The notes under the pieces: model-generated | Seen by the model: only the letters and a program-made list of their open reading frames with translations | Databases searched by the model: none | What the model was told of the DNA's origin: nothing | Translations under genes and position numbers: made by a program | NCBI GenBank assembly: GCA_964527555.1 | Contig: CAZGOG010000007.1 | Location: forward strand, 1-60,378 | Reading direction: 5' to 3' | DNA length: 60,378 nt | Source of the DNA: an uncultured Planctomycetia bacterium | GTDB taxonomy: Bacteria > Omnitrophota > Gorgyraeia > Tantalellales > Tantalellaceae | In this document: positions 1-60,378 of the stretch, piece after piece | How the letters are laid out: each line of letters starts with the position of its first letter | Numbering within the stretch: position 1 is the stretch's first letter

Positions 1-210
1 CGGAAGAACAAACTGCTCTCTGTCGGTGCGTGGGATGAGATGCAGGTTGCCGAAGACTATGAACTGGGGCTTGTATTATGGTTTAATGGTCTTAACGTAC
101 CTAATTTTTATACTCTTACTTCAGAGGACCCGGCATCCACTACGTTCCTTACTTTTGAGGTAAGGACGCTTCAGACCTCAAGGTGGAACAAGGGTTATAT
201 AATAGGACTG
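1..210 (+). other. GT2 (cellulose-synthase-like) catalytic C-terminal motifs in G1
   Basis: VGAWDEMQVAEDYELG matches the GxWDxxxxxED motif; QTSRW (172-186) is the QxxRW motif; hydrophobic TM helices follow. Confidence 0.85.
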
Positions 211-3200
211 CTCCAGATTGTTGGTAAAGGGTATATGTGGCGCCTTATCCGTAAAAAAGGAATGATAGGTGCTATTAATTTCCTCGTTCCGACTTTAGCA
301 AGTGCGATATTCCCGTTCTTATTCAGGATATCCAAACTGTTTGCGCTATTCTGGTGGACTTTCTATATACCTGTACAGGCTATAGGCAGCTTGGTGCTTA
401 ACAGCCAGCTTGGCCCGGTTGGCGTATGGTTACAGAATAACCTCGCCATAGGCACTATAGCTACTGATATGCATGAGTTTGTCTCGACGGTAGTACCTAT
501 TGCGCTTAACTTTAACCCCGAGGGATGGGGCTGGGCGGTGGGACCGGTAATTTCACTATCGATGATACTTATACATGCATTTTTCACGGTTGCCTCGATT
601 TTCCAGGGCCCTGATGACGAGTTAGGGCTTGAGACTGCAGACGGTATGTTTGAAGAATTTATTGATAAACTGGAAAATCCGGAACTTGATCGTATCACTG
701 ATATAAGGCAGTGGGCGATGAAAGAATTTGGGTATACGCCTGCAGAAGAAGCAGCGCTTACCGACGAGGAGCGACTTAACATTGTTGTTTCTAATATAGG
801 ACAGTTGTCATTGGTGGAAGGATTCAAAATAACGCAGGAGAAAGTAGATGTCCTTACACCGGGAGAAGAGGACTACCTGAAGTGTGCCGCATGGGGAGCA
901 GCGAATTTGGGATTAAACCCGAGAGAAGCAGTAAGGCGCGTGGATGATATCGGAGGCGCTATGCAATCCGCGATAGAAGAGTTAAAGGAGTCACGCAGGC
1001 ATGTTCAAGCTGGACGCATTAAGAATATAACATTTGTAGGTGGCAGGATCGTTAAGCTTAGCCTGGTTTCGCCTGCTTTGTGGATAGTGTTTGCAGGCCT
1101 TTTCTTGGGTTCTGTTGTGGCGGTGGCCTCAGCATGGAGTTTATTCTCTTTTGGAATGATTACCGCCGCTTTTACAATCGGGTTTACAGTTGTAGCTTTA
1201 GGCTTAGGGCTTGGATATATACATCTTGCTCCGGCAGGATCGATGCAGCGTTCCATAAGGGCAATGCGATTCCGTCTTGCTATGATCAACATGTTCATAC
1301 CGTTCTATCATATGCTGTATCTTTATGGCAACCGTGTCGCCTGGGGCGAAATAGGCCCGAGGATAGGATACTGGCATTTAACACCGCGTGCCGCCGATAT
1401 TCCCGCGGAAATTGCGAAAAAATACCTGGCCAAAGAACCGCAAGCGCCAAAGTTTGATCTCTTTAAAGGCACGACAGCTATAGATAAAGAACTTGAAACT
1501 CCGAGAAAGAGACTGCAGGCGGTACTTAATTATACGTTTCTGGGGGCGATATTTTATGCGATAGCTTATGGACTGAGAGCCGACCTAAGCGATTTTCGTT
1601 TGGGTACTATGATAACAGAATGCTTAAATATAAGCTTTGTCGAACCTGAAGCAGTTCAGATTCTCGGCATGGCCCCTTCAGCATTTTTCCTATGGGGAGT
1701 TGCAATAGGGTTGTTTATTTTAGTGACGGGAGGATTGATCAAGTTTATCAAGAAAGTATGGAGTTTAAGCCGTCCCGAACCGCTTATCCCCTGGGATACA
1801 AATAGACTAGGAAGAGGCTGGGCGGCAGTTTCGCCGACACGGCCGCTGGTGCCGCCTAGAGAGGCTCAGATCAACGGAGAGGCGCCCCACGCATTCCGTA
1901 CGATATCCGTATGGTCATTATTCGGTCTTGGAGGGGGATATGACTGGCTTTTCTACGGCCTGGTTTTCGGTCTTGGAATAATCCCCGCTTACATGATTGC
2001 AAACTGGCAGGGGCTTTCCTATATAGGTACAGGGCTCGGTGTAATGCTTGCTATTATTTCCTTGATATTTGCAGTTACGGGCCGTGACAGGGCAAACGCT
2101 GTTAGAGAAGCTATCCGCCAAGCCCATCCCGAGTTTAACAAACTGGAAGTCTTAACGCATAATATTGGAACCGACGAGGAAGCACTTAAAAAACTCCAAG
2201 AGATCTCTCCTGAAATTTATAAAGACATAAAGGAACACGAATTCTACGAGACGCCTTTTATCGGCCATGTGCTGGGTTTGTGGCCGTTTGTACGGAGAGC
2301 CTTTGTTCTTACCTCGGTGATATCAGCTATAGAAAGTATTTTTATTGCAAAACCACTGCGTCAGACTCCGGTTATTGAAAGAGAAGCCGGTGAGGAAACG
2401 CCTGAAGAGATATTTCGAGTGATAAACGTTACGGTACGCGGTGAAAAGCAGAAGATAGACCAGCCAGTTAAAGCCGCAGTTTTAAGGGTTAAGCCTGCCA
2501 GTACAAATATAACATTAAGCAGAGAGCCGGATTTGAATATCTCATCAGGAGTAAAGCGCGACGGTAGATACGCGTATCGCGTAATCGCCGGAAAACGGGT
2601 TTATGATAACGAACCTCAAGATGCTATGCGCAGGGATATGCCGACTGTTGGCGACCATATCCGCCGGTTTAAAAAGGATCATCCGGATGAAGAGATAATC
2701 GCCATGACGGGGTTTGGGAACCTCTTCATGAATAAATACGTCGTGGCCTGGAAGAACGGCACTTTGTATCATTTAGACGGGGAGGATACCGGCTCCCGCG
2801 AATATTACTGTATAGTACAGCATAAGGAAGATGCCCGCATGTCGCTTGAGAAAGTCAGATTCGCAAGTAACGCTGACGGCACTTATGACATTATAAGAGT
2901 GGATGATAACAGGAACATCTCCGATGATATAGTCTGGGCCGCCAGCGGGCAGCCGGCTATATATAAAGGTGAGATAAAAGGATTCAGCGATACATGGCAG
3001 TACTATTACGACATAAGGCAGCTTGTGAGCCTGCCGTTTATTGCCGGCACGCACCTGGGGATCTCACAGTTCTTTGAGGACAATGAGGCCCAGGATATAA
3101 AGAAAGAGATATTCGAAAAAGTCGCCGCGAAAAAGGTAGTTGAGATCGATATACAGGATCTGGATCTGGCGGAGATAAAAAAGGCCCTTGCGGAGAAAGC

Positions 3201-6195
3201 ATATACCGAAGTGAGCGCGGACACGATTGCCAATCAGGGCGAATATTACATAGAAAACGGGAAGCTTTACATCATCTTTTATTTCGGGGTATACCCGCAT
3301 CATCTCTTGTGTCTGACCGAAAACGGGGAGTATCTGGATGTGGAAATCGACGGTAAATCGAATGTACGCGGCCTGAACACGGAAGAACTCGGCAGGTGGC
3401 TGCGCGAAAACATAGACCCGGCTATAACCGATGCACTTGTCGTGGATAACGGCGCGGATATTTTCATGAGATATAAAGATGAAGAGGTGCTAGGGGCCAG
3501 GGACCGGTTTACCACGATGGTAATATACTCGAGACCGGTTGAGCCGTCTCTTGCACCGCAGCTATTGGAGATGGCGCCGGAAGATCTATTCCTGATGCAT
3601 AACGCTGCGTATGTGGAGAACCATGCAAGAAGAGTTGTCAGGGTATCTGAACTGATAAGCCCCATAGCTATGCGCTTGGCGGAGAAGGAGCTTTCAGAAG
3701 ACCTCGTTAGCAAGATCAGGATTGTTGCTGCAGCTCATGATCTAGGCGGTCCGGCGACGCTTGTTCATCCGTCTGAAGAAGCTGCTATTAGAGAGAGCCT
3801 GGAAAGTAAAGGCATTAAAGTTCCAGAAAAGCCTTCAAGGGATATCGAGGCGTATGAGAGGACAAGACGGGAACTTGAGGAAAGAAGGGGCGAATTTTCC
3901 CTTAAAGAGATAAATTACGCGCTTGACCTTTACCAGGGGCCGTCGAGTTTACGCGCATTGGATGAAAAAGGCATCATGGTACCGGAGAATATACGCACTG
4001 CGATACTTTTCCATCATCACATAGAGGAATTGGAAGGGTACTTGGCTGAGCAGCCCTGGAGCGATGTAGAAAAAGACGAGACTCGGCAAATCCTCGAGGT
4101 ACTTGTCGCTTCCGATATAATCGAAAACGGTATAAACCGTTTTAAACGCATTTATTATAGAGGCAAAAACCAGATCGAAACGCCTAAAAACACTTTAGGT
4201 TTCATGACGAGAGTGTACGGAAAAGTCCTGCCGCAAGAAGTGATAGAAGCTTACAAATCGCTTGTTGACTGGCAGACAGAAGAAGGCGAGTACGAGGACG
4301 AAACCATGCGAAAAATAGTCTCTGACGCTAAACAAATCGATACCGCCGAAAAGAACTGTTTACTTGATGAGAACATAAACCCGAGGAAGAGGTCCATTAT
4401 GGAGGTAGAAGAGGAAGAACTCCTTGGTCTTGCCACAAACGAGCTTAATAGAGAGCATATTCGAAGGATCATCGCGATGTTTGATATCCTGTGGCCGCTG
4501 GGAAGAGAAGCCAAAACAAAGCAACAAAAAGAAGACCTCCAATATTACCGGCGCGTCATGCACAGATTTTTTATAGTCCATGCTATGGACAGCCCTTACG
4601 GGACAGACGCAATGGTCACCGGCATGGACCATGCAGAAGACCCGTACCGCGTGTTAGCGGAAAATAATATCGTCAGCGCCGATGAAATAGACGCACTTCT
4701 CCACGACAGCGCTTTTAGGAATAAGAAAGCAGCATTTAGAAGTATCGACCAGTCAAATCTGGATCCCGTCAAAAAAGAATGGCTGAGAGCCATGTATGTC
4801 TATTCCACTATAGCCGACTCTATAGAGATGGGTTCGGATTATTTAAGGAAAGTTGAAGTAAGAAGGAAAAAGGGAGAAGCTGTACGCGCTTTGGAGACAC
4901 CTCTAGAGGCGTTTACTTTCACAAAGAAGAATTTTAAAGACAACGGTATAGAGGCAGCAGATTATCTGACTAAAGAAGCGATTGCCGTGTTTGAAAATAC
5001 AAATTCCAGCGAATACAAAGCATTGCAGGAAGTGATATCCTTCGGTACGGAAAGCACGGTTACACTAGGCATCCCTGAGAATGTATGGAATGCCCTGACG
5101 GAAGAGCATCTAAGGGTTATTAGCCGGATGCAGGACGTCTTCAGAGTCGTAAAGATAGAGGTAACTGATAAAGAAGTGCAGGAGGCTGGCGGAGATGTAA
5201 GAGAAGCACAGCTTAAGAAACTGGAGAACCTTACCATGCTGCACAGGGGTATAGACGTTCTTCTCGATATAGACGCGGAAGGCATGACAAGCGCGCAAAT
5301 ATTAGCTCAGGCCGGCGATGTTATCGAAAAGGCCAGGGAAAATGTTATTGGGCTTATGCATCCCGAAACCGCTGCATTAACGGAAGAGAACGTCGCAAAG
5401 ATCCAAAATATAGATAAACTCGCGAATATAGCAGGAATACTGGCACGCATGCCGTATTCCGACAACAAAGCTCTTATAGGCGAAAAGAGTTTATACGAGA
5501 TAAGGATAGAGAAGATCCATGCTAAGCTGCTTCCCGGGGAAATGATGGCCCAGGTTCGAAAGACTTTTATGTCGAAGGATACGAATGAGCTTGGCGCAAA
5601 ATACTTCAACGTAACGGCCAGAAGAGTAGCTGACTTAAAACTCATAGCCGATGCTATAGAAGGCATGGGTATGAGCAAGGAAGAAGCGTCAGAGCGCATC
5701 ATGGTGACGGTAATGAACGAAAATATAACGGAAGAGAACCTGGATGAGTATATGAAAGCTATGGCTCTGGATGCTTGCTTGGAGAGAGAGAACATAAAAG
5801 TGCTTACAAAAGATGAGATCGGCAAAGTGACATTTACCAAGCTTATGGAAGTGGTTGAGAACGCCTTCGCGAAGAAGGGGATCAGAGTAGAAAGAAACCA
5901 GATCGCCATAGGCGATACGGCGGAGGATCTAGTAAAACCGGATGAGGAGACAATCTTCACGGATGCTGATGCTCCTCTATACGTCCAGATGCAAGGCGAA
6001 GGCATAGTATCACAGCTATTACTCACGCTGCTTGAGATCGCATCCACCGAGACTATACCGGAAAGCCTGGGTAAGGCTACTGTCAAGGACGGCTATAAGA
6101 GATGGTATATATACATGCCGAATATAGAGAAAATAGACTTTGAGGACTTGAGAGTGGAGCTTGAGAATTATGAACAGGTTCTGATAAGGGCTTAA
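1..6195 (+). CDS. Giant multidomain membrane protein G1, 5'-partial: C-terminal half of a processive GT2, multiple TM helices, NAGPA-like domain, two HD domains, shared C-terminal domain
   Basis: Frame 1 is open from base 1 (RKNKLLSVGAWDEMQVAED...), so the ATG at 40 is internal. Stop TAA at 6193-6195. Domain motifs are listed in separate features. Confidence 0.95.
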   Translation, partial: RKNKLLSVGAWDEMQVAEDYELGLVLWFNGLNVPNFYTLTSEDPASTTFLTFEVRTLQTSRWNKGYIIGLLQIVGKGYMWRLIRKKGMIGAINFLVPTLASAIFPFLFRISKLFALFWWTFYIPVQAIGSLVLNSQLGPVGVWLQNNLAIGTIATDMHEFVSTVVPIALNFNPEGWGWAVGPVISLSMILIHAFFTVASIFQGPDDELGLETADGMFEEFIDKLENPELDRITDIRQWAMKEFGYTPAEEAALTDEERLNIVVSNIGQLSLVEGFKITQEKVDVLTPGEEDYLKCAAWGAANLGLNPREAVRRVDDIGGAMQSAIEELKESRRHVQAGRIKNITFVGGRIVKLSLVSPALWIVFAGLFLGSVVAVASAWSLFSFGMITAAFTIGFTVVALGLGLGYIHLAPAGSMQRSIRAMRFRLAMINMFIPFYHMLYLYGNRVAWGEIGPRIGYWHLTPRAADIPAEIAKKYLAKEPQAPKFDLFKGTTAIDKELETPRKRLQAVLNYTFLGAIFYAIAYGLRADLSDFRLGTMITECLNISFVEPEAVQILGMAPSAFFLWGVAIGLFILVTGGLIKFIKKVWSLSRPEPLIPWDTNRLGRGWAAVSPTRPLVPPREAQINGEAPHAFRTISVWSLFGLGGGYDWLFYGLVFGLGIIPAYMIANWQGLSYIGTGLGVMLAIISLIFAVTGRDRANAVREAIRQAHPEFNKLEVLTHNIGTDEEALKKLQEISPEIYKDIKEHEFYETPFIGHVLGLWPFVRRAFVLTSVISAIESIFIAKPLRQTPVIEREAGEETPEEIFRVINVTVRGEKQKIDQPVKAAVLRVKPASTNITLSREPDLNISSGVKRDGRYAYRVIAGKRVYDNEPQDAMRRDMPTVGDHIRRFKKDHPDEEIIAMTGFGNLFMNKYVVAWKNGTLYHLDGEDTGSREYYCIVQHKEDARMSLEKVRFASNADGTYDIIRVDDNRNISDDIVWAASGQPAIYKGEIKGFSDTWQYYYDIRQLVSLPFIAGTHLGISQFFEDNEAQDIKKEIFEKVAAKKVVEIDIQDLDLAEIKKALAEKAYTEVSADTIANQGEYYIENGKLYIIFYFGVYPHHLLCLTENGEYLDVEIDGKSNVRGLNTEELGRWLRENIDPAITDALVVDNGADIFMRYKDEEVLGARDRFTTMVIYSRPVEPSLAPQLLEMAPEDLFLMHNAAYVENHARRVVRVSELISPIAMRLAEKELSEDLVSKIRIVAAAHDLGGPATLVHPSEEAAIRESLESKGIKVPEKPSRDIEAYERTRRELEERRGEFSLKEINYALDLYQGPSSLRALDEKGIMVPENIRTAILFHHHIEELEGYLAEQPWSDVEKDETRQILEVLVASDIIENGINRFKRIYYRGKNQIETPKNTLGFMTRVYGKVLPQEVIEAYKSLVDWQTEEGEYEDETMRKIVSDAKQIDTAEKNCLLDENINPRKRSIMEVEEEELLGLATNELNREHIRRIIAMFDILWPLGREAKTKQQKEDLQYYRRVMHRFFIVHAMDSPYGTDAMVTGMDHAEDPYRVLAENNIVSADEIDALLHDSAFRNKKAAFRSIDQSNLDPVKKEWLRAMYVYSTIADSIEMGSDYLRKVEVRRKKGEAVRALETPLEAFTFTKKNFKDNGIEAADYLTKEAIAVFENTNSSEYKALQEVISFGTESTVTLGIPENVWNALTEEHLRVISRMQDVFRVVKIEVTDKEVQEAGGDVREAQLKKLENLTMLHRGIDVLLDIDAEGMTSAQILAQAGDVIEKARENVIGLMHPETAALTEENVAKIQNIDKLANIAGILARMPYSDNKALIGEKSLYEIRIEKIHAKLLPGEMMAQVRKTFMSKDTNELGAKYFNVTARRVADLKLIADAIEGMGMSKEEASERIMVTVMNENITEENLDEYMKAMALDACLERENIKVLTKDEIGKVTFTKLMEVVENAFAKKGIRVERNQIAIGDTAEDLVKPDEETIFTDADAPLYVQMQGEGIVSQLLLTLLEIASTETIPESLGKATVKDGYKRWYIYMPNIEKIDFEDLRVELENYEQVLIRA
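2570..3535 (+). other. Divergent phosphodiester glycosidase (NAGPA/DUF2233)-like domain in G1
   Basis: YPHHLLCLTENGEYLDVEIDG...GLNTEELGRWL...DALVVDNGADIFM...RDRFTTMVI parallels the family pattern HPRTAIGxTxDGxxxxVVVDG...GxTLxELAxxL...AxNLDGGGS...RxV. Confidence 0.6.
3600..4900 (+). other. Two tandem HD-superfamily phosphohydrolase domains in G1, the second degenerate
   Basis: Copy 1: NHARRV (3622), AAAHDLG (3736), ILFHHH (4012), VASDIIENG (4114). Copy 2: EHIRRI (4456), IVHAMD (4579), IADSIEMG (4816). Both are followed by ETP. Confidence 0.7.
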
Positions 6196-6296
6196 TTGAT
6201 AGGTGTGGCGAGCAACCGAAAGGAGGGGATAGTAAGAAAAAAACTAGTATGACCTAACCGAAATAAGAGGTGCAAAAACCTTCCTGCATCTCGGAG

Positions 6297-6350
6297 ATGT
6301 CCTCACCGCCTGAGTCGTAACAAGCTTAGGGGTGGGGACATTCTTTTTCT
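6297..6350 (+). terminator. Intrinsic terminator after G1
   Basis: ATGTCCTCACC-G-CCTGAG / CTTAGG-GGTGGGGACAT stem (two G-U pairs) followed by TCTTTTTCT. Confidence 0.8.
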
Positions 6351-6466
6351 GGCAAGCAGCCAGTTTTATATTAATTTACATAACATATTATAAATATTAG
6401 ACTTGAGAATCCAAGGAAAAATTATTTTACAATATGTTAAGATTCAAAAAAGCTTGCAAAGAATTA

Positions 6467-6494
6467 TTGACTAGAATTAAGCATGTGTTATAAT
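6467..6494 (+). promoter_or_regulatory. sigma70-type promoter with extended -10 for G2
   Basis: TTGACT (6467-6472), 16 nt spacer, TGn, TATAAT (6489-6494). Confidence 0.7.
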
Positions 6495-6554
6495 AATGTA
6501 AACTTACAAGTTAAGAAATAAAAAAGTTTAAGCTAGGTTTTTGTTTATTCAATC

Positions 6555-9500
6555 ATGGCGGGGGAATATATAAAACAGGGAATTTGTATGGATATACAAA
6601 ATAATAGAAAAAGTCACTTCCATGAAAAAACTTTTCATTATAAGGAAGTTTGCCCATTCTTCTCAAGCACAAAAGAAGATAATTCCAACTATGGCATAGC
6701 GGACTGGAAAAAGCGCAATGCCTTTTTTATTAAATGCGTAAGTATTTTGTTATCAATCATTTTCTTCCACCAGCAGGCCGGCTGGACCCAGGAAGGCAAA
6801 CCTGTCTGGACAGAGATCAAGAGCTATGACGCCTATCACGAAAAACTCGACAACACCAGTATAGACATTCCTTACGATGTCGCAAATACCCAGGAAGCTC
6901 TCGCTAACGGCGGAGATGAAGTCATAATCAATATCCAGGACGCTCATGCATCATTGGCCGCCCAGTACTCAATTGCCAAACTCTTAGATTCACTTGTCGC
7001 GAATTATGACCTGGAATTTATTGCCATAGAAGGCGGAAGCGGATATATCGACACTTCGCTATTAAAGACGTTCCCGGATAAAAAGGTGAGGGATAAAGCA
7101 GCCAATATTCTTATGGAAGAAGGCCATATGAGCGCAGGTGAGTTTTTTGCTGTGACGCATGACGAAAGCGAGATCGATCTCTATGGAGTCGAAGACGACG
7201 CGCTTTATAATGCCAACGTCGAAAGTTTCAGGGCAGTCGCGGGGGACAGGATAGAGCGCGTTGATAATATCAATAAACTGCTTAAGGAGCTTGAGAATAT
7301 AGAGAGGAAAGTTTCTTCGAACGAGCTTTATACTTTCAGTGAAAACTGTGCCCGGCATAGAGATGGCGAGTTTTCCTTCTCAGACCACTGGAAATATATC
7401 GAAAATCTTGCCGAGAACAAAAAAATCAAGTTTAATCCCGAACCGGAACTGGCAAAACTGGTCGAGGCTATAAGACTCGAAAAAACAATAGATTTCTCCA
7501 AAGCCAATACCGAACGAAAGCGATTAATAGACAGCTTGAGCGATATCATCGGGAAAGCGGAACTTGAAGCGCTTGTCAAGAAGTCGCTTGATTTCAAAGA
7601 AAACAGGATATCGCAGGCAACGTTCCACACTTATATCATAGACCTAGCGGCAAAACACAATATTCCCGCCGACGGATACACTAACCTTATAGCCTTTGCC
7701 GAATACGTGGATATTTATGAATCTGTTGACATCGTAAAATTGTACCGCCAGATGGCGAATCTTGAAAAGACGGTTAAGGAAAAGCTTTACCGCACGGGCG
7801 AAGAAAGAGAGTTTTATGCTCTTAAAAGGATGCTGGAGCTCGCAAAAAAACTTTACAGCTTAGAACTTACGAACGATGAATGCGCCGATATAGAATCAGG
7901 CTACAAGGATTTTACCCCCGCCAGATATGCTTCTTTTATCAAGGATGCCTCTTCAAAGTACAGCCTTGCCATTTCCGGAGATTACGATTTGAGTGAAGTA
8001 TTTAATAGTATTGATGAAGCTCTCAACTTTTACCGGGATGCCGAAGCCAGGAATAGCGCCATTCTTGCCAACACCGTCAAAAGGATGCGTTCCAGCGGCA
8101 AGCGCGTTGCGGCGCTGATTACGGGCGGATATCATACGCAGGGCCTTACGGAACTTATGCGCCAGAAGAAGCTTTCGTACCTGGTAGTCATACCGAAGTT
8201 TGAAGACAAGAGAGAAAGGCCGTATATAGCCATCCTTACCAACAGGAAAAAACCCTACGAAAAGGTGCTTGAGACCGGAAAATATCAGCTCGCCATAGAG
8301 GCAATATTCCGGGATAAGATGGATAGGGAAAGTCAAAAAGCGCTTTTTAGTCTTACTTATGACCTTACCATGCGGGATGCAAGTATCAAGCCTGGCGAAC
8401 GCGAAAGAAAAAGACGGATCTGGATAGAAGCATATGAAGCTCGCTATGACATGCTTGTCGAGCTTAAGGGCAAGAGGGACATGGCGAAAAAAATGACGCC
8501 GAATGAGTTTAGAGCGTTTCTTGCGGGAAAAGCGGCTGAAGAAGACTCCCGGAAAGAAGGGGAGAAAACAGCCGCAGAAAAAACAGAAGAGGAGAAGATA
8601 ACGGAGATAGTAGACTTTGTCATCGCGAATGATCCGGACCTGTATAAGTTAATATCGAGGTTGCTGCCAACTGGGAACGAGACTACCGTAAAAATCAGAG
8701 ACGAAATAAGCGTGCGTTTAAGGAGTAAAGGACTGGAACCCACGGAAGACAATATTCTTAAAGTGATCCGCAGGCTTGAGATCCATTATATAGAGAATAC
8801 GACCACGAGCGAACCTGTTATTGAAGTTAAATTCGGCAGGGAAGAACCGGTTCAGTTATCTATTAGAATGTCCGAACTGGCAGGTGAATTCGCTGATTAT
8901 GTTGCTTTTGTAAAAGGAGGGGGCGAGCTTCAGGATTTAGCGTTTACCAGCGAAGACAGAAAGTTTATTGAAGAGAAACTTACGCTTCTTAAAACAGATC
9001 TTCAGGCGCTGGCCGTTTTTGAGGCGGATGATGAGACAAGACAGCTGATACTCCGGCATACGGATCTGGCAATAGGTGCTTTATACAGCGGACTTAACAC
9101 CTATCCTCCGGATATCAGGGAGGAAGTAGAGGATATAACTTTTACTTACGGGAGCAGCCGGCTTATAAAAGATATCGTTATTTCCTGTGACACGTTCGAA
9201 AAAGCCGAAGATCTTGCCATGAAGATCGGTCTTTATGACGGAAAAACTAAAAGAGAATATTCCCATACTGAGATAATGGCGCTTAAGGGGAGTTTTCAGC
9301 TCGACGAAGAGACGGTAGATGAAGATGACGCAAGGCGCCAGTTTGTTGTAGTAAAAGACTGGCAGGTGTCACGAAGAGATTTTCTGAAAGGCGCGGGACT
9401 TGGGATACTGGCGGGTTCGCTATTGGTATCAGACGAAAATACTGCTCTTGCGGAAAAGCCAAACGGTAATTTGCGTATGGGCCAGCCGGAAGTTTTAGCA

Positions 9501-12500
9501 GGGCGGGCAGGTACGTTCAAATATGTGAAACGACCGCTTTATGATAACGGACATGAGCTGGGCGTAGCTATAATTAGGTATTCAGAAAAAGATCCTAAGG
9601 GAGAACTCATTCTTTATAACTCTTATGAAAAGATGCTTAAGGCGCGGGGAGTAGATATGCGTTATCTTCCGCCCGAGCCGCGGACAAAGGTAAATCCCGG
9701 GGTGCTGAAAGAACCTGTCCAGAGGATACTAAGCCTCTTAGAAAGCGAATACCCCACGGAAATGAAGGGAGATGAAGAAGAAAAAGGCATTAAAGGGCTG
9801 AACAAAGTTATAAAAGCCGAGAGGTGGTGCCAGATCTGGGCGGATATATGCAGCGTCCACAGGATGAACGAAGAGCGGGCCAAAGAGCACTTAGAAGGTA
9901 TGTACGGATTTCTGAAGATGGTCATCAAAGAGACCAAAAAGCGCAATGAAAGGCGCCTGAGCGGCTTGAACAAGCGGCATCCCAGGGAAAGAAAAGTAAA
10001 GATGGAGTTCCCGTCTTTGATGGCGGCTATTATGTACGATGTTTTGCCGTTCAGTGAGACGGGTGAAATGAATAACAGATTTCTGGGGCTTCCGGAGATG
10101 CTGATGCTCGCCGATTACCTGCAGTTGGAATTGGAAAAAGATATATGCAAAAATTATATGTACACTATTGCAGGTGTAGAGGAAGGTAAGGTCGAGATAA
10201 GCGAAGAACGAGTGTGGCAGGGCAGAATTGAAAAAACTAAATTCTTTGACATCATCGAAGACCTTACCGACAAAAGATATTACTGGCATATGAGAGTGGC
10301 CATGAAAACAATAAGCGGAGATATATATAAGGAAGGGTACCAGCATAATGGCGACTGGGAAGATTATATAGGACGCCTTGCCGTGTTGGAAGCGTCCAGG
10401 AAGAGTTTCTTCGGGTATAAGGATTCAGAGTTTTATAAAAGGTGGAGGGCAAAAGCGGGGGAGACTTTGGGTGACTATAATAGGAGGATACTCAGGGATA
10501 ACATTGACGAATTAGATATTGTCTACCGGTTTATGATAACTCAGGATCTTTCCCCCGATGAGATGGAGAAGTTAGCGCCGTTTTTGCATGGGCTTGAACC
10601 GGAGCTGGACAATATATTCGGGTCTTATGAAGACGAAAAAGCTCCGGAGCTCATCAGACCATGGCATGGGTCGTATCTCGCGGTGATACTGGACAACTTA
10701 AAGCGGCTTCCCTATAAACCGGACTACGGGCCAATAGTAGAAAGCGAGGTAAGGGAAGTCCGCGCGCTGCTTCATGTCGGCAGGCTCCTAAATGCGGCAA
10801 AAGGTCTGGAAGTGATCGAATTACTTAAGAAAAAGCTGGGTATCGACGAGATACGCAAGAATCTTAACAAAAAGATGGAATTTCTTTTATGGATGGTCAA
10901 GGAACTGCAGCTTTCACAGGATCAGATGCCTGATATATATACCGCCGCGCATTATGTGAAAATCCTCCAGACAATACCGTCACTTATTAAGGAAGGCCCG
11001 GATAAAGGCAAGTATATAAGCACAAAGTATGATGAAGAGGCCTATTATAAAAGAGGCGAGAAGATTGATAAGGAGATTATAAAATATTACGTCGTATATT
11101 ATCCTCCCGAAGGCAGTGAACCCGTCGGCAAGAAAAAGTACAAGACGTTTACGCCGATTGTGGATCAGGATGGCACGAGAGAAGTCCATGTGACGTACGG
11201 CGAAGATACTTATGCCAGAGAGATATGGCGGGTGAATGACGATGCCGCGGAAAGCTTTGACGTAAAAACCGCTGCGATAAACGGTAAGCTGGTAAATAAG
11301 GTCATATACAAAAACGGGCTTCGCATTATCGAGACCGTCGATGATGTGGACACTCCAAAAGGGGGTGTGACAGTCGATGCAAGGTGGTTATACGATGTTT
11401 TCTCAAAGGTATTCCCAAGGCTTGCTACCGAAAAAGTAAAGAAATTCTATGAAAACATAATCGTACCTTTTATAGAGCTGGTATATCCTTTAGCGGCGCT
11501 TTCACTGCTTGCCAAGGTGCAGGGAGTTCCCCTTATGAGCTTTGATTTAGGTTCTTCCATGGCAGTTGCCGCACTTATGGCGGCAGGCGCCGTTTTTGTG
11601 ACTAGTCATATCATAGGCTTATCTACTATCATCAATAAGCTTACCGGTAGAGCCCCGCCGAAGATCGAAAGAGCCTCTCTTATTATCTCCACTTTGATAT
11701 CTTTAGCGCGTGTTTTTATAATCCTTCCAGTTGCGGTAGTCGTGACGAACCTTTGTTTTGGCCGGCCGGATTTAACTATTTTTGTTTATTTGGCTTTAGA
11801 CTGGCTGTTTCATGCAAAGATAAGTTCTTCTGCACCCGGAATAATGAAATGGATAGAAAGACGAACCCGGAAGGACGTGATAAAAGGTGAAGGTAAGGGC
11901 CAGTTGCGAAGGGATTTCATAAAAGAGGTATTAAGCTTTTTGACCGGTGGCGCTTTGATTCCGGCAGGAGATAAAACTGTAGCCGGCGAGTCTCAAGCGG
12001 AAGGCGAGCTTAAAGTTGCGGAAAAACTGCCGGAACCGCCTGAAGAGGTTTTAGAAGGTCTTAAGATGCCTATGATCGATCCCAAAAAAACAGCAGCGTA
12101 CTATATACCGCCGGACAGTAAAACCGGTCGCGTTCTTTTCAGTTCGGATAAGCATAAAATATACGTGCATTTTTATGATGATCTTAAGGATCCTAATTTT
12201 GTGTATATATCGAGCACGGCTAAAAAAGATATGGTTGTAATTGACGGTGTTTACCACCATATTTGGTCCGTTTACAAAGTGAAGGAGAAAAGTACGGAAG
12301 TCGGAGGCATGGTTCATATAGATAAGATGAAGATAATCGGCAAAGCCATAAAGCTGAAATTCGACGGGCACCAGATTATAGACGAAGCTGATCAGCCGAA
12401 AGAAGGCGGAAAGGAGCCTGAAGAAATACCAGAAAAAGCGCCGGAAGTGTCAGGCGAGATTACATTTTCAAGTAAGGGCGAAACGGCTCTTTTAAAAGGA

Positions 12501-15500
12501 TTAGGCGCCGGAGAGACACTTGGAGAGCCTCAACTTCTTGCGGAAAACACAGTTTTACAGCAAGGATGCATTAAATATCCTATATACAGGGAGGGAGCAG
12601 AGGTCGGAGCGGCCATAGTTGATGTTAGCCCCGTGATGGGCGAGCTTCACGAAAGCGTTATCAGCAAAGTTTATTTCAACGAAACAGATAAGCTTATAGA
12701 TTTACGCAGGACTCCTCCCGAGCCCCGTACAAAGATTGATCCGGAAGCCCTGGAAGGTCCGGTAAAAGATATCCTCGCCCTTTTAGAAAGAGAATACCCC
12801 CAAGAGATGACCGGACAAAGGAAAGACGGGACAAGTGTAGAAGGAGCCAAAGCATTAAACGGCTTTGTAGGCATCCATAGGACGGAGAAGCGTCCCGGCT
12901 GGTGCGAGATCTGGGCGAATATATGCAGCGTTCACAGGATGAGGGAAGAAGTAGCTGTAGAACATTTAAAAGGAGTCCGCGTCTTTTTAGAGATGATCAT
13001 CGGGGAACTTAAAAAACGTAATACAAGAAGGGAAGAAGAAGGCAAGAAAAAGATGGAACTTCCGCCCGTGTTGGGTCAAGGCATGTATGGGCTCTTGCCG
13101 CTTGATGAAACAGGGGAGATCAATAACAGATTCCCGGGCCTGCCGGAGATCCTGATGCTTGCTGACTTTTTACAGGTACAGTTGATTAAACATAGATTTG
13201 AGAACACAGACATCCCTGACTCCTTACCCCATCGTATTGTGAGCCCTGAATCATTATTTGATTTGTGGATCAATAAAAAGTGCGAAGGTATTGACACAGG
13301 GATCTTTAGTATTGTTGAAGATCTCTCAGATGGGAAAGATATCATCAGAGCAAGAGCACAAATGAAGATTAAAGGCGCTTATATCTATGACAATATGTAT
13401 CAGCATTATGCGGGGGCTGATAAGATAGGACGGCTGGCTGTTTTTGACGCCGCCATGGAGTGTTTCCCTGGGTATAAAAGATGGAAAGCGCGACCAGGAG
13501 AGTCGCTCTATGATTATTATTACAGGATATGGATGAGAAACAAAGATGACTTGAATATCTTTTATAGATTTATAGTTAACCAGGATATGTCACCTGAGGA
13601 GTTAAAAAGACTTACACCGTTCCTGCGCGACCTGGATCCGCAGCTTGAAGAAATTTTTGGCAGTTACGAAGAGATGCCGCTGGAAGACCTGGGTAAAGAA
13701 TGGCACGGGGCGACTCTTGCTGATTTTTTAGAACAGCATAAAGGGGAAAGGAAGAAGCTTGACGAAAGTATGATGGTCAAAGTACAGGCGGAGGATATCA
13801 GCGGCTTACTCCATACGGATAGACTTCTCAACGCCGCAAGAGGGCTTGGAATAGCAGATGAGGTAAAAAAAGGAGTATCTCCCGGGAAAATACAAAAAGA
13901 ACTGGACAAGAAAATAGCATTTTTAAAAGAGATAGTAAGAGATTTCCAGAAAGCACAAGGGCAGACACCGAGTATATTCACAGCGTCCCATTATGTGAAA
14001 AACCTCCAGACTGTACCTGCGCTTATCCAGGAAGGGGAGTATAAAGACGATAAATACATAAGCATAAAATATAACGAAAGAGACTATTATGATAAAGACA
14101 TAAAAACGGTACAGTATTATGTCTTGTATAACGATGAACTGGGAAAAGAAAGCTTCAAGACATTTACGCCGATGGTGGACCAGGACGGCAGAAGAGAAAT
14201 CCATGTAACGTATGGCGGAGATAGTTATGCCAGAGAGATATGGCGGGTGGATAAGGATGCCGCGGAAAGCTTTGACGTAAAAACGGGCAGAATAAACGGT
14301 AGGCTGATAGAAAGGCTCGAGAATATAAATGGAGTTCGTATTATTGAGCCCGTCAAGGATACGGAATATGTAAAAGAAGGCGTTACAGTTCATACAAGGT
14401 GGCAAAGGGTAGTTGCGACTATTCTTTTAGGGACATTTGGCGTGACTTTGCCCTACGAGGCCGGGGCAGCGGCGATGAACGCGGCAATATTGGCCGCAGA
14501 GGTGCAGACGCAAAGACAGCTGCAGCTTGAGATCGCCGAAGAACTTCCAAAACCCTCACCGGAGCTTCTAAAGGACTTTGAAGATGCTATAGCCAACCCG
14601 AAATCACCGGCCTCTTACTATATCCCGCCCGGCAGCGAGACAGGCCGCGTTCTCTTTAGTGCATTGGACAGGATATATGCGCATTTCTACGATGATCTTA
14701 AGGACCCGAAGTTTATTTATGAAACAAGCATGGCCGAAGATGACCTGCTCGAGATCAACGGTAAACTCCACCATGTATGGTCTGTATATGAAGTTGTGCG
14801 CAAAAGCACTGATTCCGAAGGTAAAGTCCAGATAGACGAAACCAAACTGATAGGCGAGGTTATCAATCTTAAGTTTGACAAGGACACGCATCAGGCTGCC
14901 AGCAAGGGAGATAGATTCGCAAATATAAACACCAGGGAAGTCACTTATAAAACGCCGGACGGCAAAGAGCACAGTGACTATTACAGGTACGTAAAGTACG
15001 TAGGGGATGCCCCCGAAGGATTGAAGGAGTATATTTTTAAACGCAAAAAACTCGATGACGGTAAATTTCATCTCGTGGCGGCGCTTGACCCGAAGAAAGC
15101 GGACGTCACCACCGATGGCGAACTAATCATAAAAGGCGACGAGAAAGACGCCATAGTCAAAGAGTATAAATATGACAAAGATTATACATGGCAGTATGAC
15201 TGCAATTTAAAAACGAAGAACATTTTCGCATCTCCTTACAACAGGGTCGCCACTAAAGCTACCAGCAATGCGATAGTCAAGTTAAAGAGTCTCAGCGGGT
15301 ATGAAGACGCTGATGGATTCGTCCTTCCCTATGACAGAGGCGCGTTTCTTAAAAATGTCCTTGAGGAATACGGGTATTATCCGGACGGCAGCCTCATGTG
15401 GAAGAAAGACCATGTTAATAAACAGTATACACTTTACACAGAATATACCATGTTAGGCAGACTTTGCCGGCTTTCCGGCACCATATATGATTATACCCCG

Positions 15501-18500
15501 GAGACGGACACGAAAGGCGAGGAGCTTAGGAGCTTTAGCGGGTATTCGGAATATGAAACCGAGACGTTTTTTGCTGTTATTAAGGGGAATCCAGGTGTTT
15601 ATTACAGGACGCTCAAGGGGGCAGAAAGAGCTGACGCGCTTTTAGAGGCCAGCCCAAACCCTCAAGCGGGGCGCATGGATATTACAGGGATATTGAAAGA
15701 GTTCGAATATAATGCTGACGGCAGCCTTGCAAAAGTCTGGGATTATAAGTTAGGCGAAGTCGCGGTTTATAAATGGCATAGAAAATTCGGCACCGAGAAA
15801 AAGCTTACCGATATAGGCGGAGATATATACAAGTTTGACGGCAGGAAAAAAGAGACGAGCGGCGAGCCACTGAGGAGTTTTAACGGCATTACGGACAAAA
15901 CCGGAGCCTTTTTTGAAAGAACGGATGAGCCTGACGTTTATTATTGGACGGAACAAGGCAAGCTGAGAGCTAAAGCTCTTGTAAAAGCAAAACCTGACGA
16001 AGCGCATGACTTGATGCTGGTGGAGAAGGTTATAAAGCATTTCAAGGATAGCCAGATAGAAATAGACGGGAAAAACAGGATATTCGAACTTTCAATCCCG
16101 GGCTCTTTAACTAAAGGTGAACGGTTTATCTGTTACGGCGTCGAAGTAGAGGATCCCAAAAGCGGAAAAAAACTCGAAGATTTTGGTGTAAAAGTCGAGG
16201 CTGTCTGGCAGGGCAAGGATGCCCCCATAAGCGGGATTAAAGTGCTTGAATATTATAAACAGAACATGATTCCCGGAAAAGAGAAATACGCGGGTAATTT
16301 CGGTGTGGACGTCTATGTTTTAGAAGACGGCAAGGTTGCAGAAAAGCCGTTCAAGACTTTCAGGAAACTGGGCCCCAATAGCGCTGAAAGGGACCATATT
16401 TCCAAAGTAGTAAATGATTACGCCGATAAATATCCGGAAAATAATCTGGGCCGCGCCAGTGACGAGGAACTTTTGAATGCATTATTCAACGTAGAAGGAT
16501 ACGAGGAAGGCGACGATGCGTTTCTTAGGGATGTTATAGATAGAGCGCTTGAGATGAGAGGCGTATTAGACGGGATATTCAAGCAGAATAATATTAAAGT
16601 CTTAGAACAAGATAAAACCCTCCAAAATGAGATACTTTCGCACATCTTATACTGGACGGCTGCCGAGGATATAGATTTTGATGAGCTCCTTGAAAAACTG
16701 CCGGAGGCAAGCACCATAAAAGGCCTGATGGAGTACATCCACAGGAAACACAAAGACTTTGACAATCTTCTTAAAGAAGAGAGATACGTAATTGTACTGG
16801 ATACTCTCACCGGCTGTGCCAAGACTATGGTTGAGACGGGAAGATCCAAAAAAGACATGGAAGTCGTACTTAGGGTATGGATACGCTATGAGGACGAATC
16901 TGGAACAGGTGCAATGAATGCCGGTGACGTCTACAAAGAAATAGAGTCGGGTACTTCCGCTATACGCAACAGGGAATATGTATGGGATATTGTTAAAATA
17001 GGTCTTGCAGTTACGGGGATACTCTTCCTGGCGGCAGTATTTTTACGCATTTTAAGATCCCTTAATTCTACTAAAAGAATAAGAGCGTTAGGACCACCGG
17101 CAGCCGGCGCTGGAGATGCGGCTGCCCTTGCGGAAGGAGCAGCAGATGCTGGAGAAGATGCTGCAGGTTCCCCTGAGGAAGCAGGACACGGTTTTGCGCC
17201 AAAGACGGTCAGGGTGCCTATGATTATCGCGGGTGCCGCTCTAGTTTTATCGTGGTTTATGTATACCAACGACTGGTCAATGTGGCTGGTCATACCGCTT
17301 GCGATTATTTCACTATATGTACTGGCCAGATCCTACGCACTTCTTCATAACGGAATCAGGGCCAACATGATGGTCTACGGGATGAGTCCCTGGGAGGCGT
17401 TCAACACAGAGCTTTCATTTTCCGTGAAAAGAGGCGGCAGGTATGATACAGATGCTTTCGAAGTGCTTCCTGCCACTACTAGATTTTTCCCGCCGATGTT
17501 TACCCGCGGTATACTTCAAATACTGGACTACATGCTGGAGGTGTTTGATGTCCTTAAAGATTTTAAAGTATCCCAGCTTAGAGATTATGTGATAGACGAG
17601 TATCGCATCCCTATTTCTAAGAAGGGCAGGGTCGCCAAGACGGGGGATTTTGTGGTGGAAAAAGTACTTGATGTTAAGGAAGATGACACGCCGTCAACAT
17701 TTATTTTGGGTAAAACCACACCCGGCGCGGCGATGCAGGAAATCATAAAACGCCATGAAAGCATAAGAAATCACATTTTGGCTTTACCGGCTTTATATCT
17801 ACCGGCTATTTTCGGATACCATCGAATCCTCGTCTTTCTTGGTCTTGGATCCAAAAGAAGCGGCAAAAAACTTTTTAATAGACCCATAAATCCTCCGAAT
17901 AAATGGGCGGTTAAGCTCAAGGTGAAAACAAGGGATGATATAGAGAAAGAAATCAAAGCGAGGCGCAAAACCAGAGATGATAAAGCTCAAGATTTTGTAG
18001 GGGACATAAGCTTTGACACTGAAAAAGCCTTTAAAAAAGCGCATTACGCGCTTAACCCGAGATTTAAGTGGCCGGGATTTAAAGGTCTTGTGAACGTTGA
18101 CTATAGATGGAATCTGTGGGGGGCAGGATTTCTCCTGACGGGAGCTTTTATTGTTTACCATAATGCCATGAAGGTATGGACTTCCGGTGACTGGGGGGGA
18201 TTTGGCATCTCAGCCTGGGTAGTAGCTGCAGTATTTATGCTGCTAAGCGGCATAATCAACAGAAAGCTTATCTGGGATAAAGCAGGTTTTATCGTTCCTT
18301 TCGTCTCCGGGTTAACCGTGCTTATGGTCAACCTCCTGGCGACAAGTGTCATAGGCGGATGGACCGGATTTGGCCTGCCCATGTGGGGTTTCGGTGCTTT
18401 TTTAGTTATTTCCAGTCTCATAGTCGGTTTTAAGATCAAGCGGGGGGTCTGGTATCCTACCGAAGAGAAACAGACAGAAGCTTTAAAAATCTTAGCAAGA

Positions 18501-21500
18501 CAGCTAGGTGATATCATAGAAAAAGTTAAGGAGAAAATCACATACGGCGATGATGTATTAAAAGCTGAACAGTGGAAAGAAGTCTTTAACTTTCCGGTAA
18601 GAGCTCCCTTTGGTGACCCGGAAGACGCTGTGAATATACAGATGGTGGAGATAGACTTTCTTGGGTATTTAGAATACTGCAGGGACTGGACAACATTTTT
18701 TACCACGAGTCCCAATAAAAACAAATATTACTTTTTCTCAAAGTACCATACCCCGCCTTACGATCCACAGTATTTCTTGCCCACTTTCTGGGTTAAAGGC
18801 CCCGCTTTCACGCAACTTAGGACAAACATGCGCAGAGACGGGTCACCGACAGAGTTTATTTCATATGGTCCGGCTGGGGACCTAACGGTTCAAGAGGGAA
18901 GAGGCCTTCCGTCGATTGATACAAGTATACCGGCACTGACAGCGGCAGTCGAAGGAGAAGAGGGGAACGAAGAAAATCTGGGGATGATCGCTCTTATGCC
19001 GGGAACGGAAGAGGAGACCACTGTACAGTTCGGACCTCAGTATAACCTGGCTTACGAACCCATTACGCATGAGACGCCACATAATGGACAGATAGCTTAC
19101 AGGAACAGTTATCAGACCGCCCCCTGGGACAATATCCTTAAGATGCTTGACCAGGCCAAGGCACGCCTTAAAGATATCAAAGAAGCCGGCGAGAGGCGAT
19201 ATGGAGAAGACTTTGACCCGGATAACATGGCGCAATACCGGCAGGCAAGTCAGGATGACAAGAAAAAGATCCTTTATGCTGAGACCAGATCTGTTGACAG
19301 TTTCAAGGGTTTTGGCGGTCCGGGCCCGGAAAGCTCCAGCTATATCAAGTTCATGAAAAGGCATAAACTGACTATTATCTTTATGAGTGCACTCTTCGTT
19401 CTAGGGACGTATGGCGTATATATAGGCAAAAGTGTGCTGATGTCCTGGAACTGGATACCTGATATGACAGGTATGTCTATTGGTATGCATACAGGCTCAG
19501 TCTTTCTTGCGATGGTGACGATATATATGGTCATGATATCTATTGAGAAGCTGATTCTCTTTTTCTCGAAATTCTTCGGGAATCCCGAGGCGATCACGGA
19601 CGAAGATATACTCAGCGTTCCGCCCAGGATCCTGGTGGAACTCATAAGCGAGATAGAAGTAAAGATGAGAAATGAAGGTAGACCCATACCTTCTTATCTT
19701 GCGAATATTAATCAGCTCAGGGTGAATGTAAATAATGCCGGTCCAGTAGGTGATCAAGCACGGGAACAAGTTCGCAATATAATCATGCAGGCATCCCTGG
19801 AGACCGGTAATTGGGCACAGAGATTTCACCAAAATGTTTCCAATTTTAAATGGGGATACAGAAACTTAAGTTTTTCCAGGAAGGCAGCGTTTTTCGTTCC
19901 GTATCTCCTGGCGCTTTTCATCCTTCAGATCGTACACAGAGTATTCGGATTGTATTATTTCATTGCCCGAAAAGGGAGGATCTTAGCCGAGGAGAAACCC
20001 ACCCTATGGTTTTTGAACCGCCTGAGACTGGAAACGCCTCTATTAAAGGTCATAAGTCTTATAAACAGGCCCAGGCATACGGTTATCGGCATACTGGAAG
20101 AGAGAAGATATCTCACTCCGCAGCAGGCTGCGGATCTTAGAGCTGTAAGAGGCAGGTTCACCAACGAAGACGTCTTGGAACATCTTAATATAAACGCGAT
20201 AAATCATATTCTAAAAGACAATTACATAAGCAGGAGGTATGGCTCGCTTCTAAGGACCGGGATCGTGATGGATACGACGTTTGGAGGTACTACTGGGGAT
20301 AATTTGTGGAGGATGGCAAAAAGTGCCGTTGACAGCTACCCCGGGGGAGTGGACGTTTACCTTATATTTGACGATAATGACGCAGTCGGTCTTAAACAGT
20401 TTGAAGATACAGTACAAAAGATCAGAAACGACCCGACTATGGGGGATCGCGTAGCCGACCGTATTTACCGGCTGACATTTCCGGCACCTTTAGCCAACCT
20501 GGAGCTTACGCAGAGATCTCAGCGCATGAAACCTCCCATGAATGTCGAAGCGGTCATGGCGATACAGCATGATTTTGTTTTAAGGCACAGAGAACCGCCG
20601 GAATTTATGGAACTAGTGGACCAGGAAGACGTTTTGGGAGAGCTTAACCTTGTGACTAAGGCATGTATACGTGACATAAGAGAAAGACATGTCCAGGAGC
20701 AGCTCTATCTCGGTTGTACTACACAGGAGGGCTTGAGGTGGGGGATTGACTACGATAAGGCAGTGTATGGAACAGCTATTAGCCGTTTCTTTGGCCGGAT
20801 TTTTGGTAACACTCCGCTTAGCGGTCTTTTCCCGACAGGGCTTGCCGGGGAATACCACGATATGATAGAGGCTCTTACGAGGGAAGCTAATTATCCGAAT
20901 ACCCTGATAGACCTCATTCGCCTAAAGAACACCCCCGGCGCGACGGCTTTACCATGGGCGACGAGTAATAATGCTGATGAAAGGATCAGGTACATACTTT
21001 GGTGTTTCCTTAAGTCGGCCGGTACAAAAAAAGAGTTTATAGAAAAAGAATTCCGAAGACGCAACATGCCGTCAGTCATACAGTCGGAGCTGAGGCAAGT
21101 TCCGATAAAAGACCCTGAGTGGAGCAAATACTCCTATATGGATTACCTTATCTGGCATAGCACTATACAGACCGGGCAGACGCGTCTCGGATTTCTCTTT
21201 CTCGGCGGGACCGGTAACAATTTCGAGTGGGAAGACTTATCCGGGGTTATTCCCAGATTAGATGCCAACCATAACCTTACAGGGTTTGACTTTATTAACT
21301 GGAGACATTATTTTAATTTCCTCCTGAGGCCCCAGAGAGAAGAGATCCAAAGGGAGGAGACCATTCAGCATAATAGAAAGAAAGAAGAAGGTCTTAGTTT
21401 CAGGCCGGATCTCTTGGTCACAAGGCCTTCTGCTATATATCGAGAATGGGTCAATAAGTACATGCCTACGGGCACATGGGACCTTTTTAATATAATCGAG

Positions 21501-24500
21501 GACTCGGAATTGGGATCTCGTATAGCGCTCAGGGGCCAGAAATCGACCAGGCTTGAAGGTCTTTATACCCAGATACTTGAGGATGAGCTTCCCGCGGAAG
21601 GTATTAAATGGTGGCTGCAGAGATCGCGCTGGATATCCGTACAGACTTTTAGTGCCGTTATAAGTCACCGTCCCGCCGCTTTTATGTTCTTTGGCCAGCA
21701 TATCTTTGCCGCTTTGGCCTGGGGTCTTATAGGCACGAAGTTGACTCTTATACCCGGCATAATCGCCGTTCTCATTGCTTTTTATGCTGGAGGATGGTTT
21801 TCCTATTTCGTAGGTATAGGTGTCAGCCGTCTTTTCCGCAGGATAGGCTGGGAAAGAAACGAGCAGTGGCAGACCGACCCGTTAAAGACCATGGGGGGCT
21901 TCTTCTTGGGCTGGTGGCGCTTCCAGAACATGGCATATCTATCCTCCGCTGCGTTTGCGGGCCTTGCTGCGGGTATTACCTTGCTAGTCACGGCTCTTTA
22001 TTTCGGGATTACCATCTTTTCCACTTCTTTCTTTGTCTGCTTAGATGGCGGTATCTTTCAGCTTCTTAGCTATGTCACCAGCACCAATCTGGGTACGATA
22101 CCGACAATGGAGAACTGGCTTATAACCACAATGTTCGGGATTATATTTTTCTTAAACCCTCAAGTGCAGCAGACTCTCATGGGATGGATCGTAGCTTCTA
22201 TCAACGCTCCTGAAGACGAGGAATCAACGCGCCAGCAACTTTGGGCAAGGATAGAAGACAGGGGATTTAGAAAATTGTTTGGTTTTGATAATGAATGGAT
22301 ATTGGATCCTAACAACCCGCCAGCTGCTGCGGTTATACACGGACCGTATCCGCCGATTAATATCGACAAATATCGGGATGAAGGAGCAATTAACCAGCTT
22401 CTTGCCAGGTACCACAGATTTGCCTTAAACGCAATCGAAAGAAATGCCCAGGAGATACAGGACCTTCTTATAGAGTGGACACCGCTTCTTTTGGGGAAAG
22501 ACACGATCCAGGCAATGCTGACGGAGATAGCCCACGCCACCTCCAGAGGCATTAAAGAAGAAGATTTCGTCAAAGACAAAAAAATATATGCATTTTTATT
22601 GAAAGAATGGAAAACTTTTATTAGCGCCAGAGGTGAACATGATTTTTACGAGTTTATTGAAAGAAGAGCAAAAGCGTCAAGAGACGGGAACATAGACCCC
22701 GCTATTAACACGGCTAATATGTTCCTCTTTAACAGCTGGAAAGAGTTTAACGCGGCCAGAAAGAAACAACCCGTAGACCCTGGTAAGATCGGGAGTATTT
22801 ACGTCTATAAAAACGCCATGATGCAGGCTATTACCGAGAGTAAAAGTCTCTGGGGTTATACTCACGGCAGAGTGACTATCGGGCTAAAAGGGGCCCTGAC
22901 GGGACTTGGCATGTTAGCCTTGACGTGGTGGGTTCTAAGCGCTTTATACCTCATACCGGCATTTGTAACGACTACGTTCATAGTGCTGGGTCTAGTAATG
23001 ATTATAGGCTGGATGGTTTCTTTGTTTGTTTCCATTTTTATCGATAACCCCAACTGGAAAGCCGGAAGGTCCCCCCAATCGAAGATCGGCAGGCTGGCCT
23101 ATCACGGCACTATGTGGTTCCTGAGAATACCGCTTATGCTTATATATTTCAGCGGCATGATCGTAGCGGCCGCTTTTGCGATCTATACGGCCCTTTCCGC
23201 ATGGGTAAACGAAGCGTTCTGGCTAAGGGGCCGGCAGAGGATAAGTGTAACTTTTCTGCCGGGGGACAGGCCCACCCTTGCAAATTATATTGATGTAGCC
23301 ATCCTTAAATCCAGAGCCGAAGGCTGGGCATATTTTCTGATATTAGTAGCATTTTTTGTTATATGTGGTCTTCCGGCAGTCAAGGCGTTGGAACAAGAGA
23401 GGGTGAATGCGATCAGAACCGTTACCATAGAACCTATCTGGCAGGAGTTTATTAAAACCCCCAATGAAAATACTGCTAGAAGATTATATGATTTTGCATA
23501 CTGGGATGCGGTAAAGAGAGACAAGGGCGGTGTGGATCTACGCCTTGACTCCAGCGGTCTTATAATTTCGAAACTTGGTCTACGAGAAGAAAAAAAGATG
23601 ACCCCGGATGAAGCCGACACGGTCTTTAAGGGAGCGCTTATATGGATTCAGGCTTACCGTAAGGCATTATATGATGCGGGGGAAGAGAACTCGCTTAACG
23701 CACAATATGCCTTTGAAAGGGTTATTAACGGGTTTGAGACCTTCTGTCAGAGATATGAGATGATGGACCGGTTCGAGAAATATTTCCCAACGGAGGCAAT
23801 AAGCTTACTGGGTGAAGGTTTCACCGCGACGTGCGATCCAGATCCGGGTGAGGTTGGACTGGACGCCACAAAGAAAGAATTATTAATTAAGCCCGATCTT
23901 GAAAAAGACTATATCTGGATATGGCCTGACAGCAAGGCGGGTAATATTTTGGACGTCTATTTTGATCTGCCGCCCGAGATGGTCACCATCGATATGGAAG
24001 GCAAAGAGTTTGTGTTTGAGTTTTTTGTGCCAGAGGATCAAATGAGCGCTTTTACAGGCCGCAGCATTAAAGCTTTTTATGTGGATACTGAAGGGAGAGA
24101 TTGTGATGTTGGCGGAGAGGAAGAGATTATTCAATATGAACCTCTCCCGGAGCATCAGAGAGAGCAGGGGACTTTGGTGAGGGTAAACGTCGCCCCCGAC
24201 AAGCGGTCACCAAGCGGGTTTAATTTTATGGCTAAAAGATTTTTTATACGGATAGACGGGAACCAAAACCGGCCGGTTTCAGGTGAAAGCATAAGAATAA
24301 TAAGTCCAAGAGTGCAGAGTCGGATTTCTCTGTTAGATAGGCTCAACTATGACTGGCAGAATTTAAATTTATTCGGGACAAAAACCGCACCTCCTAGAGG
24401 ACAGATCACGCCGCCTCCTGCGCAAGAGGTAAAGCCGCCTGCAAAACCAACAATAGGATCAAAAAGAGCGCAGAAAGCGCAAAGAACTTCATGGCTTAAG

Positions 24501-27500
24501 AGGATCTCGCATGAAGCGGCCCAAAGGGTGAAAGAGATAAACCAGATGAGAGCTGCCAAGCCAAAAGTCTCAAGAAGGGGATACTCACATGGCGGCAGAA
24601 AACCGTGGGGTAGAACAAGTCTCGATATTATGTTACCGGAGGTACTTATCACCGCGGTAATCGCAATAGTCGTTGCGATTTTAACGCTTGGTGTGGAGAC
24701 AAACCTGGTCATTTACACAGTAGCAGCTATTTTAGTGTTTTCCGCCGCTTTTATGGGGGCTTTATCGCTTGGAGCGGGTATCAAGTATTTAAGGAACAAA
24801 CATCCGGAGGAATTGACGCCGCTTGAAGAGGGCATAAGAAGAAGCATTAAATATTACGCACCTGATGTAGAACTTCAGGAAGAAGAAGCTGAAGAAGAGC
24901 AGCATTTCCAGGCTCTTATAGATCCAGCTAAAGCGCCCCAGTATTATTCCGAGGAGATAGTCTTTAATGCATCCGGCTATACGGGTAATAGTGTCGATGA
25001 TATTAAGGAATACTTGAGGGAAGAAAATGGAACTGCTGTTTCCGTTGAAGGACCTAAGATAGGAGAGATTACCGTTGTCAAGAATTTCGAGGCAGACGCA
25101 CGTATAGCTGCTCAACTTGTAACGTACGGTATAAATATTAAACAACTTATTCAAAAAGACCTGGCCAAAGCGATAAGGATCCGGGGGCCGAACCTATTCC
25201 AGGGTCTGGAAGATAGAGAAATGTCACTTGTCCTTCTCGATAAATCCCCGTCCATATTCGAAGACCATAAGAAGAATAATTTCATCGGAATAAATAGAGT
25301 TCTCTTTGATAAAATCGCCAAAAACACCTCAAAAGAGGTTCTTGAAATTTTACTTATTACAGGTATACTTCACGAGCTAAGGCATGAAGCAGGCGAGGGG
25401 GATGAGGAGAAAATTACAAAAGAAGACGTTAGTCTTATTATATCCTTGGCAGCTCAGAAGGGCGTAACTATAAGATCAATTATTGATGTAATTAACCTGG
25501 TTTCAGGAGAGAGTCTACTTGTTGAAGAGTTAGAGAAGACTCCGTCTATAAATGTCCTAGCCGTTAAGATGATAACGAATGCAGCCAACCGTGCGATTAA
25601 GAATATAGAAGAGAAAGGCTGGATTACAACAACCCATAAAGATGGAATACTTAACCTTCTAAGACAGATAGCTAGAGGCGATGTCCCGTGTGGAACGGTA
25701 TATGATACTTCTCTTTCTTATACCGAACGAATAATGATAGATAGCCTTGGCAGGACTCGGGTAGAAATCAATACAGCACTTTTCTTTAACCACTCAGATA
25801 TGGAACACGAGGCTGATATTGTGCACGAAGTTGTACATTTCTTGCCACATCAAGTTGCCATGATACCTCTAGTAAACCAGCTTCTTCCGCAAGTAATTGG
25901 AATCCAGAATAGTCTTTCCGAGAGAGCTTTTAGCGAAAGAATTAAGGCTGACATAGATTTGCGTGAAATGAATAAACGGTTGTGGGCAATTAAAGTGCAG
26001 GGTGAAGCCGAGGCTCACTCAATTGGATATGAATACTGTAAAAATGCTTTACACCAAGAGAGTATAAAGTTTAAAGATTATTTACTAGAGAAAGCGGATT
26101 ATTTAGAGCAGGTGGCCGTTCGGGGTGATGTGGCAGCAAGGGCTAACCGTTGGCTGGTCCAGCATTTAACGGAAGAAGGCGCATTGGATTCCCGCTTCAA
26201 GCTATGGGTGATGAAAATTGCGCTTCATGAAAATACTATGAACATAATACGACAAATAGCCGAAGCTGAAGGTGTTGACACCTCAGACGAAACTCAGTAT
26301 GAACAGTGGTTACTTGCGTGGGTGAACAATCCAGAGTACGGTGGGATAGAGCCGGAAGGCGTGAAAACAGAAGCGCCAGAAACAGCTGTTAGCAAAAGAA
26401 TTAAGAAAGTTGCCGGTATTGTTATCCAACATATGGAAAAAGACGGGTGGATCGTTTCAAGCCACAAGGAAGAACTAATTGCACTCTTAAAAGAGATTAC
26501 AGAAGAGGGCAAATTCGAACTATTTAATGATCCCGCTCGTGGGATGGTTATGTGGATCGACGAGAAAAGAGACAATATATTGCAGGTCAATACGGCTCTT
26601 ATAGGCATGTATTCAGATCAAGAGATGGAATCAATACTAATACACGAGATGTTTCATCGACTGCCTCATCAGATTAAACGGCGCCGGAGAATTAACGAAA
26701 TCCTCGAGGAGCTAAAACGAAAGAAACCGGCAGCGGATGTTTTCTTCTGGAGAAATGAGGAGGGAAATGAAGTGCGTGAATTACTTAAGAGACTCATCGC
26801 CCTAAGAATACGAAATGAGGTTGAAGCCTGGTCTATTCAACATGAATATAGAAAACATATCGCTGAAAGCCTTGGATTTACCGATGTGAGGGATTACTAC
26901 CGAAAATGTGCGAGGGAAACTACCAGTCCGGGTATAAGAGAAGACTCTAACATTTTTATTAGAACTACACAAGATGACGGGACTTTAGGAGGAGAATTCA
27001 AGTGGATGCTCTTATCAATAATATTGCTACCATTAGGAGCCTCAGTAGCGAGGGGGCTCAGGGAGATGCTTAAAAACACCGCTACAGCTGAAGGTATTCT
27101 TTCTTCTGATGAAAATCAGTTTAAGGCGTGGCTGTTATCATGGATAGATGATGTAAAATACTGTGAAGTAGAACCAGAGGCCACACCAGTGAAGCCTTTG
27201 CCGGCTGAGACGGTAAAACCAACCCAGGAACCGACAGAAAGCGACGTGCGCAAGAGAATGACCCGGATCGCCAGCGAGGTCATCCGGCATATCGAGAAAG
27301 ACGGGTGGATCACTACGGAGTATGCCGGGGATATCGTTGGGGTTCTGCGCGATATCATAGAGAAAGGCGATTTTGAGATATATAACGAGCCGAATGACCC
27401 TTGGGGGCTTAAGGTCTCTCCGGCGAGCCATGGAGCCGGACACGTATTAAAGGCCAATAGGCCTATAATAGCTATGGATTCGGATGAGGAACTTGAAACG

Positions 27501-30092
27501 GATTTAGTGCATGAAACGGTGCATCTCCTGCCGCATCAAGTTAAGCGTCATCAGCAGCATTTAAGAATGCCGCAGGAGCTAAGGAACGTACGCGACGATC
27601 TTGGCATTTACTTTGAAAGCGGAGATGAAGCCGACAAAGCGCGCGAAGGACTGAAAAAACTCATAGCGCTTATGATAAGGAATGAGTTTGAAGCTTGTAC
27701 CATCCAGCATGAATACCGAAAATTTCAGGCATTGAACCTAGGGTATAGCAATCTAAGAGAATATTTGGAGGCGCAGCTTAAAAAGGCTGATACTGCTGAG
27801 CGTAAAAAGCGGTATTATGGTATTCTTATCAGAGGTACAGGCAGAGACGATAATTTAAACGATGAGTTTATGATAGCTTTGGTTAGGAGGATATTCCCCC
27901 TCCAGATGCAGCAAAGGGTGGACAACATGGCTACATTTGAGGGCGTACTGCATTTTGATGCGACCCAGTTCAACCCATGGATGTTATCATGGCTGAATGA
28001 TCCGCAATATTGCGAGGCAGAAACCGCTAAAGCCGAAGATGTTGAAGAGGACCCGGAGAAAACCGCGCTTGAGATCCGAAACAAAGTGATCAGCGCCGCC
28101 GAAAAAGCGCGAAGGCGTATCACCGAGGAAGGATGGATCACGTCCGAGCAGAAAAATGACATAGCGGAACGCCTGGAGAGTTTTATAGGGAACCCTGTTA
28201 TCGAGCTAACCGGGGATAAGAAGTCTTTCCCGCTGGAAAGCGTATCAGTGTCCCCGGTTAAATGGGCTCTTAAGGTGCATTTTAAAGCGGCCAGCGAGAT
28301 CCCGGAAGAGGATCTTGAATCATATCTGGTGAGAGAGGCTTATCGCGTTCTTCCGCGCCAGGAGGAAAAGCGCAGGAAGATAATCGAGGTATACCGGGAA
28401 TTTGCCGGACCAAAATTCCGTCTTTTCTTAAATACCCTGACGAGGAAGAAGGAGCAAAAAAGTAATATAGCCAGGCGCAGTTCGAAAGCGTTTCTTGCCG
28501 GCGTCATCAACGAGGAGTTCGAAGCCTGTTCCGTCCAGCAGGAATACCGCAGGCGCCTCGCGCAGGAAGGGGGATATGAGGACCTTAAAGAGTATCTCCG
28601 AAACGCCAGGAGCCGGATAACGTCAAATCCGGCGGTGAAGAAGTTTATCGAAAAAATAAGTTTTTACACGGCGGAAGACGGTACATTAAGACCGGAACTC
28701 AGGATAGCACTACTTGAAGAAGAAGCTTCGGTCAACAGTAATGTAAAAGAGATGCGAAACGCGCTTATGAGCTTTGAGAGGATTTTCCGCGGGTGTGCGA
28801 AAGAGAAAAAAGAAAAATGGTTCCTTTCCTGGCTGGCGGATCCCGTATATTATGAGGCGCCTCTCGCCAGGCCCATTCCTTCAGAGAAGAAAGAGACGAA
28901 AGCAAAACAGAAAAAAGGCCGGCGGTCTGAAGCCATAAAAAAGAAGAGCATACAGGAAAGGATCAAGCACCTGCGTTTACTTGTAAGTACGCTTCCACGC
29001 ATCCGTTCGTTCCGCCTTGACCAGAAGAGCATATGCCAGATGAGGATAGCTAACGCTTTTGAAGCTTTCCACGGCAAAAGGATACTGGAGGCTGTCGTAG
29101 CCCTTCCGTCGGAGGTATATGCGAAGCTAAATGCAGATGACCTAAAGAAGCTTTCCGCGATAAAAGGCGTTGCGGAGGTAATCTGCCTAAATTCTTCCGG
29201 TGAAGAGGAGATGATGGGCGAGCTGCAGGCGAGAATAAAGGGAACCAGGCGTATGGGGGCTCTCATAGACGAAAAAGTCCTTGAAGGGGTGCGTGACGAG
29301 AATCTAACGGGTGAACTAGAAGCGATCATAACTGATTTTATAGGAAAAGTAAGTGATGATATTGCCCCAGCGTCAGCAGAAACTGTTGAAGAAGGCACAG
29401 CCAGCTCTTGCGTAGAATATATAAAAGACATAGCTAAGAAGAGAAATGAACATTATCTGGTGCACTTTGCGGACGGAGAGGACCTGCTTTCAGGTAAAGG
29501 CCCCATGATCGTTCCTCCGGGGCTTGAGATCGAGAGGCGTCGCGAAGCAGAGAAGATAGAAGACAAAATAGATCCGAATCACGATAAGTTCTTCATAGTT
29601 GCGCCGGAAGGGACCAGTACTAAAGAAGAAATAAACACCTTTAAAAGAGGCGTTATGGATCTCTGGATGCTTGAAGGCGTGGTGAGTGAGGATGATATTA
29701 TAATACTTCCGAGGAAGAAGGAAGGATACACGACAAGTGACCTCTATAAGTTGCTTGCGGATCATGCCAAGGACGGGATAGAGCCGGCAAGTAGTAACAC
29801 TGGCTTCATGTCGCTTAGCGGAAACTTGCGCTATGACGACAGTGCCGCGGAAAAAGACTTATTGCAGCTTAATATTGCTCCGGAAGCTAAGAGCAATATA
29901 AACCAGTATACAGTTTTCGTAAATCTTGTGCTGTCGCGGGAGGAAAACGAGATAAGCTATAGAATAGAAGGTCTTGAAGAGATCAAGAGCGGACTGTATA
30001 TCTACTTGCCGGAAGCCAGAGCCATTGATCTTGAAAGAGAAGTTAGGAATTATTACTACAGGCATCTTAGAGAGATACTAGTAAAAGCGTAA
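6555..30092 (+). CDS. Giant multidomain membrane protein G2 (7845 aa): signal-like segment, EreA/ChaN/Tiki-like domain, internal Tat-like motifs, large internal duplications, YD-like repeats, processive GT2, CBM-like domain, five zincin modules, shared C-terminal domain
   Basis: Uninterrupted ORF in the track. The start may be the ATG at 6588, which has AGGGA 6 nt upstream. Confidence 0.96.
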   Translation: MAGEYIKQGICMDIQNNRKSHFHEKTFHYKEVCPFFSSTKEDNSNYGIADWKKRNAFFIKCVSILLSIIFFHQQAGWTQEGKPVWTEIKSYDAYHEKLDNTSIDIPYDVANTQEALANGGDEVIINIQDAHASLAAQYSIAKLLDSLVANYDLEFIAIEGGSGYIDTSLLKTFPDKKVRDKAANILMEEGHMSAGEFFAVTHDESEIDLYGVEDDALYNANVESFRAVAGDRIERVDNINKLLKELENIERKVSSNELYTFSENCARHRDGEFSFSDHWKYIENLAENKKIKFNPEPELAKLVEAIRLEKTIDFSKANTERKRLIDSLSDIIGKAELEALVKKSLDFKENRISQATFHTYIIDLAAKHNIPADGYTNLIAFAEYVDIYESVDIVKLYRQMANLEKTVKEKLYRTGEEREFYALKRMLELAKKLYSLELTNDECADIESGYKDFTPARYASFIKDASSKYSLAISGDYDLSEVFNSIDEALNFYRDAEARNSAILANTVKRMRSSGKRVAALITGGYHTQGLTELMRQKKLSYLVVIPKFEDKRERPYIAILTNRKKPYEKVLETGKYQLAIEAIFRDKMDRESQKALFSLTYDLTMRDASIKPGERERKRRIWIEAYEARYDMLVELKGKRDMAKKMTPNEFRAFLAGKAAEEDSRKEGEKTAAEKTEEEKITEIVDFVIANDPDLYKLISRLLPTGNETTVKIRDEISVRLRSKGLEPTEDNILKVIRRLEIHYIENTTTSEPVIEVKFGREEPVQLSIRMSELAGEFADYVAFVKGGGELQDLAFTSEDRKFIEEKLTLLKTDLQALAVFEADDETRQLILRHTDLAIGALYSGLNTYPPDIREEVEDITFTYGSSRLIKDIVISCDTFEKAEDLAMKIGLYDGKTKREYSHTEIMALKGSFQLDEETVDEDDARRQFVVVKDWQVSRRDFLKGAGLGILAGSLLVSDENTALAEKPNGNLRMGQPEVLAGRAGTFKYVKRPLYDNGHELGVAIIRYSEKDPKGELILYNSYEKMLKARGVDMRYLPPEPRTKVNPGVLKEPVQRILSLLESEYPTEMKGDEEEKGIKGLNKVIKAERWCQIWADICSVHRMNEERAKEHLEGMYGFLKMVIKETKKRNERRLSGLNKRHPRERKVKMEFPSLMAAIMYDVLPFSETGEMNNRFLGLPEMLMLADYLQLELEKDICKNYMYTIAGVEEGKVEISEERVWQGRIEKTKFFDIIEDLTDKRYYWHMRVAMKTISGDIYKEGYQHNGDWEDYIGRLAVLEASRKSFFGYKDSEFYKRWRAKAGETLGDYNRRILRDNIDELDIVYRFMITQDLSPDEMEKLAPFLHGLEPELDNIFGSYEDEKAPELIRPWHGSYLAVILDNLKRLPYKPDYGPIVESEVREVRALLHVGRLLNAAKGLEVIELLKKKLGIDEIRKNLNKKMEFLLWMVKELQLSQDQMPDIYTAAHYVKILQTIPSLIKEGPDKGKYISTKYDEEAYYKRGEKIDKEIIKYYVVYYPPEGSEPVGKKKYKTFTPIVDQDGTREVHVTYGEDTYAREIWRVNDDAAESFDVKTAAINGKLVNKVIYKNGLRIIETVDDVDTPKGGVTVDARWLYDVFSKVFPRLATEKVKKFYENIIVPFIELVYPLAALSLLAKVQGVPLMSFDLGSSMAVAALMAAGAVFVTSHIIGLSTIINKLTGRAPPKIERASLIISTLISLARVFIILPVAVVVTNLCFGRPDLTIFVYLALDWLFHAKISSSAPGIMKWIERRTRKDVIKGEGKGQLRRDFIKEVLSFLTGGALIPAGDKTVAGESQAEGELKVAEKLPEPPEEVLEGLKMPMIDPKKTAAYYIPPDSKTGRVLFSSDKHKIYVHFYDDLKDPNFVYISSTAKKDMVVIDGVYHHIWSVYKVKEKSTEVGGMVHIDKMKIIGKAIKLKFDGHQIIDEADQPKEGGKEPEEIPEKAPEVSGEITFSSKGETALLKGLGAGETLGEPQLLAENTVLQQGCIKYPIYREGAEVGAAIVDVSPVMGELHESVISKVYFNETDKLIDLRRTPPEPRTKIDPEALEGPVKDILALLEREYPQEMTGQRKDGTSVEGAKALNGFVGIHRTEKRPGWCEIWANICSVHRMREEVAVEHLKGVRVFLEMIIGELKKRNTRREEEGKKKMELPPVLGQGMYGLLPLDETGEINNRFPGLPEILMLADFLQVQLIKHRFENTDIPDSLPHRIVSPESLFDLWINKKCEGIDTGIFSIVEDLSDGKDIIRARAQMKIKGAYIYDNMYQHYAGADKIGRLAVFDAAMECFPGYKRWKARPGESLYDYYYRIWMRNKDDLNIFYRFIVNQDMSPEELKRLTPFLRDLDPQLEEIFGSYEEMPLEDLGKEWHGATLADFLEQHKGERKKLDESMMVKVQAEDISGLLHTDRLLNAARGLGIADEVKKGVSPGKIQKELDKKIAFLKEIVRDFQKAQGQTPSIFTASHYVKNLQTVPALIQEGEYKDDKYISIKYNERDYYDKDIKTVQYYVLYNDELGKESFKTFTPMVDQDGRREIHVTYGGDSYAREIWRVDKDAAESFDVKTGRINGRLIERLENINGVRIIEPVKDTEYVKEGVTVHTRWQRVVATILLGTFGVTLPYEAGAAAMNAAILAAEVQTQRQLQLEIAEELPKPSPELLKDFEDAIANPKSPASYYIPPGSETGRVLFSALDRIYAHFYDDLKDPKFIYETSMAEDDLLEINGKLHHVWSVYEVVRKSTDSEGKVQIDETKLIGEVINLKFDKDTHQAASKGDRFANINTREVTYKTPDGKEHSDYYRYVKYVGDAPEGLKEYIFKRKKLDDGKFHLVAALDPKKADVTTDGELIIKGDEKDAIVKEYKYDKDYTWQYDCNLKTKNIFASPYNRVATKATSNAIVKLKSLSGYEDADGFVLPYDRGAFLKNVLEEYGYYPDGSLMWKKDHVNKQYTLYTEYTMLGRLCRLSGTIYDYTPETDTKGEELRSFSGYSEYETETFFAVIKGNPGVYYRTLKGAERADALLEASPNPQAGRMDITGILKEFEYNADGSLAKVWDYKLGEVAVYKWHRKFGTEKKLTDIGGDIYKFDGRKKETSGEPLRSFNGITDKTGAFFERTDEPDVYYWTEQGKLRAKALVKAKPDEAHDLMLVEKVIKHFKDSQIEIDGKNRIFELSIPGSLTKGERFICYGVEVEDPKSGKKLEDFGVKVEAVWQGKDAPISGIKVLEYYKQNMIPGKEKYAGNFGVDVYVLEDGKVAEKPFKTFRKLGPNSAERDHISKVVNDYADKYPENNLGRASDEELLNALFNVEGYEEGDDAFLRDVIDRALEMRGVLDGIFKQNNIKVLEQDKTLQNEILSHILYWTAAEDIDFDELLEKLPEASTIKGLMEYIHRKHKDFDNLLKEERYVIVLDTLTGCAKTMVETGRSKKDMEVVLRVWIRYEDESGTGAMNAGDVYKEIESGTSAIRNREYVWDIVKIGLAVTGILFLAAVFLRILRSLNSTKRIRALGPPAAGAGDAAALAEGAADAGEDAAGSPEEAGHGFAPKTVRVPMIIAGAALVLSWFMYTNDWSMWLVIPLAIISLYVLARSYALLHNGIRANMMVYGMSPWEAFNTELSFSVKRGGRYDTDAFEVLPATTRFFPPMFTRGILQILDYMLEVFDVLKDFKVSQLRDYVIDEYRIPISKKGRVAKTGDFVVEKVLDVKEDDTPSTFILGKTTPGAAMQEIIKRHESIRNHILALPALYLPAIFGYHRILVFLGLGSKRSGKKLFNRPINPPNKWAVKLKVKTRDDIEKEIKARRKTRDDKAQDFVGDISFDTEKAFKKAHYALNPRFKWPGFKGLVNVDYRWNLWGAGFLLTGAFIVYHNAMKVWTSGDWGGFGISAWVVAAVFMLLSGIINRKLIWDKAGFIVPFVSGLTVLMVNLLATSVIGGWTGFGLPMWGFGAFLVISSLIVGFKIKRGVWYPTEEKQTEALKILARQLGDIIEKVKEKITYGDDVLKAEQWKEVFNFPVRAPFGDPEDAVNIQMVEIDFLGYLEYCRDWTTFFTTSPNKNKYYFFSKYHTPPYDPQYFLPTFWVKGPAFTQLRTNMRRDGSPTEFISYGPAGDLTVQEGRGLPSIDTSIPALTAAVEGEEGNEENLGMIALMPGTEEETTVQFGPQYNLAYEPITHETPHNGQIAYRNSYQTAPWDNILKMLDQAKARLKDIKEAGERRYGEDFDPDNMAQYRQASQDDKKKILYAETRSVDSFKGFGGPGPESSSYIKFMKRHKLTIIFMSALFVLGTYGVYIGKSVLMSWNWIPDMTGMSIGMHTGSVFLAMVTIYMVMISIEKLILFFSKFFGNPEAITDEDILSVPPRILVELISEIEVKMRNEGRPIPSYLANINQLRVNVNNAGPVGDQAREQVRNIIMQASLETGNWAQRFHQNVSNFKWGYRNLSFSRKAAFFVPYLLALFILQIVHRVFGLYYFIARKGRILAEEKPTLWFLNRLRLETPLLKVISLINRPRHTVIGILEERRYLTPQQAADLRAVRGRFTNEDVLEHLNINAINHILKDNYISRRYGSLLRTGIVMDTTFGGTTGDNLWRMAKSAVDSYPGGVDVYLIFDDNDAVGLKQFEDTVQKIRNDPTMGDRVADRIYRLTFPAPLANLELTQRSQRMKPPMNVEAVMAIQHDFVLRHREPPEFMELVDQEDVLGELNLVTKACIRDIRERHVQEQLYLGCTTQEGLRWGIDYDKAVYGTAISRFFGRIFGNTPLSGLFPTGLAGEYHDMIEALTREANYPNTLIDLIRLKNTPGATALPWATSNNADERIRYILWCFLKSAGTKKEFIEKEFRRRNMPSVIQSELRQVPIKDPEWSKYSYMDYLIWHSTIQTGQTRLGFLFLGGTGNNFEWEDLSGVIPRLDANHNLTGFDFINWRHYFNFLLRPQREEIQREETIQHNRKKEEGLSFRPDLLVTRPSAIYREWVNKYMPTGTWDLFNIIEDSELGSRIALRGQKSTRLEGLYTQILEDELPAEGIKWWLQRSRWISVQTFSAVISHRPAAFMFFGQHIFAALAWGLIGTKLTLIPGIIAVLIAFYAGGWFSYFVGIGVSRLFRRIGWERNEQWQTDPLKTMGGFFLGWWRFQNMAYLSSAAFAGLAAGITLLVTALYFGITIFSTSFFVCLDGGIFQLLSYVTSTNLGTIPTMENWLITTMFGIIFFLNPQVQQTLMGWIVASINAPEDEESTRQQLWARIEDRGFRKLFGFDNEWILDPNNPPAAAVIHGPYPPINIDKYRDEGAINQLLARYHRFALNAIERNAQEIQDLLIEWTPLLLGKDTIQAMLTEIAHATSRGIKEEDFVKDKKIYAFLLKEWKTFISARGEHDFYEFIERRAKASRDGNIDPAINTANMFLFNSWKEFNAARKKQPVDPGKIGSIYVYKNAMMQAITESKSLWGYTHGRVTIGLKGALTGLGMLALTWWVLSALYLIPAFVTTTFIVLGLVMIIGWMVSLFVSIFIDNPNWKAGRSPQSKIGRLAYHGTMWFLRIPLMLIYFSGMIVAAAFAIYTALSAWVNEAFWLRGRQRISVTFLPGDRPTLANYIDVAILKSRAEGWAYFLILVAFFVICGLPAVKALEQERVNAIRTVTIEPIWQEFIKTPNENTARRLYDFAYWDAVKRDKGGVDLRLDSSGLIISKLGLREEKKMTPDEADTVFKGALIWIQAYRKALYDAGEENSLNAQYAFERVINGFETFCQRYEMMDRFEKYFPTEAISLLGEGFTATCDPDPGEVGLDATKKELLIKPDLEKDYIWIWPDSKAGNILDVYFDLPPEMVTIDMEGKEFVFEFFVPEDQMSAFTGRSIKAFYVDTEGRDCDVGGEEEIIQYEPLPEHQREQGTLVRVNVAPDKRSPSGFNFMAKRFFIRIDGNQNRPVSGESIRIISPRVQSRISLLDRLNYDWQNLNLFGTKTAPPRGQITPPPAQEVKPPAKPTIGSKRAQKAQRTSWLKRISHEAAQRVKEINQMRAAKPKVSRRGYSHGGRKPWGRTSLDIMLPEVLITAVIAIVVAILTLGVETNLVIYTVAAILVFSAAFMGALSLGAGIKYLRNKHPEELTPLEEGIRRSIKYYAPDVELQEEEAEEEQHFQALIDPAKAPQYYSEEIVFNASGYTGNSVDDIKEYLREENGTAVSVEGPKIGEITVVKNFEADARIAAQLVTYGINIKQLIQKDLAKAIRIRGPNLFQGLEDREMSLVLLDKSPSIFEDHKKNNFIGINRVLFDKIAKNTSKEVLEILLITGILHELRHEAGEGDEEKITKEDVSLIISLAAQKGVTIRSIIDVINLVSGESLLVEELEKTPSINVLAVKMITNAANRAIKNIEEKGWITTTHKDGILNLLRQIARGDVPCGTVYDTSLSYTERIMIDSLGRTRVEINTALFFNHSDMEHEADIVHEVVHFLPHQVAMIPLVNQLLPQVIGIQNSLSERAFSERIKADIDLREMNKRLWAIKVQGEAEAHSIGYEYCKNALHQESIKFKDYLLEKADYLEQVAVRGDVAARANRWLVQHLTEEGALDSRFKLWVMKIALHENTMNIIRQIAEAEGVDTSDETQYEQWLLAWVNNPEYGGIEPEGVKTEAPETAVSKRIKKVAGIVIQHMEKDGWIVSSHKEELIALLKEITEEGKFELFNDPARGMVMWIDEKRDNILQVNTALIGMYSDQEMESILIHEMFHRLPHQIKRRRRINEILEELKRKKPAADVFFWRNEEGNEVRELLKRLIALRIRNEVEAWSIQHEYRKHIAESLGFTDVRDYYRKCARETTSPGIREDSNIFIRTTQDDGTLGGEFKWMLLSIILLPLGASVARGLREMLKNTATAEGILSSDENQFKAWLLSWIDDVKYCEVEPEATPVKPLPAETVKPTQEPTESDVRKRMTRIASEVIRHIEKDGWITTEYAGDIVGVLRDIIEKGDFEIYNEPNDPWGLKVSPASHGAGHVLKANRPIIAMDSDEELETDLVHETVHLLPHQVKRHQQHLRMPQELRNVRDDLGIYFESGDEADKAREGLKKLIALMIRNEFEACTIQHEYRKFQALNLGYSNLREYLEAQLKKADTAERKKRYYGILIRGTGRDDNLNDEFMIALVRRIFPLQMQQRVDNMATFEGVLHFDATQFNPWMLSWLNDPQYCEAETAKAEDVEEDPEKTALEIRNKVISAAEKARRRITEEGWITSEQKNDIAERLESFIGNPVIELTGDKKSFPLESVSVSPVKWALKVHFKAASEIPEEDLESYLVREAYRVLPRQEEKRRKIIEVYREFAGPKFRLFLNTLTRKKEQKSNIARRSSKAFLAGVINEEFEACSVQQEYRRRLAQEGGYEDLKEYLRNARSRITSNPAVKKFIEKISFYTAEDGTLRPELRIALLEEEASVNSNVKEMRNALMSFERIFRGCAKEKKEKWFLSWLADPVYYEAPLARPIPSEKKETKAKQKKGRRSEAIKKKSIQERIKHLRLLVSTLPRIRSFRLDQKSICQMRIANAFEAFHGKRILEAVVALPSEVYAKLNADDLKKLSAIKGVAEVICLNSSGEEEMMGELQARIKGTRRMGALIDEKVLEGVRDENLTGELEAIITDFIGKVSDDIAPASAETVEEGTASSCVEYIKDIAKKRNEHYLVHFADGEDLLSGKGPMIVPPGLEIERRREAEKIEDKIDPNHDKFFIVAPEGTSTKEEINTFKRGVMDLWMLEGVVSEDDIIILPRKKEGYTTSDLYKLLADHAKDGIEPASSNTGFMSLSGNLRYDDSAAEKDLLQLNIAPEAKSNINQYTVFVNLVLSREENEISYRIEGLEEIKSGLYIYLPEARAIDLEREVRNYYYRHLREILVKA
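6900..8200 (+). other. Conserved N-terminal domain of G2 (EreA/ChaN/Tiki-like pattern), paralogous to G3 30600-31900
   Basis: IQDAH (His 6945), IAIEG (Glu 7029), RNSAILANT (8049), ALITGGYH (His 8133); nearly the same sequence is in G3. Confidence 0.6.
9369..9452 (+). other. Internal twin-arginine (Tat) signal-like sequence 1
   Basis: SRRDFLKGAGLGILAGSLLVSDENTALA|EK: full S-R-R-x-F-L-K consensus, hydrophobic stretch and AxA site, about 940 aa into the ORF. Confidence 0.75.
9520..14402 (+). repeat. About 620-aa internal duplication in G2 (A1 9520-11387; A2 12567-14402)
   Basis: Shared strings include PPEPRTK, W.EIWA.ICSVHRM, NNRF.GLPE.LMLAD, KTFTP.VDQDG.RE.HVTYG and YAREIWRV..DAAESFDVKT; short identical nucleotide stretches are also present. 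Confidence 0.92.
11904..12002 (+). other. Internal twin-arginine signal-like sequence 2
   Basis: LRRDFIKEVLSFLTGGALIPAGDKTVAGESQAE, directly after a four-TM module. Confidence 0.55.
12006..14879 (+). repeat. About 120-aa internal duplication in G2 (B1 12006-12365; B2 14523-14879)
   Basis: YYIPP.S.TGRVLFS...IY.HFYDDLKDP.F.Y...HH.WSVY.V...LKFD in both copies. Confidence 0.9.
20330..21640 (+). other. Processive GT2 glycosyltransferase domain in G2 with all catalytic motifs
   Basis: YP..VDVYLIFDDND (20337-20381), KP (MKPP), DQED (20619), LGGTGNNF (21204), WDLFNIIEDSELG (ED at 21498), QRSRW (21618); flanked by TM bundles. Confidence 0.88.
25371..28860 (+). repeat. Zincin array in G2: one HELRH module plus four tandem repeats of about 275-290 aa
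   Basis: HELRH 25371; HEVVH 25824, HEMFH 26643, HETVH 27510, degenerate REAYR 28332. Each repeat begins ..E..GWI and ends WL.SW...P.Y (AW in repeat 1), with a downstream E.EA helix. Confidence 0.88.
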
Positions 30093-30122
30093 TAAAAAAG
30101 GTTCGGCATAAGATCCCACCAA

Positions 30123-30180
30123 AATCGATTGCCATTTATAAGTCTTTGTAAATAAATGACTTGTAAATGGCGGTACGATT
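30123..30180. repeat. Long imperfect inverted repeat after the G2 stop (terminator-like or REP-like)
   Basis: GCCATTTATAAGTC (30131-30144) / GACTTGTAAATGGC (30158-30171), extended by AATCG/CGATT; no adjacent U-tract. Confidence 0.6.
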
Positions 30181-30268
30181 CCCATCAATTCTTTTTAACT
30201 ATATTTTCAGATAATTAAAAGGAAAAAATACAAACTTTTGTTAAATAAAAAAAAGTAAGATTTGTTGT

Positions 30269-30297
30269 TTGACCATCGATTTTAATTGTGTTATAGT
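30269..30297 (+). promoter_or_regulatory. sigma70-type promoter with extended -10 for G3
   Basis: TTGACC (30269-30274), 17 nt spacer, TGn, TATAGT (30292-30297). Confidence 0.65.
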
Positions 30298-30373
30298 GTT
30301 AATAATTACTTTAGTTAATCATTAAAAAAGCTAGATATAAGTTATTTTTATGTAGTATCAAGATTGTTTTGAT

Positions 30374-33300
30374 ATGGGAAAAATGGATATGTATAGAAAA
30401 CATATAATATATAAAATTATCTCTGTCGTACTTATCCTCGTGTTCATCCACGAACAGATCGGATGGACCCAGGGAGGCAGGCCCGTCTGGGCTGAGGCCA
30501 GAGAATATGTCTCCACATACCGCGATAAACTGGACACTTCGAATATAGACATACCTTACGATATAGCTGAAAAGCAGGATGTTCTTATTAATGGCACCGG
30601 CGAAATAATAATAAACATCCAGGATGCGCACGCCTCGCTTTCGGCGCAGTACTCCATAGCAAATCTCCTGGACTCACTTGCCACTAATTACGATCTTTCG
30701 CTCATCGCGGTGGAAGGCGCTTCAGGGTATGTTGATACGTCCATACTCAAGACATTTCCCGACAAGGAAAAAAGAGATAAAACCGCCAAGGAGCTTATGG
30801 CCGAAGGACGCATGAGCGCGGGTGAGTTCTTTGCGGTAACGCATGACGAGACGGAAGTGAGTCTTTACGGCGTGGAAGAAAGCGAGCTTTACCGGGCGAA
30901 TCTTGACAGTTTCAGAAGCGTTGCCGCTAACAGGGCCGAAAGGATCGCCAATGTAAATGCGCTCTTAAAAGAACTTGATTCCTTAGGGGAGAAGGTCTTT
31001 TCTAAGGACTTCCGTGATCTTAACGAGAAGTGCCTGCTTCACCGGGAAGGGAAACTTACTTTCACAGGTTACTGGGAGTATATCAAAGACTTCGCCGGGA
31101 AAAAGAAAATCGCAAAACCGGAAGGAAAAGAGCTTGCCAAGCTTCTTGAAGCTGTCGGACTTGAAAAATCCATAAATTTCAGCCGCGCAAATGACGAAAG
31201 ACGCATCCTTATCGATGAGCTTAGCGAAAAGATGGATAAAAGCGGTCTTGAGGAGCTTGTCAAGCGGTCAATCGCTTTCAAGGACCAAAAGATCTCACAG
31301 GGCGAGTTTTACTCGTATCTTCTACGCCTGCCGGAAAAGTATGGCATAGGCCCCGAAAAATACACTAATCTCATAGCCTTTGCCAAATACATAGCCCTTT
31401 ATGAGTCGATAGAGATCTTCAGGCTCTATCATGAGATAGAAGCGTTCGAGGATGGTATTCGCCAGGAGCTTTACCGTACAAGCGATGAGATAGAGCTCTA
31501 CCGGATCATCAAGATGGTGCGCCTTGTTAAGCAGCTGTACAGCATGGAGCTTACCAACGGCGAGTACGAGTATATAAAAACGAATCATAACGGGATCAAT
31601 GCTTCCGGCGTTAGTGCTTTTTTAAGAGATAAATGCAATAAGTATAAAATCGCGATAGAAGGGAGCTATGATCTTTCAAGCATATTTGGCGGCATAGATG
31701 AAGCGCTTTCCTTCTACGAGAAAGCCGAGATGAGAAATGCGGCTATGCTTACCAATACCGTCAGAAGAATGCGCGCTGAAGGCAAGCGCGTCGCGGCACT
31801 GATCACGGGAGGATACCATACCAAGGGTCTTGCTTCCCTTATGCGTGAAAAAGGGCTTTCCTATCTTGTAGTTACCCCAAAATTCGAGGACGGTAAGGAA
31901 AGACCTTACATCGCTATCCTTACCAACAAGAAAAAGGCCTATGAAAAGGTGCTTGAAACCGGCAAATACGAGTTGGCTGCGGAACTGTTTTTCCAGGACG
32001 TGCAAGATACCTCGGATGGGGCAAAGAGGATGGATTTTATTCTGAGGCGCCTTTTCCCGGGTGAAGAGAGAATACCAGATGAATCCGCCCGTATATGGAT
32101 AGAAGCGTATAAGAACACGTATCAAAGGCATGTTGATTCTCTTCCGGAAGAAGACATGGCAAAAAAGATGACACCGGAAGAGTTTGAAAAAGAAATAATG
32201 AAAAGAGCGGAAGGTGAGGTTTCCGTGAAGCAAGCGCCTGAAGAAGAGGCGCCAGCCGTATCGACCGGCGAAAAAGAAACAGAAAAAAAGACGCCCGCAG
32301 AAAAAAGGCCCATGGGAATAAAAGGGCTCATGATAGCTTACTGGGTTTCACTCGGCATAATGGGTTTAAGCATAATAGACGTCATTTGCTGGGTGGAAGG
32401 CGCGGCACCCCTTACAGTTTATTGCGCGTTCAGCATAATGAGCGCGGTCTATGTAGCAGCGCAGGTAATCATTGCGCTAGGCATAGACAAGGCTTTTAGA
32501 AAAATAGGCATCAAAATATATGCAGACGAAATAGCCTGGACGGAGAAAAAGAAGATCGTTGTCACTCCCGCGTTTTATGTTCTTTCGAAACCTATCCAAA
32601 AACTCGTTCTTATCCATGAAAAACTTCACACCTCCGGACACGGCGAAACAGCCGCTTATGCTTTGGCGCCGTTTCTTCTGGTCTTATATATCGCCTTTCC
32701 TTCTCTTTCATGGTTCAAAGAAATGGAACCGTCAAAAATCATCTTAAGAGAAGAAGATAAAGAAGAGGAGTGGCAAATAAGAAAACTTAACCCCAGACTT
32801 GACGCCGAGATCCTCAAGAAAACGCCGCCTTTTAAAAAGCGTTATATCACTATAAGCGATCTTCACGGGATCTACCCGGCCGAGCTCAGGCGTATGCTGA
32901 GGAGCGTGGGATTTATAAGCAGCAAGGATGAGATAATCGCCCGTAACACGGTGGTGGTTATCGGGGGGGATACTATCGACAGGGGACCGGTATCACTGGA
33001 GCTCTATAAGTATGTGAGATATCTGCAGGAAGAAGCGCAAAAAACCGGCTGTGAAGTCATACGTCTTCTGGGCAATCATGAGCAGATGTTATATGACGGT
33101 ATGCGGGGCAATGACGAGTCTTTACTTTTATGGGTATACAATTTGTATCGAAGCGGCGACGAATGGGGGATAGACGCTTTTGATTATTTTTACACCCAGA
33201 AGGCATATTATAGCGCAGACACCGGCCAGGGTAAGGCGGACAAAGAAACCAGCGAGAAATTAGCCGTAAGCGGCTTAAGAGAGAAAATCAGAATGAATAC

Positions 33301-36300
33301 CAAGTGGGGAGAAGTCTCCCGTCTTCTTGCGGAAGATATAGAAGAGGGAAAGTTCAAGGCCGCGCACGAATGCAATAATGTACTTTTTGTCCACGGAGGA
33401 ACTACGAATGCGCTTGCTAATTATCTTACTATCGTAAAAAAAGGATATAGCGCTAAGCTGGCCGCGGATGCGCTTAATGAAGAATTCCGCCAGCACGTAG
33501 AAAAAGAGGGCAACTTAAGCCGTCTATCGCGCTTACGCCAGGCTCTCTGGGATAGATTCACGGGTAAACGGCTTCCGTCTCATGACGATCTTAACCCCGC
33601 GGAAAGGAACATAGTAAACGGAAGCGGTATCGACTATCTTATGGTCGTCGGGCATGCGTCCGCCAAGCAGAATGGACGGATCCGCGTTTCACCATACGGT
33701 AACGTTATCAATGTTGATACCGGGCATATCGATGCATGGGGCGCAGATCACGGCTTTCTTGTGATCGAGGGGAATGATTTCTGGGCAGTTGAACTGAAAC
33801 AGCCCCAGGAAGAGACCACCCGGGAGTTCATCACAAGGACTACTGAAAAGCGTCCCGGGATCAAAGAAAAGCTTGAAAAGGTAAGAACAGCCATAAATGA
33901 GAAGAAGTACGGGGAAGCTGGTAGGGAGATAATGAAATTAGTTAGGGAGCTAGAGTTTATCTTAACGTACAGTAATTCAATAAGGGTAAACGAGCTGAAT
34001 GAATTAAGAGAAAAGAGCATGACAATTTCGGAAGAATACTCCGAGCACCTGGAGATATCCCTTATAGAGGATTTTGTTGCGGAGATAAGGGAAGCAACTT
34101 ACAAGTTTATCTCTTCGCATGAGAAGGCGTTTAGCCTGGAGGAGATGAGAGAAATCGAATCTTTTCTCTCGAAAAGGTTTGACGAGCTCAAAGAAAACTG
34201 GGCTGAAGATGCTGAGGCAAGAGAAATACTCCGGGAAATAATCAGCGAAACGATTAGTTTTGTCATAAAACACGATTCACTTTACCCCAACGAACGAAAT
34301 GAGTTCGAGGCCCAACTAAAAGAACTGTTTTCAGGATACAAGGGCAATGATAGCCAGGGCGCTTTAGCGGTAAAAGCTCTAAAGAGCCTCATGGCGAGAA
34401 TAAACCGGGAAGAGGAAAGGATTTTTGACCCTCTCATTTTTCTCAGGGAACAGGCGGAGACCATAAAACGTATCGCTGAAAAGCTTGCGGATCCTAGACT
34501 TGCCATCGATCCCCGCCAGGTGCGACTATTCATGAAAGAAGAGATGTTTCCCGGAGAACGGGCAGAAGATCTTAACGGAAAAGTACGCGAAAGAATTGCG
34601 GGACTCATCATGCCGGAAATCATCCCGACTCAAAAAAAGGACATGATCGTCGGGGTAAGATACCGGGCCTTTCTCGAAGAGATCAAGAAAGAATACGACA
34701 AGATACTCGCCGGAAGAACCGCAAAGTATGAAAAACTCAGGAAAGCCTTCGGCAGCGTGCGCAATGCGCTTAAAAAAACGCGAAAATTCATAAGGCGCAA
34801 TAGGTTCCTTATAGCGATCGGTATTACATTGGCCGCTTCCATTATGCAGGCTCTGGGTATAAACGCTTTGGGTGAAGGTGTTTTTGCAAGCGGCGTGATG
34901 ATGGCCGCGGGCTCTGGCGAAGAAGACAATGGCGAAAAAGAAGCGGATGATGCCAAAAAGCCGAAAGAGAAACCGGAGCTTCCAGTACATGAAGCGGGGC
35001 ACATAGCGCCTTTTTCCCTGGCCGATAAGGCAGAAGAGGCTGTTCCTGTCCCTCACGGATGGATAGCCAAAGCATGGGATGTCATCGGCAGAGCTTTGCC
35101 CGGCGGTAAAACCGAGACGCATAAAGATATCGTCGCCAGGGTAATAAGCAACACCGCCCATCAGGATACCGAAGATTTTGCCATTGATGTTTTAGAGGAA
35201 GGGGAGGAATCGGAACTACTAATATCTACTCGAAAGAGACAGGATATCGACCGGAGAGTAGAAGAGATGATAGAAGAAGTGTGCAGAGCTGCGGACATAA
35301 AAGACATGAATGCGCTCCAGCTCCAGCACGTTTATGAAATCCCGGTGACCGATTATAATGACCGCAGGATTACGGTAAAAGTGTACTGCTATAAGCCGAA
35401 AAATAACTATGTCATAGAAAAAGCTACAGATCGGATCAGGCAAGCTGCCGGAAATTACAGGGGTAAAACAAGTATTCCCAGCTATACGACTTCGGGCCTG
35501 TTTGCCCGGCTCCGTATTAACGGCGGGAACGCTGTTGTCCCTCAGAAGGATTCGCTGAAAAATCTACCCGAGGGTATGACCGGGAGCGACTCATTTCTCC
35601 CCCGGATAGCGTATGCGATAGCAAAAATAGAAAAAAACATCGAAAAAATGGGTGAAGATACGGATCTTGAAACGCCGGGGATGACGGATCTTTATTCAAT
35701 ATTGCAAGAGTTCAGTAAAACTGAAGCACAAGCTGGAGTGGGCGCATATAAACGCCTGGCAGGTATTATCAGAGAAAAACTTGTCGAAGTTCAGAGGAAC
35801 ATAAAAAACGCCGAGGAAGAAATAATCCGGATAAAGAAGACCAGTCAGGAAGGGGTAGATCCCAGGGAAATTGAAAGAAAAATAACTCTTCAGACTAAGA
35901 TCAAAGACGGTGCGGTTATGACGGAGGACAAGCTGCGGCAGCTCTGGTATTACATAAATAATCCTAGAGGCGACTATATGGCTGAAAGCCTCAGAATAGA
36001 GAAGGCCGGTGAGACTCGCGCTCCCTCCAGGACGCCTTTAGTTCTTATTGTTGATAACCTTACGCCTTCACAGCTTGATTACATAGTCAACAACCACTAT
36101 GTTGAGGCATTTGTCACAAAAAAAGCCACAATTACTTCACACTGGGTCATAGCGGCTAAAAATAAGAATATCCCGGTAGCTATCTTGGACATGCCGCCCA
36201 TTTTAGAACAGTACAATAAAGAACCCGCGGACCAGATCACGGTAGAGAAGGATTTCATTCATAAAAGAATGGTGCTGATAAGGTCTGATGCCAATCACAG

Positions 36301-39300
36301 CGCTGAGGTGGTATTTGCGCCTAGCATGGTAGATTGCAGGAGTTTCCGGGATACACTGCTGCAAGAAGAGGCGTTTTGGGAATTTGTACAAGCAGAGATG
36401 GAAGAGATCGTTTCCGGCGGAAATGACCAGCCGTGGCGCGACATAAAGCTGGAAGGGACAGAAGCGGAAATCTCGCTTCTGGTAAATGCCGATACCCCGG
36501 AAGACATCAGAAAAGCCAGAGAAGAGAACCATGCCGGCGGAGTGGGGCTTGTAAGGACGGAATACTTGTTCAGCAGTGACGGGGCAATCGATGAAAACGG
36601 AGAAAGGCCCCTCGTTGATTATCTGGAGAGGTTTTTCGGTGTCAAGAAAAACCCCGAAAAACCCGAAAAAACCCTGAAAGAACTGCGCGAGTCGTCTTTT
36701 TTGTACAAAAAAACACGGGAAGCCCTTAAGGAAAAGATGGTAAAAGACTTTGTCGCGTTAAGCGAAGCCGCGGCAGGGGCGCCCGTTACCATCAGAACGA
36801 TAGATTTTCAGCTTGATGATCCAGGCAAAGAGACTTTAATACACAAATATCTTAAAACTGCTGATTATGCCCGGAAACTCTTCGCCATGTGCGAAGAGGA
36901 AGGTCTGACCCAAAAGGTGGAATCAGGCGTTGATTTCTACAAAAATCCACTGGGAAGAGAAATCCTGCAACTGCAGCTCGAAGCAGCTATGGAAGCGTAT
37001 CTTATAAGCAAAGAGAAGAACATCAAGATAATGTTCCCCATGATAAGCACAATAGCAGGAGTCGATAGGCTTATATCCAACCCGGATAGTGTATTGATGC
37101 ATGCCAAGATGCGGGCGCTTAAGGATACTAAACAGGAAGGTGCTGATGAAACCAGTTTTGACGCTATCCCTATAGGGATAATGGTAGAGACGGATATGGC
37201 CGTAAGGAACATCAGCGAGCTTGTAGCGAGAAAAGAGATAAGTTTTTATTCTATCGGGACAAACGATATATCGCGCTACCTCATGGCCTACGTCAGGATT
37301 ATCGAACAGTATATCGAGCGATATATCGAAAAACTTAAGAGTAAATCTCACAACATCGATAAAAGCAAGATCAGCGATAGAGTAAGGACGGAACTATCCT
37401 TAAACTACGGTGAGTCTGTAAACTATGAAGACTTCTTGATACACCTCATGAATGTCGCCAGATATATTAAAAAATACAAAAGCGAACACGATGATAAAGA
37501 CCCGGAGATAGGCGAGATAGTAAAAGCGTTCAAGGGAAAGCAATATGAATCATTTCCGAAACTCGATGAGGTAGTGGTGGAGCCCCTGAACAGGGACGAC
37601 CCGGATAATGCGAAGTATACGACGACCCTCCAGCAGGCCGTTTTGATCGCCATAACGATTGTTTTAGGCACGATCGCGACATATAACGAAAATAAAGCTC
37701 CCGACGAGAGGAAAGAGCTTTCCATCTGCGGTGAAATGGGAAGCTGGTATAACTTCCAGGTGTTTCTTGTGAAGAAGTTAATGAAGCTCGATATAGTGCC
37801 CGGTCAGGTTCCCTTAAGTCTCAGCATGGCACGCGGCAGGATACCGGCTGTTAACGTTTTCATACGCGGGATTAAAGAGCATCATTTGGAGACTGTCGAC
37901 ACTTTCCTGGAACCGGGAAAAGACATTTTCGGCGCTATACCGGTGGACCAGATGGCGGATGGAGTGGTAGAAAGGGTGTTTGAAGATATTTTTGCGCAAG
38001 AGAACGGCGATAGAATAAGCGTTCCGAAGATGTACGAGAAGTTAAAGCAAGAGCTCGCCACTAAAGGAATAAATGAGCTTAAAACCCCGGATGAGAGAAG
38101 AAAGCGGACGCTTTACACGCTGGAACTATTAACCAGGCTAGGCGGTCCGGAAGCGGTAGGGGAAACACTCCCGACCGATATAAAAGGGGATTTTCCGGTT
38201 TCCAGTAAACTGGATGAAGAAGCGATCGCAAAAAGAGGCCGGGAAATATTGACTGAGCTTGCCAAGAAAAAAGCGCAAAAAACAGAGGATAGCGCCCTTA
38301 AAGCGGCAGAGACTTTCGTCATAAGAAGCAATCAGGGACTGCACCCGAGACCCGCGTGTGCAATCATCGACAAAGCGGAAGAATATGGGGTCCTCCTCAA
38401 GTATATAGCTTATAAGCCGGAAGGGGAGGCGGCTGAGGAAGCCGGAGACATACTTCTTAGGACTTCTGATGATAAATATCCGGACCGATTGTACGGGACA
38501 CGTGCGCTGCTTGAAAAGAGTCTTTTAGAACTGGAAGCTACCGGTGAAAGAGCCCGGGAATTTTTGGATGCGTTAACCAGCGACGACATAGGCGTATATG
38601 ATACAGACCCGCTGACGGATACTGTCATGAAATTCATGGAGGTTTCCGAGGAGAAGCTTTCACCCGAAAGGTATAAAGAAGAGCCGGGTCAGCCGGGAGA
38701 GAAACTGCCCATCAGCACGAGAGGACTCATCCTCTCGGGTCTTTTTTCACTTTTTTGCACTTTAATAGTAACAGTTCTTGCCTGTCTTGTCGCAGAGATA
38801 ATAAAACAGCATTATCTCTGGATTTTTATCATTGCCTCCGGTTTCATATTCCATTTTGCCTATAAATTCGGCAAGGACTGGCAGCTGGCGGATGTAATAA
38901 TAAGGGCTTATGAAACAGCAAAAATAGCGCCTGAAGAGGTTTACCCGGCATGGACTGAGGATGAGACGATACATGTTTTCGTTAATGTTTATGATGAGAT
39001 CAGCAAAGAGTTCCAGGTGAAAATCCACACGCACGAAAAAGCGCATGTATTTTTAAACAGGCTTTTGAAGAAAGTAGGATTGCGTCAAGGCAAAGTCCTT
39101 ACCGCGATAAATCACTTTGCCGCGTATCAGTTTCCATGGCTTGGGCGTTTTGCTAAAGACGTAAAGACCCAGCCGGAATTTTATAGAAGAAAACCGGTTG
39201 CGCCATCCGAAACGAAGACAAACTGGGTTATCGAAGTCATCACCGTTTGTGGGGTTCTTTTGATCTTCGGGGCGGCTTTTATTTACATGGGTTATAAGGC

Positions 39301-42300
39301 CGGCGAGCAGCTTATCCGTAAAGCCTTGTATGCTGTGAGGATAAGAAGGGATCTTGAATCCGATGATGAGAAAAGCGCAGGCTACTATTTAGAAGGACTG
39401 TGGCTGTGCTACCAGAACAGGTTCGCCGAAGCTATTGACTCCTTCGGAAAAGCTTTAAAAACGAGGGATCCAAGCCGGGAATTTGATTTTACCTCCGGCA
39501 CCAGGGAGTATAAGGAAGCATGGATAATGGTAGACCGGATAAAGGCTTATATCGACAGGATAATCGCTTCCGGCAGACACGAAGAGTGTAAGCAGATTTG
39601 GAAGAGGTGCGCCGACAATGATGCCGTCTTTATTATGATAGAACGCATTTATGACCAGGATTACAGCAGGAAAACAATTATTAACAAGATGAGAAAACGC
39701 CTGGTAAAGGGCGAAGTATCCTGGCGGCAAAATATTTTGTTCGCTCCCGGCGAACTTGACCTTGAAGAAGGAGATATTTTGCTGGAAAAAGAAACAGGCG
39801 AAGTATATTGGTGCCATGTGAACGAGACCGACACAGTCACAAACGCTATCAACTTTGCCTCCAGTAGCAGCGAAGGCACTTTGAGAATAACGATAAATAA
39901 GGAACTGCCTATGCTTTTCGAGCCTGACGATGAAAGAGATCTTCGGAATAGAATAAAGAGAGCGTTCGTAAAACTTGCCCCTTCTACAATCGGATCCTCA
40001 CTGAATGTAATAAATATCGATAACGAACAGGAAAGAGCGAAGCTCATAAGCGAACTTGTGGAAAAAGAATCCGAGAAGGGTGATAAGTCTGTAGAAAGCG
40101 TTATTAGGCGCATGGTTCTGGAAGACCTCTTAAACTGTTCAGAGAGTGAGGATTTAAGGCGTACAATAATCGATGCTATAAAAGCACTGGCTAACAGGGA
40201 TAACCCCGGCGATGAAGAGATGAGGGTGCTTCTGGCAGAATATCTTCTTGAAGAGAAAGATATCAACCTTGGCGACATAAGACCGCTTTTTAGCGGGGAT
40301 AAGGCTAGCCCCCACCAGAGAAAGAAAGTAATCTCGACCATAATAGAAAAAGCCACCAAATTTAATCAGGAAGAGGTAAGGGCACTTCTCGCGGGACAGC
40401 TCGTCCATACAGTCGTGACAGGTCTTAAAAAACTCAAGATTCATCATAAGGTCACGATCCGTTCAACGGAAAAAATACTTTCGGCCTTAACAAGACACAC
40501 TTCCGCATCCCAGCCGGAAGAAGTCAGGTCTCTTATAGTAAGAAGCCTTATAGACGACGTTGAGTTTTCCAGCGCCGGCCATATAGAAGCCGAAAGATTC
40601 GCAGAGATCATAGAGATCATCAAGGGTATCGAGGAGAGTTTTCACGCCCTGGCTGTTATTCTAGAGGGGCGCAATCCCGCTTTAAGAAAGACCGCGGTAA
40701 AACTTATCACGGAGCTGGACGATAAGCCGGGCAACAAAGAGATAAAAGAGTTCTTGGAAAGAAAAACGAAAACGGAAAGCAAAATAAAAAGCATATTTAG
40801 GATGATGCGTGGCACAACAAAGAGCTCGCGTTTTATCAAAGTGCTCATATATTTGGCGATAGCTGCTCTTTGCGGCATGGCTCCCATGATGGTGATAATG
40901 CCTTCCGAAGAGATCAGAAGCTTCAAAGACTTTGATAACGAATTTGAAGTCATAGAGATGCTCCATCGACATGTGCCGGATGGTTACGGTATGGATACTG
41001 TAGGCGCCACCATTTTCAAGGTGCGGTACCTGGGCGAGACGGTCGAGCTTGTTACCGGAGGCATTTTAAAGAAAGGCAGCGTCTGTGTTCTTAAGACCGC
41101 TACAGATGATGAGTTTATTGTCCCACAGGGGCAGCTACTTGCAAAGACGCTAAACCCCGGCAATAGAAGCCTACATGTACCAAAACTTTACGGATTGGTA
41201 GAGAAGATAGAAAACACTGCTATCGGAGAAGAAAACGGGCTTAAGGGGACGGGATTACTCCTGGAGTTTATAGAAGGGGAGACTTTGGATAAATATCTGA
41301 AGAAACTACGCCTGGAAGAGCCGCGCGTTAAAGAGGAGAAATCCATCAGGCTCGCTCTTGAACTCTTTGAAAACTATAAACGGATTTATGTCGATAACGG
41401 TTGTGTTAACGGAGATCTTGATCCTACCGGGATAATTATACGCGAAAGCGCTTCTGGGGAGGGAATCGTACCTGTATTCATAGATAACGCTACGGTAATA
41501 AAATTAAGAAAAGCATACACCTCTCAAGAGGCGAAAAGAAGGATGGTGGCAAAGGCCAAATATCTTAATCCTGATAGAAGAAGGAGGATTGAAGACCATT
41601 TTACGGCGGATGAGTTATGTAAAACGCGAGATGATATTTATTCTTTATGTGTGATTCTTCTGTCGAATCTGGCGCCTGCTCCCCTGGACACTCTTTACAG
41701 GGATAAGGGGGCGTATCCTCCAAACGAGGGAAAGTTCAGGCATCTCATAGGAATACTGGCGAAATATATGCAGAAGGCCCAGGACGAAAACCAGTACTTC
41801 ACTGCAGGGGACATTATAGAAGAAATTAAAGGGATTATGCCCGGCGAAGAGAGTGATACCAAAGAAGACTTTCTTGAAAGGATAGAGGCGCAATTGCTTG
41901 ATCTTGGCATGAACACCCTTGAAGTGGGATGGCACCTTACGCGGATAGGCAGTATCCTCGAAGCCGAAGGAGAAGAAGCCGCTACCCTCGAACTGGAAAG
42001 GCTAAAAGACCCATATCGCGTGGGAAGGATAGAAGCCGGGTTTGAAGATGTTGTACGTGATTTTCTGAAAGTCACAGACAAGAAGCTAAGCGAGATGGAT
42101 GATAAAGATCTGAAGCAGCTGATTAAGGAGTTTCTTGCCGCACTCCAGCGTAAAGAAAGAGGGTGGAACGCATCACCCGCCTTCAAGAAACTGTTTGAAA
42201 AAATGCTGAATGAATATCTCAGAAAAGACCAGATCGAGATCTACAAAACATGCTACGGTCATTTTGACGTGAAAGATCTCGTACTTGTGCTGCAGCGCCT

Positions 42301-45300
42301 TCATTCTCTTACGGAAGATATGCCCAGGTACGGGATGCGGGAAGAGGCTTTGCCCGAGTTTACCCTGGTCAAACTTCTTAGCAATATGGCGCTCATCAGC
42401 AAGGCGACATATTACAACGAGATGAAAAAAGCGGGCTTCATGCCCGCTGAATGGGGTACGGTCACAATCGATGAAGATCTTGAAAAGTGGCTTGATGGCC
42501 CCGGAGATAAAACTTTTTACATTAGCGACACTAATGACCGAGAAGAGCACAAGAGATTTGTCAAGACCATAGCCCAGCACTACGGGATAGATCTTTTGAA
42601 ACTGGAAAAAAATTTCATATATGTACACACACTAGCCCAGCAGCAAAAAGAGAAAGACCTTTCCGAAAGATTGGATGACCCATACGGCGTGCACATACAC
42701 CTTTTAGGGCATATGAAACAGGTGCTGGAGAAGGTACTGGAAGTGCGCTACGACCTAAGAAAAGACGGATATGATATAGAAGAGTTCATCGGCAGAGGCT
42801 ATGACGGTATTGTATTCAAAGGTAAGGGCCCCCAAGGCAATAGCGTCACGATCAAGATCAATTTTACCAATGATTATCTGGTTTTTGGAGTAAAGGGGGT
42901 AAGAGATCCCTTTAGCGTTGCCGATAAGTTCATGAAGCTTGCGGAGATAACGGGAGATAACCGTAACTTAGCCAAAATCAAGAAGATAAAGCGCGTTCCG
43001 GTCAGAGATGATGTTGTCGTCGTTGAGATCCGCCAGTATACGCCCGAAGGATATGTGCTTATGGACGGCGTGGCGCGCAGAGATTTCCGCAAGATGGGCC
43101 TGGCTGAATCGCTTGATGCGGCCGTACAGTTTCTGGAGTCCGAGAAGTCGCTGATGGACAGATCCTTTGTAGATACTGATGCGCCGAACCTTGAAAATTA
43201 CATCATGTCGCCGGAAGAGGACCTTACCCGGATAGATTACGGCAACGTCAAAGAGCAATCTGAGCTTGGCGATTTAAGCACGATCCAGGTAGTGCGGTGC
43301 AGGCAGGTGGCGATTCTTACAGCTTTAAGGATATTGACAGGGCAGTTGTGGTTTGAGCTCGCCCCTGGGACTAAGCAGCCCACTCTTGAGATATTTGCCA
43401 ATATCTTCGGCGAAGAATATAAAACTGTAGCAAAGGGGATATTTGAGGACATGGAAGAAGCCTGGGAAAGCGACGATAAAGATATAGCTAAGGTTTTCCA
43501 GCGATTAATCGATAAACTGAAGGCAAGGAAAGAGGCAGTTTTCCCTGGTCAAGACTTGCTAGAAGCGAATGAAGCAACAAGTACACCAAAAATTAATATC
43601 AATAAACCTGGATTGCTTATTACAGGGATCGACAGGTTTCATGAAGAACCCGATGAAGAGTACTACGAGCGATTAAGAAGTGTTTTACGGGATGGACTAA
43701 AGCCGCGTAAAGACATACCCAGAGAACTCTTAAAACGCCATCATCCTCTTTCAGTGCCTGACTTTGTCTCTCTAAGCATGGTCGGTAAAAGCCGTGGGTA
43801 TGCCGGTACCTGGGCTTGCATTAGTATTTATGCGCCAAATCCCAATCTTAGCCGTCCAGACAAAATACCCAAAGAAAAAATCGCTTTTATTATAAACCCT
43901 GATTACGTAAAAGAACACCCAGAAGCGTTTAAAGCAGTAGGGCCTTTCTTTAAAGAAAATTCAGAGCATTTTGCGGATTATACTGACGAAGAAGGAACTA
44001 TTTTTGGCGGTATTCAGTATTCCGAACCGCCATTACGGATGGTAATTTCACCTACAGTCGAGCCTATTGATGCTATGAAGGATGAAGTATGGTCAGAGGC
44101 GATACCCGCTGATGCAATTATTGGTGCAATAGTGTATAAAGAACATGCGGAAGAATTCAGAGACTTGATTGTTGATGGGTTTCCGGGAAAAGTGATACAA
44201 GTATTTGATCCAAACGGTAAGCTGCTTTTTGATACAGGCATAGGGTCTAAAGACTCTGGCGAAGCAGAGGCTTCCCGGAAGGGGCTTGGGATCATCTTAA
44301 GAAACATCTGTAAATACCCATTGATCTTCGTGTTGATGTACGGACTTGTCGACTTTCTTATAGGTGAAACTGCGAGGGGTAACCTAGCTCTTACGATAGT
44401 AAATATATCAATTACATTTTTTGCTACGGGAGTGGCTATGGTAAGGGTTTTTAAAGATTCTGGAGATGACTATATTGACGATGAGCCGGGGTCCAAGGGT
44501 GCGGGATTTGACCTCGCGGAAGAAGAGGAGAGTGTAGAGGAGGAAGATGAGAAGTGGGAATGGGCCATGTCGGAAAACGCCGAAGAAGTCGCGGATTTTT
44601 TCCTGGAACTTTTTAAAAAGAACCCGGCCTTATTGGGGAAAACGATATTAACGAAAGAGCTACACTCCGAATTAAATAATTTTCTGAGAAGAGAATTCTC
44701 TGAGACACGTTTCATGGAGACTTTGGACTGCGTATTTAATACGGTGTACTGTAGCGGTGAGTTTACGGATAAAAAATGCAAAAAAGTTATTATCAATGGC
44801 ATAAAGCCCTACCGCAAGAAAAGACGCGAGGCGCCTGCTGTATCCCCGCTCAGTAAGCCCAGAGCGCCTCTGGGCTCCTATATCCTCAAATTTTCAGATT
44901 ACGAGTGGCAGCTTTACCGAAGATTCGCTCTCAAAACAGGTTTGGACGAATTGATGCCGAATCTGACAGGCGGCAATTGGGACCAGTTTTTTAGGACGCT
45001 GGAGGCAGCTGAGGCGTTGGAGAATATGGGCGCCAGCATTAAAGAATTCGAGGCAAGGATCAGGAATGTCAAAACGGGGGTAGAAGGCCACCCAACAACA
45101 GGTTTAGAGGCGGATATGGTGATAACGGTAGACGAAGGGGATAAAAGGAAAAGATACCTGGTCGAACATAAAGAATCGGGAACGAAAGCTTTAGGCGCAG
45201 TCATAAGCACCTTTTTCAAAGAACCCGAGGGAAAATTCTCGCAGTGGGAAAGATATAAAATAACGGCTAAAAATAAAAAGGGCCCTGACCATAAGAGGAT

Positions 45301-48300
45301 ATACGACGGGGTTATCCTCGCTTGCGAGAGAAGGGAGGCTTCCCGCTTCCCATCGTCAGAGATGATACCGCTATCGGCAATACTTGAAAAAAGCTCTTTA
45401 ACGGCGGATAAAAAAGAAGCTATAAAGAAAAAAGCGGAGATCACAGAAAGCGTTGAGGAAGAGATGTTTCACGTTTTTACTTACCGGACTACCAAGCCCT
45501 CTAAACCCACCGCGACAATAAAAAGCATCAAGGACTGGATGGCGCCCGAGATGAATGATGAGGAGTATTCGCTTCGCATAGCGCCGCGCCTTGAAGAAGC
45601 CATCTTTTTTCTTATACCGATGCTGATAGGACATTTTGCATTTGGTATAGACAGTTTATGGACGGTTTGTTTAATGGCGCTTGCAAGAGGAGTATTTTTC
45701 TTTATGCACGAAGGCGCGCGGGAGCATGCCCCGCCGGAAAAGTACGAAATCCCGCTGGCAGTTTCAGTCTCTGGTTTTACTCTGTCTATTCTTCCGATCT
45801 TTTTTTCGGCACTTCTATTAAACCCCTTTATAGTAATTTTGTTTCTTACTTTTGCAGCCATTACCGGCCATTGGGCGGCCAATAAATTTGCTATTACCCG
45901 ACAGCTGACTCCCGCTGCCATTTCTTTAGAAGGCGACCCAGAGAAAAATTTCCAGGAAGCCTTAATAAAACTGAAAGAAGGCACGACAGAGGAGAAGATA
46001 GACGCCTGTAGTCAACTGGCAGAAATTGGCAGGACGGAGGCAATAAGACACATTATAAAAGCGGGAAGCGGTTACGGCGTAGATTCCAGGCTGAAGATCG
46101 CTGTAATAGACGCTCTGGCGACCCTTAAAAGGGTGCCGCTTAAAAAGCGGGAGACAACCGAAATTGGATCCAGTATCCCCGGTATCATCAATAGCGTTCT
46201 TAGCGAGATGGGGATATCTGAGGATAGCGTGAGGATCTGCGGCCCTTACGAGAAGATAAGGATCAAATTTGATCTTTCAGATTCGCCTAAGAACAAGATA
46301 CACCGCCTGGAAACCTTGCTGCGGGAAAAATTCGGCCTTGCTCACATAAACGCCAACTTTTATATTTGTGATCCCGAAACGCTTGTGATCGAATTCCAGC
46401 TAAGCGTTGAAAACCTGACCGCGTTCTGGCGGGCACTCGGGACTATGGATCTCAAAGTCGATGAGGAAGGCAATTACAGAAAGTTCACCATGGTGGAGCT
46501 TGTCGGCAAAATAAAAGAAAGGACCCAGATGCTGCTTGACGGCATGGAACTGGAGCTTGATATGCTTGATGCGACCCTGCCGGAAGATGCCGGTAAATAT
46601 GAGGATCCGAAACTATACGAGAAATACCGTTCGCTCTACTTCTTTGTCTACGGGGACGGCACCAATACAAATCCCGGTTTGATAAATATTATGCAGGACC
46701 CCGAAAAGATGCGCGCTATAAGCGACAGTGAAGACATGACGCGTTACAAGGGAGAGCGTGAGGCCAGTAAAGTGAAGCAGGTAGACGGGAAGAGGTATGT
46801 TTCATACGGGGATTCCCAGCTTTTAAAAGTGGAATCGGTCAAAGGTCGGATGAACTATTGTTCAGTCAATGACATGATTACGATGGCGGAGTCTAACCCC
46901 TATTTCGTGAACTATCTTGAACATGTGTACGAAGAAAAATACGGCGCTGATGGAATAAAACGATGGATCTACCTGGCCAGGGCCGCCGGAAGCGTCTTCC
47001 AGACAGCCTATACCATGGATATTATCCGCAACCAGGAATCCAGTGACAATATGTTTTTTATCTCGCAGGACACGGTATCTCCTTATGATTTATACGGAGC
47101 AAGGATCGCCAGTTTAGTGGGACACTCCGGTGACGATCCCGATAAAGATTTTCAGTGGCTTGAGAGTATAATCATGAAAGATCTGGATAATAAATATACC
47201 GAAAGAGAAGAAAAATGGCGTGAACTGCTTGATTCTATATGGGGGCAGCTCGAAACTTCCTGTATTCTGGAGGGTGTAAAAGCCGGCGAACATATTATGG
47301 TGGTGGATGAGATCGCTAACGGGACCTACGATTTCATGTTCAAATATATTGTCGAGAAAAAGACACTTGAAAAAGACCAGGAAAGATACCAGAAAGAGCT
47401 GCAGGAGTTGTGCGAAAGAGGAGAGGGCGAAAATGGAGCGGAGAAAGGAAAAATAAGACCGCCCCAGCCGATATACGTGGATATATTTGTCGGAAAACCC
47501 AGAACGGCTGAGATCAGAGGTTATCCGCGGATGGAAGCTGGCAAAATCATGGAAGATTTCGGGTTAACACGGTCTCAGGCTTTTGAAATTATAGAAGCGA
47601 TTTCGACCGTGGCGGATTTTATGCCGCACCCTGTCAAGGTAAGCGACGATATAAAGCCTCCGGTCCTGGATTCGGATTTCCCCATACAATTGGAAGAAAA
47701 CGATGTACTGGTCAGCAGTTACCTCAAGGCATTGCTTGGAGTAAACGGTATCATCGAATATCACGATACGATTTGTTTTAACCCCATAGTAGCTATGCTT
47801 AAAAGTGACAATGATCCTGAAGTCCGCAAGGCGGCAATTTCGGCGCTGGTTAAGTTTGACTATGCCGATATGGCGGAACGAGCGAAAAAAGTACTTATTG
47901 AGATCTCAAGTGAGGAATCCGATCCTTTTGTAAGGGGCGCAGCCGCAAACGCCGTGATAAGTATTATCGTTCGTCAGCTGGGGGATTCCATAAGATTTCA
48001 TGAAAGCGGCATCGTTGAGGTTTTGGACATAAGAGAGCTTATGAAGAGAATAGACGTTATCATGGCGGCAGTAGACAGTCCTTACGCCCCGGCAAGGGAG
48101 TTTGCTCTGCATATGATATCTGTAATCAGTCCGGAATTTTTTAATCTTGTATCAAGTAAGCGCAGTACTTTGCCTGTTTCGTCAAAACCGATCATGGATG
48201 CGGCAAGGAAGAATAACTTCGCAGTTCCGGCGATAAACATAGGGCTTGGTAAGATTTCTCTGCATCTGCAGGCTGAAGCTGTCTTGAAAGCGGCAAGAGA

Positions 48301-51300
48301 TATGAATGCTACCGTTGGATTTAGCATCTTTGCGGAGGATTTCGAGAACTTTGATTATGAAAAAGAACTGCTTCCCGTTGAATGGACGGCGGAGGTGGCT
48401 GAAAACGTGTTCGATGAAACTGACCCTGTATATTTCTATCACTTTGAATACACCGGCGTAACAGAATTTGACAATCAGCAATTTGCCAGGTCTAAAAATC
48501 TTATTACCCGTGCTCTCGAGCAGGGATATACATCTATTTCGATTGACTGTTCGAGTCTTTCTATTGAGGGTAAAGTTTACGCCAAGGGAAAGGACCCCAA
48601 TGCAAAGGGCGCATTTCAGGGGATTTTTAGAAAAGTCGATGCAAAGAAAGAAAGCGGTGCGCTTTATGAAAAATTCGAACTTCTTAAGGAAAACACAGCG
48701 ACTCAAAAGTGGGAGTCAATCGGGACCATTACTATGAAAGACGGTGAAGTAGTAGAAGTTCCACAGTCCATGGAGCACTGGGGCGCTCAGAATATTTTAG
48801 TCGACAGGCAGCTATCCGCCCGAGAGAGGCTGGAGCATGTTATTAAAGCAACTGCTGAACTTTATTATCATACTATCAAAGAGGCCAGGCGCTTGGAAAT
48901 GAGTATCGGAATAGGGGCTGTTTTGGATGAAGCTGGTGCGGGGAGAACATTTTACAGCAAAGAGCAGCGTACATTTAAAAAAACCATTACTCTGCCGGAA
49001 GATGTTTCCGCTTTTCTTAAGGGTGTCACCGAAGCGGTTAACAGAAGATTGCGATTCGAACAAGAAATCGACATTCCTTTCGACACGATTGCTATTGATA
49101 ACGGGCTCAGTTATGGTTATAAATTTGACAGGGATGACAGGCTGGTGCCCCAGGGAGAAAAGGAAGTGGACCTGGAACGCACGGCAATGCTGGCAGAACT
49201 CGCCAAGGTAGGCATAACCCAGCACGGTTTTAGCGGGACAAAACCGGATGTAGCTGGAGCGTTCCCGTCAAAGGGGATTTCGAAAGTCAACGCAAGCCAT
49301 GAATGGAATGCCATTGTATGGCGTGTCCTGGAAGCTTACTGCCCCGATGTCTATCAAAAGGTCTTCAGGGCATCCCGGGAAAGGGCAATAATTGAAAACG
49401 CTCCCTTTGTAACAGGTGATGCCGATGCGGACTTCTGGAAGGCTAAAAACAGAATAGTTTTTGGCTACGCCAACAAAGTCTTCAGCGAAGCCAGCAGAAA
49501 AGGCGATTATGAGCTCATCAATAAAGTAAAAGATTCCCTTCAGAACAGCACCCGCCGAATGAACATAACGGGGGAAATCCCCGAGGATATCCCGGCGACA
49601 TATATTGTTCATGATATGCAGCTTAAAGATGATAACAAGGGACTTTTAGCTGTGGAACTCATCCAGCTTTTAACTTACCGGAAGGCACGACGGATTTTTA
49701 AGATAATGAATTGCGCCCGATCAAGTATGAAGATCGTAGAAGAAGGCGACAGGTTGCTGGGGGCGCAGCTGTCGGACCTTTTTCACAGGGAATATATTTT
49801 CACAAGTATCGGGACAACAAACTTTGAGGAGGCCACAAGTGACGTTTTTGAAAGAATAATCAAAGCCCACGGAAGGAACAAAAATACGGAAAGGCCCACG
49901 ATAAGTCTTTTTCTTGGAGCGCAGGCTTGTGGAAAGCGTTCAGTTCTTCGGGACATAACACAAAGGCTTGCCGACAGCCCCGCAGACGGAAAACCCCGCA
50001 TTCATGATATTTCCATGGAAGATGGATGGCTTGTTGGGCATTCACGCAGGCACGACACGAGCATTTTCGGCAACTATGACCTTACAGGCAGGCTGGGTTT
50101 CAGGGACTTCCTGCGGAACATAAGAGCGGGCGGCGATGGGTATAGGGCCTTTTTTAATAGAAATACCAGAAAAAGATGCCGTCTGGTAAATATGGAAAAG
50201 TTCGTTTCAGGCGACATCGAATATGTAGACGAAACTACGGCAACCCGCGAAATAAGAGAATTAATAAAACGCCTTAAAGAAGCCGGCGCGCAAGAATTCA
50301 GGATACAGGAGGTAACGCTTTTAAAGATCTTCGATGATGCGGGCAATTATCTGATAGAGGATAAAGATCTGTGCGAAGAGCTTGAAGAGAGTCTTAATCC
50401 AGTGCTAAAAGAAAAAGAAGAAGATCCCTATTTTGAAAGAAAGAACCTTTTTATCGATATCACTGAGAGGAAAGACGGCGCGTTTATAACGGGCGATATA
50501 GTCGAGAGGATAACTCCCGCGGAAAACGACATTTTCCTGATAACAAGCCGTGTTGCCGGCAATGACAAAGTATTCCTTCCGGAGGAAAGAGAGGAGCTGT
50601 TTGACGTTGTCATGGGTATATGGGCGCCTCCGGAACTCAGAAAAATAAAACTTATCCAGCAGATGCGCACAGGTCTGATTTACCGTTATGTTCCTGAAAA
50701 CGTTATTCTTTCCATGTTTGATAAGAAGATGATAACTGAGGAGATGACACAGATCGATCCGACGCTTTGGAATGCCGATGTGGTACTGCTTAATACAAGT
50801 ACTTTTGAAGATCTCATTATTAGCGAAGAACTGAGGGAGAAACTTCCAAATGCGCTCTTAAAAAAGGCATATGCAGTTCTTACGGATTATTTGGTTAGAT
50901 CCGGCAAGCCGGAACTCTCTCAGAAAGAGAAACTTAAAATCGGGGCAATACTTTCCGAATATGCGCAAGAAGCGCGGCAGAACGGAATAATAGAAAAAAT
51001 GGCTGCTATGGTTAAAGGATTGCAAGACGAAGTGATCAGACCGGGTCTTATGGAGGCGCGCAAACCCCTAAAAGAAGAAAAACCGATACTGGTTGGTTTA
51101 TCCATGGAGGTTTTCGGGGAACTGAACGAGAAGGATTTGGAGGAGCTGACTGAATTAGCAGTCCAGGTGGCTTTTCCGGAAGGGGCAAGCCGCGCCGAGA
51201 TGCTGGACGATCTTGAAAAAGCCAGAGAAAGGATGTCTTTGGATATAGCGGTGCTTATAGATGTGGATGATGGAGCAGAAAACGTGATGGATCTTATCCG

Positions 51301-52207
51301 GAATTTTGTTAAAACAGCAAGAGAAGAGATGGCTCCGCTTTCAGATCCCGAGGTAACGCCCGTACTTGATGACGACTCTTCAAGGCAGATAGAAGAGCTT
51401 GCTGCCAGGATAAAAAGCATTGAGCCCGAGCTTGGCTCGATAGTGTCAATGGACCTCGCCCTGAGTATTTATCAAAACAGAATACACAAGAGATACAACC
51501 TTTTCTGTGATGAAGGACGCAGGGAAGCGTATATAGAAAATTTAGATGAGATGAAAGAAGAACATTATCTTGTTTCTTATGCTGACGGTGCGGATGTTTT
51601 AAGCGGCAATAGCAATTTAATCGTACCGCCGGGAGTGGAAATAGGAAGAAGGCGTAAGAAGATGAATGTCGGGATGAACACCGATAAGCAGTATGACAAG
51701 TTCTTTGTGGTAGCACCAGAGGAAGGTATGACAGAAGACCAGATGCGTTCATTCAAAAAGATACTTGCTAAATTATGGATGCTTGAAAACATAGTGATAG
51801 ATGACAATATTGTAATACTTCCCAGGAAAGAGAAGGGAGGCAGTTACGCAACCAGCGAATTATTTACGATTCTTTCGGAAAGAACCGGCGGCAGGGCGAA
51901 GAAGGACAACACGGGTTTCAGGTGTATGATTGCAAGGAAGGATGAGAGCGAAGAGCAGCTTCGGTATGATGATAGCGAGATCCTGCAGATCGAGCTTTCA
52001 TATGGCTCCAGGAGCAATGTGCACCAGTACGAGTTTTTTGTCACGCAGCTTATCTCAAAGGCATGGAAAGAGTGGAGGAGGGATAATTCTCTAGAGGAAC
52101 TTGCACCGCTCATTTTTATGCCGGAGACAATTCTGCCCGTGGATTTGGAAGAGGAGATACGTAAATATTATGACAGGATCACAAGAGAGATACTTGTCAG
52201 GGCATAA
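30374..52207 (+). CDS. Giant multidomain membrane protein G3 (7277 aa): shared N-terminal domain, PPP phosphatase, PTS Enzyme I and HPr, TPR/HEAT segments, two kinase folds, ART-like domain, PD-(D/E)xK nuclease, CPBP-like module, PRTase-like domain, class II aldolase-like domain, P-loop kinase-like domain, shared C-terminal domain
   Basis: Uninterrupted ORF in the track; alternative starts at 30383 and 30389; motif coordinates are given in separate features. Confidence 0.96.
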   Translation: MGKMDMYRKHIIYKIISVVLILVFIHEQIGWTQGGRPVWAEAREYVSTYRDKLDTSNIDIPYDIAEKQDVLINGTGEIIINIQDAHASLSAQYSIANLLDSLATNYDLSLIAVEGASGYVDTSILKTFPDKEKRDKTAKELMAEGRMSAGEFFAVTHDETEVSLYGVEESELYRANLDSFRSVAANRAERIANVNALLKELDSLGEKVFSKDFRDLNEKCLLHREGKLTFTGYWEYIKDFAGKKKIAKPEGKELAKLLEAVGLEKSINFSRANDERRILIDELSEKMDKSGLEELVKRSIAFKDQKISQGEFYSYLLRLPEKYGIGPEKYTNLIAFAKYIALYESIEIFRLYHEIEAFEDGIRQELYRTSDEIELYRIIKMVRLVKQLYSMELTNGEYEYIKTNHNGINASGVSAFLRDKCNKYKIAIEGSYDLSSIFGGIDEALSFYEKAEMRNAAMLTNTVRRMRAEGKRVAALITGGYHTKGLASLMREKGLSYLVVTPKFEDGKERPYIAILTNKKKAYEKVLETGKYELAAELFFQDVQDTSDGAKRMDFILRRLFPGEERIPDESARIWIEAYKNTYQRHVDSLPEEDMAKKMTPEEFEKEIMKRAEGEVSVKQAPEEEAPAVSTGEKETEKKTPAEKRPMGIKGLMIAYWVSLGIMGLSIIDVICWVEGAAPLTVYCAFSIMSAVYVAAQVIIALGIDKAFRKIGIKIYADEIAWTEKKKIVVTPAFYVLSKPIQKLVLIHEKLHTSGHGETAAYALAPFLLVLYIAFPSLSWFKEMEPSKIILREEDKEEEWQIRKLNPRLDAEILKKTPPFKKRYITISDLHGIYPAELRRMLRSVGFISSKDEIIARNTVVVIGGDTIDRGPVSLELYKYVRYLQEEAQKTGCEVIRLLGNHEQMLYDGMRGNDESLLLWVYNLYRSGDEWGIDAFDYFYTQKAYYSADTGQGKADKETSEKLAVSGLREKIRMNTKWGEVSRLLAEDIEEGKFKAAHECNNVLFVHGGTTNALANYLTIVKKGYSAKLAADALNEEFRQHVEKEGNLSRLSRLRQALWDRFTGKRLPSHDDLNPAERNIVNGSGIDYLMVVGHASAKQNGRIRVSPYGNVINVDTGHIDAWGADHGFLVIEGNDFWAVELKQPQEETTREFITRTTEKRPGIKEKLEKVRTAINEKKYGEAGREIMKLVRELEFILTYSNSIRVNELNELREKSMTISEEYSEHLEISLIEDFVAEIREATYKFISSHEKAFSLEEMREIESFLSKRFDELKENWAEDAEAREILREIISETISFVIKHDSLYPNERNEFEAQLKELFSGYKGNDSQGALAVKALKSLMARINREEERIFDPLIFLREQAETIKRIAEKLADPRLAIDPRQVRLFMKEEMFPGERAEDLNGKVRERIAGLIMPEIIPTQKKDMIVGVRYRAFLEEIKKEYDKILAGRTAKYEKLRKAFGSVRNALKKTRKFIRRNRFLIAIGITLAASIMQALGINALGEGVFASGVMMAAGSGEEDNGEKEADDAKKPKEKPELPVHEAGHIAPFSLADKAEEAVPVPHGWIAKAWDVIGRALPGGKTETHKDIVARVISNTAHQDTEDFAIDVLEEGEESELLISTRKRQDIDRRVEEMIEEVCRAADIKDMNALQLQHVYEIPVTDYNDRRITVKVYCYKPKNNYVIEKATDRIRQAAGNYRGKTSIPSYTTSGLFARLRINGGNAVVPQKDSLKNLPEGMTGSDSFLPRIAYAIAKIEKNIEKMGEDTDLETPGMTDLYSILQEFSKTEAQAGVGAYKRLAGIIREKLVEVQRNIKNAEEEIIRIKKTSQEGVDPREIERKITLQTKIKDGAVMTEDKLRQLWYYINNPRGDYMAESLRIEKAGETRAPSRTPLVLIVDNLTPSQLDYIVNNHYVEAFVTKKATITSHWVIAAKNKNIPVAILDMPPILEQYNKEPADQITVEKDFIHKRMVLIRSDANHSAEVVFAPSMVDCRSFRDTLLQEEAFWEFVQAEMEEIVSGGNDQPWRDIKLEGTEAEISLLVNADTPEDIRKAREENHAGGVGLVRTEYLFSSDGAIDENGERPLVDYLERFFGVKKNPEKPEKTLKELRESSFLYKKTREALKEKMVKDFVALSEAAAGAPVTIRTIDFQLDDPGKETLIHKYLKTADYARKLFAMCEEEGLTQKVESGVDFYKNPLGREILQLQLEAAMEAYLISKEKNIKIMFPMISTIAGVDRLISNPDSVLMHAKMRALKDTKQEGADETSFDAIPIGIMVETDMAVRNISELVARKEISFYSIGTNDISRYLMAYVRIIEQYIERYIEKLKSKSHNIDKSKISDRVRTELSLNYGESVNYEDFLIHLMNVARYIKKYKSEHDDKDPEIGEIVKAFKGKQYESFPKLDEVVVEPLNRDDPDNAKYTTTLQQAVLIAITIVLGTIATYNENKAPDERKELSICGEMGSWYNFQVFLVKKLMKLDIVPGQVPLSLSMARGRIPAVNVFIRGIKEHHLETVDTFLEPGKDIFGAIPVDQMADGVVERVFEDIFAQENGDRISVPKMYEKLKQELATKGINELKTPDERRKRTLYTLELLTRLGGPEAVGETLPTDIKGDFPVSSKLDEEAIAKRGREILTELAKKKAQKTEDSALKAAETFVIRSNQGLHPRPACAIIDKAEEYGVLLKYIAYKPEGEAAEEAGDILLRTSDDKYPDRLYGTRALLEKSLLELEATGERAREFLDALTSDDIGVYDTDPLTDTVMKFMEVSEEKLSPERYKEEPGQPGEKLPISTRGLILSGLFSLFCTLIVTVLACLVAEIIKQHYLWIFIIASGFIFHFAYKFGKDWQLADVIIRAYETAKIAPEEVYPAWTEDETIHVFVNVYDEISKEFQVKIHTHEKAHVFLNRLLKKVGLRQGKVLTAINHFAAYQFPWLGRFAKDVKTQPEFYRRKPVAPSETKTNWVIEVITVCGVLLIFGAAFIYMGYKAGEQLIRKALYAVRIRRDLESDDEKSAGYYLEGLWLCYQNRFAEAIDSFGKALKTRDPSREFDFTSGTREYKEAWIMVDRIKAYIDRIIASGRHEECKQIWKRCADNDAVFIMIERIYDQDYSRKTIINKMRKRLVKGEVSWRQNILFAPGELDLEEGDILLEKETGEVYWCHVNETDTVTNAINFASSSSEGTLRITINKELPMLFEPDDERDLRNRIKRAFVKLAPSTIGSSLNVINIDNEQERAKLISELVEKESEKGDKSVESVIRRMVLEDLLNCSESEDLRRTIIDAIKALANRDNPGDEEMRVLLAEYLLEEKDINLGDIRPLFSGDKASPHQRKKVISTIIEKATKFNQEEVRALLAGQLVHTVVTGLKKLKIHHKVTIRSTEKILSALTRHTSASQPEEVRSLIVRSLIDDVEFSSAGHIEAERFAEIIEIIKGIEESFHALAVILEGRNPALRKTAVKLITELDDKPGNKEIKEFLERKTKTESKIKSIFRMMRGTTKSSRFIKVLIYLAIAALCGMAPMMVIMPSEEIRSFKDFDNEFEVIEMLHRHVPDGYGMDTVGATIFKVRYLGETVELVTGGILKKGSVCVLKTATDDEFIVPQGQLLAKTLNPGNRSLHVPKLYGLVEKIENTAIGEENGLKGTGLLLEFIEGETLDKYLKKLRLEEPRVKEEKSIRLALELFENYKRIYVDNGCVNGDLDPTGIIIRESASGEGIVPVFIDNATVIKLRKAYTSQEAKRRMVAKAKYLNPDRRRRIEDHFTADELCKTRDDIYSLCVILLSNLAPAPLDTLYRDKGAYPPNEGKFRHLIGILAKYMQKAQDENQYFTAGDIIEEIKGIMPGEESDTKEDFLERIEAQLLDLGMNTLEVGWHLTRIGSILEAEGEEAATLELERLKDPYRVGRIEAGFEDVVRDFLKVTDKKLSEMDDKDLKQLIKEFLAALQRKERGWNASPAFKKLFEKMLNEYLRKDQIEIYKTCYGHFDVKDLVLVLQRLHSLTEDMPRYGMREEALPEFTLVKLLSNMALISKATYYNEMKKAGFMPAEWGTVTIDEDLEKWLDGPGDKTFYISDTNDREEHKRFVKTIAQHYGIDLLKLEKNFIYVHTLAQQQKEKDLSERLDDPYGVHIHLLGHMKQVLEKVLEVRYDLRKDGYDIEEFIGRGYDGIVFKGKGPQGNSVTIKINFTNDYLVFGVKGVRDPFSVADKFMKLAEITGDNRNLAKIKKIKRVPVRDDVVVVEIRQYTPEGYVLMDGVARRDFRKMGLAESLDAAVQFLESEKSLMDRSFVDTDAPNLENYIMSPEEDLTRIDYGNVKEQSELGDLSTIQVVRCRQVAILTALRILTGQLWFELAPGTKQPTLEIFANIFGEEYKTVAKGIFEDMEEAWESDDKDIAKVFQRLIDKLKARKEAVFPGQDLLEANEATSTPKININKPGLLITGIDRFHEEPDEEYYERLRSVLRDGLKPRKDIPRELLKRHHPLSVPDFVSLSMVGKSRGYAGTWACISIYAPNPNLSRPDKIPKEKIAFIINPDYVKEHPEAFKAVGPFFKENSEHFADYTDEEGTIFGGIQYSEPPLRMVISPTVEPIDAMKDEVWSEAIPADAIIGAIVYKEHAEEFRDLIVDGFPGKVIQVFDPNGKLLFDTGIGSKDSGEAEASRKGLGIILRNICKYPLIFVLMYGLVDFLIGETARGNLALTIVNISITFFATGVAMVRVFKDSGDDYIDDEPGSKGAGFDLAEEEESVEEEDEKWEWAMSENAEEVADFFLELFKKNPALLGKTILTKELHSELNNFLRREFSETRFMETLDCVFNTVYCSGEFTDKKCKKVIINGIKPYRKKRREAPAVSPLSKPRAPLGSYILKFSDYEWQLYRRFALKTGLDELMPNLTGGNWDQFFRTLEAAEALENMGASIKEFEARIRNVKTGVEGHPTTGLEADMVITVDEGDKRKRYLVEHKESGTKALGAVISTFFKEPEGKFSQWERYKITAKNKKGPDHKRIYDGVILACERREASRFPSSEMIPLSAILEKSSLTADKKEAIKKKAEITESVEEEMFHVFTYRTTKPSKPTATIKSIKDWMAPEMNDEEYSLRIAPRLEEAIFFLIPMLIGHFAFGIDSLWTVCLMALARGVFFFMHEGAREHAPPEKYEIPLAVSVSGFTLSILPIFFSALLLNPFIVILFLTFAAITGHWAANKFAITRQLTPAAISLEGDPEKNFQEALIKLKEGTTEEKIDACSQLAEIGRTEAIRHIIKAGSGYGVDSRLKIAVIDALATLKRVPLKKRETTEIGSSIPGIINSVLSEMGISEDSVRICGPYEKIRIKFDLSDSPKNKIHRLETLLREKFGLAHINANFYICDPETLVIEFQLSVENLTAFWRALGTMDLKVDEEGNYRKFTMVELVGKIKERTQMLLDGMELELDMLDATLPEDAGKYEDPKLYEKYRSLYFFVYGDGTNTNPGLINIMQDPEKMRAISDSEDMTRYKGEREASKVKQVDGKRYVSYGDSQLLKVESVKGRMNYCSVNDMITMAESNPYFVNYLEHVYEEKYGADGIKRWIYLARAAGSVFQTAYTMDIIRNQESSDNMFFISQDTVSPYDLYGARIASLVGHSGDDPDKDFQWLESIIMKDLDNKYTEREEKWRELLDSIWGQLETSCILEGVKAGEHIMVVDEIANGTYDFMFKYIVEKKTLEKDQERYQKELQELCERGEGENGAEKGKIRPPQPIYVDIFVGKPRTAEIRGYPRMEAGKIMEDFGLTRSQAFEIIEAISTVADFMPHPVKVSDDIKPPVLDSDFPIQLEENDVLVSSYLKALLGVNGIIEYHDTICFNPIVAMLKSDNDPEVRKAAISALVKFDYADMAERAKKVLIEISSEESDPFVRGAAANAVISIIVRQLGDSIRFHESGIVEVLDIRELMKRIDVIMAAVDSPYAPAREFALHMISVISPEFFNLVSSKRSTLPVSSKPIMDAARKNNFAVPAINIGLGKISLHLQAEAVLKAARDMNATVGFSIFAEDFENFDYEKELLPVEWTAEVAENVFDETDPVYFYHFEYTGVTEFDNQQFARSKNLITRALEQGYTSISIDCSSLSIEGKVYAKGKDPNAKGAFQGIFRKVDAKKESGALYEKFELLKENTATQKWESIGTITMKDGEVVEVPQSMEHWGAQNILVDRQLSARERLEHVIKATAELYYHTIKEARRLEMSIGIGAVLDEAGAGRTFYSKEQRTFKKTITLPEDVSAFLKGVTEAVNRRLRFEQEIDIPFDTIAIDNGLSYGYKFDRDDRLVPQGEKEVDLERTAMLAELAKVGITQHGFSGTKPDVAGAFPSKGISKVNASHEWNAIVWRVLEAYCPDVYQKVFRASRERAIIENAPFVTGDADADFWKAKNRIVFGYANKVFSEASRKGDYELINKVKDSLQNSTRRMNITGEIPEDIPATYIVHDMQLKDDNKGLLAVELIQLLTYRKARRIFKIMNCARSSMKIVEEGDRLLGAQLSDLFHREYIFTSIGTTNFEEATSDVFERIIKAHGRNKNTERPTISLFLGAQACGKRSVLRDITQRLADSPADGKPRIHDISMEDGWLVGHSRRHDTSIFGNYDLTGRLGFRDFLRNIRAGGDGYRAFFNRNTRKRCRLVNMEKFVSGDIEYVDETTATREIRELIKRLKEAGAQEFRIQEVTLLKIFDDAGNYLIEDKDLCEELEESLNPVLKEKEEDPYFERKNLFIDITERKDGAFITGDIVERITPAENDIFLITSRVAGNDKVFLPEEREELFDVVMGIWAPPELRKIKLIQQMRTGLIYRYVPENVILSMFDKKMITEEMTQIDPTLWNADVVLLNTSTFEDLIISEELREKLPNALLKKAYAVLTDYLVRSGKPELSQKEKLKIGAILSEYAQEARQNGIIEKMAAMVKGLQDEVIRPGLMEARKPLKEEKPILVGLSMEVFGELNEKDLEELTELAVQVAFPEGASRAEMLDDLEKARERMSLDIAVLIDVDDGAENVMDLIRNFVKTAREEMAPLSDPEVTPVLDDDSSRQIEELAARIKSIEPELGSIVSMDLALSIYQNRIHKRYNLFCDEGRREAYIENLDEMKEEHYLVSYADGADVLSGNSNLIVPPGVEIGRRRKKMNVGMNTDKQYDKFFVVAPEEGMTEDQMRSFKKILAKLWMLENIVIDDNIVILPRKEKGGSYATSELFTILSERTGGRAKKDNTGFRCMIARKDESEEQLRYDDSEILQIELSYGSRSNVHQYEFFVTQLISKAWKEWRRDNSLEELAPLIFMPETILPVDLEEEIRKYYDRITREILVRA
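32840..33800 (+). other. Calcineurin-like metallophosphoesterase (PPP/Shewanella-like) domain
   Basis: SDLHG (32858), GDTIDRG (32966), GNHE (33071), HGG (33392), VVGH (33653), VDTG. Confidence 0.92.
36030..37860 (+). other. PTS Enzyme I (PEP-protein phosphotransferase)-like phospho-His and PEP-binding domains
   Basis: TSHW (His 36140) in the DNLTPS...TSH...A...IP context; GVGLVRTEYLF (36554), VTIRTID, NPLG, IMFPMI, GIMVET, SIGTND, ICGEMG (Cys 37727). Confidence 0.93.
38305..38580 (+). other. HPr-like phosphocarrier domain
   Basis: FVIRSNQGLHPRPACAII (His 38342) and C-terminal LELEATGERAREFLDAL, matching HPr GLHARPA...l.a.G.d...al.al. Confidence 0.8.
40920..41830 (+). other. Degenerate Ser/Thr protein kinase-like fold
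   Basis: VCVLK, LLLEFIEGETL (41264), NGDLDPTG (Asp 41414), FIDNA (41483), YLNPD, DDIYSLCVIL. Confidence 0.75.
42760..43500 (+). other. Protein kinase-like fold with Gly-rich loop
   Basis: IGRGYDGIV (42791), VTIK (Lys 42854), DTDAPNLENYIM (43172-43204), IDYG (43235). Confidence 0.78.
43600..44240 (+). other. Possible ADP-ribosyltransferase-fold domain
   Basis: LRSVLRDGLKPR (43673), FVSLS, IAFIINP, DEV...IPADAIIGAIV (44081). Confidence 0.45.
44930..45340 (+). other. PD-(D/E)xK restriction-endonuclease-fold nuclease domain
   Basis: EAAEAL, EADMV (Asp 45113), LVEHK (45164-45172), QWERY (45242-45256), GVIL. Confidence 0.65.
45570..45890 (+). other. CPBP (CAAX/Abi/Rce1)-like intramembrane protease module
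   Basis: Four hydrophobic segments with IAPRLEE (EE 45593-45598), FFFMH (His 45707) and HWAAN (45869-45883). Confidence 0.55.
45940..48140 (+). repeat. HEAT/PBS-lyase-like repeats flanking a PRTase-like insert
   Basis: EKIDACSQLAEIG...LKIAVIDALATL (about 45990-46125); DPEVRKAAISAL and DPFVRGAAANAV (about 47810-47960); YLARAAG (46970) and HIMVVDEIANGT (47306) lie between. Confidence 0.6.
48180..49700 (+). other. Class II fructose-bisphosphate aldolase-like TIM barrel lacking Zn ligands
   Basis: AARKNNFAVPAIN, GYTSISIDCSSL, TLPEDV..F, QHGFSG (49223) and GISKVN are present; HxDH reads HFEY (48440) and GxxHG reads GLSYG (49103). Confidence 0.85.
49890..50800 (+). other. Degenerate P-loop kinase (uridine kinase/phosphoribulokinase-like)
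   Basis: FLGAQACGKRS (49916-49942), ISMEDGW, and LFDVVMGIWAPPELRKIKLIQQ resembling the family FD..i.v.ap...R..R motif. Confidence 0.55.
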
Positions 52208-52231
52208 CTTCTTTATATATAAGGGATAAGG

Positions 52232-52353
52232 TGAAGCTCCATGGGCTAACGCCCATGACATCCACAGTTTCAGTCTTTCCGTCAAGCGGAACCCTGCACC
52301 GAAGGTCATTCATCCACGCCCTTACGGGCGCGGCCTTCTGGTGCATGGGTAAA
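52232..52353. mobile_element. Non-autonomous palindromic element resembling IS200/IS605 end sequences
   Basis: Hairpin CATGGGC-TAAC-GCCCATG (52240-52257); long stem ACCCTGCACCGAAGGTC / GGCCTTCTGGTGCATGGGT enclosing TTCATCCA-CGCCC-TTAC-GGGCG; no transposase in the window. Confidence 0.5.
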
Positions 52354-52405
52354 TAATTTTTTTTGACCAAAATGTTAAGTTATAAAATAGCTAGAGAGTA
52401 AAAGA

Positions 52406-52435
52406 TTGACAAATTTAGTAAAAAATTGATATACT
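52406..52435 (+). promoter_or_regulatory. sigma70-type promoter with extended -10 for G4
   Basis: TTGACA (52406-52411), 18 nt spacer, TGn, TATACT (52430-52435). Confidence 0.7.
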
Positions 52436-52557
52436 GAGAGATAGTTAAATATATAAAAGGAAGAAAAATCATGGTTTTTAGATTTCTGAAATCTACACTA
52501 TCGTATGGGAGTGCGATAGAAAAGTCAGATTATGTCAAACTAATAGTTTTAAACCCG

Positions 52558-52563
52558 AGGAGG
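52558..52563 (+). promoter_or_regulatory. Ribosome binding site of G4
   Basis: AGGAGG 8 nt upstream of ATG 52572; an in-frame TGA at 52566 fixes this ATG as the first possible start. Confidence 0.85.
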
Positions 52564-52571
52564 GGTGAGTT

Positions 52572-55500
52572 ATGTCTTCATACTGTCCGAAATTGCGTAA
52601 AGTATTTACCTTTGTGATAGCAGGTCTCTTTCTGTTTAATAGCGCCTGTAGTGGCGTGAATCTTTCAAGCAATAACTCCACTCTTGCACCAAGTCCCATC
52701 GTCTTCCAAAACACATTTATTCCGGAAAATTCCACCGAATTCAAAGAATCAGTTTTAGCCGATATTAAATTTATGACAGTCACTTCTTTCGTAGCGTCTT
52801 ATTTTTTAGAAAAGGCTCAGGATATATCGGCGTTTCCAAAGGCGATGCATGATAAATTCAGAAACACCAGAGATTTTCTGGAAGGAATAGACCTAAACGG
52901 TATCCGCGTGGAAGAGGGCATCATTTACATCCCTTTTGGAAGAGACGGCAGACAGTTAGAAGCGGTAGTATGCTCAAAGGAGAAATTCGCTTCGCTTGAC
53001 CTTACTGACTCAATATGGGGTGAGTCTGATAAATTTGGAATACTAGTGGTTGAAAAAGGTAAAGAAAACCCTGATAAAGATATTAAAGATAGCACTGCGT
53101 CTAAATCGAATCCTGTAATACAAAAACTTATAAAAGAAGGTAACATGCTTGAAATTGCTTATTCAAGTGATAAGAATAAGCTTGTAGCGAATAGAATCAT
53201 ATATTTTGAGGGATATGAAGCAGGCACGACAGTCAGGCATACGCAGCAGTATAAAGGACCAGAAACATATAAAGGTGAAGAAGTGCCGCTTGAAGAAATA
53301 TTGAATGAAGGACAAGTGGAAATTCTCATGAATTGGATAAAGAGCGAAAAACATAAAGTAATGGATGAATATGTAAAATTCAGAATTGCACTTGGTATGC
53401 CCGCACTTGGATGGGAAACCCATTCAGGCGGGGCAAAACATATAAATATTACACATGCCGGCAGACGCGATAAAGTAATACATATAGGACAAGAGTTTCT
53501 GCATCATATTTTAAATGAACTTGCGCCAGGCACGACCGAGGAGCAAATTTTAGAACATGAACTTAGACATATAACAGATAAAGATTTCGAATGCACACAG
53601 GATCCGAATTATTCTGATATTTTACAAAAGAGCCGGGGAATAGTTGATACCCTTATACTGAAAGGCGCCAGTCACAGAACAGTTAGGGATTTTGAGAATG
53701 AAGAGGGACTGGCCATGGGCGAAGAGGGCAGGATCCCCGTGGGAACGACAGATCTTGAGATAATAGAGTTAGATCCGGAAGAGGTGGATATAGAGCTTTC
53801 ACTGGCTGATGATATTTCTTTTCTTCCGAATAGATTTAACTGCTGGAATGGTATAGTGCGGGATAAAATGGTCGCAAGAATAATTGTTCCGCGTAACAGA
53901 TTTCATACAAAGCCGGTAGGAGGCATTACCAGACAAGAGCTTGTTCTTCCCGCCGATGACATAGGCGACAGTTTCAGAGAAATGAGAGAAAGCACATATA
54001 CTCCAAGTCGCAATGACCACCTCGACGGTAAAGGTCTTGATTACCAGGACCTGGGCAATGATCCGAATTTTATAGGTTATGTAGGAAACGGAAACCTTCT
54101 CATGAATCCAAGAATTGTAGGATGGAGGGAAGGTGAGTTTATACACCTGGAAGGCGAACCAATCGATAGGCCTTATCCATGTCTGGTTCGGTTTAAGGAT
54201 TTTGAGGATGAACAGATAAAAGCTTTTCCTGAGGATGTACAGAAAATATTAAAAGAAGGTAGAACACAGATCCGGAAATTAAGATTTGATAATGATGGTG
54301 CAACAGTTGTGGATATAGACGTGGAAACAGGCAAAGAGACAGTTATAACGCATATATTAAGCTTTGCCAGTTCCGGAATCGGAATAATGGAAAACGAGCA
54401 AAATAGCAATATCCTGAAATTCATTATCAAAGGAGAAGAATCAGAAGATAACGAGTTATGGCAGGATTATGATATAAGGCATTATCTTGCGCTTCCTTTC
54501 TTGGGTGGTAAGAGAGGTGCTTTTGCAATGGATCAATTTTATCCGGTTGGCGGCAGACCCGATATCGATCTTATAGAAAGAGCCGTAAGGGGTGAAGTTG
54601 TTTCATTGGACTATAAAGATGACTATAAGGATATTTTAATAAGAACAGTCAAGAGGATGGGATATAAAGAAATCTTTGAAGGTACAAAAGATGAAGACTA
54701 CGGGACATTTGATTTTTCGCTTGATGGAAAGAACAAAAAGATCAAGTTTAGACTACAGCCGGCACTTTATCCCAACAACATATGTGTCCAGACGACGGAT
54801 AACAAAATAGTTTTTGTTATAGCCCAAGGTTTTTCGAGTAGTAAAGGGATTGCTTTTATTGATATCCCGAGAATGCTTAAGGAAATTGGAATAAAGGCCA
54901 AAAATGTAATAGTTTTTGATAACGGCGGAGATGCTATGCTGAATTTTAGAGGGGTAAGTGTTGCCCCTTCTTTTAATAACCGCGACAGGATTATGAATAT
55001 GTTTGTTTTCAAGAAGCGTTTTGGTAAAAAAGACCGAGGCATGGGAAAGGCCAAGGATGAGCTTGAGGCAGGCAAAAGAAGGGTTAAATTCTTACGGAGT
55101 CTCCATAGATATGTTTTAGACAAAAAAAGAGAAGATCCTCAAGTATCTTTCAGTCTCATAGAAAGGTTTATATATGAGAATGGCCATTTCATTGCGGATC
55201 AGATAGAAAAAGCTTTGGATGTAATGGAAAGTTATATAAAAGAGGAAGCTTACGGTGGAAATAAGCCGAATGAGGAAAGCCGCGTTAAAGAGAGAGAAGT
55301 TAGACGCAGAGTGAATAACATGGTCCGAGCGATAAACTTTGGTGTAGATAATTTTTCCGGTGTCCAAAGCCAAAATATTGAAGGACTTTTTGAAGATGCA
55401 TTTGACCTGGACGAATTTTTTGTAGAGGTTGTACGGACAATGGAGAATATAGGAAGTTCGGATTTTTCTGATAAAGAGATAGAAGTGTTAAAGGAGATAT

Positions 55501-58500
55501 GGCGCCTTAAAACCGCTTCGATATTTGCAAAATTTCTCGCCGGGGGTGACATTGTTAAATACAAGGATCTTGAAGAAGATACGGGGCTGGAGGAGCGGCT
55601 TAAGATTTACAATGATGACGTTGAGATGCTTTTAGACTTTACACGACAATTGAGAGAGAAAAATATGGCGCTGCGTTATGGGGTAAAGGATAACAAGTGG
55701 AAAGAGGGTCTTGGTATTACTACTGCGAGAGCTAAAGTGGAATATTGTAAACCCAAGGAGGGTTATACTGCATCCGAAATTGAGCAAAAAGCATTATCAG
55801 CCTTAAGAAGGCGTGACTTAAGAGGCACTAATCTTAATCGATCCATAGAAAACCTTCCTGGTTCTGGTGATGTAAAGTCTTTAGCCAAGATGGTTGCGGA
55901 CGGAAAACCATTTTCTCAGGCAGATGATAAGACGATGGAAAAATGGAGCCTGTCCGACTCTACCAGTATTTATACAAATGGCTGGCATGACATATGGGCA
56001 GATGAAAGGATAATATTTACGTCCGACAAAGTGGTTTGTTATCTTACCAAAAATGACGATATCAAAATTGTTATTTGTGGAAACAAAAGCAAAAAAGATA
56101 TATCAGAGATAACCATCATGTTAAATGATGATGACAATGTTATGTCTGTGGATGAGTCTACTCCAACAAAAAATATGGCGCTTTCAAGAACGACCATGGC
56201 TATTCAATTAATGGATTCTGGTATATTCGACCTCTATCCCGAACTTGAAAAAGTTCTCGAAGAGCATTTGGTGTGGGAAAAAGTCAGCACCGAATCGCGG
56301 GAACGAGACCTTATCGATACTTCGGAAATAGATTATGAGCTCATAAGACATGCTTTAGAAAAACCGAATGATGAGTTTTTACCCGAACAGATATTAAAGC
56401 TTATAGATCTTAAATATTGCAAGTCTAGAATAGTGCGCCAGCATGCTCTTCAGGCGATAAAGAAAATATACGATTCCGGAAATCCGTTTTTTACAACAAG
56501 TGTTAAAAACGGAAAAGATGAAAGGCAAAGTGACGACGATGCCATGTTGATGATAATGCTGGAGTTTATGCTGCAGGACATAGAGGAGGATTTTAGGGTA
56601 ATAGAAAGGACAATAAGAAATAACAGGAGTTTCATTAGAGAGACATTTAAAAATATTTTTGATGAAAAAATTTCCATAAAAGATATTGAATCAGTAAAAA
56701 TCGATTATCTGCGCCGGGACGAAAATAGACAGGTTTATATTGCAACATTCATGCTGTCAGAAGAAGCCAGCCAGAAACTAAAAAAAGGAGACGACCAGAG
56801 GATATGCTGTCTGACTCTTACGAGGGATGATAATCTTAGTGAAGGGGGTCTTACCCGTGATGCACTGGGAAAAGCCACTAAGCGTGCACTGGGACTGCTG
56901 GGACGTGGACTTCGTGGCATAATACCCCAGCTAGGCGGGGTATTTGATGAGATTGGGTACAGAATCAAAATTCTTGCTGATTACCACGGCGAGAAAAAAC
57001 CACTTGAAAATAATATACATCTTGAGGCAAGTGAATTTATTGAGGGTTCTACTTTAGCCGAGGTGCTAGCGGATGAAGAAATAAGTGGCGCAGAAAAGAG
57101 AGAAGCTTTAAGGGCATGTATAAAGGCGGCAATAAAATTGTATAACGATTCTAAGAAAGAAACGAGCATTGGACACTACATAAAGCATCCTATCGAATCA
57201 GATTTCGTTTTAAGTAGAGGAGACAGAGAAAGCGAATGGACTGCAACTATCGTCAATATTAGTGAACTTGATGAATGTCATTCTCTTTCTGAACTGCAAA
57301 GATCTTTTAAAGGTTTTTCAAAATCAAAATTTTTCGATGAAAAAATGATAAAAGAGGAGATAAAGCTTGAAGGTCAGTCAGAGTTAAGCTCAAGAATAAG
57401 AGAATTCGTGAGAAAAGGTGAGATGGTAGAAATTGTTTACACCGAAGGAAAACTTCAGGCCCATAAAGTAGTAACGGCCGATAATTATGAACCGGGTAGC
57501 GATAAGCCAGAACTTACTACTCTTGAGGAGAAATGTGCTATGCCCAGGTTTTTAGACTCGGGAAGGCAAAGTACGTTAATTGATTGGATAAAAACGCATC
57601 GTATCGGCGAAAACAAAGAGTTTGTAAAGTTCAGGATCGCTTCTAACAACGTAGATCTTGGATGGCTGGATGATAATGATCATGTTAACGTGGCCTTAAG
57701 CGAATATGCTGATAAATGCATATATATAGGTGATAGTCTTCTAGAAAAACTGCTTGATAGTCCTATAGAGAGAGAATTCATACTTGACAAAGATATTTAT
57801 AAACATCTTAAAAGCCCGGCATCCAAACCGCATGGGGATGATAAAGATTACATAAGACGTCTAGGGATGGTAGCACGTATAGATAAGGAGCTTCTGCCGA
57901 GAAAAAAGCATGCCGAGAAAGATGCAAGTGAAATGGATATAAATGAAAGTGGACTTGACGAAGCTGTTAAGTATGTTGCTAAAAGTAATACTTATGTCTT
58001 TGATCTAGATTACACGTTAAACAAGGCAAGAAGTATGCCTATAACCGAGGAACTGGCAGACATGCTTTATAGCATGATAGTTAACAAAAACAAAAAGGTT
58101 CGTATTGTTTCAGGAAGATCCTTGGGGGATTTTAAAAGGCAAGGTCTTATTGAGCCACTGATAAAGAGGCTTAGAAGAAAAAATAAGGAGTTCGATTTAT
58201 GGATTTACTCCTCAGATGGTGCTGAGAGAAGTAGGGTGGAGAAAGACGGAACAATTATAACTCCGGCAGATGATGAATATAACAAAGACAACCGTTTTAC
58301 AGATTATGAAGCCAAGATTATTATGGAAGTTCTCAATGAAAGCCATGATAGGATAGATGAAGAGCAAGGCTTAAGCAGGATTGGTATAGGCAAGTTTATT
58401 GAAAATGCAGGTAATACAAAATTCGCATATTCTCCTTATGGTAAGTATGACGAATCTCAGTATGATTTCGAGACAAAAACAGAATTAGCACAAGCATATC

Positions 58501-60378
58501 ATCCTGCGAGGCTGACCCGTAAAAAATTGGGAGAAATCTTGCTTGAGAAAATAGAAAGTAAAAATATTACCGACGTAGACGTTATTATAAGCGGCAAAAC
58601 AACGATTGGATTTGTAAAACTAGGAGCCAATAAACGTGCGGCAATGGAAGAAATCATTAAAGAAGATTGTAAGGGCGAGACAGATATAGCTATATATTTT
58701 GGTGATGAAATGGGTAAGATTACAGATTCGTCCGGACATGAAAAAACCGGCAATGATTATAGAATAGCGGAAATGGCAGCTGAAGGGCATGAGAAACTGA
58801 AAGTTGTTTCCTTAAATGATATAAAGAGCCCAGCAAAAATACCGGATGGGGTATTGCAGGTAGGAAGACTTTATCTTGGTACATTGCAGGTTCTTAGGGA
58901 TGCTTACAAGCAGATGCAGAAAAATGACCCCCAGGAGATAAAGATCGTATCTGAAAAAGAAAAGTTATTCGCACTTTCCGCAGTGAAAAGCCCGCCGGAG
59001 ATAATAGAACCTCACGAAGAAGGAGTGGGGATACATGATAAATATTACAAAATAACGACAAAGGATGAAAATAGCTATATTTTTAATTATGCAAATGACT
59101 TTTATTTTCCGGCAGACAGCAGGGTGCCGGAAAGTCTTTTACCAGAAAGACTTTTAAATGTGGCACGACATGAGGTTTGGATGGTGAATAAACTGGAAGA
59201 AGAAGGTATACGTAATGATGTAACACTTGTGAAAAAAGCGAAGCCTCAAGGATGGGAGAAGGAAAAAGAGGACCAGTTTATTTATCTGGTTAAACTTACA
59301 GCAGATGGCGAGGTTCCTGTTGAAGGCGATTTTGATTTTACAGAACCTTATAGAGCCTATGTGCTATATAAATTCATAGAGCCGAATCCAGAACGGGGAA
59401 TCGCTTCTGGAAGCTTTGATAGTCTTACCCCAAAACAGTTCAGGAATATGGTCAGAATGGTAGCAAGGATACATAAGATCTTTTTAAGGGAAAAAAGCCC
59501 GTATACGAGGCCATATTACAGGATGAATATAACAGATATAGTGAACCATCAAGTGACGTTAAGGTATATTAAAGAAAAAGTTGATAAAAAACTGGAAGCG
59601 TTAAAGGAGATTAAAGAGGAGGGTGATCGGGAACGTAGTGAAGAAGATCCAGCGGGTATTACTAGTAGAGGAGAGATTTTTATAAGCGAGAATGTTGATT
59701 TTATTATCTCTCAAATGCAGGAGACAGCACGCAATTTAGATCTTCAAAAACTCAGAAAGATTGATATTCATGGGGATCCTTGCCCATCAAACTTTATTTT
59801 TGAAATGGATAACACGATAGGAATAGTCGATTGGGAACATTCGAGGAAAGAAGCAATGGTGATGGACCTGGCACATCTAATACGTGCGGGGGACCCGAAA
59901 GGCCGATTTGATATAGAAGGCATGAAAGAATTAGTTTTTACGTATAATGAAGAGAATCCTTTGACTGATGAGGAGATCAAAGCCCTGCCGGAAATATTTC
60001 GTGTCAACCTTTTGGAAAGATTGTCAAGAATTGCAACCCCAAGAAGATATTTCGAAAGCATGGGTTTTGAATTTAGCGACAAACAGGACGAAGATACATG
60101 GGCTATCGAACTTATGGATAATGACGAAGATCTTTTTAAATGGCACATAGAACTAGTGGCAGCTTTACATAATCTTCATGACATAATCTCACGTGGTGAT
60201 TTTAAGCGGGAAATAATCGATCCTCTTTTGAAATGGGATGCTAGAAATGGTGACGCTGAATACATATACAAGAAACCGAGAAGGCCCGCCAAGAAATCCC
60301 ATGTAGTAATTAAAGAATGTCTGGATGAGATAAAAAGTGAGGCGGGAAAAGCTGGTGCAGATGTTCTAGAGATAAGAG
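52572..60378 (+). CDS. Giant multidomain protein G4, 3'-partial (>=2602 aa): signal peptide, zincin, NAGPA-like domain, pseudokinase, dead zincin copy, HAD-IIB phosphatase, APH/homoserine-kinase-type-II-like kinase
   Basis: Hand translation of frame 3 from MSSYCPKLRKVFTFVIAGLFLFNSACSG to ...AGKAGADVLEIR shows no stop; it is missing from the ORF track presumably because it has no stop codon in the window. Confidence 0.93.
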   Translation, partial: MSSYCPKLRKVFTFVIAGLFLFNSACSGVNLSSNNSTLAPSPIVFQNTFIPENSTEFKESVLADIKFMTVTSFVASYFLEKAQDISAFPKAMHDKFRNTRDFLEGIDLNGIRVEEGIIYIPFGRDGRQLEAVVCSKEKFASLDLTDSIWGESDKFGILVVEKGKENPDKDIKDSTASKSNPVIQKLIKEGNMLEIAYSSDKNKLVANRIIYFEGYEAGTTVRHTQQYKGPETYKGEEVPLEEILNEGQVEILMNWIKSEKHKVMDEYVKFRIALGMPALGWETHSGGAKHINITHAGRRDKVIHIGQEFLHHILNELAPGTTEEQILEHELRHITDKDFECTQDPNYSDILQKSRGIVDTLILKGASHRTVRDFENEEGLAMGEEGRIPVGTTDLEIIELDPEEVDIELSLADDISFLPNRFNCWNGIVRDKMVARIIVPRNRFHTKPVGGITRQELVLPADDIGDSFREMRESTYTPSRNDHLDGKGLDYQDLGNDPNFIGYVGNGNLLMNPRIVGWREGEFIHLEGEPIDRPYPCLVRFKDFEDEQIKAFPEDVQKILKEGRTQIRKLRFDNDGATVVDIDVETGKETVITHILSFASSGIGIMENEQNSNILKFIIKGEESEDNELWQDYDIRHYLALPFLGGKRGAFAMDQFYPVGGRPDIDLIERAVRGEVVSLDYKDDYKDILIRTVKRMGYKEIFEGTKDEDYGTFDFSLDGKNKKIKFRLQPALYPNNICVQTTDNKIVFVIAQGFSSSKGIAFIDIPRMLKEIGIKAKNVIVFDNGGDAMLNFRGVSVAPSFNNRDRIMNMFVFKKRFGKKDRGMGKAKDELEAGKRRVKFLRSLHRYVLDKKREDPQVSFSLIERFIYENGHFIADQIEKALDVMESYIKEEAYGGNKPNEESRVKEREVRRRVNNMVRAINFGVDNFSGVQSQNIEGLFEDAFDLDEFFVEVVRTMENIGSSDFSDKEIEVLKEIWRLKTASIFAKFLAGGDIVKYKDLEEDTGLEERLKIYNDDVEMLLDFTRQLREKNMALRYGVKDNKWKEGLGITTARAKVEYCKPKEGYTASEIEQKALSALRRRDLRGTNLNRSIENLPGSGDVKSLAKMVADGKPFSQADDKTMEKWSLSDSTSIYTNGWHDIWADERIIFTSDKVVCYLTKNDDIKIVICGNKSKKDISEITIMLNDDDNVMSVDESTPTKNMALSRTTMAIQLMDSGIFDLYPELEKVLEEHLVWEKVSTESRERDLIDTSEIDYELIRHALEKPNDEFLPEQILKLIDLKYCKSRIVRQHALQAIKKIYDSGNPFFTTSVKNGKDERQSDDDAMLMIMLEFMLQDIEEDFRVIERTIRNNRSFIRETFKNIFDEKISIKDIESVKIDYLRRDENRQVYIATFMLSEEASQKLKKGDDQRICCLTLTRDDNLSEGGLTRDALGKATKRALGLLGRGLRGIIPQLGGVFDEIGYRIKILADYHGEKKPLENNIHLEASEFIEGSTLAEVLADEEISGAEKREALRACIKAAIKLYNDSKKETSIGHYIKHPIESDFVLSRGDRESEWTATIVNISELDECHSLSELQRSFKGFSKSKFFDEKMIKEEIKLEGQSELSSRIREFVRKGEMVEIVYTEGKLQAHKVVTADNYEPGSDKPELTTLEEKCAMPRFLDSGRQSTLIDWIKTHRIGENKEFVKFRIASNNVDLGWLDDNDHVNVALSEYADKCIYIGDSLLEKLLDSPIEREFILDKDIYKHLKSPASKPHGDDKDYIRRLGMVARIDKELLPRKKHAEKDASEMDINESGLDEAVKYVAKSNTYVFDLDYTLNKARSMPITEELADMLYSMIVNKNKKVRIVSGRSLGDFKRQGLIEPLIKRLRRKNKEFDLWIYSSDGAERSRVEKDGTIITPADDEYNKDNRFTDYEAKIIMEVLNESHDRIDEEQGLSRIGIGKFIENAGNTKFAYSPYGKYDESQYDFETKTELAQAYHPARLTRKKLGEILLEKIESKNITDVDVIISGKTTIGFVKLGANKRAAMEEIIKEDCKGETDIAIYFGDEMGKITDSSGHEKTGNDYRIAEMAAEGHEKLKVVSLNDIKSPAKIPDGVLQVGRLYLGTLQVLRDAYKQMQKNDPQEIKIVSEKEKLFALSAVKSPPEIIEPHEEGVGIHDKYYKITTKDENSYIFNYANDFYFPADSRVPESLLPERLLNVARHEVWMVNKLEEEGIRNDVTLVKKAKPQGWEKEKEDQFIYLVKLTADGEVPVEGDFDFTEPYRAYVLYKFIEPNPERGIASGSFDSLTPKQFRNMVRMVARIHKIFLREKSPYTRPYYRMNITDIVNHQVTLRYIKEKVDKKLEALKEIKEEGDRERSEEDPAGITSRGEIFISENVDFIISQMQETARNLDLQKLRKIDIHGDPCPSNFIFEMDNTIGIVDWEHSRKEAMVMDLAHLIRAGDPKGRFDIEGMKELVFTYNEENPLTDEEIKALPEIFRVNLLERLSRIATPRRYFESMGFEFSDKQDEDTWAIELMDNDEDLFKWHIELVAALHNLHDIISRGDFKREIIDPLLKWDARNGDAEYIYKKPRRPAKKSHVVIKECLDEIKSEAGKAGADVLEIR
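54060..55020 (+). other. NAGPA-like domain of G4, homologous to G1 2570-3535
   Basis: GNGNLLMNPRIVGWREGEFIHLEGE, YDIRHYLALPFLGG, YPNNICVQTTDN (54768), VFDNGGDAML (54918), RDRIMNM. Confidence 0.6.
57990..58830 (+). other. HAD class IIB (phosphomannomutase-like) phosphatase domain
   Basis: FDLDYTL (58002), IVSGRS, GANK, YFGDE...GNDY. Confidence 0.85.
58990..60050 (+). other. APH/choline kinase/homoserine kinase type II-like phosphotransferase domain
   Basis: HEV.MVNKL, YKFIE, VARIH, IHGDPCPSNFIF (59769), IVDWEHS...DLA, YNEENPLTDEE. Confidence 0.85.

Follow-up and report, generated by a model that had tools for sequence, protein, structure and literature searches.

The giant gene p1 and its surroundings

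The window, i.e. the whole stretch of 60,378 nucleotides (nt) analysed here, contains p1, one of four giant genes in series (p0-p3); its host is an uncultured marine bacterium. The 23.5-kb open reading frame (ORF) has about 20 hydrophobic segments, pointing to a multi-pass membrane protein, and its C-terminal part consists of four repeats close to the protein end (Table 1). Outside these repeats no domain was detected when the 7845 amino acids (aa) were scanned against Pfam. The neighbouring giant p2 has PEP-utilising, aldolase and phosphoesterase domains, typical of cytoplasmic enzymes, and no domain of the four-repeat type. HExxH motifs are in excess in both proteins: five are observed in p1 (7845 aa) as compared to approximately 0.2 expected from composition, and three in p2 versus approximately 0.2. 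Putative proteases are thus a recurrent component of these giants. An upstream HELRH (aa 6273) was considered as a fifth copy, but an hhalign E of 0.039 at a probability of 1% led to its rejection as a family member; it may represent a minimal HExxH module of a different sort.

Contigs of 25-51 kb, assembled independently from sediment and seawater metagenomes in several studies, show 0 differences over the stretch, the REAYR motif of copy 4 included, so that an assembly artefact does not account for it. Contigs from four runs match the window letter for letter; they show no population variation and are hence uninformative on selection. Comparison with phage and plasmid records by tblastn gave no match and thus nothing to indicate that the DNA derives from a mobile element or a virus, and a PADLOC scan returned a single match at chance level.

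Table 1. Position of p1, its four repeats and their motifs in the window
Feature	Position (nt)	Strand	Details
ORF p1, giant gene	6555..30092	+	7845 aa; houses all four repeats
Last predicted transmembrane hairpin upstream of the repeats	24627..24764	+	aa 6025-6070; 'ETN' loop
Repeat 1	25527..26354	+	aa 6325-6600; HEVVH-FLPHQ, GEAEA, WLLAWVNNPEY; putative catalytic set intact
Repeat 2	26355..27206	+	aa 6601-6884; HEMFH-RLPHQ, NEVEA, WLLSWIDDVKY; putative catalytic set intact
Repeat 3	27207..28034	+	aa 6885-7160; HETVH-LLPHQ, NEFEA, WMLSWLNDPQY; putative catalytic set intact
Repeat 4	28035..28874	+	aa 7161-7440; REAYR-VLPRQ, EEFEA, WFLSWLADPVYY; predicted pseudo-protease
HEVVH, copy 1 putative zinc-binding/catalytic motif	25824..25838	+	aa 6424
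HEMFH, copy 2	26643..26657	+	aa 6697
HETVH, copy 3	27510..27524	+	aa 6986
REAYR, copy 4 degenerate motif	28332..28346	+	aa 7260; codons AGA GAG GCT TAT CGC
GEAEA, Glu-helix motif, copy 1	26001..26015	+	first Glu as putative third zinc ligand
NEVEA, Glu-helix motif, copy 2	26814..26828	+	E155 (repeat numbering) aligns on BepA E201
NEFEA, Glu-helix motif, copy 3	27681..27695	+	
EEFEA, Glu-helix motif, copy 4	28512..28526	+	kept despite degenerate HExxH
WFLSWLADPVYY, copy 4 C-terminal family signature (W-x-L-S-W-L-x-D-P-x-Y-Y)	28818..28853	+	
C-terminal signature equivalents, copies 1-3	start nt 26307, 27129, 27978	+	

Sequence and predicted structure of the four repeats

The first-pass annotation of this DNA had described four tandem gluzincin-type protease repeats, marked by HEVVH, HEMFH, HETVH and a degenerate REAYR. 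All four motifs are present in frame in a single ORF, within repeats of approximately 275 aa that span nt 25527-28874, and their starts are spaced by 819, 867 and 822 nt, exactly as had been given. Identity between repeats is 17-39% (pairwise BLASTP E 1e-7 to 1e-34), and the linkers that join them are rich in Pro and Glu. Distances between the copies are about as large as those to homologues of other organisms, and at the DNA level there is almost no repeat. Judged by this divergence, the four copies are ancient duplicates within one polypeptide.

Each domain begins with two helices ending in a conserved G-W, followed by a three-stranded sheet. The putative active-site helix carries S-x-x-E-x-E-x-x-L-x-H-E-x-x-H and is kinked at L-P-x-Q. 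Past the kink, an insert of about 50 residues leads to a long helix with N-E-x-E-A, and the domain ends in a helical bundle of about 110 residues which closes in W-x-L-S-W-L-x-D-P-x-Y-Y. Two AF2 models have pLDDT values of 83 and 91, the latter being that of repeat 2 (pTM 0.88). In the repeat-2 model, HExxH is the end of predicted helix 88-100 and the Glu of NExEA lies 54 residues past the second His, in predicted helix 135-172. The downstream E.EA helix reported earlier for the repeats was recovered in all of them, as GEAEA, NEVEA, NEFEA and EEFEA. For both models, selecase chains were the best PDB fold match in Foldseek at a probability of 0.97-0.98 but with non-significant E values of 0.1-0.4, and the superposition covers only a core of about 85 residues, with a TM score of about 0.4 on the target.

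A rare and unannotated domain family

Exhaustive HMM search was the sole search that recovered the domain family, yielding 29 clusters in a set of 1.84 billion representative proteins; word-index homologue searches with the four-repeat and the 32-member alignments returned nothing. Family members are found in metagenome-assembled genomes (MAGs) labelled Omnitrophota and Planctomycetia. Other giant proteins from these bacterial groups contain the domain too, and several small single-domain members carry signal peptides. Public names exist for two members, both of them 'hypothetical protein', and no member attains a Pfam or NCBIfam cut-off.

Further loci were sought with a degenerate nucleotide pattern that encodes W-x-L-S-W-L-x-D-P-x-Y-[YF]. 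This pattern revealed three true loci and one chance match in GTDB genomes (representatives, to which the genome of the window does not belong), one true locus (its sequence being that of L001) and four chance matches in metagenome contigs, and none in viral contigs. The protein, GTDB-genome and metagenome-contig collections searched contained no orthologue of the four-copy array. The surroundings of P0003 and P0020, on short contigs with carotenoid and glycosyltransferase genes and MMPL, were uninformative.

In a tree of 36 family copies, which also served for the conservation counts below, the bootstrap value was 0-20% for every grouping of interest, including those that bear on the order of duplication and on a common inactivation of copy 4 and the dead copy of P0002. 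As far as sequence comparison goes, this is a previously undescribed, unannotated family which would add a branch to the M48/minigluzincin group. The context extends beyond the first-pass annotation, to the C-terminus of a membrane protein, a giant-gene locus, a rare family without annotation and degenerate copies that recur.

Relation to known zincins and the candidate third zinc ligand

A search with a single sequence retrieved chance matches only from the PDB sequences. With the family profile, selecase MJ1213 (E 3.7e-5) and projannalysin (E 7.5e-4) were found, followed by the M48 peptidase 3c37 (E 0.027) and by BepA and HtpX (E approximately 0.05-0.1). Pfam and NCBIfam matches of individual members were nearly all to zincins, every one below cut-off. 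Sub-threshold Pfam matches of the 32 members scanned were to SprT-like (9/32) and M48 (7/32) and also to M56, DUF5700 and PhageMetallopep; the best member reached E 0.0019 with PF01435, and the NCBIfam models for LoiP, HtpX and BepA gave E 0.002-0.04, all of them below cut-off. With PF10263, the SprT-like model, a single repeat scored 21.1 bits versus a cut-off of 25.6, and the four repeats scanned together 26.4 bits (E 6.7e-6). Profile-profile alignment by hhalign placed the strands and HExxH of the family on E. coli HtpX 93-148 (probability 82%, E 1e-5). On BepA 112-240 the alignment began at the sheet, took in HExxH and reached the Glu helix, at E 1.7e-4 but a probability of only 49%. These results support the assignment of the repeats as zincin-type metallopeptidase-like domains, whose nearest relatives, by profile comparison, are M48 peptidases (BepA, HtpX) and minigluzincins.

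In the BepA alignment r-N-E-v-E-A falls on Q-N200-E201-Q-E-A-D, and E201 serves as the third ligand of the zinc in BepA (PMC7950410). The Glu of NE is retained in 34 of the 36 family copies, and both copies without it are HExxH-dead. For these two reasons the term 'gluzincin-type' chosen in the first-pass annotation was a fair one. The LPHQ signature proposed at the same time holds in part: copies 1-3 do have it and its Leu, Pro and Gln are typical of the family, but the His occurs in only six of the 36 copies; other copies with an intact HExxH have K, A, R, S, T, V, L or a further residue at this position. The third zinc ligand is best sought in the downstream Glu, rather than in the His of LPH (H105 in repeat 2).

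A three-His zinc site (H-E-x-x-H-x-L-P-H) in the window copies, of the kind seen in minigluzincins and SprT/Wss1-type enzymes and with a merely structural Glu in NExEA, would mean that they are not strict gluzincins. In favour of such a site, copies 1-3 have all three His and copy 4 has Arg at all three positions; likewise, the closest solved relatives are minigluzincins, which reportedly use a His as third ligand (see below), and SprT-like is the commonest Pfam match. We consider this arrangement distinctly improbable given the conservation of the two residues (6/36 for the third His versus 34/36 for the Glu) and the alignment of the Glu on BepA E201. Moreover, P0010 combines an intact HEMTH with LPRQ, so that Arg at this position is compatible with a live motif. 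A three-His zincin with this spacing, the third His four residues past the second and just beyond a Pro kink, is not known to us.

A hallmark of M48 is the H-P-x4-R active-site plug (PMC7950410). In the 32- and 36-sequence alignments no conserved instance of this plug follows the Glu helix; the consensus of the region after NExEA is Y....A...G......Y. M48 membership was rejected on the absence of the plug and on the scores below the PF01435 and NCBIfam cut-offs. By these criteria the domain is M48-like but not M48.

Loss of the predicted zinc site in copy 4

In place of the HE..H-x-LPHQ of copies 1-3, copy 4 has REAYRVLPRQ. It had been claimed that both His ligands of the fourth copy are replaced by Arg and the rest of the repeat is kept; both the replaced ligands and the fit to the profile agree with this claim, which had implied without stressing it that the His of LPH is also Arg. 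The three Arg are encoded by AGA, CGC and CGC, whereas the His of copies 1-3 have CAC or CAT. Five or more nucleotide changes are needed for this, which rules out a sequencing error and likewise a lesion of recent date. Against a profile of the family built without any window sequences, copy 4 scored 147 bits and copy 1 scored 150 bits. On this reading copy 4 is a real and old inactivation, and it is predicted to be a maintained pseudo-protease rather than a product of decay.

HExxH is intact in 30 of the 36 family copies; in the remaining six it is degenerate and the domain is retained. That the fold is useful apart from catalysis follows from these six copies, and one may go further and regard the domain as a protease-derived binding or scaffold module of which no copy is enzymatic in vivo, HExxH in copies 1-3 holding a structural metal only. 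The large C-terminal helical bundle, which has no protease counterpart, and P0002, which has a dead copy only in a protein truncated at its N-terminus, would be in line with it. A structural metal does not need the catalytic Glu, which is kept in 30 of the 31 copies having both His (the exception being HAMSH in P0022), and the family has also conserved the signature S-x-x-E-L-E-x-x-L-x-HExxH that is characteristic of active M48/minigluzincin enzymes. A purely non-enzymatic array is therefore very improbable in our view. If the domains were inactive, the finding would shrink to a new helical repeat. The recurrent loss of the predicted zinc site makes the family a compact case of proteases turning into binding modules.

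Membrane topology and proposed role

The last hairpin upstream of the repeats is rich in Lys and Arg on both flanks. By the positive-inside rule, applied to this one hairpin, the repeat array probably faces the cytoplasm. A Pfam scan found no secretion or cell-surface domain adjoining the repeats.

These data bear on whether the C-terminal part of p1 is exported as an offensive battery, in which three live copies with specificities of their own degrade prey or host proteins and the dead copy binds or targets them. Giant Omnitrophota proteins have been proposed as predation factors (bioRxiv 10.1101/2023.11.21.568195), and the Legionella effector RavK draws the same remote matches as our family (MJ1213, proabylysin, projannalysin, LF, 3C37; bioRxiv 10.1101/2024.03.14.585084). 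The labels of the host MAGs, the signal peptides of several small members, the divergence of the copies (26-39% identity) and the variable inner residues of HExxH (VV, MF, TV) would fit as well. 'Diversified specificity' and a 'decoy or substrate-binding copy', as suggested in the first-pass annotation, are plausible readings of old and divergent copies. The charged flanks of the hairpin argue for a cytoplasmic C-terminal part, the enzyme domains of p2 next door are of a typically cytoplasmic kind and nothing beside the repeats suggests secretion or display at the surface. An offensive role thus appears unlikely, albeit worth keeping in mind.

We prefer to read the array as an endoprotease that processes, or controls the quality of, the giant multi-domain proteins of the locus, p1 itself included. 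In copies 1-3 one zinc would be coordinated by the His pair of HExxH together with the leading Glu of NExEA, and the Glu of HExxH would activate a water molecule for cleavage of a peptide bond in a substrate lying along the edge strand. Copy 4, with Arg for three His, would bind no zinc, its site probably being filled by the guanidinium groups of these Arg, and would keep its fold, probably serving in binding or regulation rather than in catalysis. The array would be tethered to the membrane behind the last hairpin, probably on the cytoplasmic side. That copies 1-3 bind zinc and cleave peptides, which substrates they act on, how the array is oriented in the membrane and what copy 4 does are all inferred, as is self-processing. 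To the proposal as a whole (a family with zincin fold, zinc peptidases in copies 1-3, a dead copy 4 and processing of giant proteins) we assign a probability of roughly 0.6. Counting against processing in cis, small single-domain members with signal peptides cannot process themselves, and p2 lacks the domain.

Bacterial giant genes of at least 20 kb are mostly 'dark', and their products could act either as undivided chains or as cut pieces. To our knowledge, self-processing of bacterial giant proteins has been proposed solely from C39 and S8 domains and has never been shown. A zincin-related, confidently modelled domain with three intact copies offers a handle on this question. A bolder version, in which a new M48-like family limited to Omnitrophota/Planctomycetota-type bacteria cuts giants, each live copy at a different junction while the dead copy holds the chain, is speculative and decidedly unlikely; if true, bacterial giant genes would be self-processing polyproteins.

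Comparison with known systems

The domain shares with M48 (BepA, HtpX, LoiP; Ste24; PF01435) the sheet, the S-x-x-E-L-x-x-V-x-x-HExxH helix, the insert ('lid') and the N-E-x-E-A-(D) helix. Unlike M48, it has no HPx4R plug, has a C-terminal bundle of its own and two extra N-terminal helices, and occurs as tandem copies in giant proteins. With the minigluzincins (selecase MJ1213, projannalysin, proabylysin; PDB 4QHF/4QHJ, 4JIX) it has in common the strand-strand-strand-helix core and the 'LSDEE-x-x-x-IL-x-HE-x-x-H' signature. Minigluzincins are free-standing and comprise about 100-110 residues, whereas the family domain comprises about 275 and is embedded in large proteins. They reportedly use a His as third ligand, as Lopez-Pelegrin et al. 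are said to have described in 2013; the conserved candidate of our family is a Glu approximately 54 residues downstream.

SprT-like, Wss1 (WLM) and Spartan proteins (PF10263), described as minigluzincin-like enzymes (PMC4559962), are the commonest Pfam match, spanning the strands and the HExxH helix only. In contrast to them, the family has no zinc ribbon and no DNA-binding or SUMO/ubiquitin-related parts. SprT/Wss1 membership was rejected, the single domain being below the PF10263 cut-off.

Two animal enzymes resemble the array in architecture only, since they are M14 and S1 enzymes of unrelated folds and from another kingdom. Carboxypeptidase D has three M14 domains and polyserase-1 has three serine-protease domains, the third being inactive in either case; here, too, a membrane-tethered polypeptide carries old paralogous protease domains in a row, of which the first have a complete catalytic set and the last is dead and yet kept. 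In the anthrax lethal factor (M34) the N-terminal domain is a degenerate zincin duplicate used for binding. This protein belongs to another family, is a secreted toxin and has its dead copy at the N-terminus, but its dead zincin duplicate, which has lost HExxH and takes part in binding next to a live copy, provides a precedent for what we propose for copy 4.

The repeat array and its reading frame

The window consists of four co-directional giant reading frames, p0 to p3, with gaps of only 280-360 nt between them, and GC skew is positive throughout. Near the C-terminus of p1 lie four tandem zincin-like domains of about 275 residues each, three with an intact HExxH (copies 1-3) and one with REAYR in its place (copy 4). 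The four motifs named in the first-pass annotation are present in frame with spacings of exactly 819, 867 and 822 nt, and the downstream E-x-E-A that it had described occurs in every copy (GEAEA, NEVEA, NEFEA and EEFEA in copies 1-4). In the whole of p1, HExxH is observed five times against about 0.2 expected by composition. Pairwise, the repeats are 17-39% identical (BLASTP E 1e-7 to 1e-34), and repetition at the DNA level is near nil, the best match, around the motif, covering 63 nt at 71%. The window copies diverge from one another as far as they do from homologues in other organisms, which makes the array old. Metagenome contigs from several studies of sediment and seawater, 25-51 kb long, span it with zero differences; thus neither the array nor its REAYR copy is an assembly or sequencing artefact.

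Coordinates of the giant reading frames and of features within them
Feature	Nucleotides	Residues	Strand	Remarks
p0	1-6195		co-directional with p1	open from base 1
p1	6555-30092		+	7845 aa; second of four giants; all four repeats in one frame
p1 N-terminal domain	6705-8600	~54-681
p1 duplication, segment 1	9408-12395	952-1947
p1 duplication, segment 2	12447-14915	1965-2787
p1 last predicted transmembrane hairpin		6025-6070
p1 HELRH	25371-25385	6273
Repeats 1-4	25527-28874	6325-6600, 6601-6884, 6885-7160, 7161-7440	+	~275 residues each
HEVVH	25824	6424	+	copy 1 motif start, in frame
HEMFH	26643	6697	+	copy 2 motif start, in frame
HETVH	27510	6986	+	copy 3 motif start, in frame
REAYR	28332	7260	+	copy 4 motif start, in frame
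p1 C-terminal domain	29094-30089	7514-7845
p2	30374-52207		co-directional with p1	7277 aa
p2 N-terminal domain	30395-32305	~8-644
p2 HEKLH	32615-32629	748
p2 enzyme and HEAT domains	32846-33202, 36038-37309, 48929-50345
p2 HEKAH	39032-39046	2887
p2 C-terminal domain	51089-52204	6906-7277
p3	52572-60378 (window end)		co-directional with p1	>2600 aa; runs off end

An M48-like domain and its candidate zinc site

The family consensus reads ...V-N....S..E.E..L.H-E..H.L-P.Q..R ... R...K...A....N-E.E-A......Y....A...G......Y ... D-G ... E-G ... W.L-S-W-L.D-P.Y. No member reaches the cut-off of any curated family in Pfam or NCBIfam. Sub-threshold matches are almost all to zincins; they comprise SprT-like (9 of 32 members), M48 (7 of 32), M56, DUF5700 and PhageMetallopep in Pfam, and LoiP, HtpX and BepA in NCBIfam. 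Against PDB sequences the family profile matched selecase MJ1213 (E 3.7e-5), projannalysin (E 7.5e-4), a Geobacter M48 peptidase (3c37, E 0.027) and BepA and HtpX (E about 0.05-0.1), the alignments covering the last strands and "LSDEE-x-x-x-IL-x-HE-x-x-H".

When genuine E. coli M48 sequences were compared using hhalign, the sheet and HExxH helix aligned with HtpX (probability 82%, E 1e-5). With BepA the alignment started at the sheet and ran past the second conserved helix (probability 49%, E 1.7e-4) and placed the family r-N-E-v-E-A exactly on Q-N200-E201-Q-E-A-D (numbering checked). In the BepA crystal structure, H136, H140, E201 and H246, the last from the plug, coordinate zinc (PMC7950410). 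Of 36 aligned family copies, 34 have the Glu of N-E-x-E-A and the two exceptions also lack HExxH; this, together with the position of the Glu on E201, supports the gluzincin assignment of the first-pass annotation. The LPHQ that it listed does follow the motif in copies 1-3 as x-L-P-H-Q, but the His is found in just 6/36 family copies, and in member P0010 LPRQ follows an intact HEMTH. Taken together, these observations argue for the two His of HExxH and the Glu about 54 residues downstream as the best-supported candidate zinc site, and L-P-x-Q appears not to be a ligand motif but a kink, typical of the family, that follows the active-site helix.

The domain is M48-like and not M48, as curated thresholds were missed and the HPx4R plug, which marks M48 (PMC7950410), was not found in the family. 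Its nearest families are M48 and the minigluzincins; SprT/Wss1 are of the same kind and more distantly related (PMC4559962).

Predicted structure

AlphaFold2 modelled repeat 2 confidently, with pLDDT 83 and pTM 0.82 when the alignment was the four repeats, and pLDDT 91 and pTM 0.88 when it was 32 family members. From the N-terminus the prediction runs through two helices, three short strands, a helix (88-100) that ends in HEMFH, a break at R-L-P, a helix (104-123), a long helix with NEVEA (135-172) and six more helices. Selecase chains were the best PDB matches of both models (probability 0.97-0.98, with E only 0.1-0.4, about 85 residues superposed and TM about 0.4 on target), and projannalysin also appeared. 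A viral structure library gave weak matches only, several of them SprT-like or "metallopeptidase". The catalytic core is predicted to be a recognisable zincin; the PDB fold search returned no solved counterpart of the full 275-residue domain, especially of the C-terminal bundle ending W-x-L-S-W-L-x-D-P-x-Y-Y.

The fourth copy

The His of copy 4 are replaced by Arg as annotated, but three are affected (REAYRVLPRQ) and not two. These Arg are encoded by AGA, CGC and CGC where the live copies have CAC/CAT, a difference of at least five substitutions. Copy 4 retains the catalytic Glu, the N/E-E-x-E-A helix, the G-W turn and the terminal signature. Scored with a family profile derived solely from non-window sequences, copies 1 to 4 reach 150, 242, 206 and 147 bits, the last with its lost His penalised. 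The score kept, the open frame and the multi-step inactivating changes point to a maintained pseudo-protease, not a decaying copy. Degenerate motifs occur in six of the 36 family copies in total, including QNMVR..LPRQ (P0002), KEIYK (first of two copies in P0003), VGLVT (P0013), KQAIH (P0026) and HAMSH (P0022). In a tree of the family copies, no resolved grouping spoke for or against a single ancient inactivation behind copy 4 and the dead P0002 copy, and the collections searched yielded no orthologous four-copy array.

Distribution of the family

A word-index protein search returned no family homologues. Exhaustive searching of 1.84 billion representative proteins with a profile yielded 29, including the window's own product, and a degenerate DNA pattern for the C-terminal signature (W-x-L-S-W-L-x-D-P-x-Y-[YF]) added three true loci in GTDB genomes. 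All three are in MAGs labelled Planctomycetia or Planctomycetales, and in each an open frame fills the entire fetched 6.6-8-kb locus. Locus L001 (CAZNEE010000003.1, Planctomycetia-labelled MAG) carries the domain twice in tandem, both copies live (HEMVH and HEIVH), in a frame open over the whole 8-9-kb locus; parts of this frame resemble P0002. In JGI metagenomes the only true match of the pattern was once more the L001 sequence (L013, identical, on the 217-kb contig Ga0180432_10000025). Neither the same pattern in viral contigs nor tblastn against phage and plasmid records found anything. Public names were available for three of ten members looked up: "hypothetical protein" twice (a Candidatus Omnitrophota bacterium and "bacterium F11") and, in IMG, "HEAT repeat protein/serine/threonine protein kinase", which refers only to that protein's other domains.

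Members range from about 250 aa (signal peptide and single domain) to fragments of >5000 aa. Four large ones (P0005, P0014, P0018, P0019) open with the ~550-aa N-terminal domain that p1 and p2 also have (E 1e-37 to 1e-49), so the zincin-like domain recurs in giant proteins of one kind.

Other features of the giant proteins

The N-terminal domains of p1 and p2 are 52% identical, with invariant I-Q-D-x-H, A-Q, E and T-G-G-x-H, weak Pfam matches to the Tiki/ChaN/TraB-PrgY-GumN superfamily (E 0.0013, 0.035) and, in the middle part, a weak resemblance to calmodulin (E 3.6e-5). Their C-terminal domains of about 330 aa are 33-40% identical. The frames end in ...VLIRA (p0, near 6192), ...ILVKA (p1) and ...ILVRA (p2); Ala is also the last residue of about 18 of the 24 complete family proteins from other organisms, many of them with P-x-L-[LR]-x-A-[AS], and many small members begin with a signal peptide and then F-x-x-[EQ]-A-L. 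These shared patterns may represent a terminal signal specific to the lineage, a degron or a protease-plugging tail. A second, larger duplication in p1 (~800-1000 aa each, 37-64% identity) has no Pfam match.

Further HExxH modules of other kinds are present in both p1 and p2. HELRH of p1, about 150 residues upstream of the repeat 1 motif, is preceded by strand-like 'NFIGINRVLF' and 'SKEVLEILLITGIL', a minimal-zincin layout; its membership in the repeat family was ruled out (hhalign E 0.039). HEKLH and HEKAH of p2 are mutually alike (A-W-T-E...I.V....Y..S-K..Q....H-E-K-x-H) and adjoin hydrophobic segments. Both may be small membrane-proximal metalloprotease modules of a second kind.

Topology, possible role and comparison with known systems

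The last predicted transmembrane hairpin of p1 lies upstream of the repeats. It is flanked by ...KPKVSRRGYSHGGRKPWGR... before and KYLRNKH...RRSIK after, with the loop G-V-E-T-N; the positive-inside rule would place both flanks in the cytoplasm, and with them the C-terminal 1775 residues. The p2 domains are usually cytoplasmic (calcineurin-like phosphoesterase, PEP-utilising mobile and PEP-binding, class II fructose-bisphosphate aldolase, HEAT). As a 7277-aa membrane protein with several enzyme domains, p2 resembles the 'multi-enzyme' giants with many membrane helices described for Omnitrophota, whose cleavage into smaller products has been suggested from C39 and S8 domains (bioRxiv 10.1101/2023.11.21.568195; bioRxiv 10.64898/2026.06.07.730766).

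Topology, p2 enzyme domains, the further HExxH modules and the published cleavage suggestion lead us to prefer, tentatively, that copies 1-3 would be membrane-tethered putative endopeptidases processing or policing the locus's own giant chains, with copy 4 as a non-catalytic binding or regulatory partner. This preference is weakened by the existence of small secreted single-domain members and by p2, which is without the zincin-like domain; a protease battery with a decoy copy, as proposed in the first-pass annotation and here read as acting on external substrates, is a live alternative.

The domain represents a new family of a known enzyme class, in an unusual and poorly understood setting. 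Carboxypeptidase D and polyserase-1 likewise close a row of several live copies with a conserved dead copy, and in anthrax lethal factor a dead zincin duplicate serves in binding; the likeness of the p1 array to all three is architectural only.

Follow-up and report, generated by a model that had tools for sequence, protein, structure and literature searches.

Results and Discussion

A module of Enzyme I followed by HPr lies inside a giant membrane protein

The DNA stretch analyzed here (the window; 60,378 nt) raises the question of whether Enzyme I (EI) and HPr of the PTS, encoded one after the other within a single giant ORF, form a working phosphorelay and, if so, what it serves. The protein, p2 (Table 1), has about 12–14 hydrophobic helices in its 7,277 aa and is, as a reading made from the sequence only had stated, a giant membrane protein. 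From Met6 onward, it is identical to the database protein P0121 (cluster of n = 4; longest contig, 144 kb). The conserved EI-HPr unit spans about aa 1545–2765 (nt ~35006–38668), which exceeds the interval given in the sequence-only reading (35600–38580), and is bracketed by TM helices (aa 1478–1496 and 2789–2807). It belongs to a conserved N-terminal core of p2 consisting of the leader, an N-domain, an ApaH/PrpE-like metallophosphoesterase, and EI-HPr; past aa ~2840, p2 contains nothing common to its relatives. The giant ORFs and the stand-alone EI-HPr proteins have a tail domain at the C-terminus in common.

Table 1. Features of p2 and its EI-HPr module (positions refer to the window).
Feature	aa	nt	Strand	Remarks
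Giant ORF p2	7,277 aa	30374..52207	+	signal-peptide-like leader; host of the EI-HPr module
TM helix	1478-1496	34805..34861	+	directly 5′ of module; N-flank 8 K/R, C-flank acidic
HExxH motif HEAGH	1539-1543	34988..35002	+	between TM helix and module
Small alpha/beta domain	~1581-1691	35114..35446	+	order a-bb-a-bb-a (AF2 model); kept in relatives
Strand and four long helices	1709-1715; 1742-1862	35498..35962	+	AF2 model; position of EI's HPr-binding alpha subdomain
PEP-utiliser mobile (swivel) His domain	1889-1957	36038..36244	+	Pfam PF00391; candidate phospho-His, His1923 in T-S-H
Motif TSH	1921-1923	36140-36142 (His1923 codon)	+	
EI-type PEP-binding TIM barrel	~2031-2505	36464..37888	+	Pfam PF02896; PDB EI matches
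Motif VRTE	2060		+	frame 1 of ORF
Motif IRTID	2140		+	frame 1 of ORF
Motif MVE	2270		+	frame 1 of ORF
Motif GTND	2295		+	frame 1 of ORF
Barrel insertion, ~95 aa	~2306-2402	37289..37579	+	between N454/D455 and R465 equivalents
Motif CGE	2452	37727	+	frame 1 of ORF
Conserved linker	~2506-2640	37889..38293	+	motifs FL..D..G.IPVD..A..V..KVF..IY, ERTLYTLELL
HPr-like domain	2642-2764	38297..38665	+	candidate phospho-His, His2657 (nt 38342-38344), then Arg2659
Motif GLHPRP	2655	38342 (His2657)	+	frame 1 of ORF
Hydrophobic hairpin	2789-2807; 2815-2833	38738..38872	+	directly 3′ of module
Second HExxH motif HEKAH	2887-2891	39032..39046	+	flanks module, between TM helices

All motifs previously listed for the module lie in frame 1 of the p2 ORF and do not match by chance: Pfam, the PDB, and a family profile support each of the three domain assignments (EI His domain, PEP-binding barrel, and HPr), and both histidines are intact. 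In p2, the PEP-utilizers mobile domain (PF00391) scored 24.4–27.9 bits (cutoff 23.1) and the PEP-utilizers_C barrel (PF02896) 93 bits (E 1.9e-26; cutoff 22.8); the His domain aligned to EI residues 153–206 with an hhalign probability of 97.8, and the matches of the module to the EI profile were collinear over profile positions 155–547. The best sequence matches in the PDB were PTS Enzyme I (E 1e-11 to 1e-13), with PPDK at 1e-5. EI was also the top-scoring NCBIfam family, albeit at 80 bits where the curated cutoff for PTS_I_fam is 341.7, and PtsI scored higher than PtsP (59 vs 35 bits). The designation as PTS Enzyme I thus holds in the sense that EI is the nearest family in all three resources, although the module is highly divergent from it. 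With E. coli EI (PtsI; PF05524 + PF00391 + PF02896; PDB 2HWG) it shares the T-S-H swivel domain, the PEP barrel, and collinear equivalents of catalytic residues (R2061=R296, R2141=R332, K2152=K340, E2272=E431, N2297/D2298=N454/D455, R2407=R465, and C2452=C502), whereas an equivalent of R358 was not identifiable in the module. It differs from PtsI in that identity is only ∼25%, far below curated cutoffs, in several insertions, in ∼160 additional N-terminal residues that form an alpha/beta domain, and in having HPr fused to its C-terminus and being placed between TM helices of a much longer protein. The insertion in the barrel is missing from every relative with <90% identity.

The HPr-binding alpha subdomain of EI was not detectable by sequence (PF05524 gave no match, and hhalign covered only residues 153–206), nor did Foldseek return EIN. 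The strand and four helices preceding the swivel domain could be aligned weakly to EI residues 39–204 by profile and correspond to that subdomain by position, homology not being demonstrated. The predicted order of secondary structure (AF2 model) is nevertheless EI-like: a strand, four helices, and the swivel domain with its His at a helix N-terminus. The small alpha/beta domain upstream weakly resembles ACT/ferredoxin-like folds (Foldseek sub-domain matches with TM 0.4–0.5 and prob 0.8–0.95) and carries the conserved motifs DTExF, ATRxR, and RRIxVxVYCY. It may be a sensor domain; an extra N-terminal domain also precedes EI in EI-Ntr/PtsP, although there it is GAF, which the domain in the module is not.

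HPr is assigned firmly at the family level, but the copy in the window is borderline when taken alone (PF00381, 22.0–22.3 bits vs a cutoff of 23; profile positions 3–29 only). PF00381 matched all nine family members, and a profile built from these nine copies retrieved only HPr, NPr, and Crh from the PDB (best E 1.2e-10, over HPr residues 2–78). Likewise, the top 34 Foldseek matches of the AF2 model (pLDDT 77) were all HPr or NPr (TM 0.59–0.74). Shared with HPr/NPr (PF00381) are the open-faced beta-sandwich, a His that N-caps helix A and precedes an Arg (G-L-H-P-R-P) and, recognizable in relatives, the G-x-x-G...G-x-D/E C-terminal half. Unlike these free proteins, the domain is fused, has a disordered insertion of ∼20 aa (loop aa ∼2694–2708, as predicted), and includes an additional beta strand region at its C-terminal end. 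As already remarked on from the sequence, it has no Ser46 motif.

The fusion is a feature of Candidatus Omnitrophota, and its catalytic residues are conserved

An exhaustive HMMER search for relatives turned up some 14 related modules in further long proteins, and all relatives bearing a source name were Candidatus Omnitrophota; PGAP and IMG annotate relatives as 'HPr family phosphocarrier protein' or 'PTS EI component'. HPr was missing from five of the 14 related sequences, two of the five being fragments. In the stand-alone protein P0136 (1,051 aa), whose ORF is complete and preceded by an in-frame stop, the signature motifs are the same but there is neither a TM helix nor a leader, which argues for a function in the cytoplasm. 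The EI-HPr fusion is a lineage feature of Candidatus Omnitrophota, occurring both as soluble proteins of ∼1,050 aa and inside long or giant membrane proteins.

The order of the domains, EI before HPr, had been called atypical, and it is. It was found in 17 of 33 long proteins and in every Omnitrophota protein with both domains, whereas the four conventional multiphosphoryl proteins among the matches run HPr then EI, as do those described ((EIIA)-HPr-EI or HPr-EI, usually with EIIA; PMC2405797). The module has in common with these proteins (FruB(HI)/MTP, DhaM, FryA/PtsA; PMC2405797) that EI and HPr share one chain, as for an intramolecular relay from PEP to His to His, but it lacks EIIA and is part of a membrane-anchored giant.

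Across 12 full modules (27–35% identity), 42 of 1,221 positions were invariant, among them T1921, H1923, L2059/R2061/E2063, R2141/D2144, M2270/E2272, G2295/N2297/D2298, R2407, and C2452-G-E; K2152 had a single exception. The T-S/A/E-H pattern was found in 13 of 13 sequences when one shorter sequence was counted. In the nine HPr copies, only G16, H18 (His2657), and G85 were invariant, and Arg17 was kept in eight. The sequence-only reading named a lack of conservation of the histidines in orthologs as a refutation, and the relatives do not provide it: His1923 is present in all 12 modules and His2657 in every HPr copy. That invariant positions cluster on catalytic and phospho-acceptor residues, against a background of ∼30% identity, is to be expected from catalysis rather than from scaffolding. 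As the two phospho-histidines and almost every catalytic residue are kept, the module is probably a working PEP-driven phosphorelay, and to call it a private one, as had been proposed, is a reasonable inference from this conservation, although no acceptor is identifiable.

A proposed regulatory phosphorelay and its alternatives

The segment is best explained, with a probability that we consider somewhat better than even, as a divergent EI-type PEP:protein phosphotransferase with its own HPr-type phosphocarrier fused C-terminally. PEP and Mg2+ would bind the barrel via R2061, R2141, K2152, E2272, N2297/D2298, and R2407, with C2452 as the proton donor; the swivel domain would be phosphorylated at His1923, and the phosphoryl group would pass to His2657 of the tethered HPr, either in cis or across an EI-type dimer. 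P∼HPr would then act on an acceptor not recognizable by sequence. Neither EIIA, EIIB, DhaM/K/L, PRD, nor HPrK domains were found anywhere in the 60 kb, so that the relay is without visible output; for EIIA and EIIB, which had not been recognizable from the sequence either, Pfam gave no match in any of the four giant ORFs. Searching all six frames with our own profiles, no second EI or HPr was found in the window. The most likely role would be regulatory, the PEP/pyruvate ratio being signaled elsewhere within the protein or to the cell. This is plausible by analogy to permease-less regulatory PTS branches (EI-Ntr/NPr/EIIA-Ntr; Brucella, PMC2937029), which also pair EI with HPr without an EII permease in sight, and the small alpha/beta domain may stand in for the GAF sensor of EI-Ntr. 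The module differs from these branches in lacking EIIA-Ntr, in being fused and membrane-tethered, and in its lower score for PtsP than for PtsI.

Instead of regulating, EI-HPr could be a dedicated phosphoryl donor akin to DhaM, with P∼HPr serving an enzyme-like domain of the same or a neighboring giant, so that PEP rather than ATP powers a membrane-anchored assembly. In its favor, p2 also contains a P-loop and a domain resembling class-II FBP aldolase, p3 contains HAD-IIB-like and APH/homoserine-kinase-like domains, a multi-enzyme, sugar-metabolism content has been reported for Omnitrophota giants, and the His domain has a weak NCBIfam match to DhaM. However, DhaK/DhaL and EIIA-Man domains were not found, the DhaM match (E 0.006) extends over nothing but the generic swivel domain, and with nothing shared past aa ∼2840, the module has no co-varying partner domain; we consider such a donor unlikely. 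A pseudoenzyme or scaffold, kept for structure or binding (for instance as a sensor of PEP or pyruvate without turnover) and devoid of phosphotransfer, would account for the extreme divergence from EI (80 bits vs 341.7), the loss of the R358 equivalent and of the HPr-binding subdomain, the lineage-specific insertion of ∼95 aa next to active-site residues of the barrel, the relatives without HPr, and the lack of an acceptor. It is similarly doubtful, as the few invariant positions amid ∼30% identity are concentrated on the residues for catalysis and phospho-acceptance. Least probable by far is an enzyme of the PPDK or PEP synthase type that converts pyruvate and PEP into each other, although PEP-utiliser domains of Omnitrophota giants have been described in this way. 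Among the domains that West-Roberts 2023 reports to be frequent in these giants are PPDK_N and 'pyruvate-diphosphate kinase domains', and barrel and swivel domains are common to EI, PPDK, and PpsA (NCBIfam PPDK 47 and PpsA 46 bits). Yet EI scores higher (80 bits; PDB 1e-12 vs 1e-5), the swivel region has a helical insert as in EI, HPr, the substrate of EI, comes next in the protein, and ATP-grasp (PPDK_N) was found neither in the window copy nor in 11 relatives, which excludes a PPDK/PpsA architecture.

On which side of the membrane the module resides bears on a further reading, namely that EI-HPr is exported or host-directed, consuming PEP or phosphorylating or titrating foreign PTS proteins outside the producer's cytoplasm or within a host or prey. 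A Sec-signal-like leader (basic n-region, ∼16-aa h-region, then [IV]xW[AT]|[QEAG]G) is conserved in p2, P0124, P0125, P0129, and P0132. Together with TM parity, it places the module outside the cytoplasm, where PEP would be absent, in p2, which shows a strong positive-inside bias at TM1478, and in P0124, which has no TM helix from the leader to aa 2443. Glycolytic-type domains of Omnitrophota giants have been predicted to be extracellular and the giants linked to predation (West-Roberts 2023, bioRxiv 10.1101/2023.11.21.568195), and the shared tail domain could be a targeting signal. However, hydropathy-based sidedness is inconsistent among relatives (P0132 and probably P0129 are predicted inside; flank charges are mixed), P0136 has neither leader nor TM helix, the same authors call such topology predictions unreliable, TM-only giants have been read as mostly cytoplasm-facing (2026 preprint, 10.64898/2026.06.07.730766), and no delivery mechanism has been shown. 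Export is, in our estimate, rather improbable, and the earlier suggestion that the module drains PEP or phosphorylates foreign PTS parts, which depends on its side of the membrane, is speculation.

Like the Omnitrophota giants described (10.1101/2023.11.21.568195; 10.64898/2026.06.07.730766), the locus comes from Omnitrophota and combines giant ORFs in tandem with many TM helices, HEAT repeats, and highly divergent glycolysis-type enzyme domains, here FBP aldolase. Those papers, however, mention a generic 'kinase/phosphotransferase cluster' besides domains of the PPDK type, not an EI-HPr relay, and with 7.3 kaa p2 does not reach the length thresholds set there; SecA-DEAD and C39 domains were not detected in it. 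HExxH motifs occur three times in p2 (0.15 expected), each adjoining a TM helix.

An EI–HPr module in a giant ORF and its relatives in Omnitrophota

The window is nearly filled by four successive + strand ORFs, p0 to p3 (see the table of features), the third of which, p2, hosts the Enzyme I (EI)–HPr module; residues of p2 convert to window nucleotides as 30374 + 3 × (aa − 1). Kyte-Doolittle scans found ∼12–14 hydrophobic helices in p2. Very long tandem ORFs, many TM helices, and divergent enzyme-like domains were observed, as in the giant membrane proteins of Omnitrophota, and the relatives of the module that are named by source are all Candidatus Omnitrophota, including "Ca. Makaraimicrobium", which points to an Omnitrophota origin of the window as well. 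Several public assemblies contain the p2 protein, there beginning at Met6: it forms a 90% identity cluster of four members, with a longest contig of 143,948 bp, and JGI 3300017963 contig Ga0180437_10000932 carries one copy. p2 is therefore a genuine gene that recurs, as opposed to an accident of assembly.

Features of the four ORFs and of the EI–HPr module
Feature	Residues	Window nucleotides	Strand	Remark
p0	at least 2,051 aa	40–6195	+	possibly extending further upstream
p1	7,845 aa	6555–30092	+	
p2	7,277 aa	30374–52207	+	host of the EI–HPr module
p3	at least 2,603 aa	52569–end	+	runs past the window end
p2 leader	1–35	30374–30478	+	conserved in relatives
Metallophosphoesterase, p2	∼825–945	∼32846–33208		calcineurin-like
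TM helix, p2	1478–1496			upstream of module
EI–HPr module, p2	∼1545–2765			extent of homology
Mobile His domain, p2	1889–1957			PF00391
T-S-H, p2	1921–1923	36140 (His codon)	+	motif check
PEP-binding barrel (Pfam match), p2	2031–2312			PF02896
VRTE, p2	2060		+	motif check
IRTID, p2	2140		+	motif check
MVE, p2	2270		+	motif check
GTND, p2	2295		+	motif check
Insertion, p2	∼2306–2402			window lineage only
CGE, p2	2452		+	motif check
GLHPRP, p2	2655	38342 (His2657)	+	motif check
Hydrophobic hairpin, p2	2789–2833			downstream of module
HExxH sites, p2	748, 1539, 2887	32615, 34988, 39032		
HEAT repeats, p2	∼5800–5860			
Aldolase-like domain, p2	∼5937–6324	∼48180–49345		two matched pieces
HExxH sites, p1	4172, 6273, 6424, 6697, 6986	∼19068–27512		
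HAD-IIB-hydrolase-like and APH/homoserine-kinase-like domains, p3	1890–2069 and 2330–2480			
C-terminal domain, p0		∼5070–6195		
C-terminal domain, p1		∼28980–30092		
C-terminal domain, p2		∼51100–52207		

An exhaustive HMMER search covering 1.84 billion representatives returned the p2 protein itself and ∼14 related modules at E < 1e-28, which reside in other long proteins (1,515–6,413 aa) and in some fragments; weaker EI-like modules were found in further long proteins, and ordinary PtsI ranked next. None of the giant relatives came up in a word-indexed homologue search, which returned ordinary PtsI only (∼580 aa, ∼25% identity), and the module was not found in a scan of GTDB genomes. Recognition of EI and HPr domains in the relatives is already known from automatic annotation, as some of them carry the PGAP or IMG label "HPr family phosphocarrier protein", "putative PEP-binding protein", or "PTS system EI component"; the first of these names can hide proteins of 1,000 to 7,000 residues. 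The sequence-only reading had placed EI and HPr at nucleotides 35600–38580, where the module indeed lies, but homology among the relatives is wider. All motifs that it named were present where it had put them.

Conservation of both histidines in the relatives had been set beforehand as a test on which the sequence-only reading could fail, and both are kept. Across 12 full-length modules, 27–35% identical to the window copy, 42 of 1,221 positions are invariant, T1921 and H1923 among them (His1923 in 12 of 12). So are the counterparts of E. coli EI L294, R296, and E298 (L2059, R2061, and E2063), R332 and D335 (R2141 and D2144), M429 and E431 (M2270 and E2272), G452, N454, and D455 (G2295, N2297, and D2298), R465 (R2407), and C502-G-E (C2452-G-E); K2152 (K340) has one exception among the 12. 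Nowhere in the module is conservation higher than at the two histidines and the EI catalytic set.

The Enzyme I half

The barrel was recognised by the Pfam family PEP-utilizers_C (E 1.9e-26; 93.3 bits versus a cutoff of 22.8), and the swivel domain by that of the mobile His domain (24.4–27.9 bits versus 23.1). When a profile of the N-region was compared with one of 40 PtsI proteins (hhalign), the swivel domain aligned with EI residues 153–206 at a probability of 97.8. In a sequence search of the PDB, PTS Enzyme I ranked first (6V9K, 2HRO, 2HWG, and others; E 1e-13 to 1e-9), with PPDK at 1e-5. NCBIfam scores were 80 bits for PTS_I_fam, 59 for PtsI, 47 for PPDK, 46 for PpsA, and 35 for PtsP, all of which stay below the curated cutoffs: TIGR01417 reached 80.1 versus 341.7 bits and PRK11177 59.3 versus 824 bits, and those for PPDK, PpsA, and PtsP were likewise far under.

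Against a profile built from 120 ordinary PtsI proteins, the module gave four collinear matches (positions 155–310, 301–340, 370–476, and 493–547 of 581). A Salinivibrio PtsI of 575 aa, in which the key residues stand at E. coli positions, served as a check on the numbering of residues. Because of the ∼95-aa insertion, which occurs only in the window lineage, MAFFT and hmmalign misplace the window barrel at its end; equivalents of R465 and C502 were read from the alignment of the relatives, and the segments that carry them complete the barrel past the insertion. An equivalent of EI R358 (on the NPxLGxRAIR strand) was not found, and EI profile positions 341–369 were unmatched; the relatives carry a "G.DFY" strand at this place, without a conserved arginine.

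The region upstream of the swivel domain

An AlphaFold2 (AF2) model of aa 1540–1965 (pLDDT 73.6) consists of a strand, four long helices (aa 1742–1862), and the swivel domain, in which His1923 lies at the N-terminus of a helix. This arrangement points to a helical insert where EI has its HPr-binding subdomain. The EI HPr-binding alpha subdomain itself (PF05524) was not matched in the window copy or 11 relatives, nor did Foldseek return EIN for the model, and a weak profile alignment of the N-region extends to EI residues 39–204. The presence of this subdomain is not claimed, as hhalign of the N-region against the PtsI profile aligned the His domain only. For the whole 426-aa model, Foldseek gave low TM scores throughout and matches to sub-domains only, namely, ACT/ferredoxin-like folds and the swivel domains of pyruvate kinase or rifampin-phosphotransferase. 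The former correspond weakly to a conserved small alpha/beta domain at aa ∼1581–1691 (a-bb-a-bb-a).

It was also considered whether the ∼340 aa that precede the His domain could be the ATP-grasp domain of PPDK or PpsA, which Pfam, the PDB profile, and the AF2 model rule out: PF01326 was not matched in the window copy or 11 relatives, and the N-region profile matched EI, not an ATP-grasp fold, in the PDB. As the upstream alpha/beta domain is not ATP-grasp, the PPDK/PpsA architecture is excluded.

The HPr domain

A conserved linker of ∼135 aa separates barrel and HPr; of the 14 related sequences, nine have an HPr-like domain after the barrel. PF00381 scores 22.0–22.3 bits on the window copy (cutoff 23), covering the first strand and the His helix only, and is matched by all nine copies of the family (best E 4.6e-11). 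In the PDB, a profile of the nine matched HPr, NPr, and Crh only (best E 1.2e-10, HPr residues 2–78). The AF2 model of the window HPr (pLDDT 77, pTM 0.73) shows the HPr order of secondary structure, and its top 34 Foldseek matches in the PDB were all HPr or NPr, with TM(target) of 0.59–0.74; AF2 and Foldseek together give the beta-alpha-beta-beta-alpha-beta-alpha open sandwich of HPr. A loop of ∼20 aa was modeled with low confidence. The counterparts of HPr His15 and Arg17 stand in G-L-H2657-P-R2659-P, the histidine being residue 18 and helix A beginning at residue 19 of the model. Only G16, H18 (His2657), and G85 are invariant in the nine-copy alignment, and the arginine two residues past His2657 is kept in eight. 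In the sequence-only reading, a Ser46 motif was not evident, in agreement with the lack of a conserved serine before helix B in the window copy and relatives.

Fusion order and domain context

When our own EI and HPr profiles were run on all 275 fetched proteins, EI was followed by HPr in 17 of the 33 proteins longer than 1,400 aa, one of the 17 having two tandem HPr copies. HPr preceded EI in four conventional multiphosphoryl transfer proteins (P0112, P0118, P0150, and P0261; 804–1,011 aa), and a survey of such proteins describes IIA-HPr-EI and HPr-EI forms (PMC2405797); both bear out the earlier remark that EI followed by HPr is atypical. p2 thus resembles them in having EI and HPr on one polypeptide, but lacks EIIA (no Pfam match) and has the order EI then HPr, as opposed to (EIIA-)HPr-EI. 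The fusion is not peculiar to p2, as it occurs in other Omnitrophota proteins, of which P0136 is of ordinary size (1,051 aa). Its ORF is complete, being preceded by an in-frame stop, and encodes neither a hydrophobic helix nor a leader; the signature motifs of the module (TSHW..AK, G.DFY, CGE, and G.H.R) are present. The occurrence in ordinary-size proteins indicates that the order is a lineage feature of the phylum that was built into long and giant proteins. In two long, more distant Omnitrophota proteins, variations were seen: P0140 (3,018 aa) has EI and then two tandem HPr domains at aa 2317–2526, and P0139 (5,098 aa) has two EI-like modules.

A TM helix and a hydrophobic hairpin flank the module within p2, with an HExxH motif just inside each boundary region. 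BLAST against the relatives defined a conserved N-terminal core of leader, N-domain, metallophosphoesterase, and EI–HPr module, and nothing past aa ∼2840 was common to them. Leader and N-domain are 32–42% identical to those of four relatives (P0124, P0125, P0129, and P0132); the N-domain (∼600 aa; motifs INIQDAH and ITGGYHT) had no match in Pfam, the PDB, or NCBIfam. The metallophosphoesterase, also present in the relatives P0122 and P0125, is nearest to ApaH/PrpE diadenosine tetraphosphatases and PPP Ser/Thr phosphatases. None of the four ORFs yielded EIIA or EIIB, which the sequence-only reading had not recognised either, nor DhaM/K/L, PRD, or HPrK domains. No second EI or HPr was found in any frame of the window, and PTS genes were absent from the neighborhoods of the relatives P0124, P0136, and P0278 in the DNA covered.

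A probable tethered phosphorelay and its alternatives

The best-supported reading of the sequence, and a fairly probable one, is that the module forms an active, tethered relay of the EI/HPr type, in which the phosphoryl group would pass from PEP to His1923 and on to His2657. By analogy with permease-less branches of the PTS (PMC2937029), its output would most likely be regulatory or PEP-sensing. That it is a dedicated phosphoryl donor to other enzyme modules is unlikely, and a pseudoenzyme or scaffold is improbable to a like degree; conservation in this otherwise fast-evolving protein is highest at the catalytic residues. An enzyme of the PPDK/PpsA type, to which the NCBIfam scores of these families would point, is highly improbable, as ATP-grasp is lacking and EI scores higher in both the PDB and NCBIfam. 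The likely misreading of such modules as PPDK-type enzymes is thereby corrected.

The side of the membrane on which the module works bears on whether it could be an exported or host-directed effector. p2 shares with P0124, P0125, P0129, and P0132 a Sec-like leader (basic residues, ∼16 hydrophobic ones, then [IV]xW[AT]|[QEAG]G). If this is a Sec signal, TM parity, with four helices between leader and module, puts the p2 module outside, which the eight K/R residues on the N-side of TM1478 fit. Parity likewise places that of P0124 outside (no helix before aa 2443), but that of P0132 inside and that of P0129 probably inside, and flank charges are mixed in other relatives; sidedness by hydropathy and the positive-inside rule is contradictory between relatives. 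The same puzzle was met for glycolytic-type domains, and such predictions were called unreliable (West-Roberts 2023, 10.1101/2023.11.21.568195), whereas TM-only giants were read as cytoplasm-facing in a 2026 preprint (10.64898/2026.06.07.730766). The conserved leader, TM parity, and a shared C-terminal tail domain all point outside the cytoplasm, but the leaderless, soluble P0136 argues for cytoplasmic function, and an exported effector is quite unlikely. Less likely again is a role beyond the producer's cytoplasm, in which episymbiotic or predatory Omnitrophota would use the module as an effector that consumes PEP or hijacks a PTS on or within a host or prey cell; if so, a PTS phosphoryl-transfer chain would be put to interbacterial or inter-domain use, whether in attack or in sensing, which has hitherto not been described.

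Few bacterial phosphotransfer proteins are as well understood as EI and HPr, which occur here in reversed fusion order, without an EII partner, in giants of a host-dependent, uncultured phylum. The conserved catalytic residues make the tethered relay, PEP to His1923 to His2657, a directly testable prediction, which is rare for parts of Omnitrophota giants. It bears on whether these giants are active metabolic or signaling machines and, together with the topology, on which side their enzyme-like domains work. West-Roberts 2023 and the 2026 preprint describe PPDK-type and glycolytic domains and a "kinase/phosphotransferase cluster" in the giants and do not mention EI or HPr, and literature searches tying Omnitrophota to PTS, EI, or HPr returned nothing relevant. 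New here is the order EI then HPr, without EIIA, with a new N-terminal domain, and membrane-bracketed within giant proteins.

Other features of the window

p0 and p1 (nt 40–30092) comprise ∼9,900 ORF residues that are essentially without a Pfam match despite many TM helices; the sole one is a weak, sub-threshold SprT-like match in p1, which also has three repeats of HE.xH..PHQ[IV]. HExxH is ∼20-fold over shuffled expectation (three versus 0.15 in p2, five versus 0.2 in p1), and in p2 every site is located at a module boundary beside TM helices. The motifs may mark embedded units that resemble Zn proteases, or places of self-processing. A related C-terminal domain ends p0, p1, and p2 (p1 versus p2: 33% identity over ∼370 aa, E 3e-53), all three closing with ...IY[ML]P...[IV]D[LF]E...[REQ][EQ][IV]L[VI][KR]A. 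This domain, which could serve in assembly or targeting, has counterparts in stand-alone Omnitrophota EI–HPr proteins: the tail behind HPr matches that of p0 in both P0136 and P0277, and in P0277 the final ∼50 aa additionally match the C-terminus of p1.

Further downstream in p2, HEAT repeats precede a class-II fructose-bisphosphate-aldolase-like domain, whose match is split in two by an insertion, and a Walker-A-like motif (GAQACGKRS) follows it. p3 (nt 52569–60378) carries HAD-IIB-hydrolase-like and APH/homoserine-kinase-like domains. The spacers at nt 6196–6554 and 30093–30373 are AT-rich, and similar promoter-like strings (TTGACxxxx...TGTTATAxT), seen by eye a short way upstream of each start codon, suggest a separate promoter for each giant ORF.

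Follow-up and report, generated by a model that had tools for sequence, protein, structure and literature searches.

A new, very small family of PD-(D/E)xK domains with a member between membrane modules of an Omnitrophota-type giant protein

Results

The window analysed here, a stretch of DNA of 60,378 nt, encodes a giant protein (ORF C) in which nt ~44873-45487 specify a genuine PD-(D/E)xK domain, as judged from family conservation and structure prediction, with a complete predicted catalytic set (E4893, D4914 and E4931-x-K4933) to which Q4957xxxY4961 appears to be a RecB/Cas4-style addition. The domain belongs to a new, very small and previously undescribed family that has no existing profile, within the known PD-(D/E)xK superfamily. 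Our preferred reading, to which we give a chance of roughly 55%, is a substrate-restricted nuclease module that stays tethered to the membrane within an Omnitrophota-type giant protein and probably faces the cytoplasm. The features on which this account draws are:

30374..52207, + strand: ORF C, 7,277 aa, one uninterrupted frame that holds the nuclease-fold domain
44282..44452, + strand: upstream TM hairpin (aa 4637-4693), from hydropathy; two hydrophobic helices with a short loop, ETARGNL
44453..44872, + strand: linker (aa 4694-4833), sequence read directly; no Pfam match
44873..45487, + strand: PD-(D/E)xK (restriction-endonuclease-fold) domain, aa 4834-5038 of 7,277
44972..45382, + strand: homology-detected core of that domain, aa 4867-5003
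45050..45052, + strand: E4893, second E of 'EFE' on beta1; F-E invariant in 6/6; candidate metal ligand
45113..45115, + strand: D4914 ('EAD-MVI'), the 'PD' aspartate on beta2; invariant; 'NPD-IVV' in archaeal relatives
45164..45172, + strand: E4931-H-K4933 ('LVEHK'), the (D/E)xK on beta3; E and K invariant
45242..45256, + strand: Q4957-W-E-R-Y4961, QxxxY motif; Q, R and Y invariant
45596..45883, + strand: downstream 4-TM module (aa 5075-5170), from hydropathy; carries EEAIFF, FFFMH and HWAAN

An earlier, sequence-only reading of this DNA had located the motif residues within one gene, and they do lie in frame in a single ORF, with EAAEAL starting at aa 4877 (nt 45002), LEADMV at nt 45104 and VEHK occupying nt 45161-45172. 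That reading also took a signature E...AD...ExK...QxxxY to be complete; the D...ExK...QxxxY portion is intact, but the leading glutamate it chose in EAAEAL (E4877/E4880) is not conserved, and the invariant acid is E4893. The domain is internal and lies between two membrane modules, as had been described (aa ~4834-5038, hydrophobic helices on both sides), with the TM hairpin ~140 aa upstream and the 4-TM bundle ~35 aa downstream. The linker after the hairpin consists of an acidic low-complexity stretch, a helical segment without family match and a basic, proline-rich connector (KKRREAPAVSPLSKPRAP).

A giant protein of Omnitrophota type

ORF C combines several enzyme modules and many TM segments in one giant protein, as has been described for Omnitrophota, and its source is probably an Omnitrophota bacterium; no marker gene lies in the window. 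It has Pfam matches to Metallophos, PEP-utilizers, PEP-utilizers_C, HEAT and class-II FBP-aldolase (F_bP_aldolase), and ~15 hydrophobic helices; its neighbouring modules include a PEP-utilising enzyme, an HPr-like motif, kinase-like and P-loop segments and an aldolase. It fits the 'Archaeovorin' or 'multi-enzyme metabolic' class in its length (above 7,000 aa), its many TM helices and its modules of PEP-utilising, FBP-aldolase, HEAT and phosphotransferase type, although it is small for that class and gives none of the SecA-DEAD or C39 peptidase matches reported as typical. The word 'nuclease' is absent from the main text of two preprints on Omnitrophota giant proteins (10.1101/2023.11.21.568195 and a further one). 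A scan of genome contigs returned a sole relative of the nuclease domain, NQU95641.1, from the Candidatus Omnitrophota MAG bin.346, and the closest relative of the ORF C N-terminal module, in a local comparison against P0003 only, lies in that MAG as well.

Three further copies of the ORF C protein at the 90% cluster level occur in public assemblies, two of 7,272 aa and one a fragment. Variability could be compared between just two near-identical (90%-cluster) copies, P0001 and P0010, which are 99-100% identical over 441 aa and differ by one substitution in those 441 aa, located outside the nuclease-fold domain, itself 100% identical.

A very small family with an invariant putative active site

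A search of ~15 billion proteins turned up 7 further sequences of this family. One is a second giant protein, P0003, from an Omnitrophota MAG (2,689 aa, domain at aa 1575-1706, 37-44% identity). Stand-alone relatives comprise four full-length proteins of 273-317 aa and a partial one, P0008; archaeal origin holds for at least two, one of which is labelled Altiarchaeota, and these are the two whose origin can be judged. Across bacterial and archaeal members overall identity is 23-44%, and the six sequences of the alignment invariably share F-E, D, E-x-K, Q..RY and Y.G.I.

This conservation is what makes the domain credible, and not the bare motif, which by itself is not above chance: ~7-14 occurrences are expected in the window's 19.8 k residues of giant ORFs. 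The pattern D-x(8,25)-[DE]xK-x(10,40)-QxxxY has 8 matches in 19,775 aa of those ORFs, compared with 6.8 ± 4.0 in shuffled sequence; a version with a leading E has 23, compared with 13.8 ± 8.1, and only a version requiring hydrophobic strand context is rare (1 versus 0.2). These counts, together with the lack of a Pfam match, would favour reading the signature as an accident of a giant protein rich in Glu, Lys and Asp, without a true domain. Against that stand significant homologues carrying the motif invariantly, a confident AlphaFold2 fold and Foldseek lists dominated by PD-(D/E)xK nucleases, by which the chance reading is effectively refuted; we give it almost no weight.

Existing profiles do not recognize the family. 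For the domain, the nuclease profiles of Pfam, NCBIfam, PADLOC and PHROGs all stay below significance; the Tox-REase and Mrr (Mrr_cat) Pfam models match no member at E≤10, and no RecB Pfam model matches. Weak matches, in line with the profile match to AF1548 described below, were to Pfam AHJR-like (E=0.049) and, in one of six members, to PADLOC Cas4 (E=0.017, spanning D..ExK..QxxxY).

Predicted fold and nearest known nucleases

AlphaFold2 models, built from input alignments of just 5-6 sequences, reached pLDDT 80.9 and pTM 0.81 for the window domain and pLDDT 87.4 and pTM 0.86 for the core of a relative, P0004. Both predict an alpha-beta-beta-beta-alpha-beta core in which beta2 carries the D and beta3 the ExK, and their secondary-structure order agrees (window model: H40-55, E58-74, E77-92, E95-104, H111-118, H128-137, E150-157). 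The QxxxY motif falls at the start of helix 128-137, after the short helix behind beta3. In the window copy the last strand, FHVFTYR, is preceded by a helical insert of ~45 aa that relatives lack.

Foldseek searches returned almost entirely PD-(D/E)xK nucleases, at modest TM-scores (0.3-0.5). With the P0004 core as query, the best PDB matches were Bax1 endonuclease (E=1.2e-3, prob 0.99) and AF1548 (E=3.8e-3, prob 1.0), followed by SfsA, R2 endonuclease, R.BspD6I, Can2, Cas4 SSO0001, McrC and Hjc; the window's own model matched FokI, PaqCI, AddB, BamHI and MspJI at E≥0.03 (0.03-0.1), and AdnAB was also among the matches. Against BFVD the best match had E=1.1e-4, to phage proteins, and the named matches were mostly PD-(D/E)XK, RecB-family or endonuclease proteins. 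Family-wide invariance, the predicted topology and these lists bear out the restriction-endonuclease fold that had been proposed from the motif.

By sequence profile the best PDB match is AF1548 of Archaeoglobus fulgidus (PDB 1y88, 'protein of unknown function'; E=0.05, D and ExK in register). Its alpha1, the D of its 'EIDVVAE' and its 'MIECK' align with alpha1, 'NPDIVVE' and 'LVEVK' of the family, and with D4914 and E4931 plus K4933 of the window copy (Foldseek TM 0.39), but at ~17% identity it is below significance by sequence alone, and it is small and soluble, whereas the window domain is part of a giant membrane protein. Bax1 (archaeal XPB-Bax1 complex, PDB 6p4o/6p4f/6p4w), the top structural match for the family core, is a nuclease of PD-(D/E)xK type from archaea that does without an immunity partner, and the family likewise has none; it differs in its TM-score of 0.27-0.35, 15% identity and lack of a sequence-profile match, and no XPB-like helicase adjoins any family member examined. 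RecB-family and Cas4 nucleases share the order D ... ExK ... QxxxY, with Q and Y invariant in the family, and are represented in the Foldseek lists by Cas4 SSO0001, AddB and AdnAB and in the BFVD list by a 'RecB family exonuclease'. They are set apart by the absence of a Pfam PDDEXK_1 or Cas4 match, by the lack of helicase or CRISPR context, and by the four-cysteine Fe-S cluster of Cas4/AddB, which the family domain does not have: the window domain holds a single Cys (ILACER) and the aligned cores no conserved cysteines.

Whether the fold is catalytic bears on a further alternative, in which the module binds or scaffolds nucleic acid, for example tethering DNA or RNA to a membrane platform. 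For it speak known cases of PD-(D/E)xK folds serving in binding, the 'AD' that the window copy has where the canonical motif has 'PD', its ~45-aa helical insert before the last strand, and the avoidance of self-damage by a cytoplasmic nuclease. Invariance of E, D, E-x-K, Q and Y at only 23-44% identity speaks against it, being the pattern that would be expected of a working active site, and we regard loss of catalysis as rather improbable.

Genomic context and the toxin interpretation

ORF C is followed by a 364-bp gap, and the next giant ORF starts at 52572. The ORFs overlapping this gap are mechanical only (≤48 aa on the + strand, ≤82 aa on the - strand), in agreement with the earlier observation that neither an immunity gene nor a small ORF follows. 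Neighbours of P0003 are transporters and sugar-metabolism genes, with an ABC permease following, and those of the stand-alone relatives are unrelated or housekeeping genes; no homologue locus has an immunity or methyltransferase (methylase) partner or a conserved small partner.

Tox-REase domains belong to this superfamily by fold and have a catalytic signature of the same type, and the sequence-only reading had framed the domain accordingly, as a polymorphic-toxin nuclease kept latent until release. That framing fails: no Tox-REase profile matches at E≤10, in both giant proteins the domain lies inside the chain and not at the C-terminus, Pfam finds no toxin-delivery or pre-toxin domains in ORF C, and a strain-variable toxin domain contrasts with the absence of variability between the two near-identical copies, whose 100% identical domain is therefore not a variable tip. 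Because the toxin reading fails, the lack of an immunity gene is expected and not remarkable.

As for activation by release, a CPBP-like protease module had been placed directly downstream. The 4-TM module does carry three short motifs, EEAIFF (without the Arg of EExxxR), FFFMH and HWAAN, that by their sequence appear to follow CPBP-like order at TM boundaries, but Pfam and NCBIfam return no family for it at E≤10. In favour of a toxin nuclease that is inactive while tethered and freed by this module or by other peptidase modules of ORF C are those motifs, HExxH motifs beside TM helices in other parts of ORF C and directly ahead of the TM hairpin that precedes the P0003 domain, and a published speculation that giant proteins may be processed into fragments (10.1101/2023.11.21.568195). 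P0003, however, has no 4-TM module after its domain, and the stand-alone relatives have no immunity partner; no cleavage site, protease-substrate link or CPBP homology emerged. We consider a latent toxin very unlikely.

Membrane flanks and orientation

Lysine and arginine were counted by hand under the positive-inside rule. In both TM modules of ORF C they are concentrated at the flanks and the middle loop, with 0-1 in short loops; for the upstream hairpin the counts are 3 and 2 at the flanks and 1 in the loop. P0003 likewise has a TM hairpin ahead of its domain, with a strongly basic exit (SKKHPKSDLKQFVRALR). These counts would place the domain on the cytoplasmic side, with the caution that TM predictions for Omnitrophota giant proteins have been described as unreliable (10.1101/2023.11.21.568195).

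The opposite orientation would make the domain a prey-directed or extracytoplasmic DNase, outside the producer's membrane or inserted into prey and serving nucleotide salvage from prey or environmental DNA. An episymbiotic or predatory life has been proposed for Omnitrophota, with giant proteins linked to predation on archaea, and published work predicts most giant-protein domains to be outside the cell (10.1101/2023.11.21.568195). An external nuclease would need no immunity protein; beyond the two Omnitrophota-type giants, relatives are all stand-alone, and the two judgeable ones are archaeal; and Omnitrophota and an archaeal phylum have been reported in the same deep-groundwater and euxinic-water studies. 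The positive-inside counts of both flanking modules and of the P0003 hairpin point the other way, the neighbouring enzyme modules of ORF C require cytoplasmic cofactors, and Pfam shows no domain of signal-peptide-like or secretion-associated type close to the nuclease fold. An extracytoplasmic role therefore seems unlikely, but it carries appreciable weight.

Discussion

The computations show the reading frame, the homology, the invariance of residues, the fold and the TM flanks. Beyond these, we infer that the domain would act as a Mg2+-dependent phosphodiester hydrolase, tethered to the inner membrane between the TM hairpin and the 4-TM bundle and, by the positive-inside rule, probably facing the producer's cytoplasm. 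It would not be an indiscriminate toxin; its nucleic-acid substrate would be restricted, for example to a certain structure, a modification or foreign DNA, and such restriction would explain why neither the domain nor any of its relatives has an immunity partner.

An active, cytoplasm-facing nuclease without a known regulator is an awkward point for the tethered-nuclease reading.

The distribution of the family allows a more speculative account, which we regard as a long shot: an ultra-rare nuclease family common only to mostly archaeal stand-alone proteins and to Omnitrophota giants may derive from archaea that served as hosts or prey, and may have been built into the membrane-anchored giant protein of the predator. 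Where the cells touch, it would then attack or process nucleic acids of archaea, perhaps once the adjacent 4-TM module has freed it by intramembrane proteolysis.

Giant ORFs of the window

The window contains only four co-directional giant ORFs, separated by intergenic gaps of 281-364 bp, and the nuclease domain lies in the third of them.

Features of the window and of related loci
Window start to 6195: ORF A, at least 2,064 aa, truncated at the window start and opening within a Glyco_trans_2_3 match
6555-30092: ORF B, 7,845 aa
30374-52207 (+): ORF C, 7,277 aa, carrying the nuclease domain
52572 to window end: ORF D, at least 2,602 aa, truncated at the window end, with an APH phosphotransferase match
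ORF C aa 825-943: Metallophos, Pfam match
ORF C aa 1889-1957: PEP-utilizers, Pfam match
ORF C aa 2031-2312: PEP-utilizers_C, Pfam match
ORF C ~aa 5800: HEAT, Pfam match
ORF C ~aa 6186-6324: class-II FBP aldolase, Pfam match
45596-45883 (ORF C aa 5075-5170): four-helix membrane (4-TM) module with EEAIFF, FFFMH and HWAAN
6882-8315 (ORF B aa 110-587): shared N-terminal module
30596-32521 (ORF C aa 75-716): shared N-terminal module
P0003 aa 90-741 (L006 ORF 5279-13348): shared N-terminal module in an Omnitrophota relative
L001 10001-10882: stand-alone relative of the domain
L002 1309-2262: stand-alone relative of the domain
L004 2298-3119: stand-alone relative of the domain
L008 1700-2590: stand-alone relative of the domain

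Hydropathy places about 15 hydrophobic helices in ORF C, and the giant-ORF proteins are rich in Glu (9.6%), Lys (7.6%) and Asp (6.3%). The domain set and membrane helices of ORF C agree with the 'Archaeovorin' and 'multi-enzyme metabolic' giant proteins of Omnitrophota, a class that is largely unannotated 'dark' sequence. The word 'nuclease' is absent from the main text of two preprints describing those proteins.

Several further features of these ORFs were observed. An unannotated N-terminal module of ~500-650 aa is common to ORF B, ORF C and P0003 at 27-29% identity (E from 1e-56 to 1e-61, calculated against a small database); it starts just past an N-terminal hydrophobic helix and has no Pfam match. 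Approximately 340 aa past the enzyme-I-like PEP-utilizers and PEP-utilizers_C matches, ORF C carries an HPr-like active-site string, GLHPRPA (38336-38356, aa 2655-2661), which at the level of the motif suggests an EI-HPr-like phosphotransfer pair fused within this protein; no PTS-HPr Pfam match was reported for ORF C. HExxH motifs adjoin membrane helices in ORF C (HEKLH and HEKAH, 32615-32629 and 39032-39046), and four tandem HExxH modules, ~150-290 aa apart, occupy the C-terminal end of ORF B (25371-27524). In P0003 a WHEARH string (~aa 1422) lies immediately N-terminal to the membrane hairpin that precedes its nuclease domain. Apart from a sub-threshold SprT-like match to one ORF B module (E=4e-4), no family could be assigned to these HExxH/TM modules; they are possible zincin peptidases, and as such bear on the question of giant-protein self-processing. 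The G+C content of ORF D is 0.38-0.40, compared with 0.43-0.48 along ORFs B and C. A strong sigma-70-like site in the gap 5' of ORF D (52406-52435; TTGACA, 18 nt, TG-TATACT, 11/12 matches) would provide ORF D with its own promoter, and no terminator-like hairpin was found 3' of ORF C.

A rare nuclease-fold family identified by its homologues

The sequence-only reading placed a restriction-endonuclease-fold nuclease at ORF C aa ~4853-4989, and its motif elements are found at the positions it named: EAAEAL at nt 45002, EAD at 45107-45115 (D4914), VEHK at 45161-45172 (E4931, K4933) and QWERY at 45242 (Q4957, Y4961). In these proteins the D...ExK...QxxxY motif does not by itself exceed chance. The pattern D-x(8,25)-[DE]xK-x(10,40)-QxxxY occurs 8 times in 19,775 aa, against 6.8 +/- 4.0 in shuffled sequences, and with a leading E 23 times against 13.8 +/- 8.1; the pattern becomes rare only when hydrophobic strand context is demanded as well (1 found, 0.2 expected). 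Such a string, met in a giant protein rich in E, K and D, is no evidence on its own.

It is the homologues, not the bare motif, that indicate a real domain. HMMER, run in full over 1.84 billion representative proteins with ORF C aa 4830-5070 as query, matched four: the query protein itself, P0003 (2,689 aa; matched at aa 1578-1689, 44% identity, E=6e-6), P0004 (293 aa; 36% identity, E=5e-4) and P0002. The last of these, a 2,940-aa repetitive surface protein (E=4.5e-17), was rejected as an artefact summed over 16 short stretches, and serves as a warning on false positives when fragments of giant proteins are used as queries. Searches with profiles brought in P0005 (273 aa), P0006 (317 aa), P0007 (296 aa) and P0008, which is partial. 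In the reciprocal direction, an HMM trained solely on the four stand-alone proteins of full length recovers ORF C aa 4867-5003 (37.7 bits, E=1.2e-4 scaled to 1.84e9 sequences) and P0003 (32.2 bits), and nothing else across the four giant ORFs; ORFs A, B and D contain no paralogue of the domain. A chance motif lacking any real domain behind it is, on these matches, a next to negligible prospect. The family is extremely rare: GTDB genomes yielded the Omnitrophota MAG only, and JGI metagenome and IMG/VR viral contigs yielded zero new members. A single-sequence search of a 5.8 G word-indexed database gave no match to the domain.

Members fall in two settings. P0003 (NQU95641.1) is encoded by a Candidatus Omnitrophota MAG (JABMQJ010000020.1) and has just two regions in common with ORF C, the ~650-aa N-terminal module that also occurs in ORF B (27% identity) and the nuclease domain (37.5%). 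The domain is likewise internal in P0003 and likewise follows a TM hairpin, with no TM module after it; Pfam assigns the protein no domain at E<=0.01. The stand-alone relatives (273-317 aa) consist of the nuclease core and a conserved ~150-aa N-terminal region. They are single genes with unrelated neighbours, among them HisRS and an RNA-methylase-like gene, an ABC transporter and Fic. The 36 kb contig of P0004 also carries Nop, ribosomal L37e and LSM genes, and is thus archaeal, and NCBI labels P0008 as Candidatus Altiarchaeota.

Conserved active site and predicted fold

Identity to the window sequence ranges between 23 and 44% across comparisons in the six-sequence alignment, within which the following are invariant: F-E of 'EFE' (E4893), the D of 'PD/AD' (D4914), E-x-K (E4931, K4933), Q..RY (Q4957, R4960, Y4961) and Y.G.I (Y4977, G4979, I4981). 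Archaeal members carry the textbook form 'NPD-IVVE ... YLVE-V-K'. The glutamate of EAAEAL (E4877/E4880, helix alpha1), previously taken as the first motif residue, is not conserved among relatives; the C-terminal end of this helix does repeatedly carry an acidic residue, in either of two neighbouring positions.

AlphaFold2 modelled the window domain from a 5-sequence alignment with pLDDT 80.9 and pTM 0.81. Its elements, in order, are a helix (40-55), three strands (58-74, 77-92, 95-104), two helices (111-118, 128-137), a strand (150-157) and a final strand (203-209), an order that gives the alpha-beta-beta-beta-alpha-beta core typical of PD-(D/E)xK enzymes. The second strand carries D4914 and the third carries ExK, and QxxxY stands at the start of the second helix beyond them. 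The core of P0004 (aa 133-293) has an identical element order (pLDDT 87.4, pTM 0.86). The best PDB matches of this archaeal core by Foldseek were Bax1 endonuclease at E=1.2e-3 (prob 0.99) and then AF1548 at E=3.8e-3 (prob 1.0), followed by SfsA, R2 retrotransposon endonuclease, R.BspD6I, Can2, Cas4 SSO0001, McrC and Hjc. Against BFVD its best match has E=1.1e-4, and named matches are mostly 'PD-(D/E)XK nuclease superfamily', 'RecB family exonuclease', 'Endonuclease I' or 'Restriction endonuclease'. The window model itself matched FokI, PaqCI, AddB, BamHI, MspJI, MunI, McrC and HamA, at only E=0.03-0.5.

At the sequence level AF1548 is also the top PDB match of the family profile (E=0.05), the two aligning in register at alpha1, D and ExK; the single domain returned only noise from the PDB, and no profile of Pfam, NCBIfam, PADLOC or PHROGs matched it significantly. 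Weak profile hints came from REase_II and, agreeing with the AF1548 match, from Pfam AHJR-like (0.049) and PADLOC Cas4 (0.017, spanning D..ExK..QxxxY). The domain shares its QxxxY style with RecB/Cas4 nucleases but lacks their Fe-S cysteines, and its alpha1-beta1 style resembles AF1548/Mrr. Conserved motif residues, modelled core and structure matches rich in PD-(D/E)xK enzymes together bear out the original fold call, and membership of the PD-(D/E)xK superfamily is well supported.

Membrane setting and the toxin interpretation

As first described, the domain is internal and bracketed by membrane modules, with two hydrophobic helices on one side (aa 4637-4693) and four on the other (aa 5075-5170) by hydropathy. 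The latter module had been called CPBP-like. Its EEAIFF, FFFMH and HWAAN do follow the order EExxxR, FxxxH, HxxxN, but the arginine of EExxxR is missing, Pfam and NCBIfam profiles gave 0 matches at E<=10, and the module is not kept beside the nuclease domain in P0003. Its CPBP-like nature is a lead, not a finding.

The same reading proposed a latent nuclease, activated by release and lacking an immunity gene, and compared it with polymorphic toxins. No small gene does follow ORF C, the 364-bp gap holding only mechanical ORFs of at most 48 aa (+ strand) or 82 aa (- strand). An absent immunity gene is a signal only once a toxin context has been established, and here there is no Tox-REase profile match, no delivery domains and no C-terminal position. 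Two near-identical database copies of the ORF C protein (P0001 and P0010, same 90% cluster) differ by one substitution in 441 aa, outside the domain, which is identical in both. The gene context of P0003 also speaks against a toxin, with two RND (AcrB-type) pump genes on one side and a sugar-uptake/metabolism cluster (ABC permeases, GH130, MFS, phosphoglucomutase; L006 1-20348) on the other. Loci of the stand-alone relatives show no conserved small partner and no methyltransferase; because free-standing members have no immunity partner, a role as an indiscriminate DNase is unlikely. A release-activated toxin is very improbable.

Proposed mode of action

Computationally, ORF C contains a folded PD-(D/E)xK domain that has an intact, conserved active site and is anchored by membrane helices at either end. 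The domain is probably catalytically active, since all catalytic positions are invariant at low overall identity; that invariance makes a non-catalytic binding module unlikely. Its substrate may be limited to a certain structure, modification or origin, given that no family member has a protective partner. The domain may face the cytoplasm, a weak argument drawn from K+R on the flanks and middle loop of both flanking modules, with none in their short loops, and from the P0003 hairpin, which exits into 'SKKHPKSDLKQFVRALR'. Topology predictions for such giant proteins tend to put domains outside, and are admitted to be unreliable (10.1101/2023.11.21.568195); an externally exposed or prey-directed DNase, to which the K+R distribution is opposed, is a rather doubtful alternative to the cytoplasmic placement. 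That the nuclease module derives from archaea and serves a predator at the contact site, perhaps after release by the neighbouring module, would be a long shot.

Significance

The family is new and very small, its superfamily is very well known, and its fold and chemistry are ordinary. What is noteworthy is the setting, an internal membrane-bracketed module in a giant Omnitrophota-type protein, and the distribution, which joins Omnitrophota giant proteins with mostly archaeal stand-alone proteins, one of them Altiarchaeota-labelled. A new small PD-(D/E)xK family is thereby defined with members in Archaea and Omnitrophota, and the catalogue of Omnitrophota giant-protein modules gains a confidently folded one whose predicted active site is intact. 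As a compact domain (~200 aa) that is expressible alone, it offers a handle on giant-protein function and on the side of the membrane at which these proteins act.
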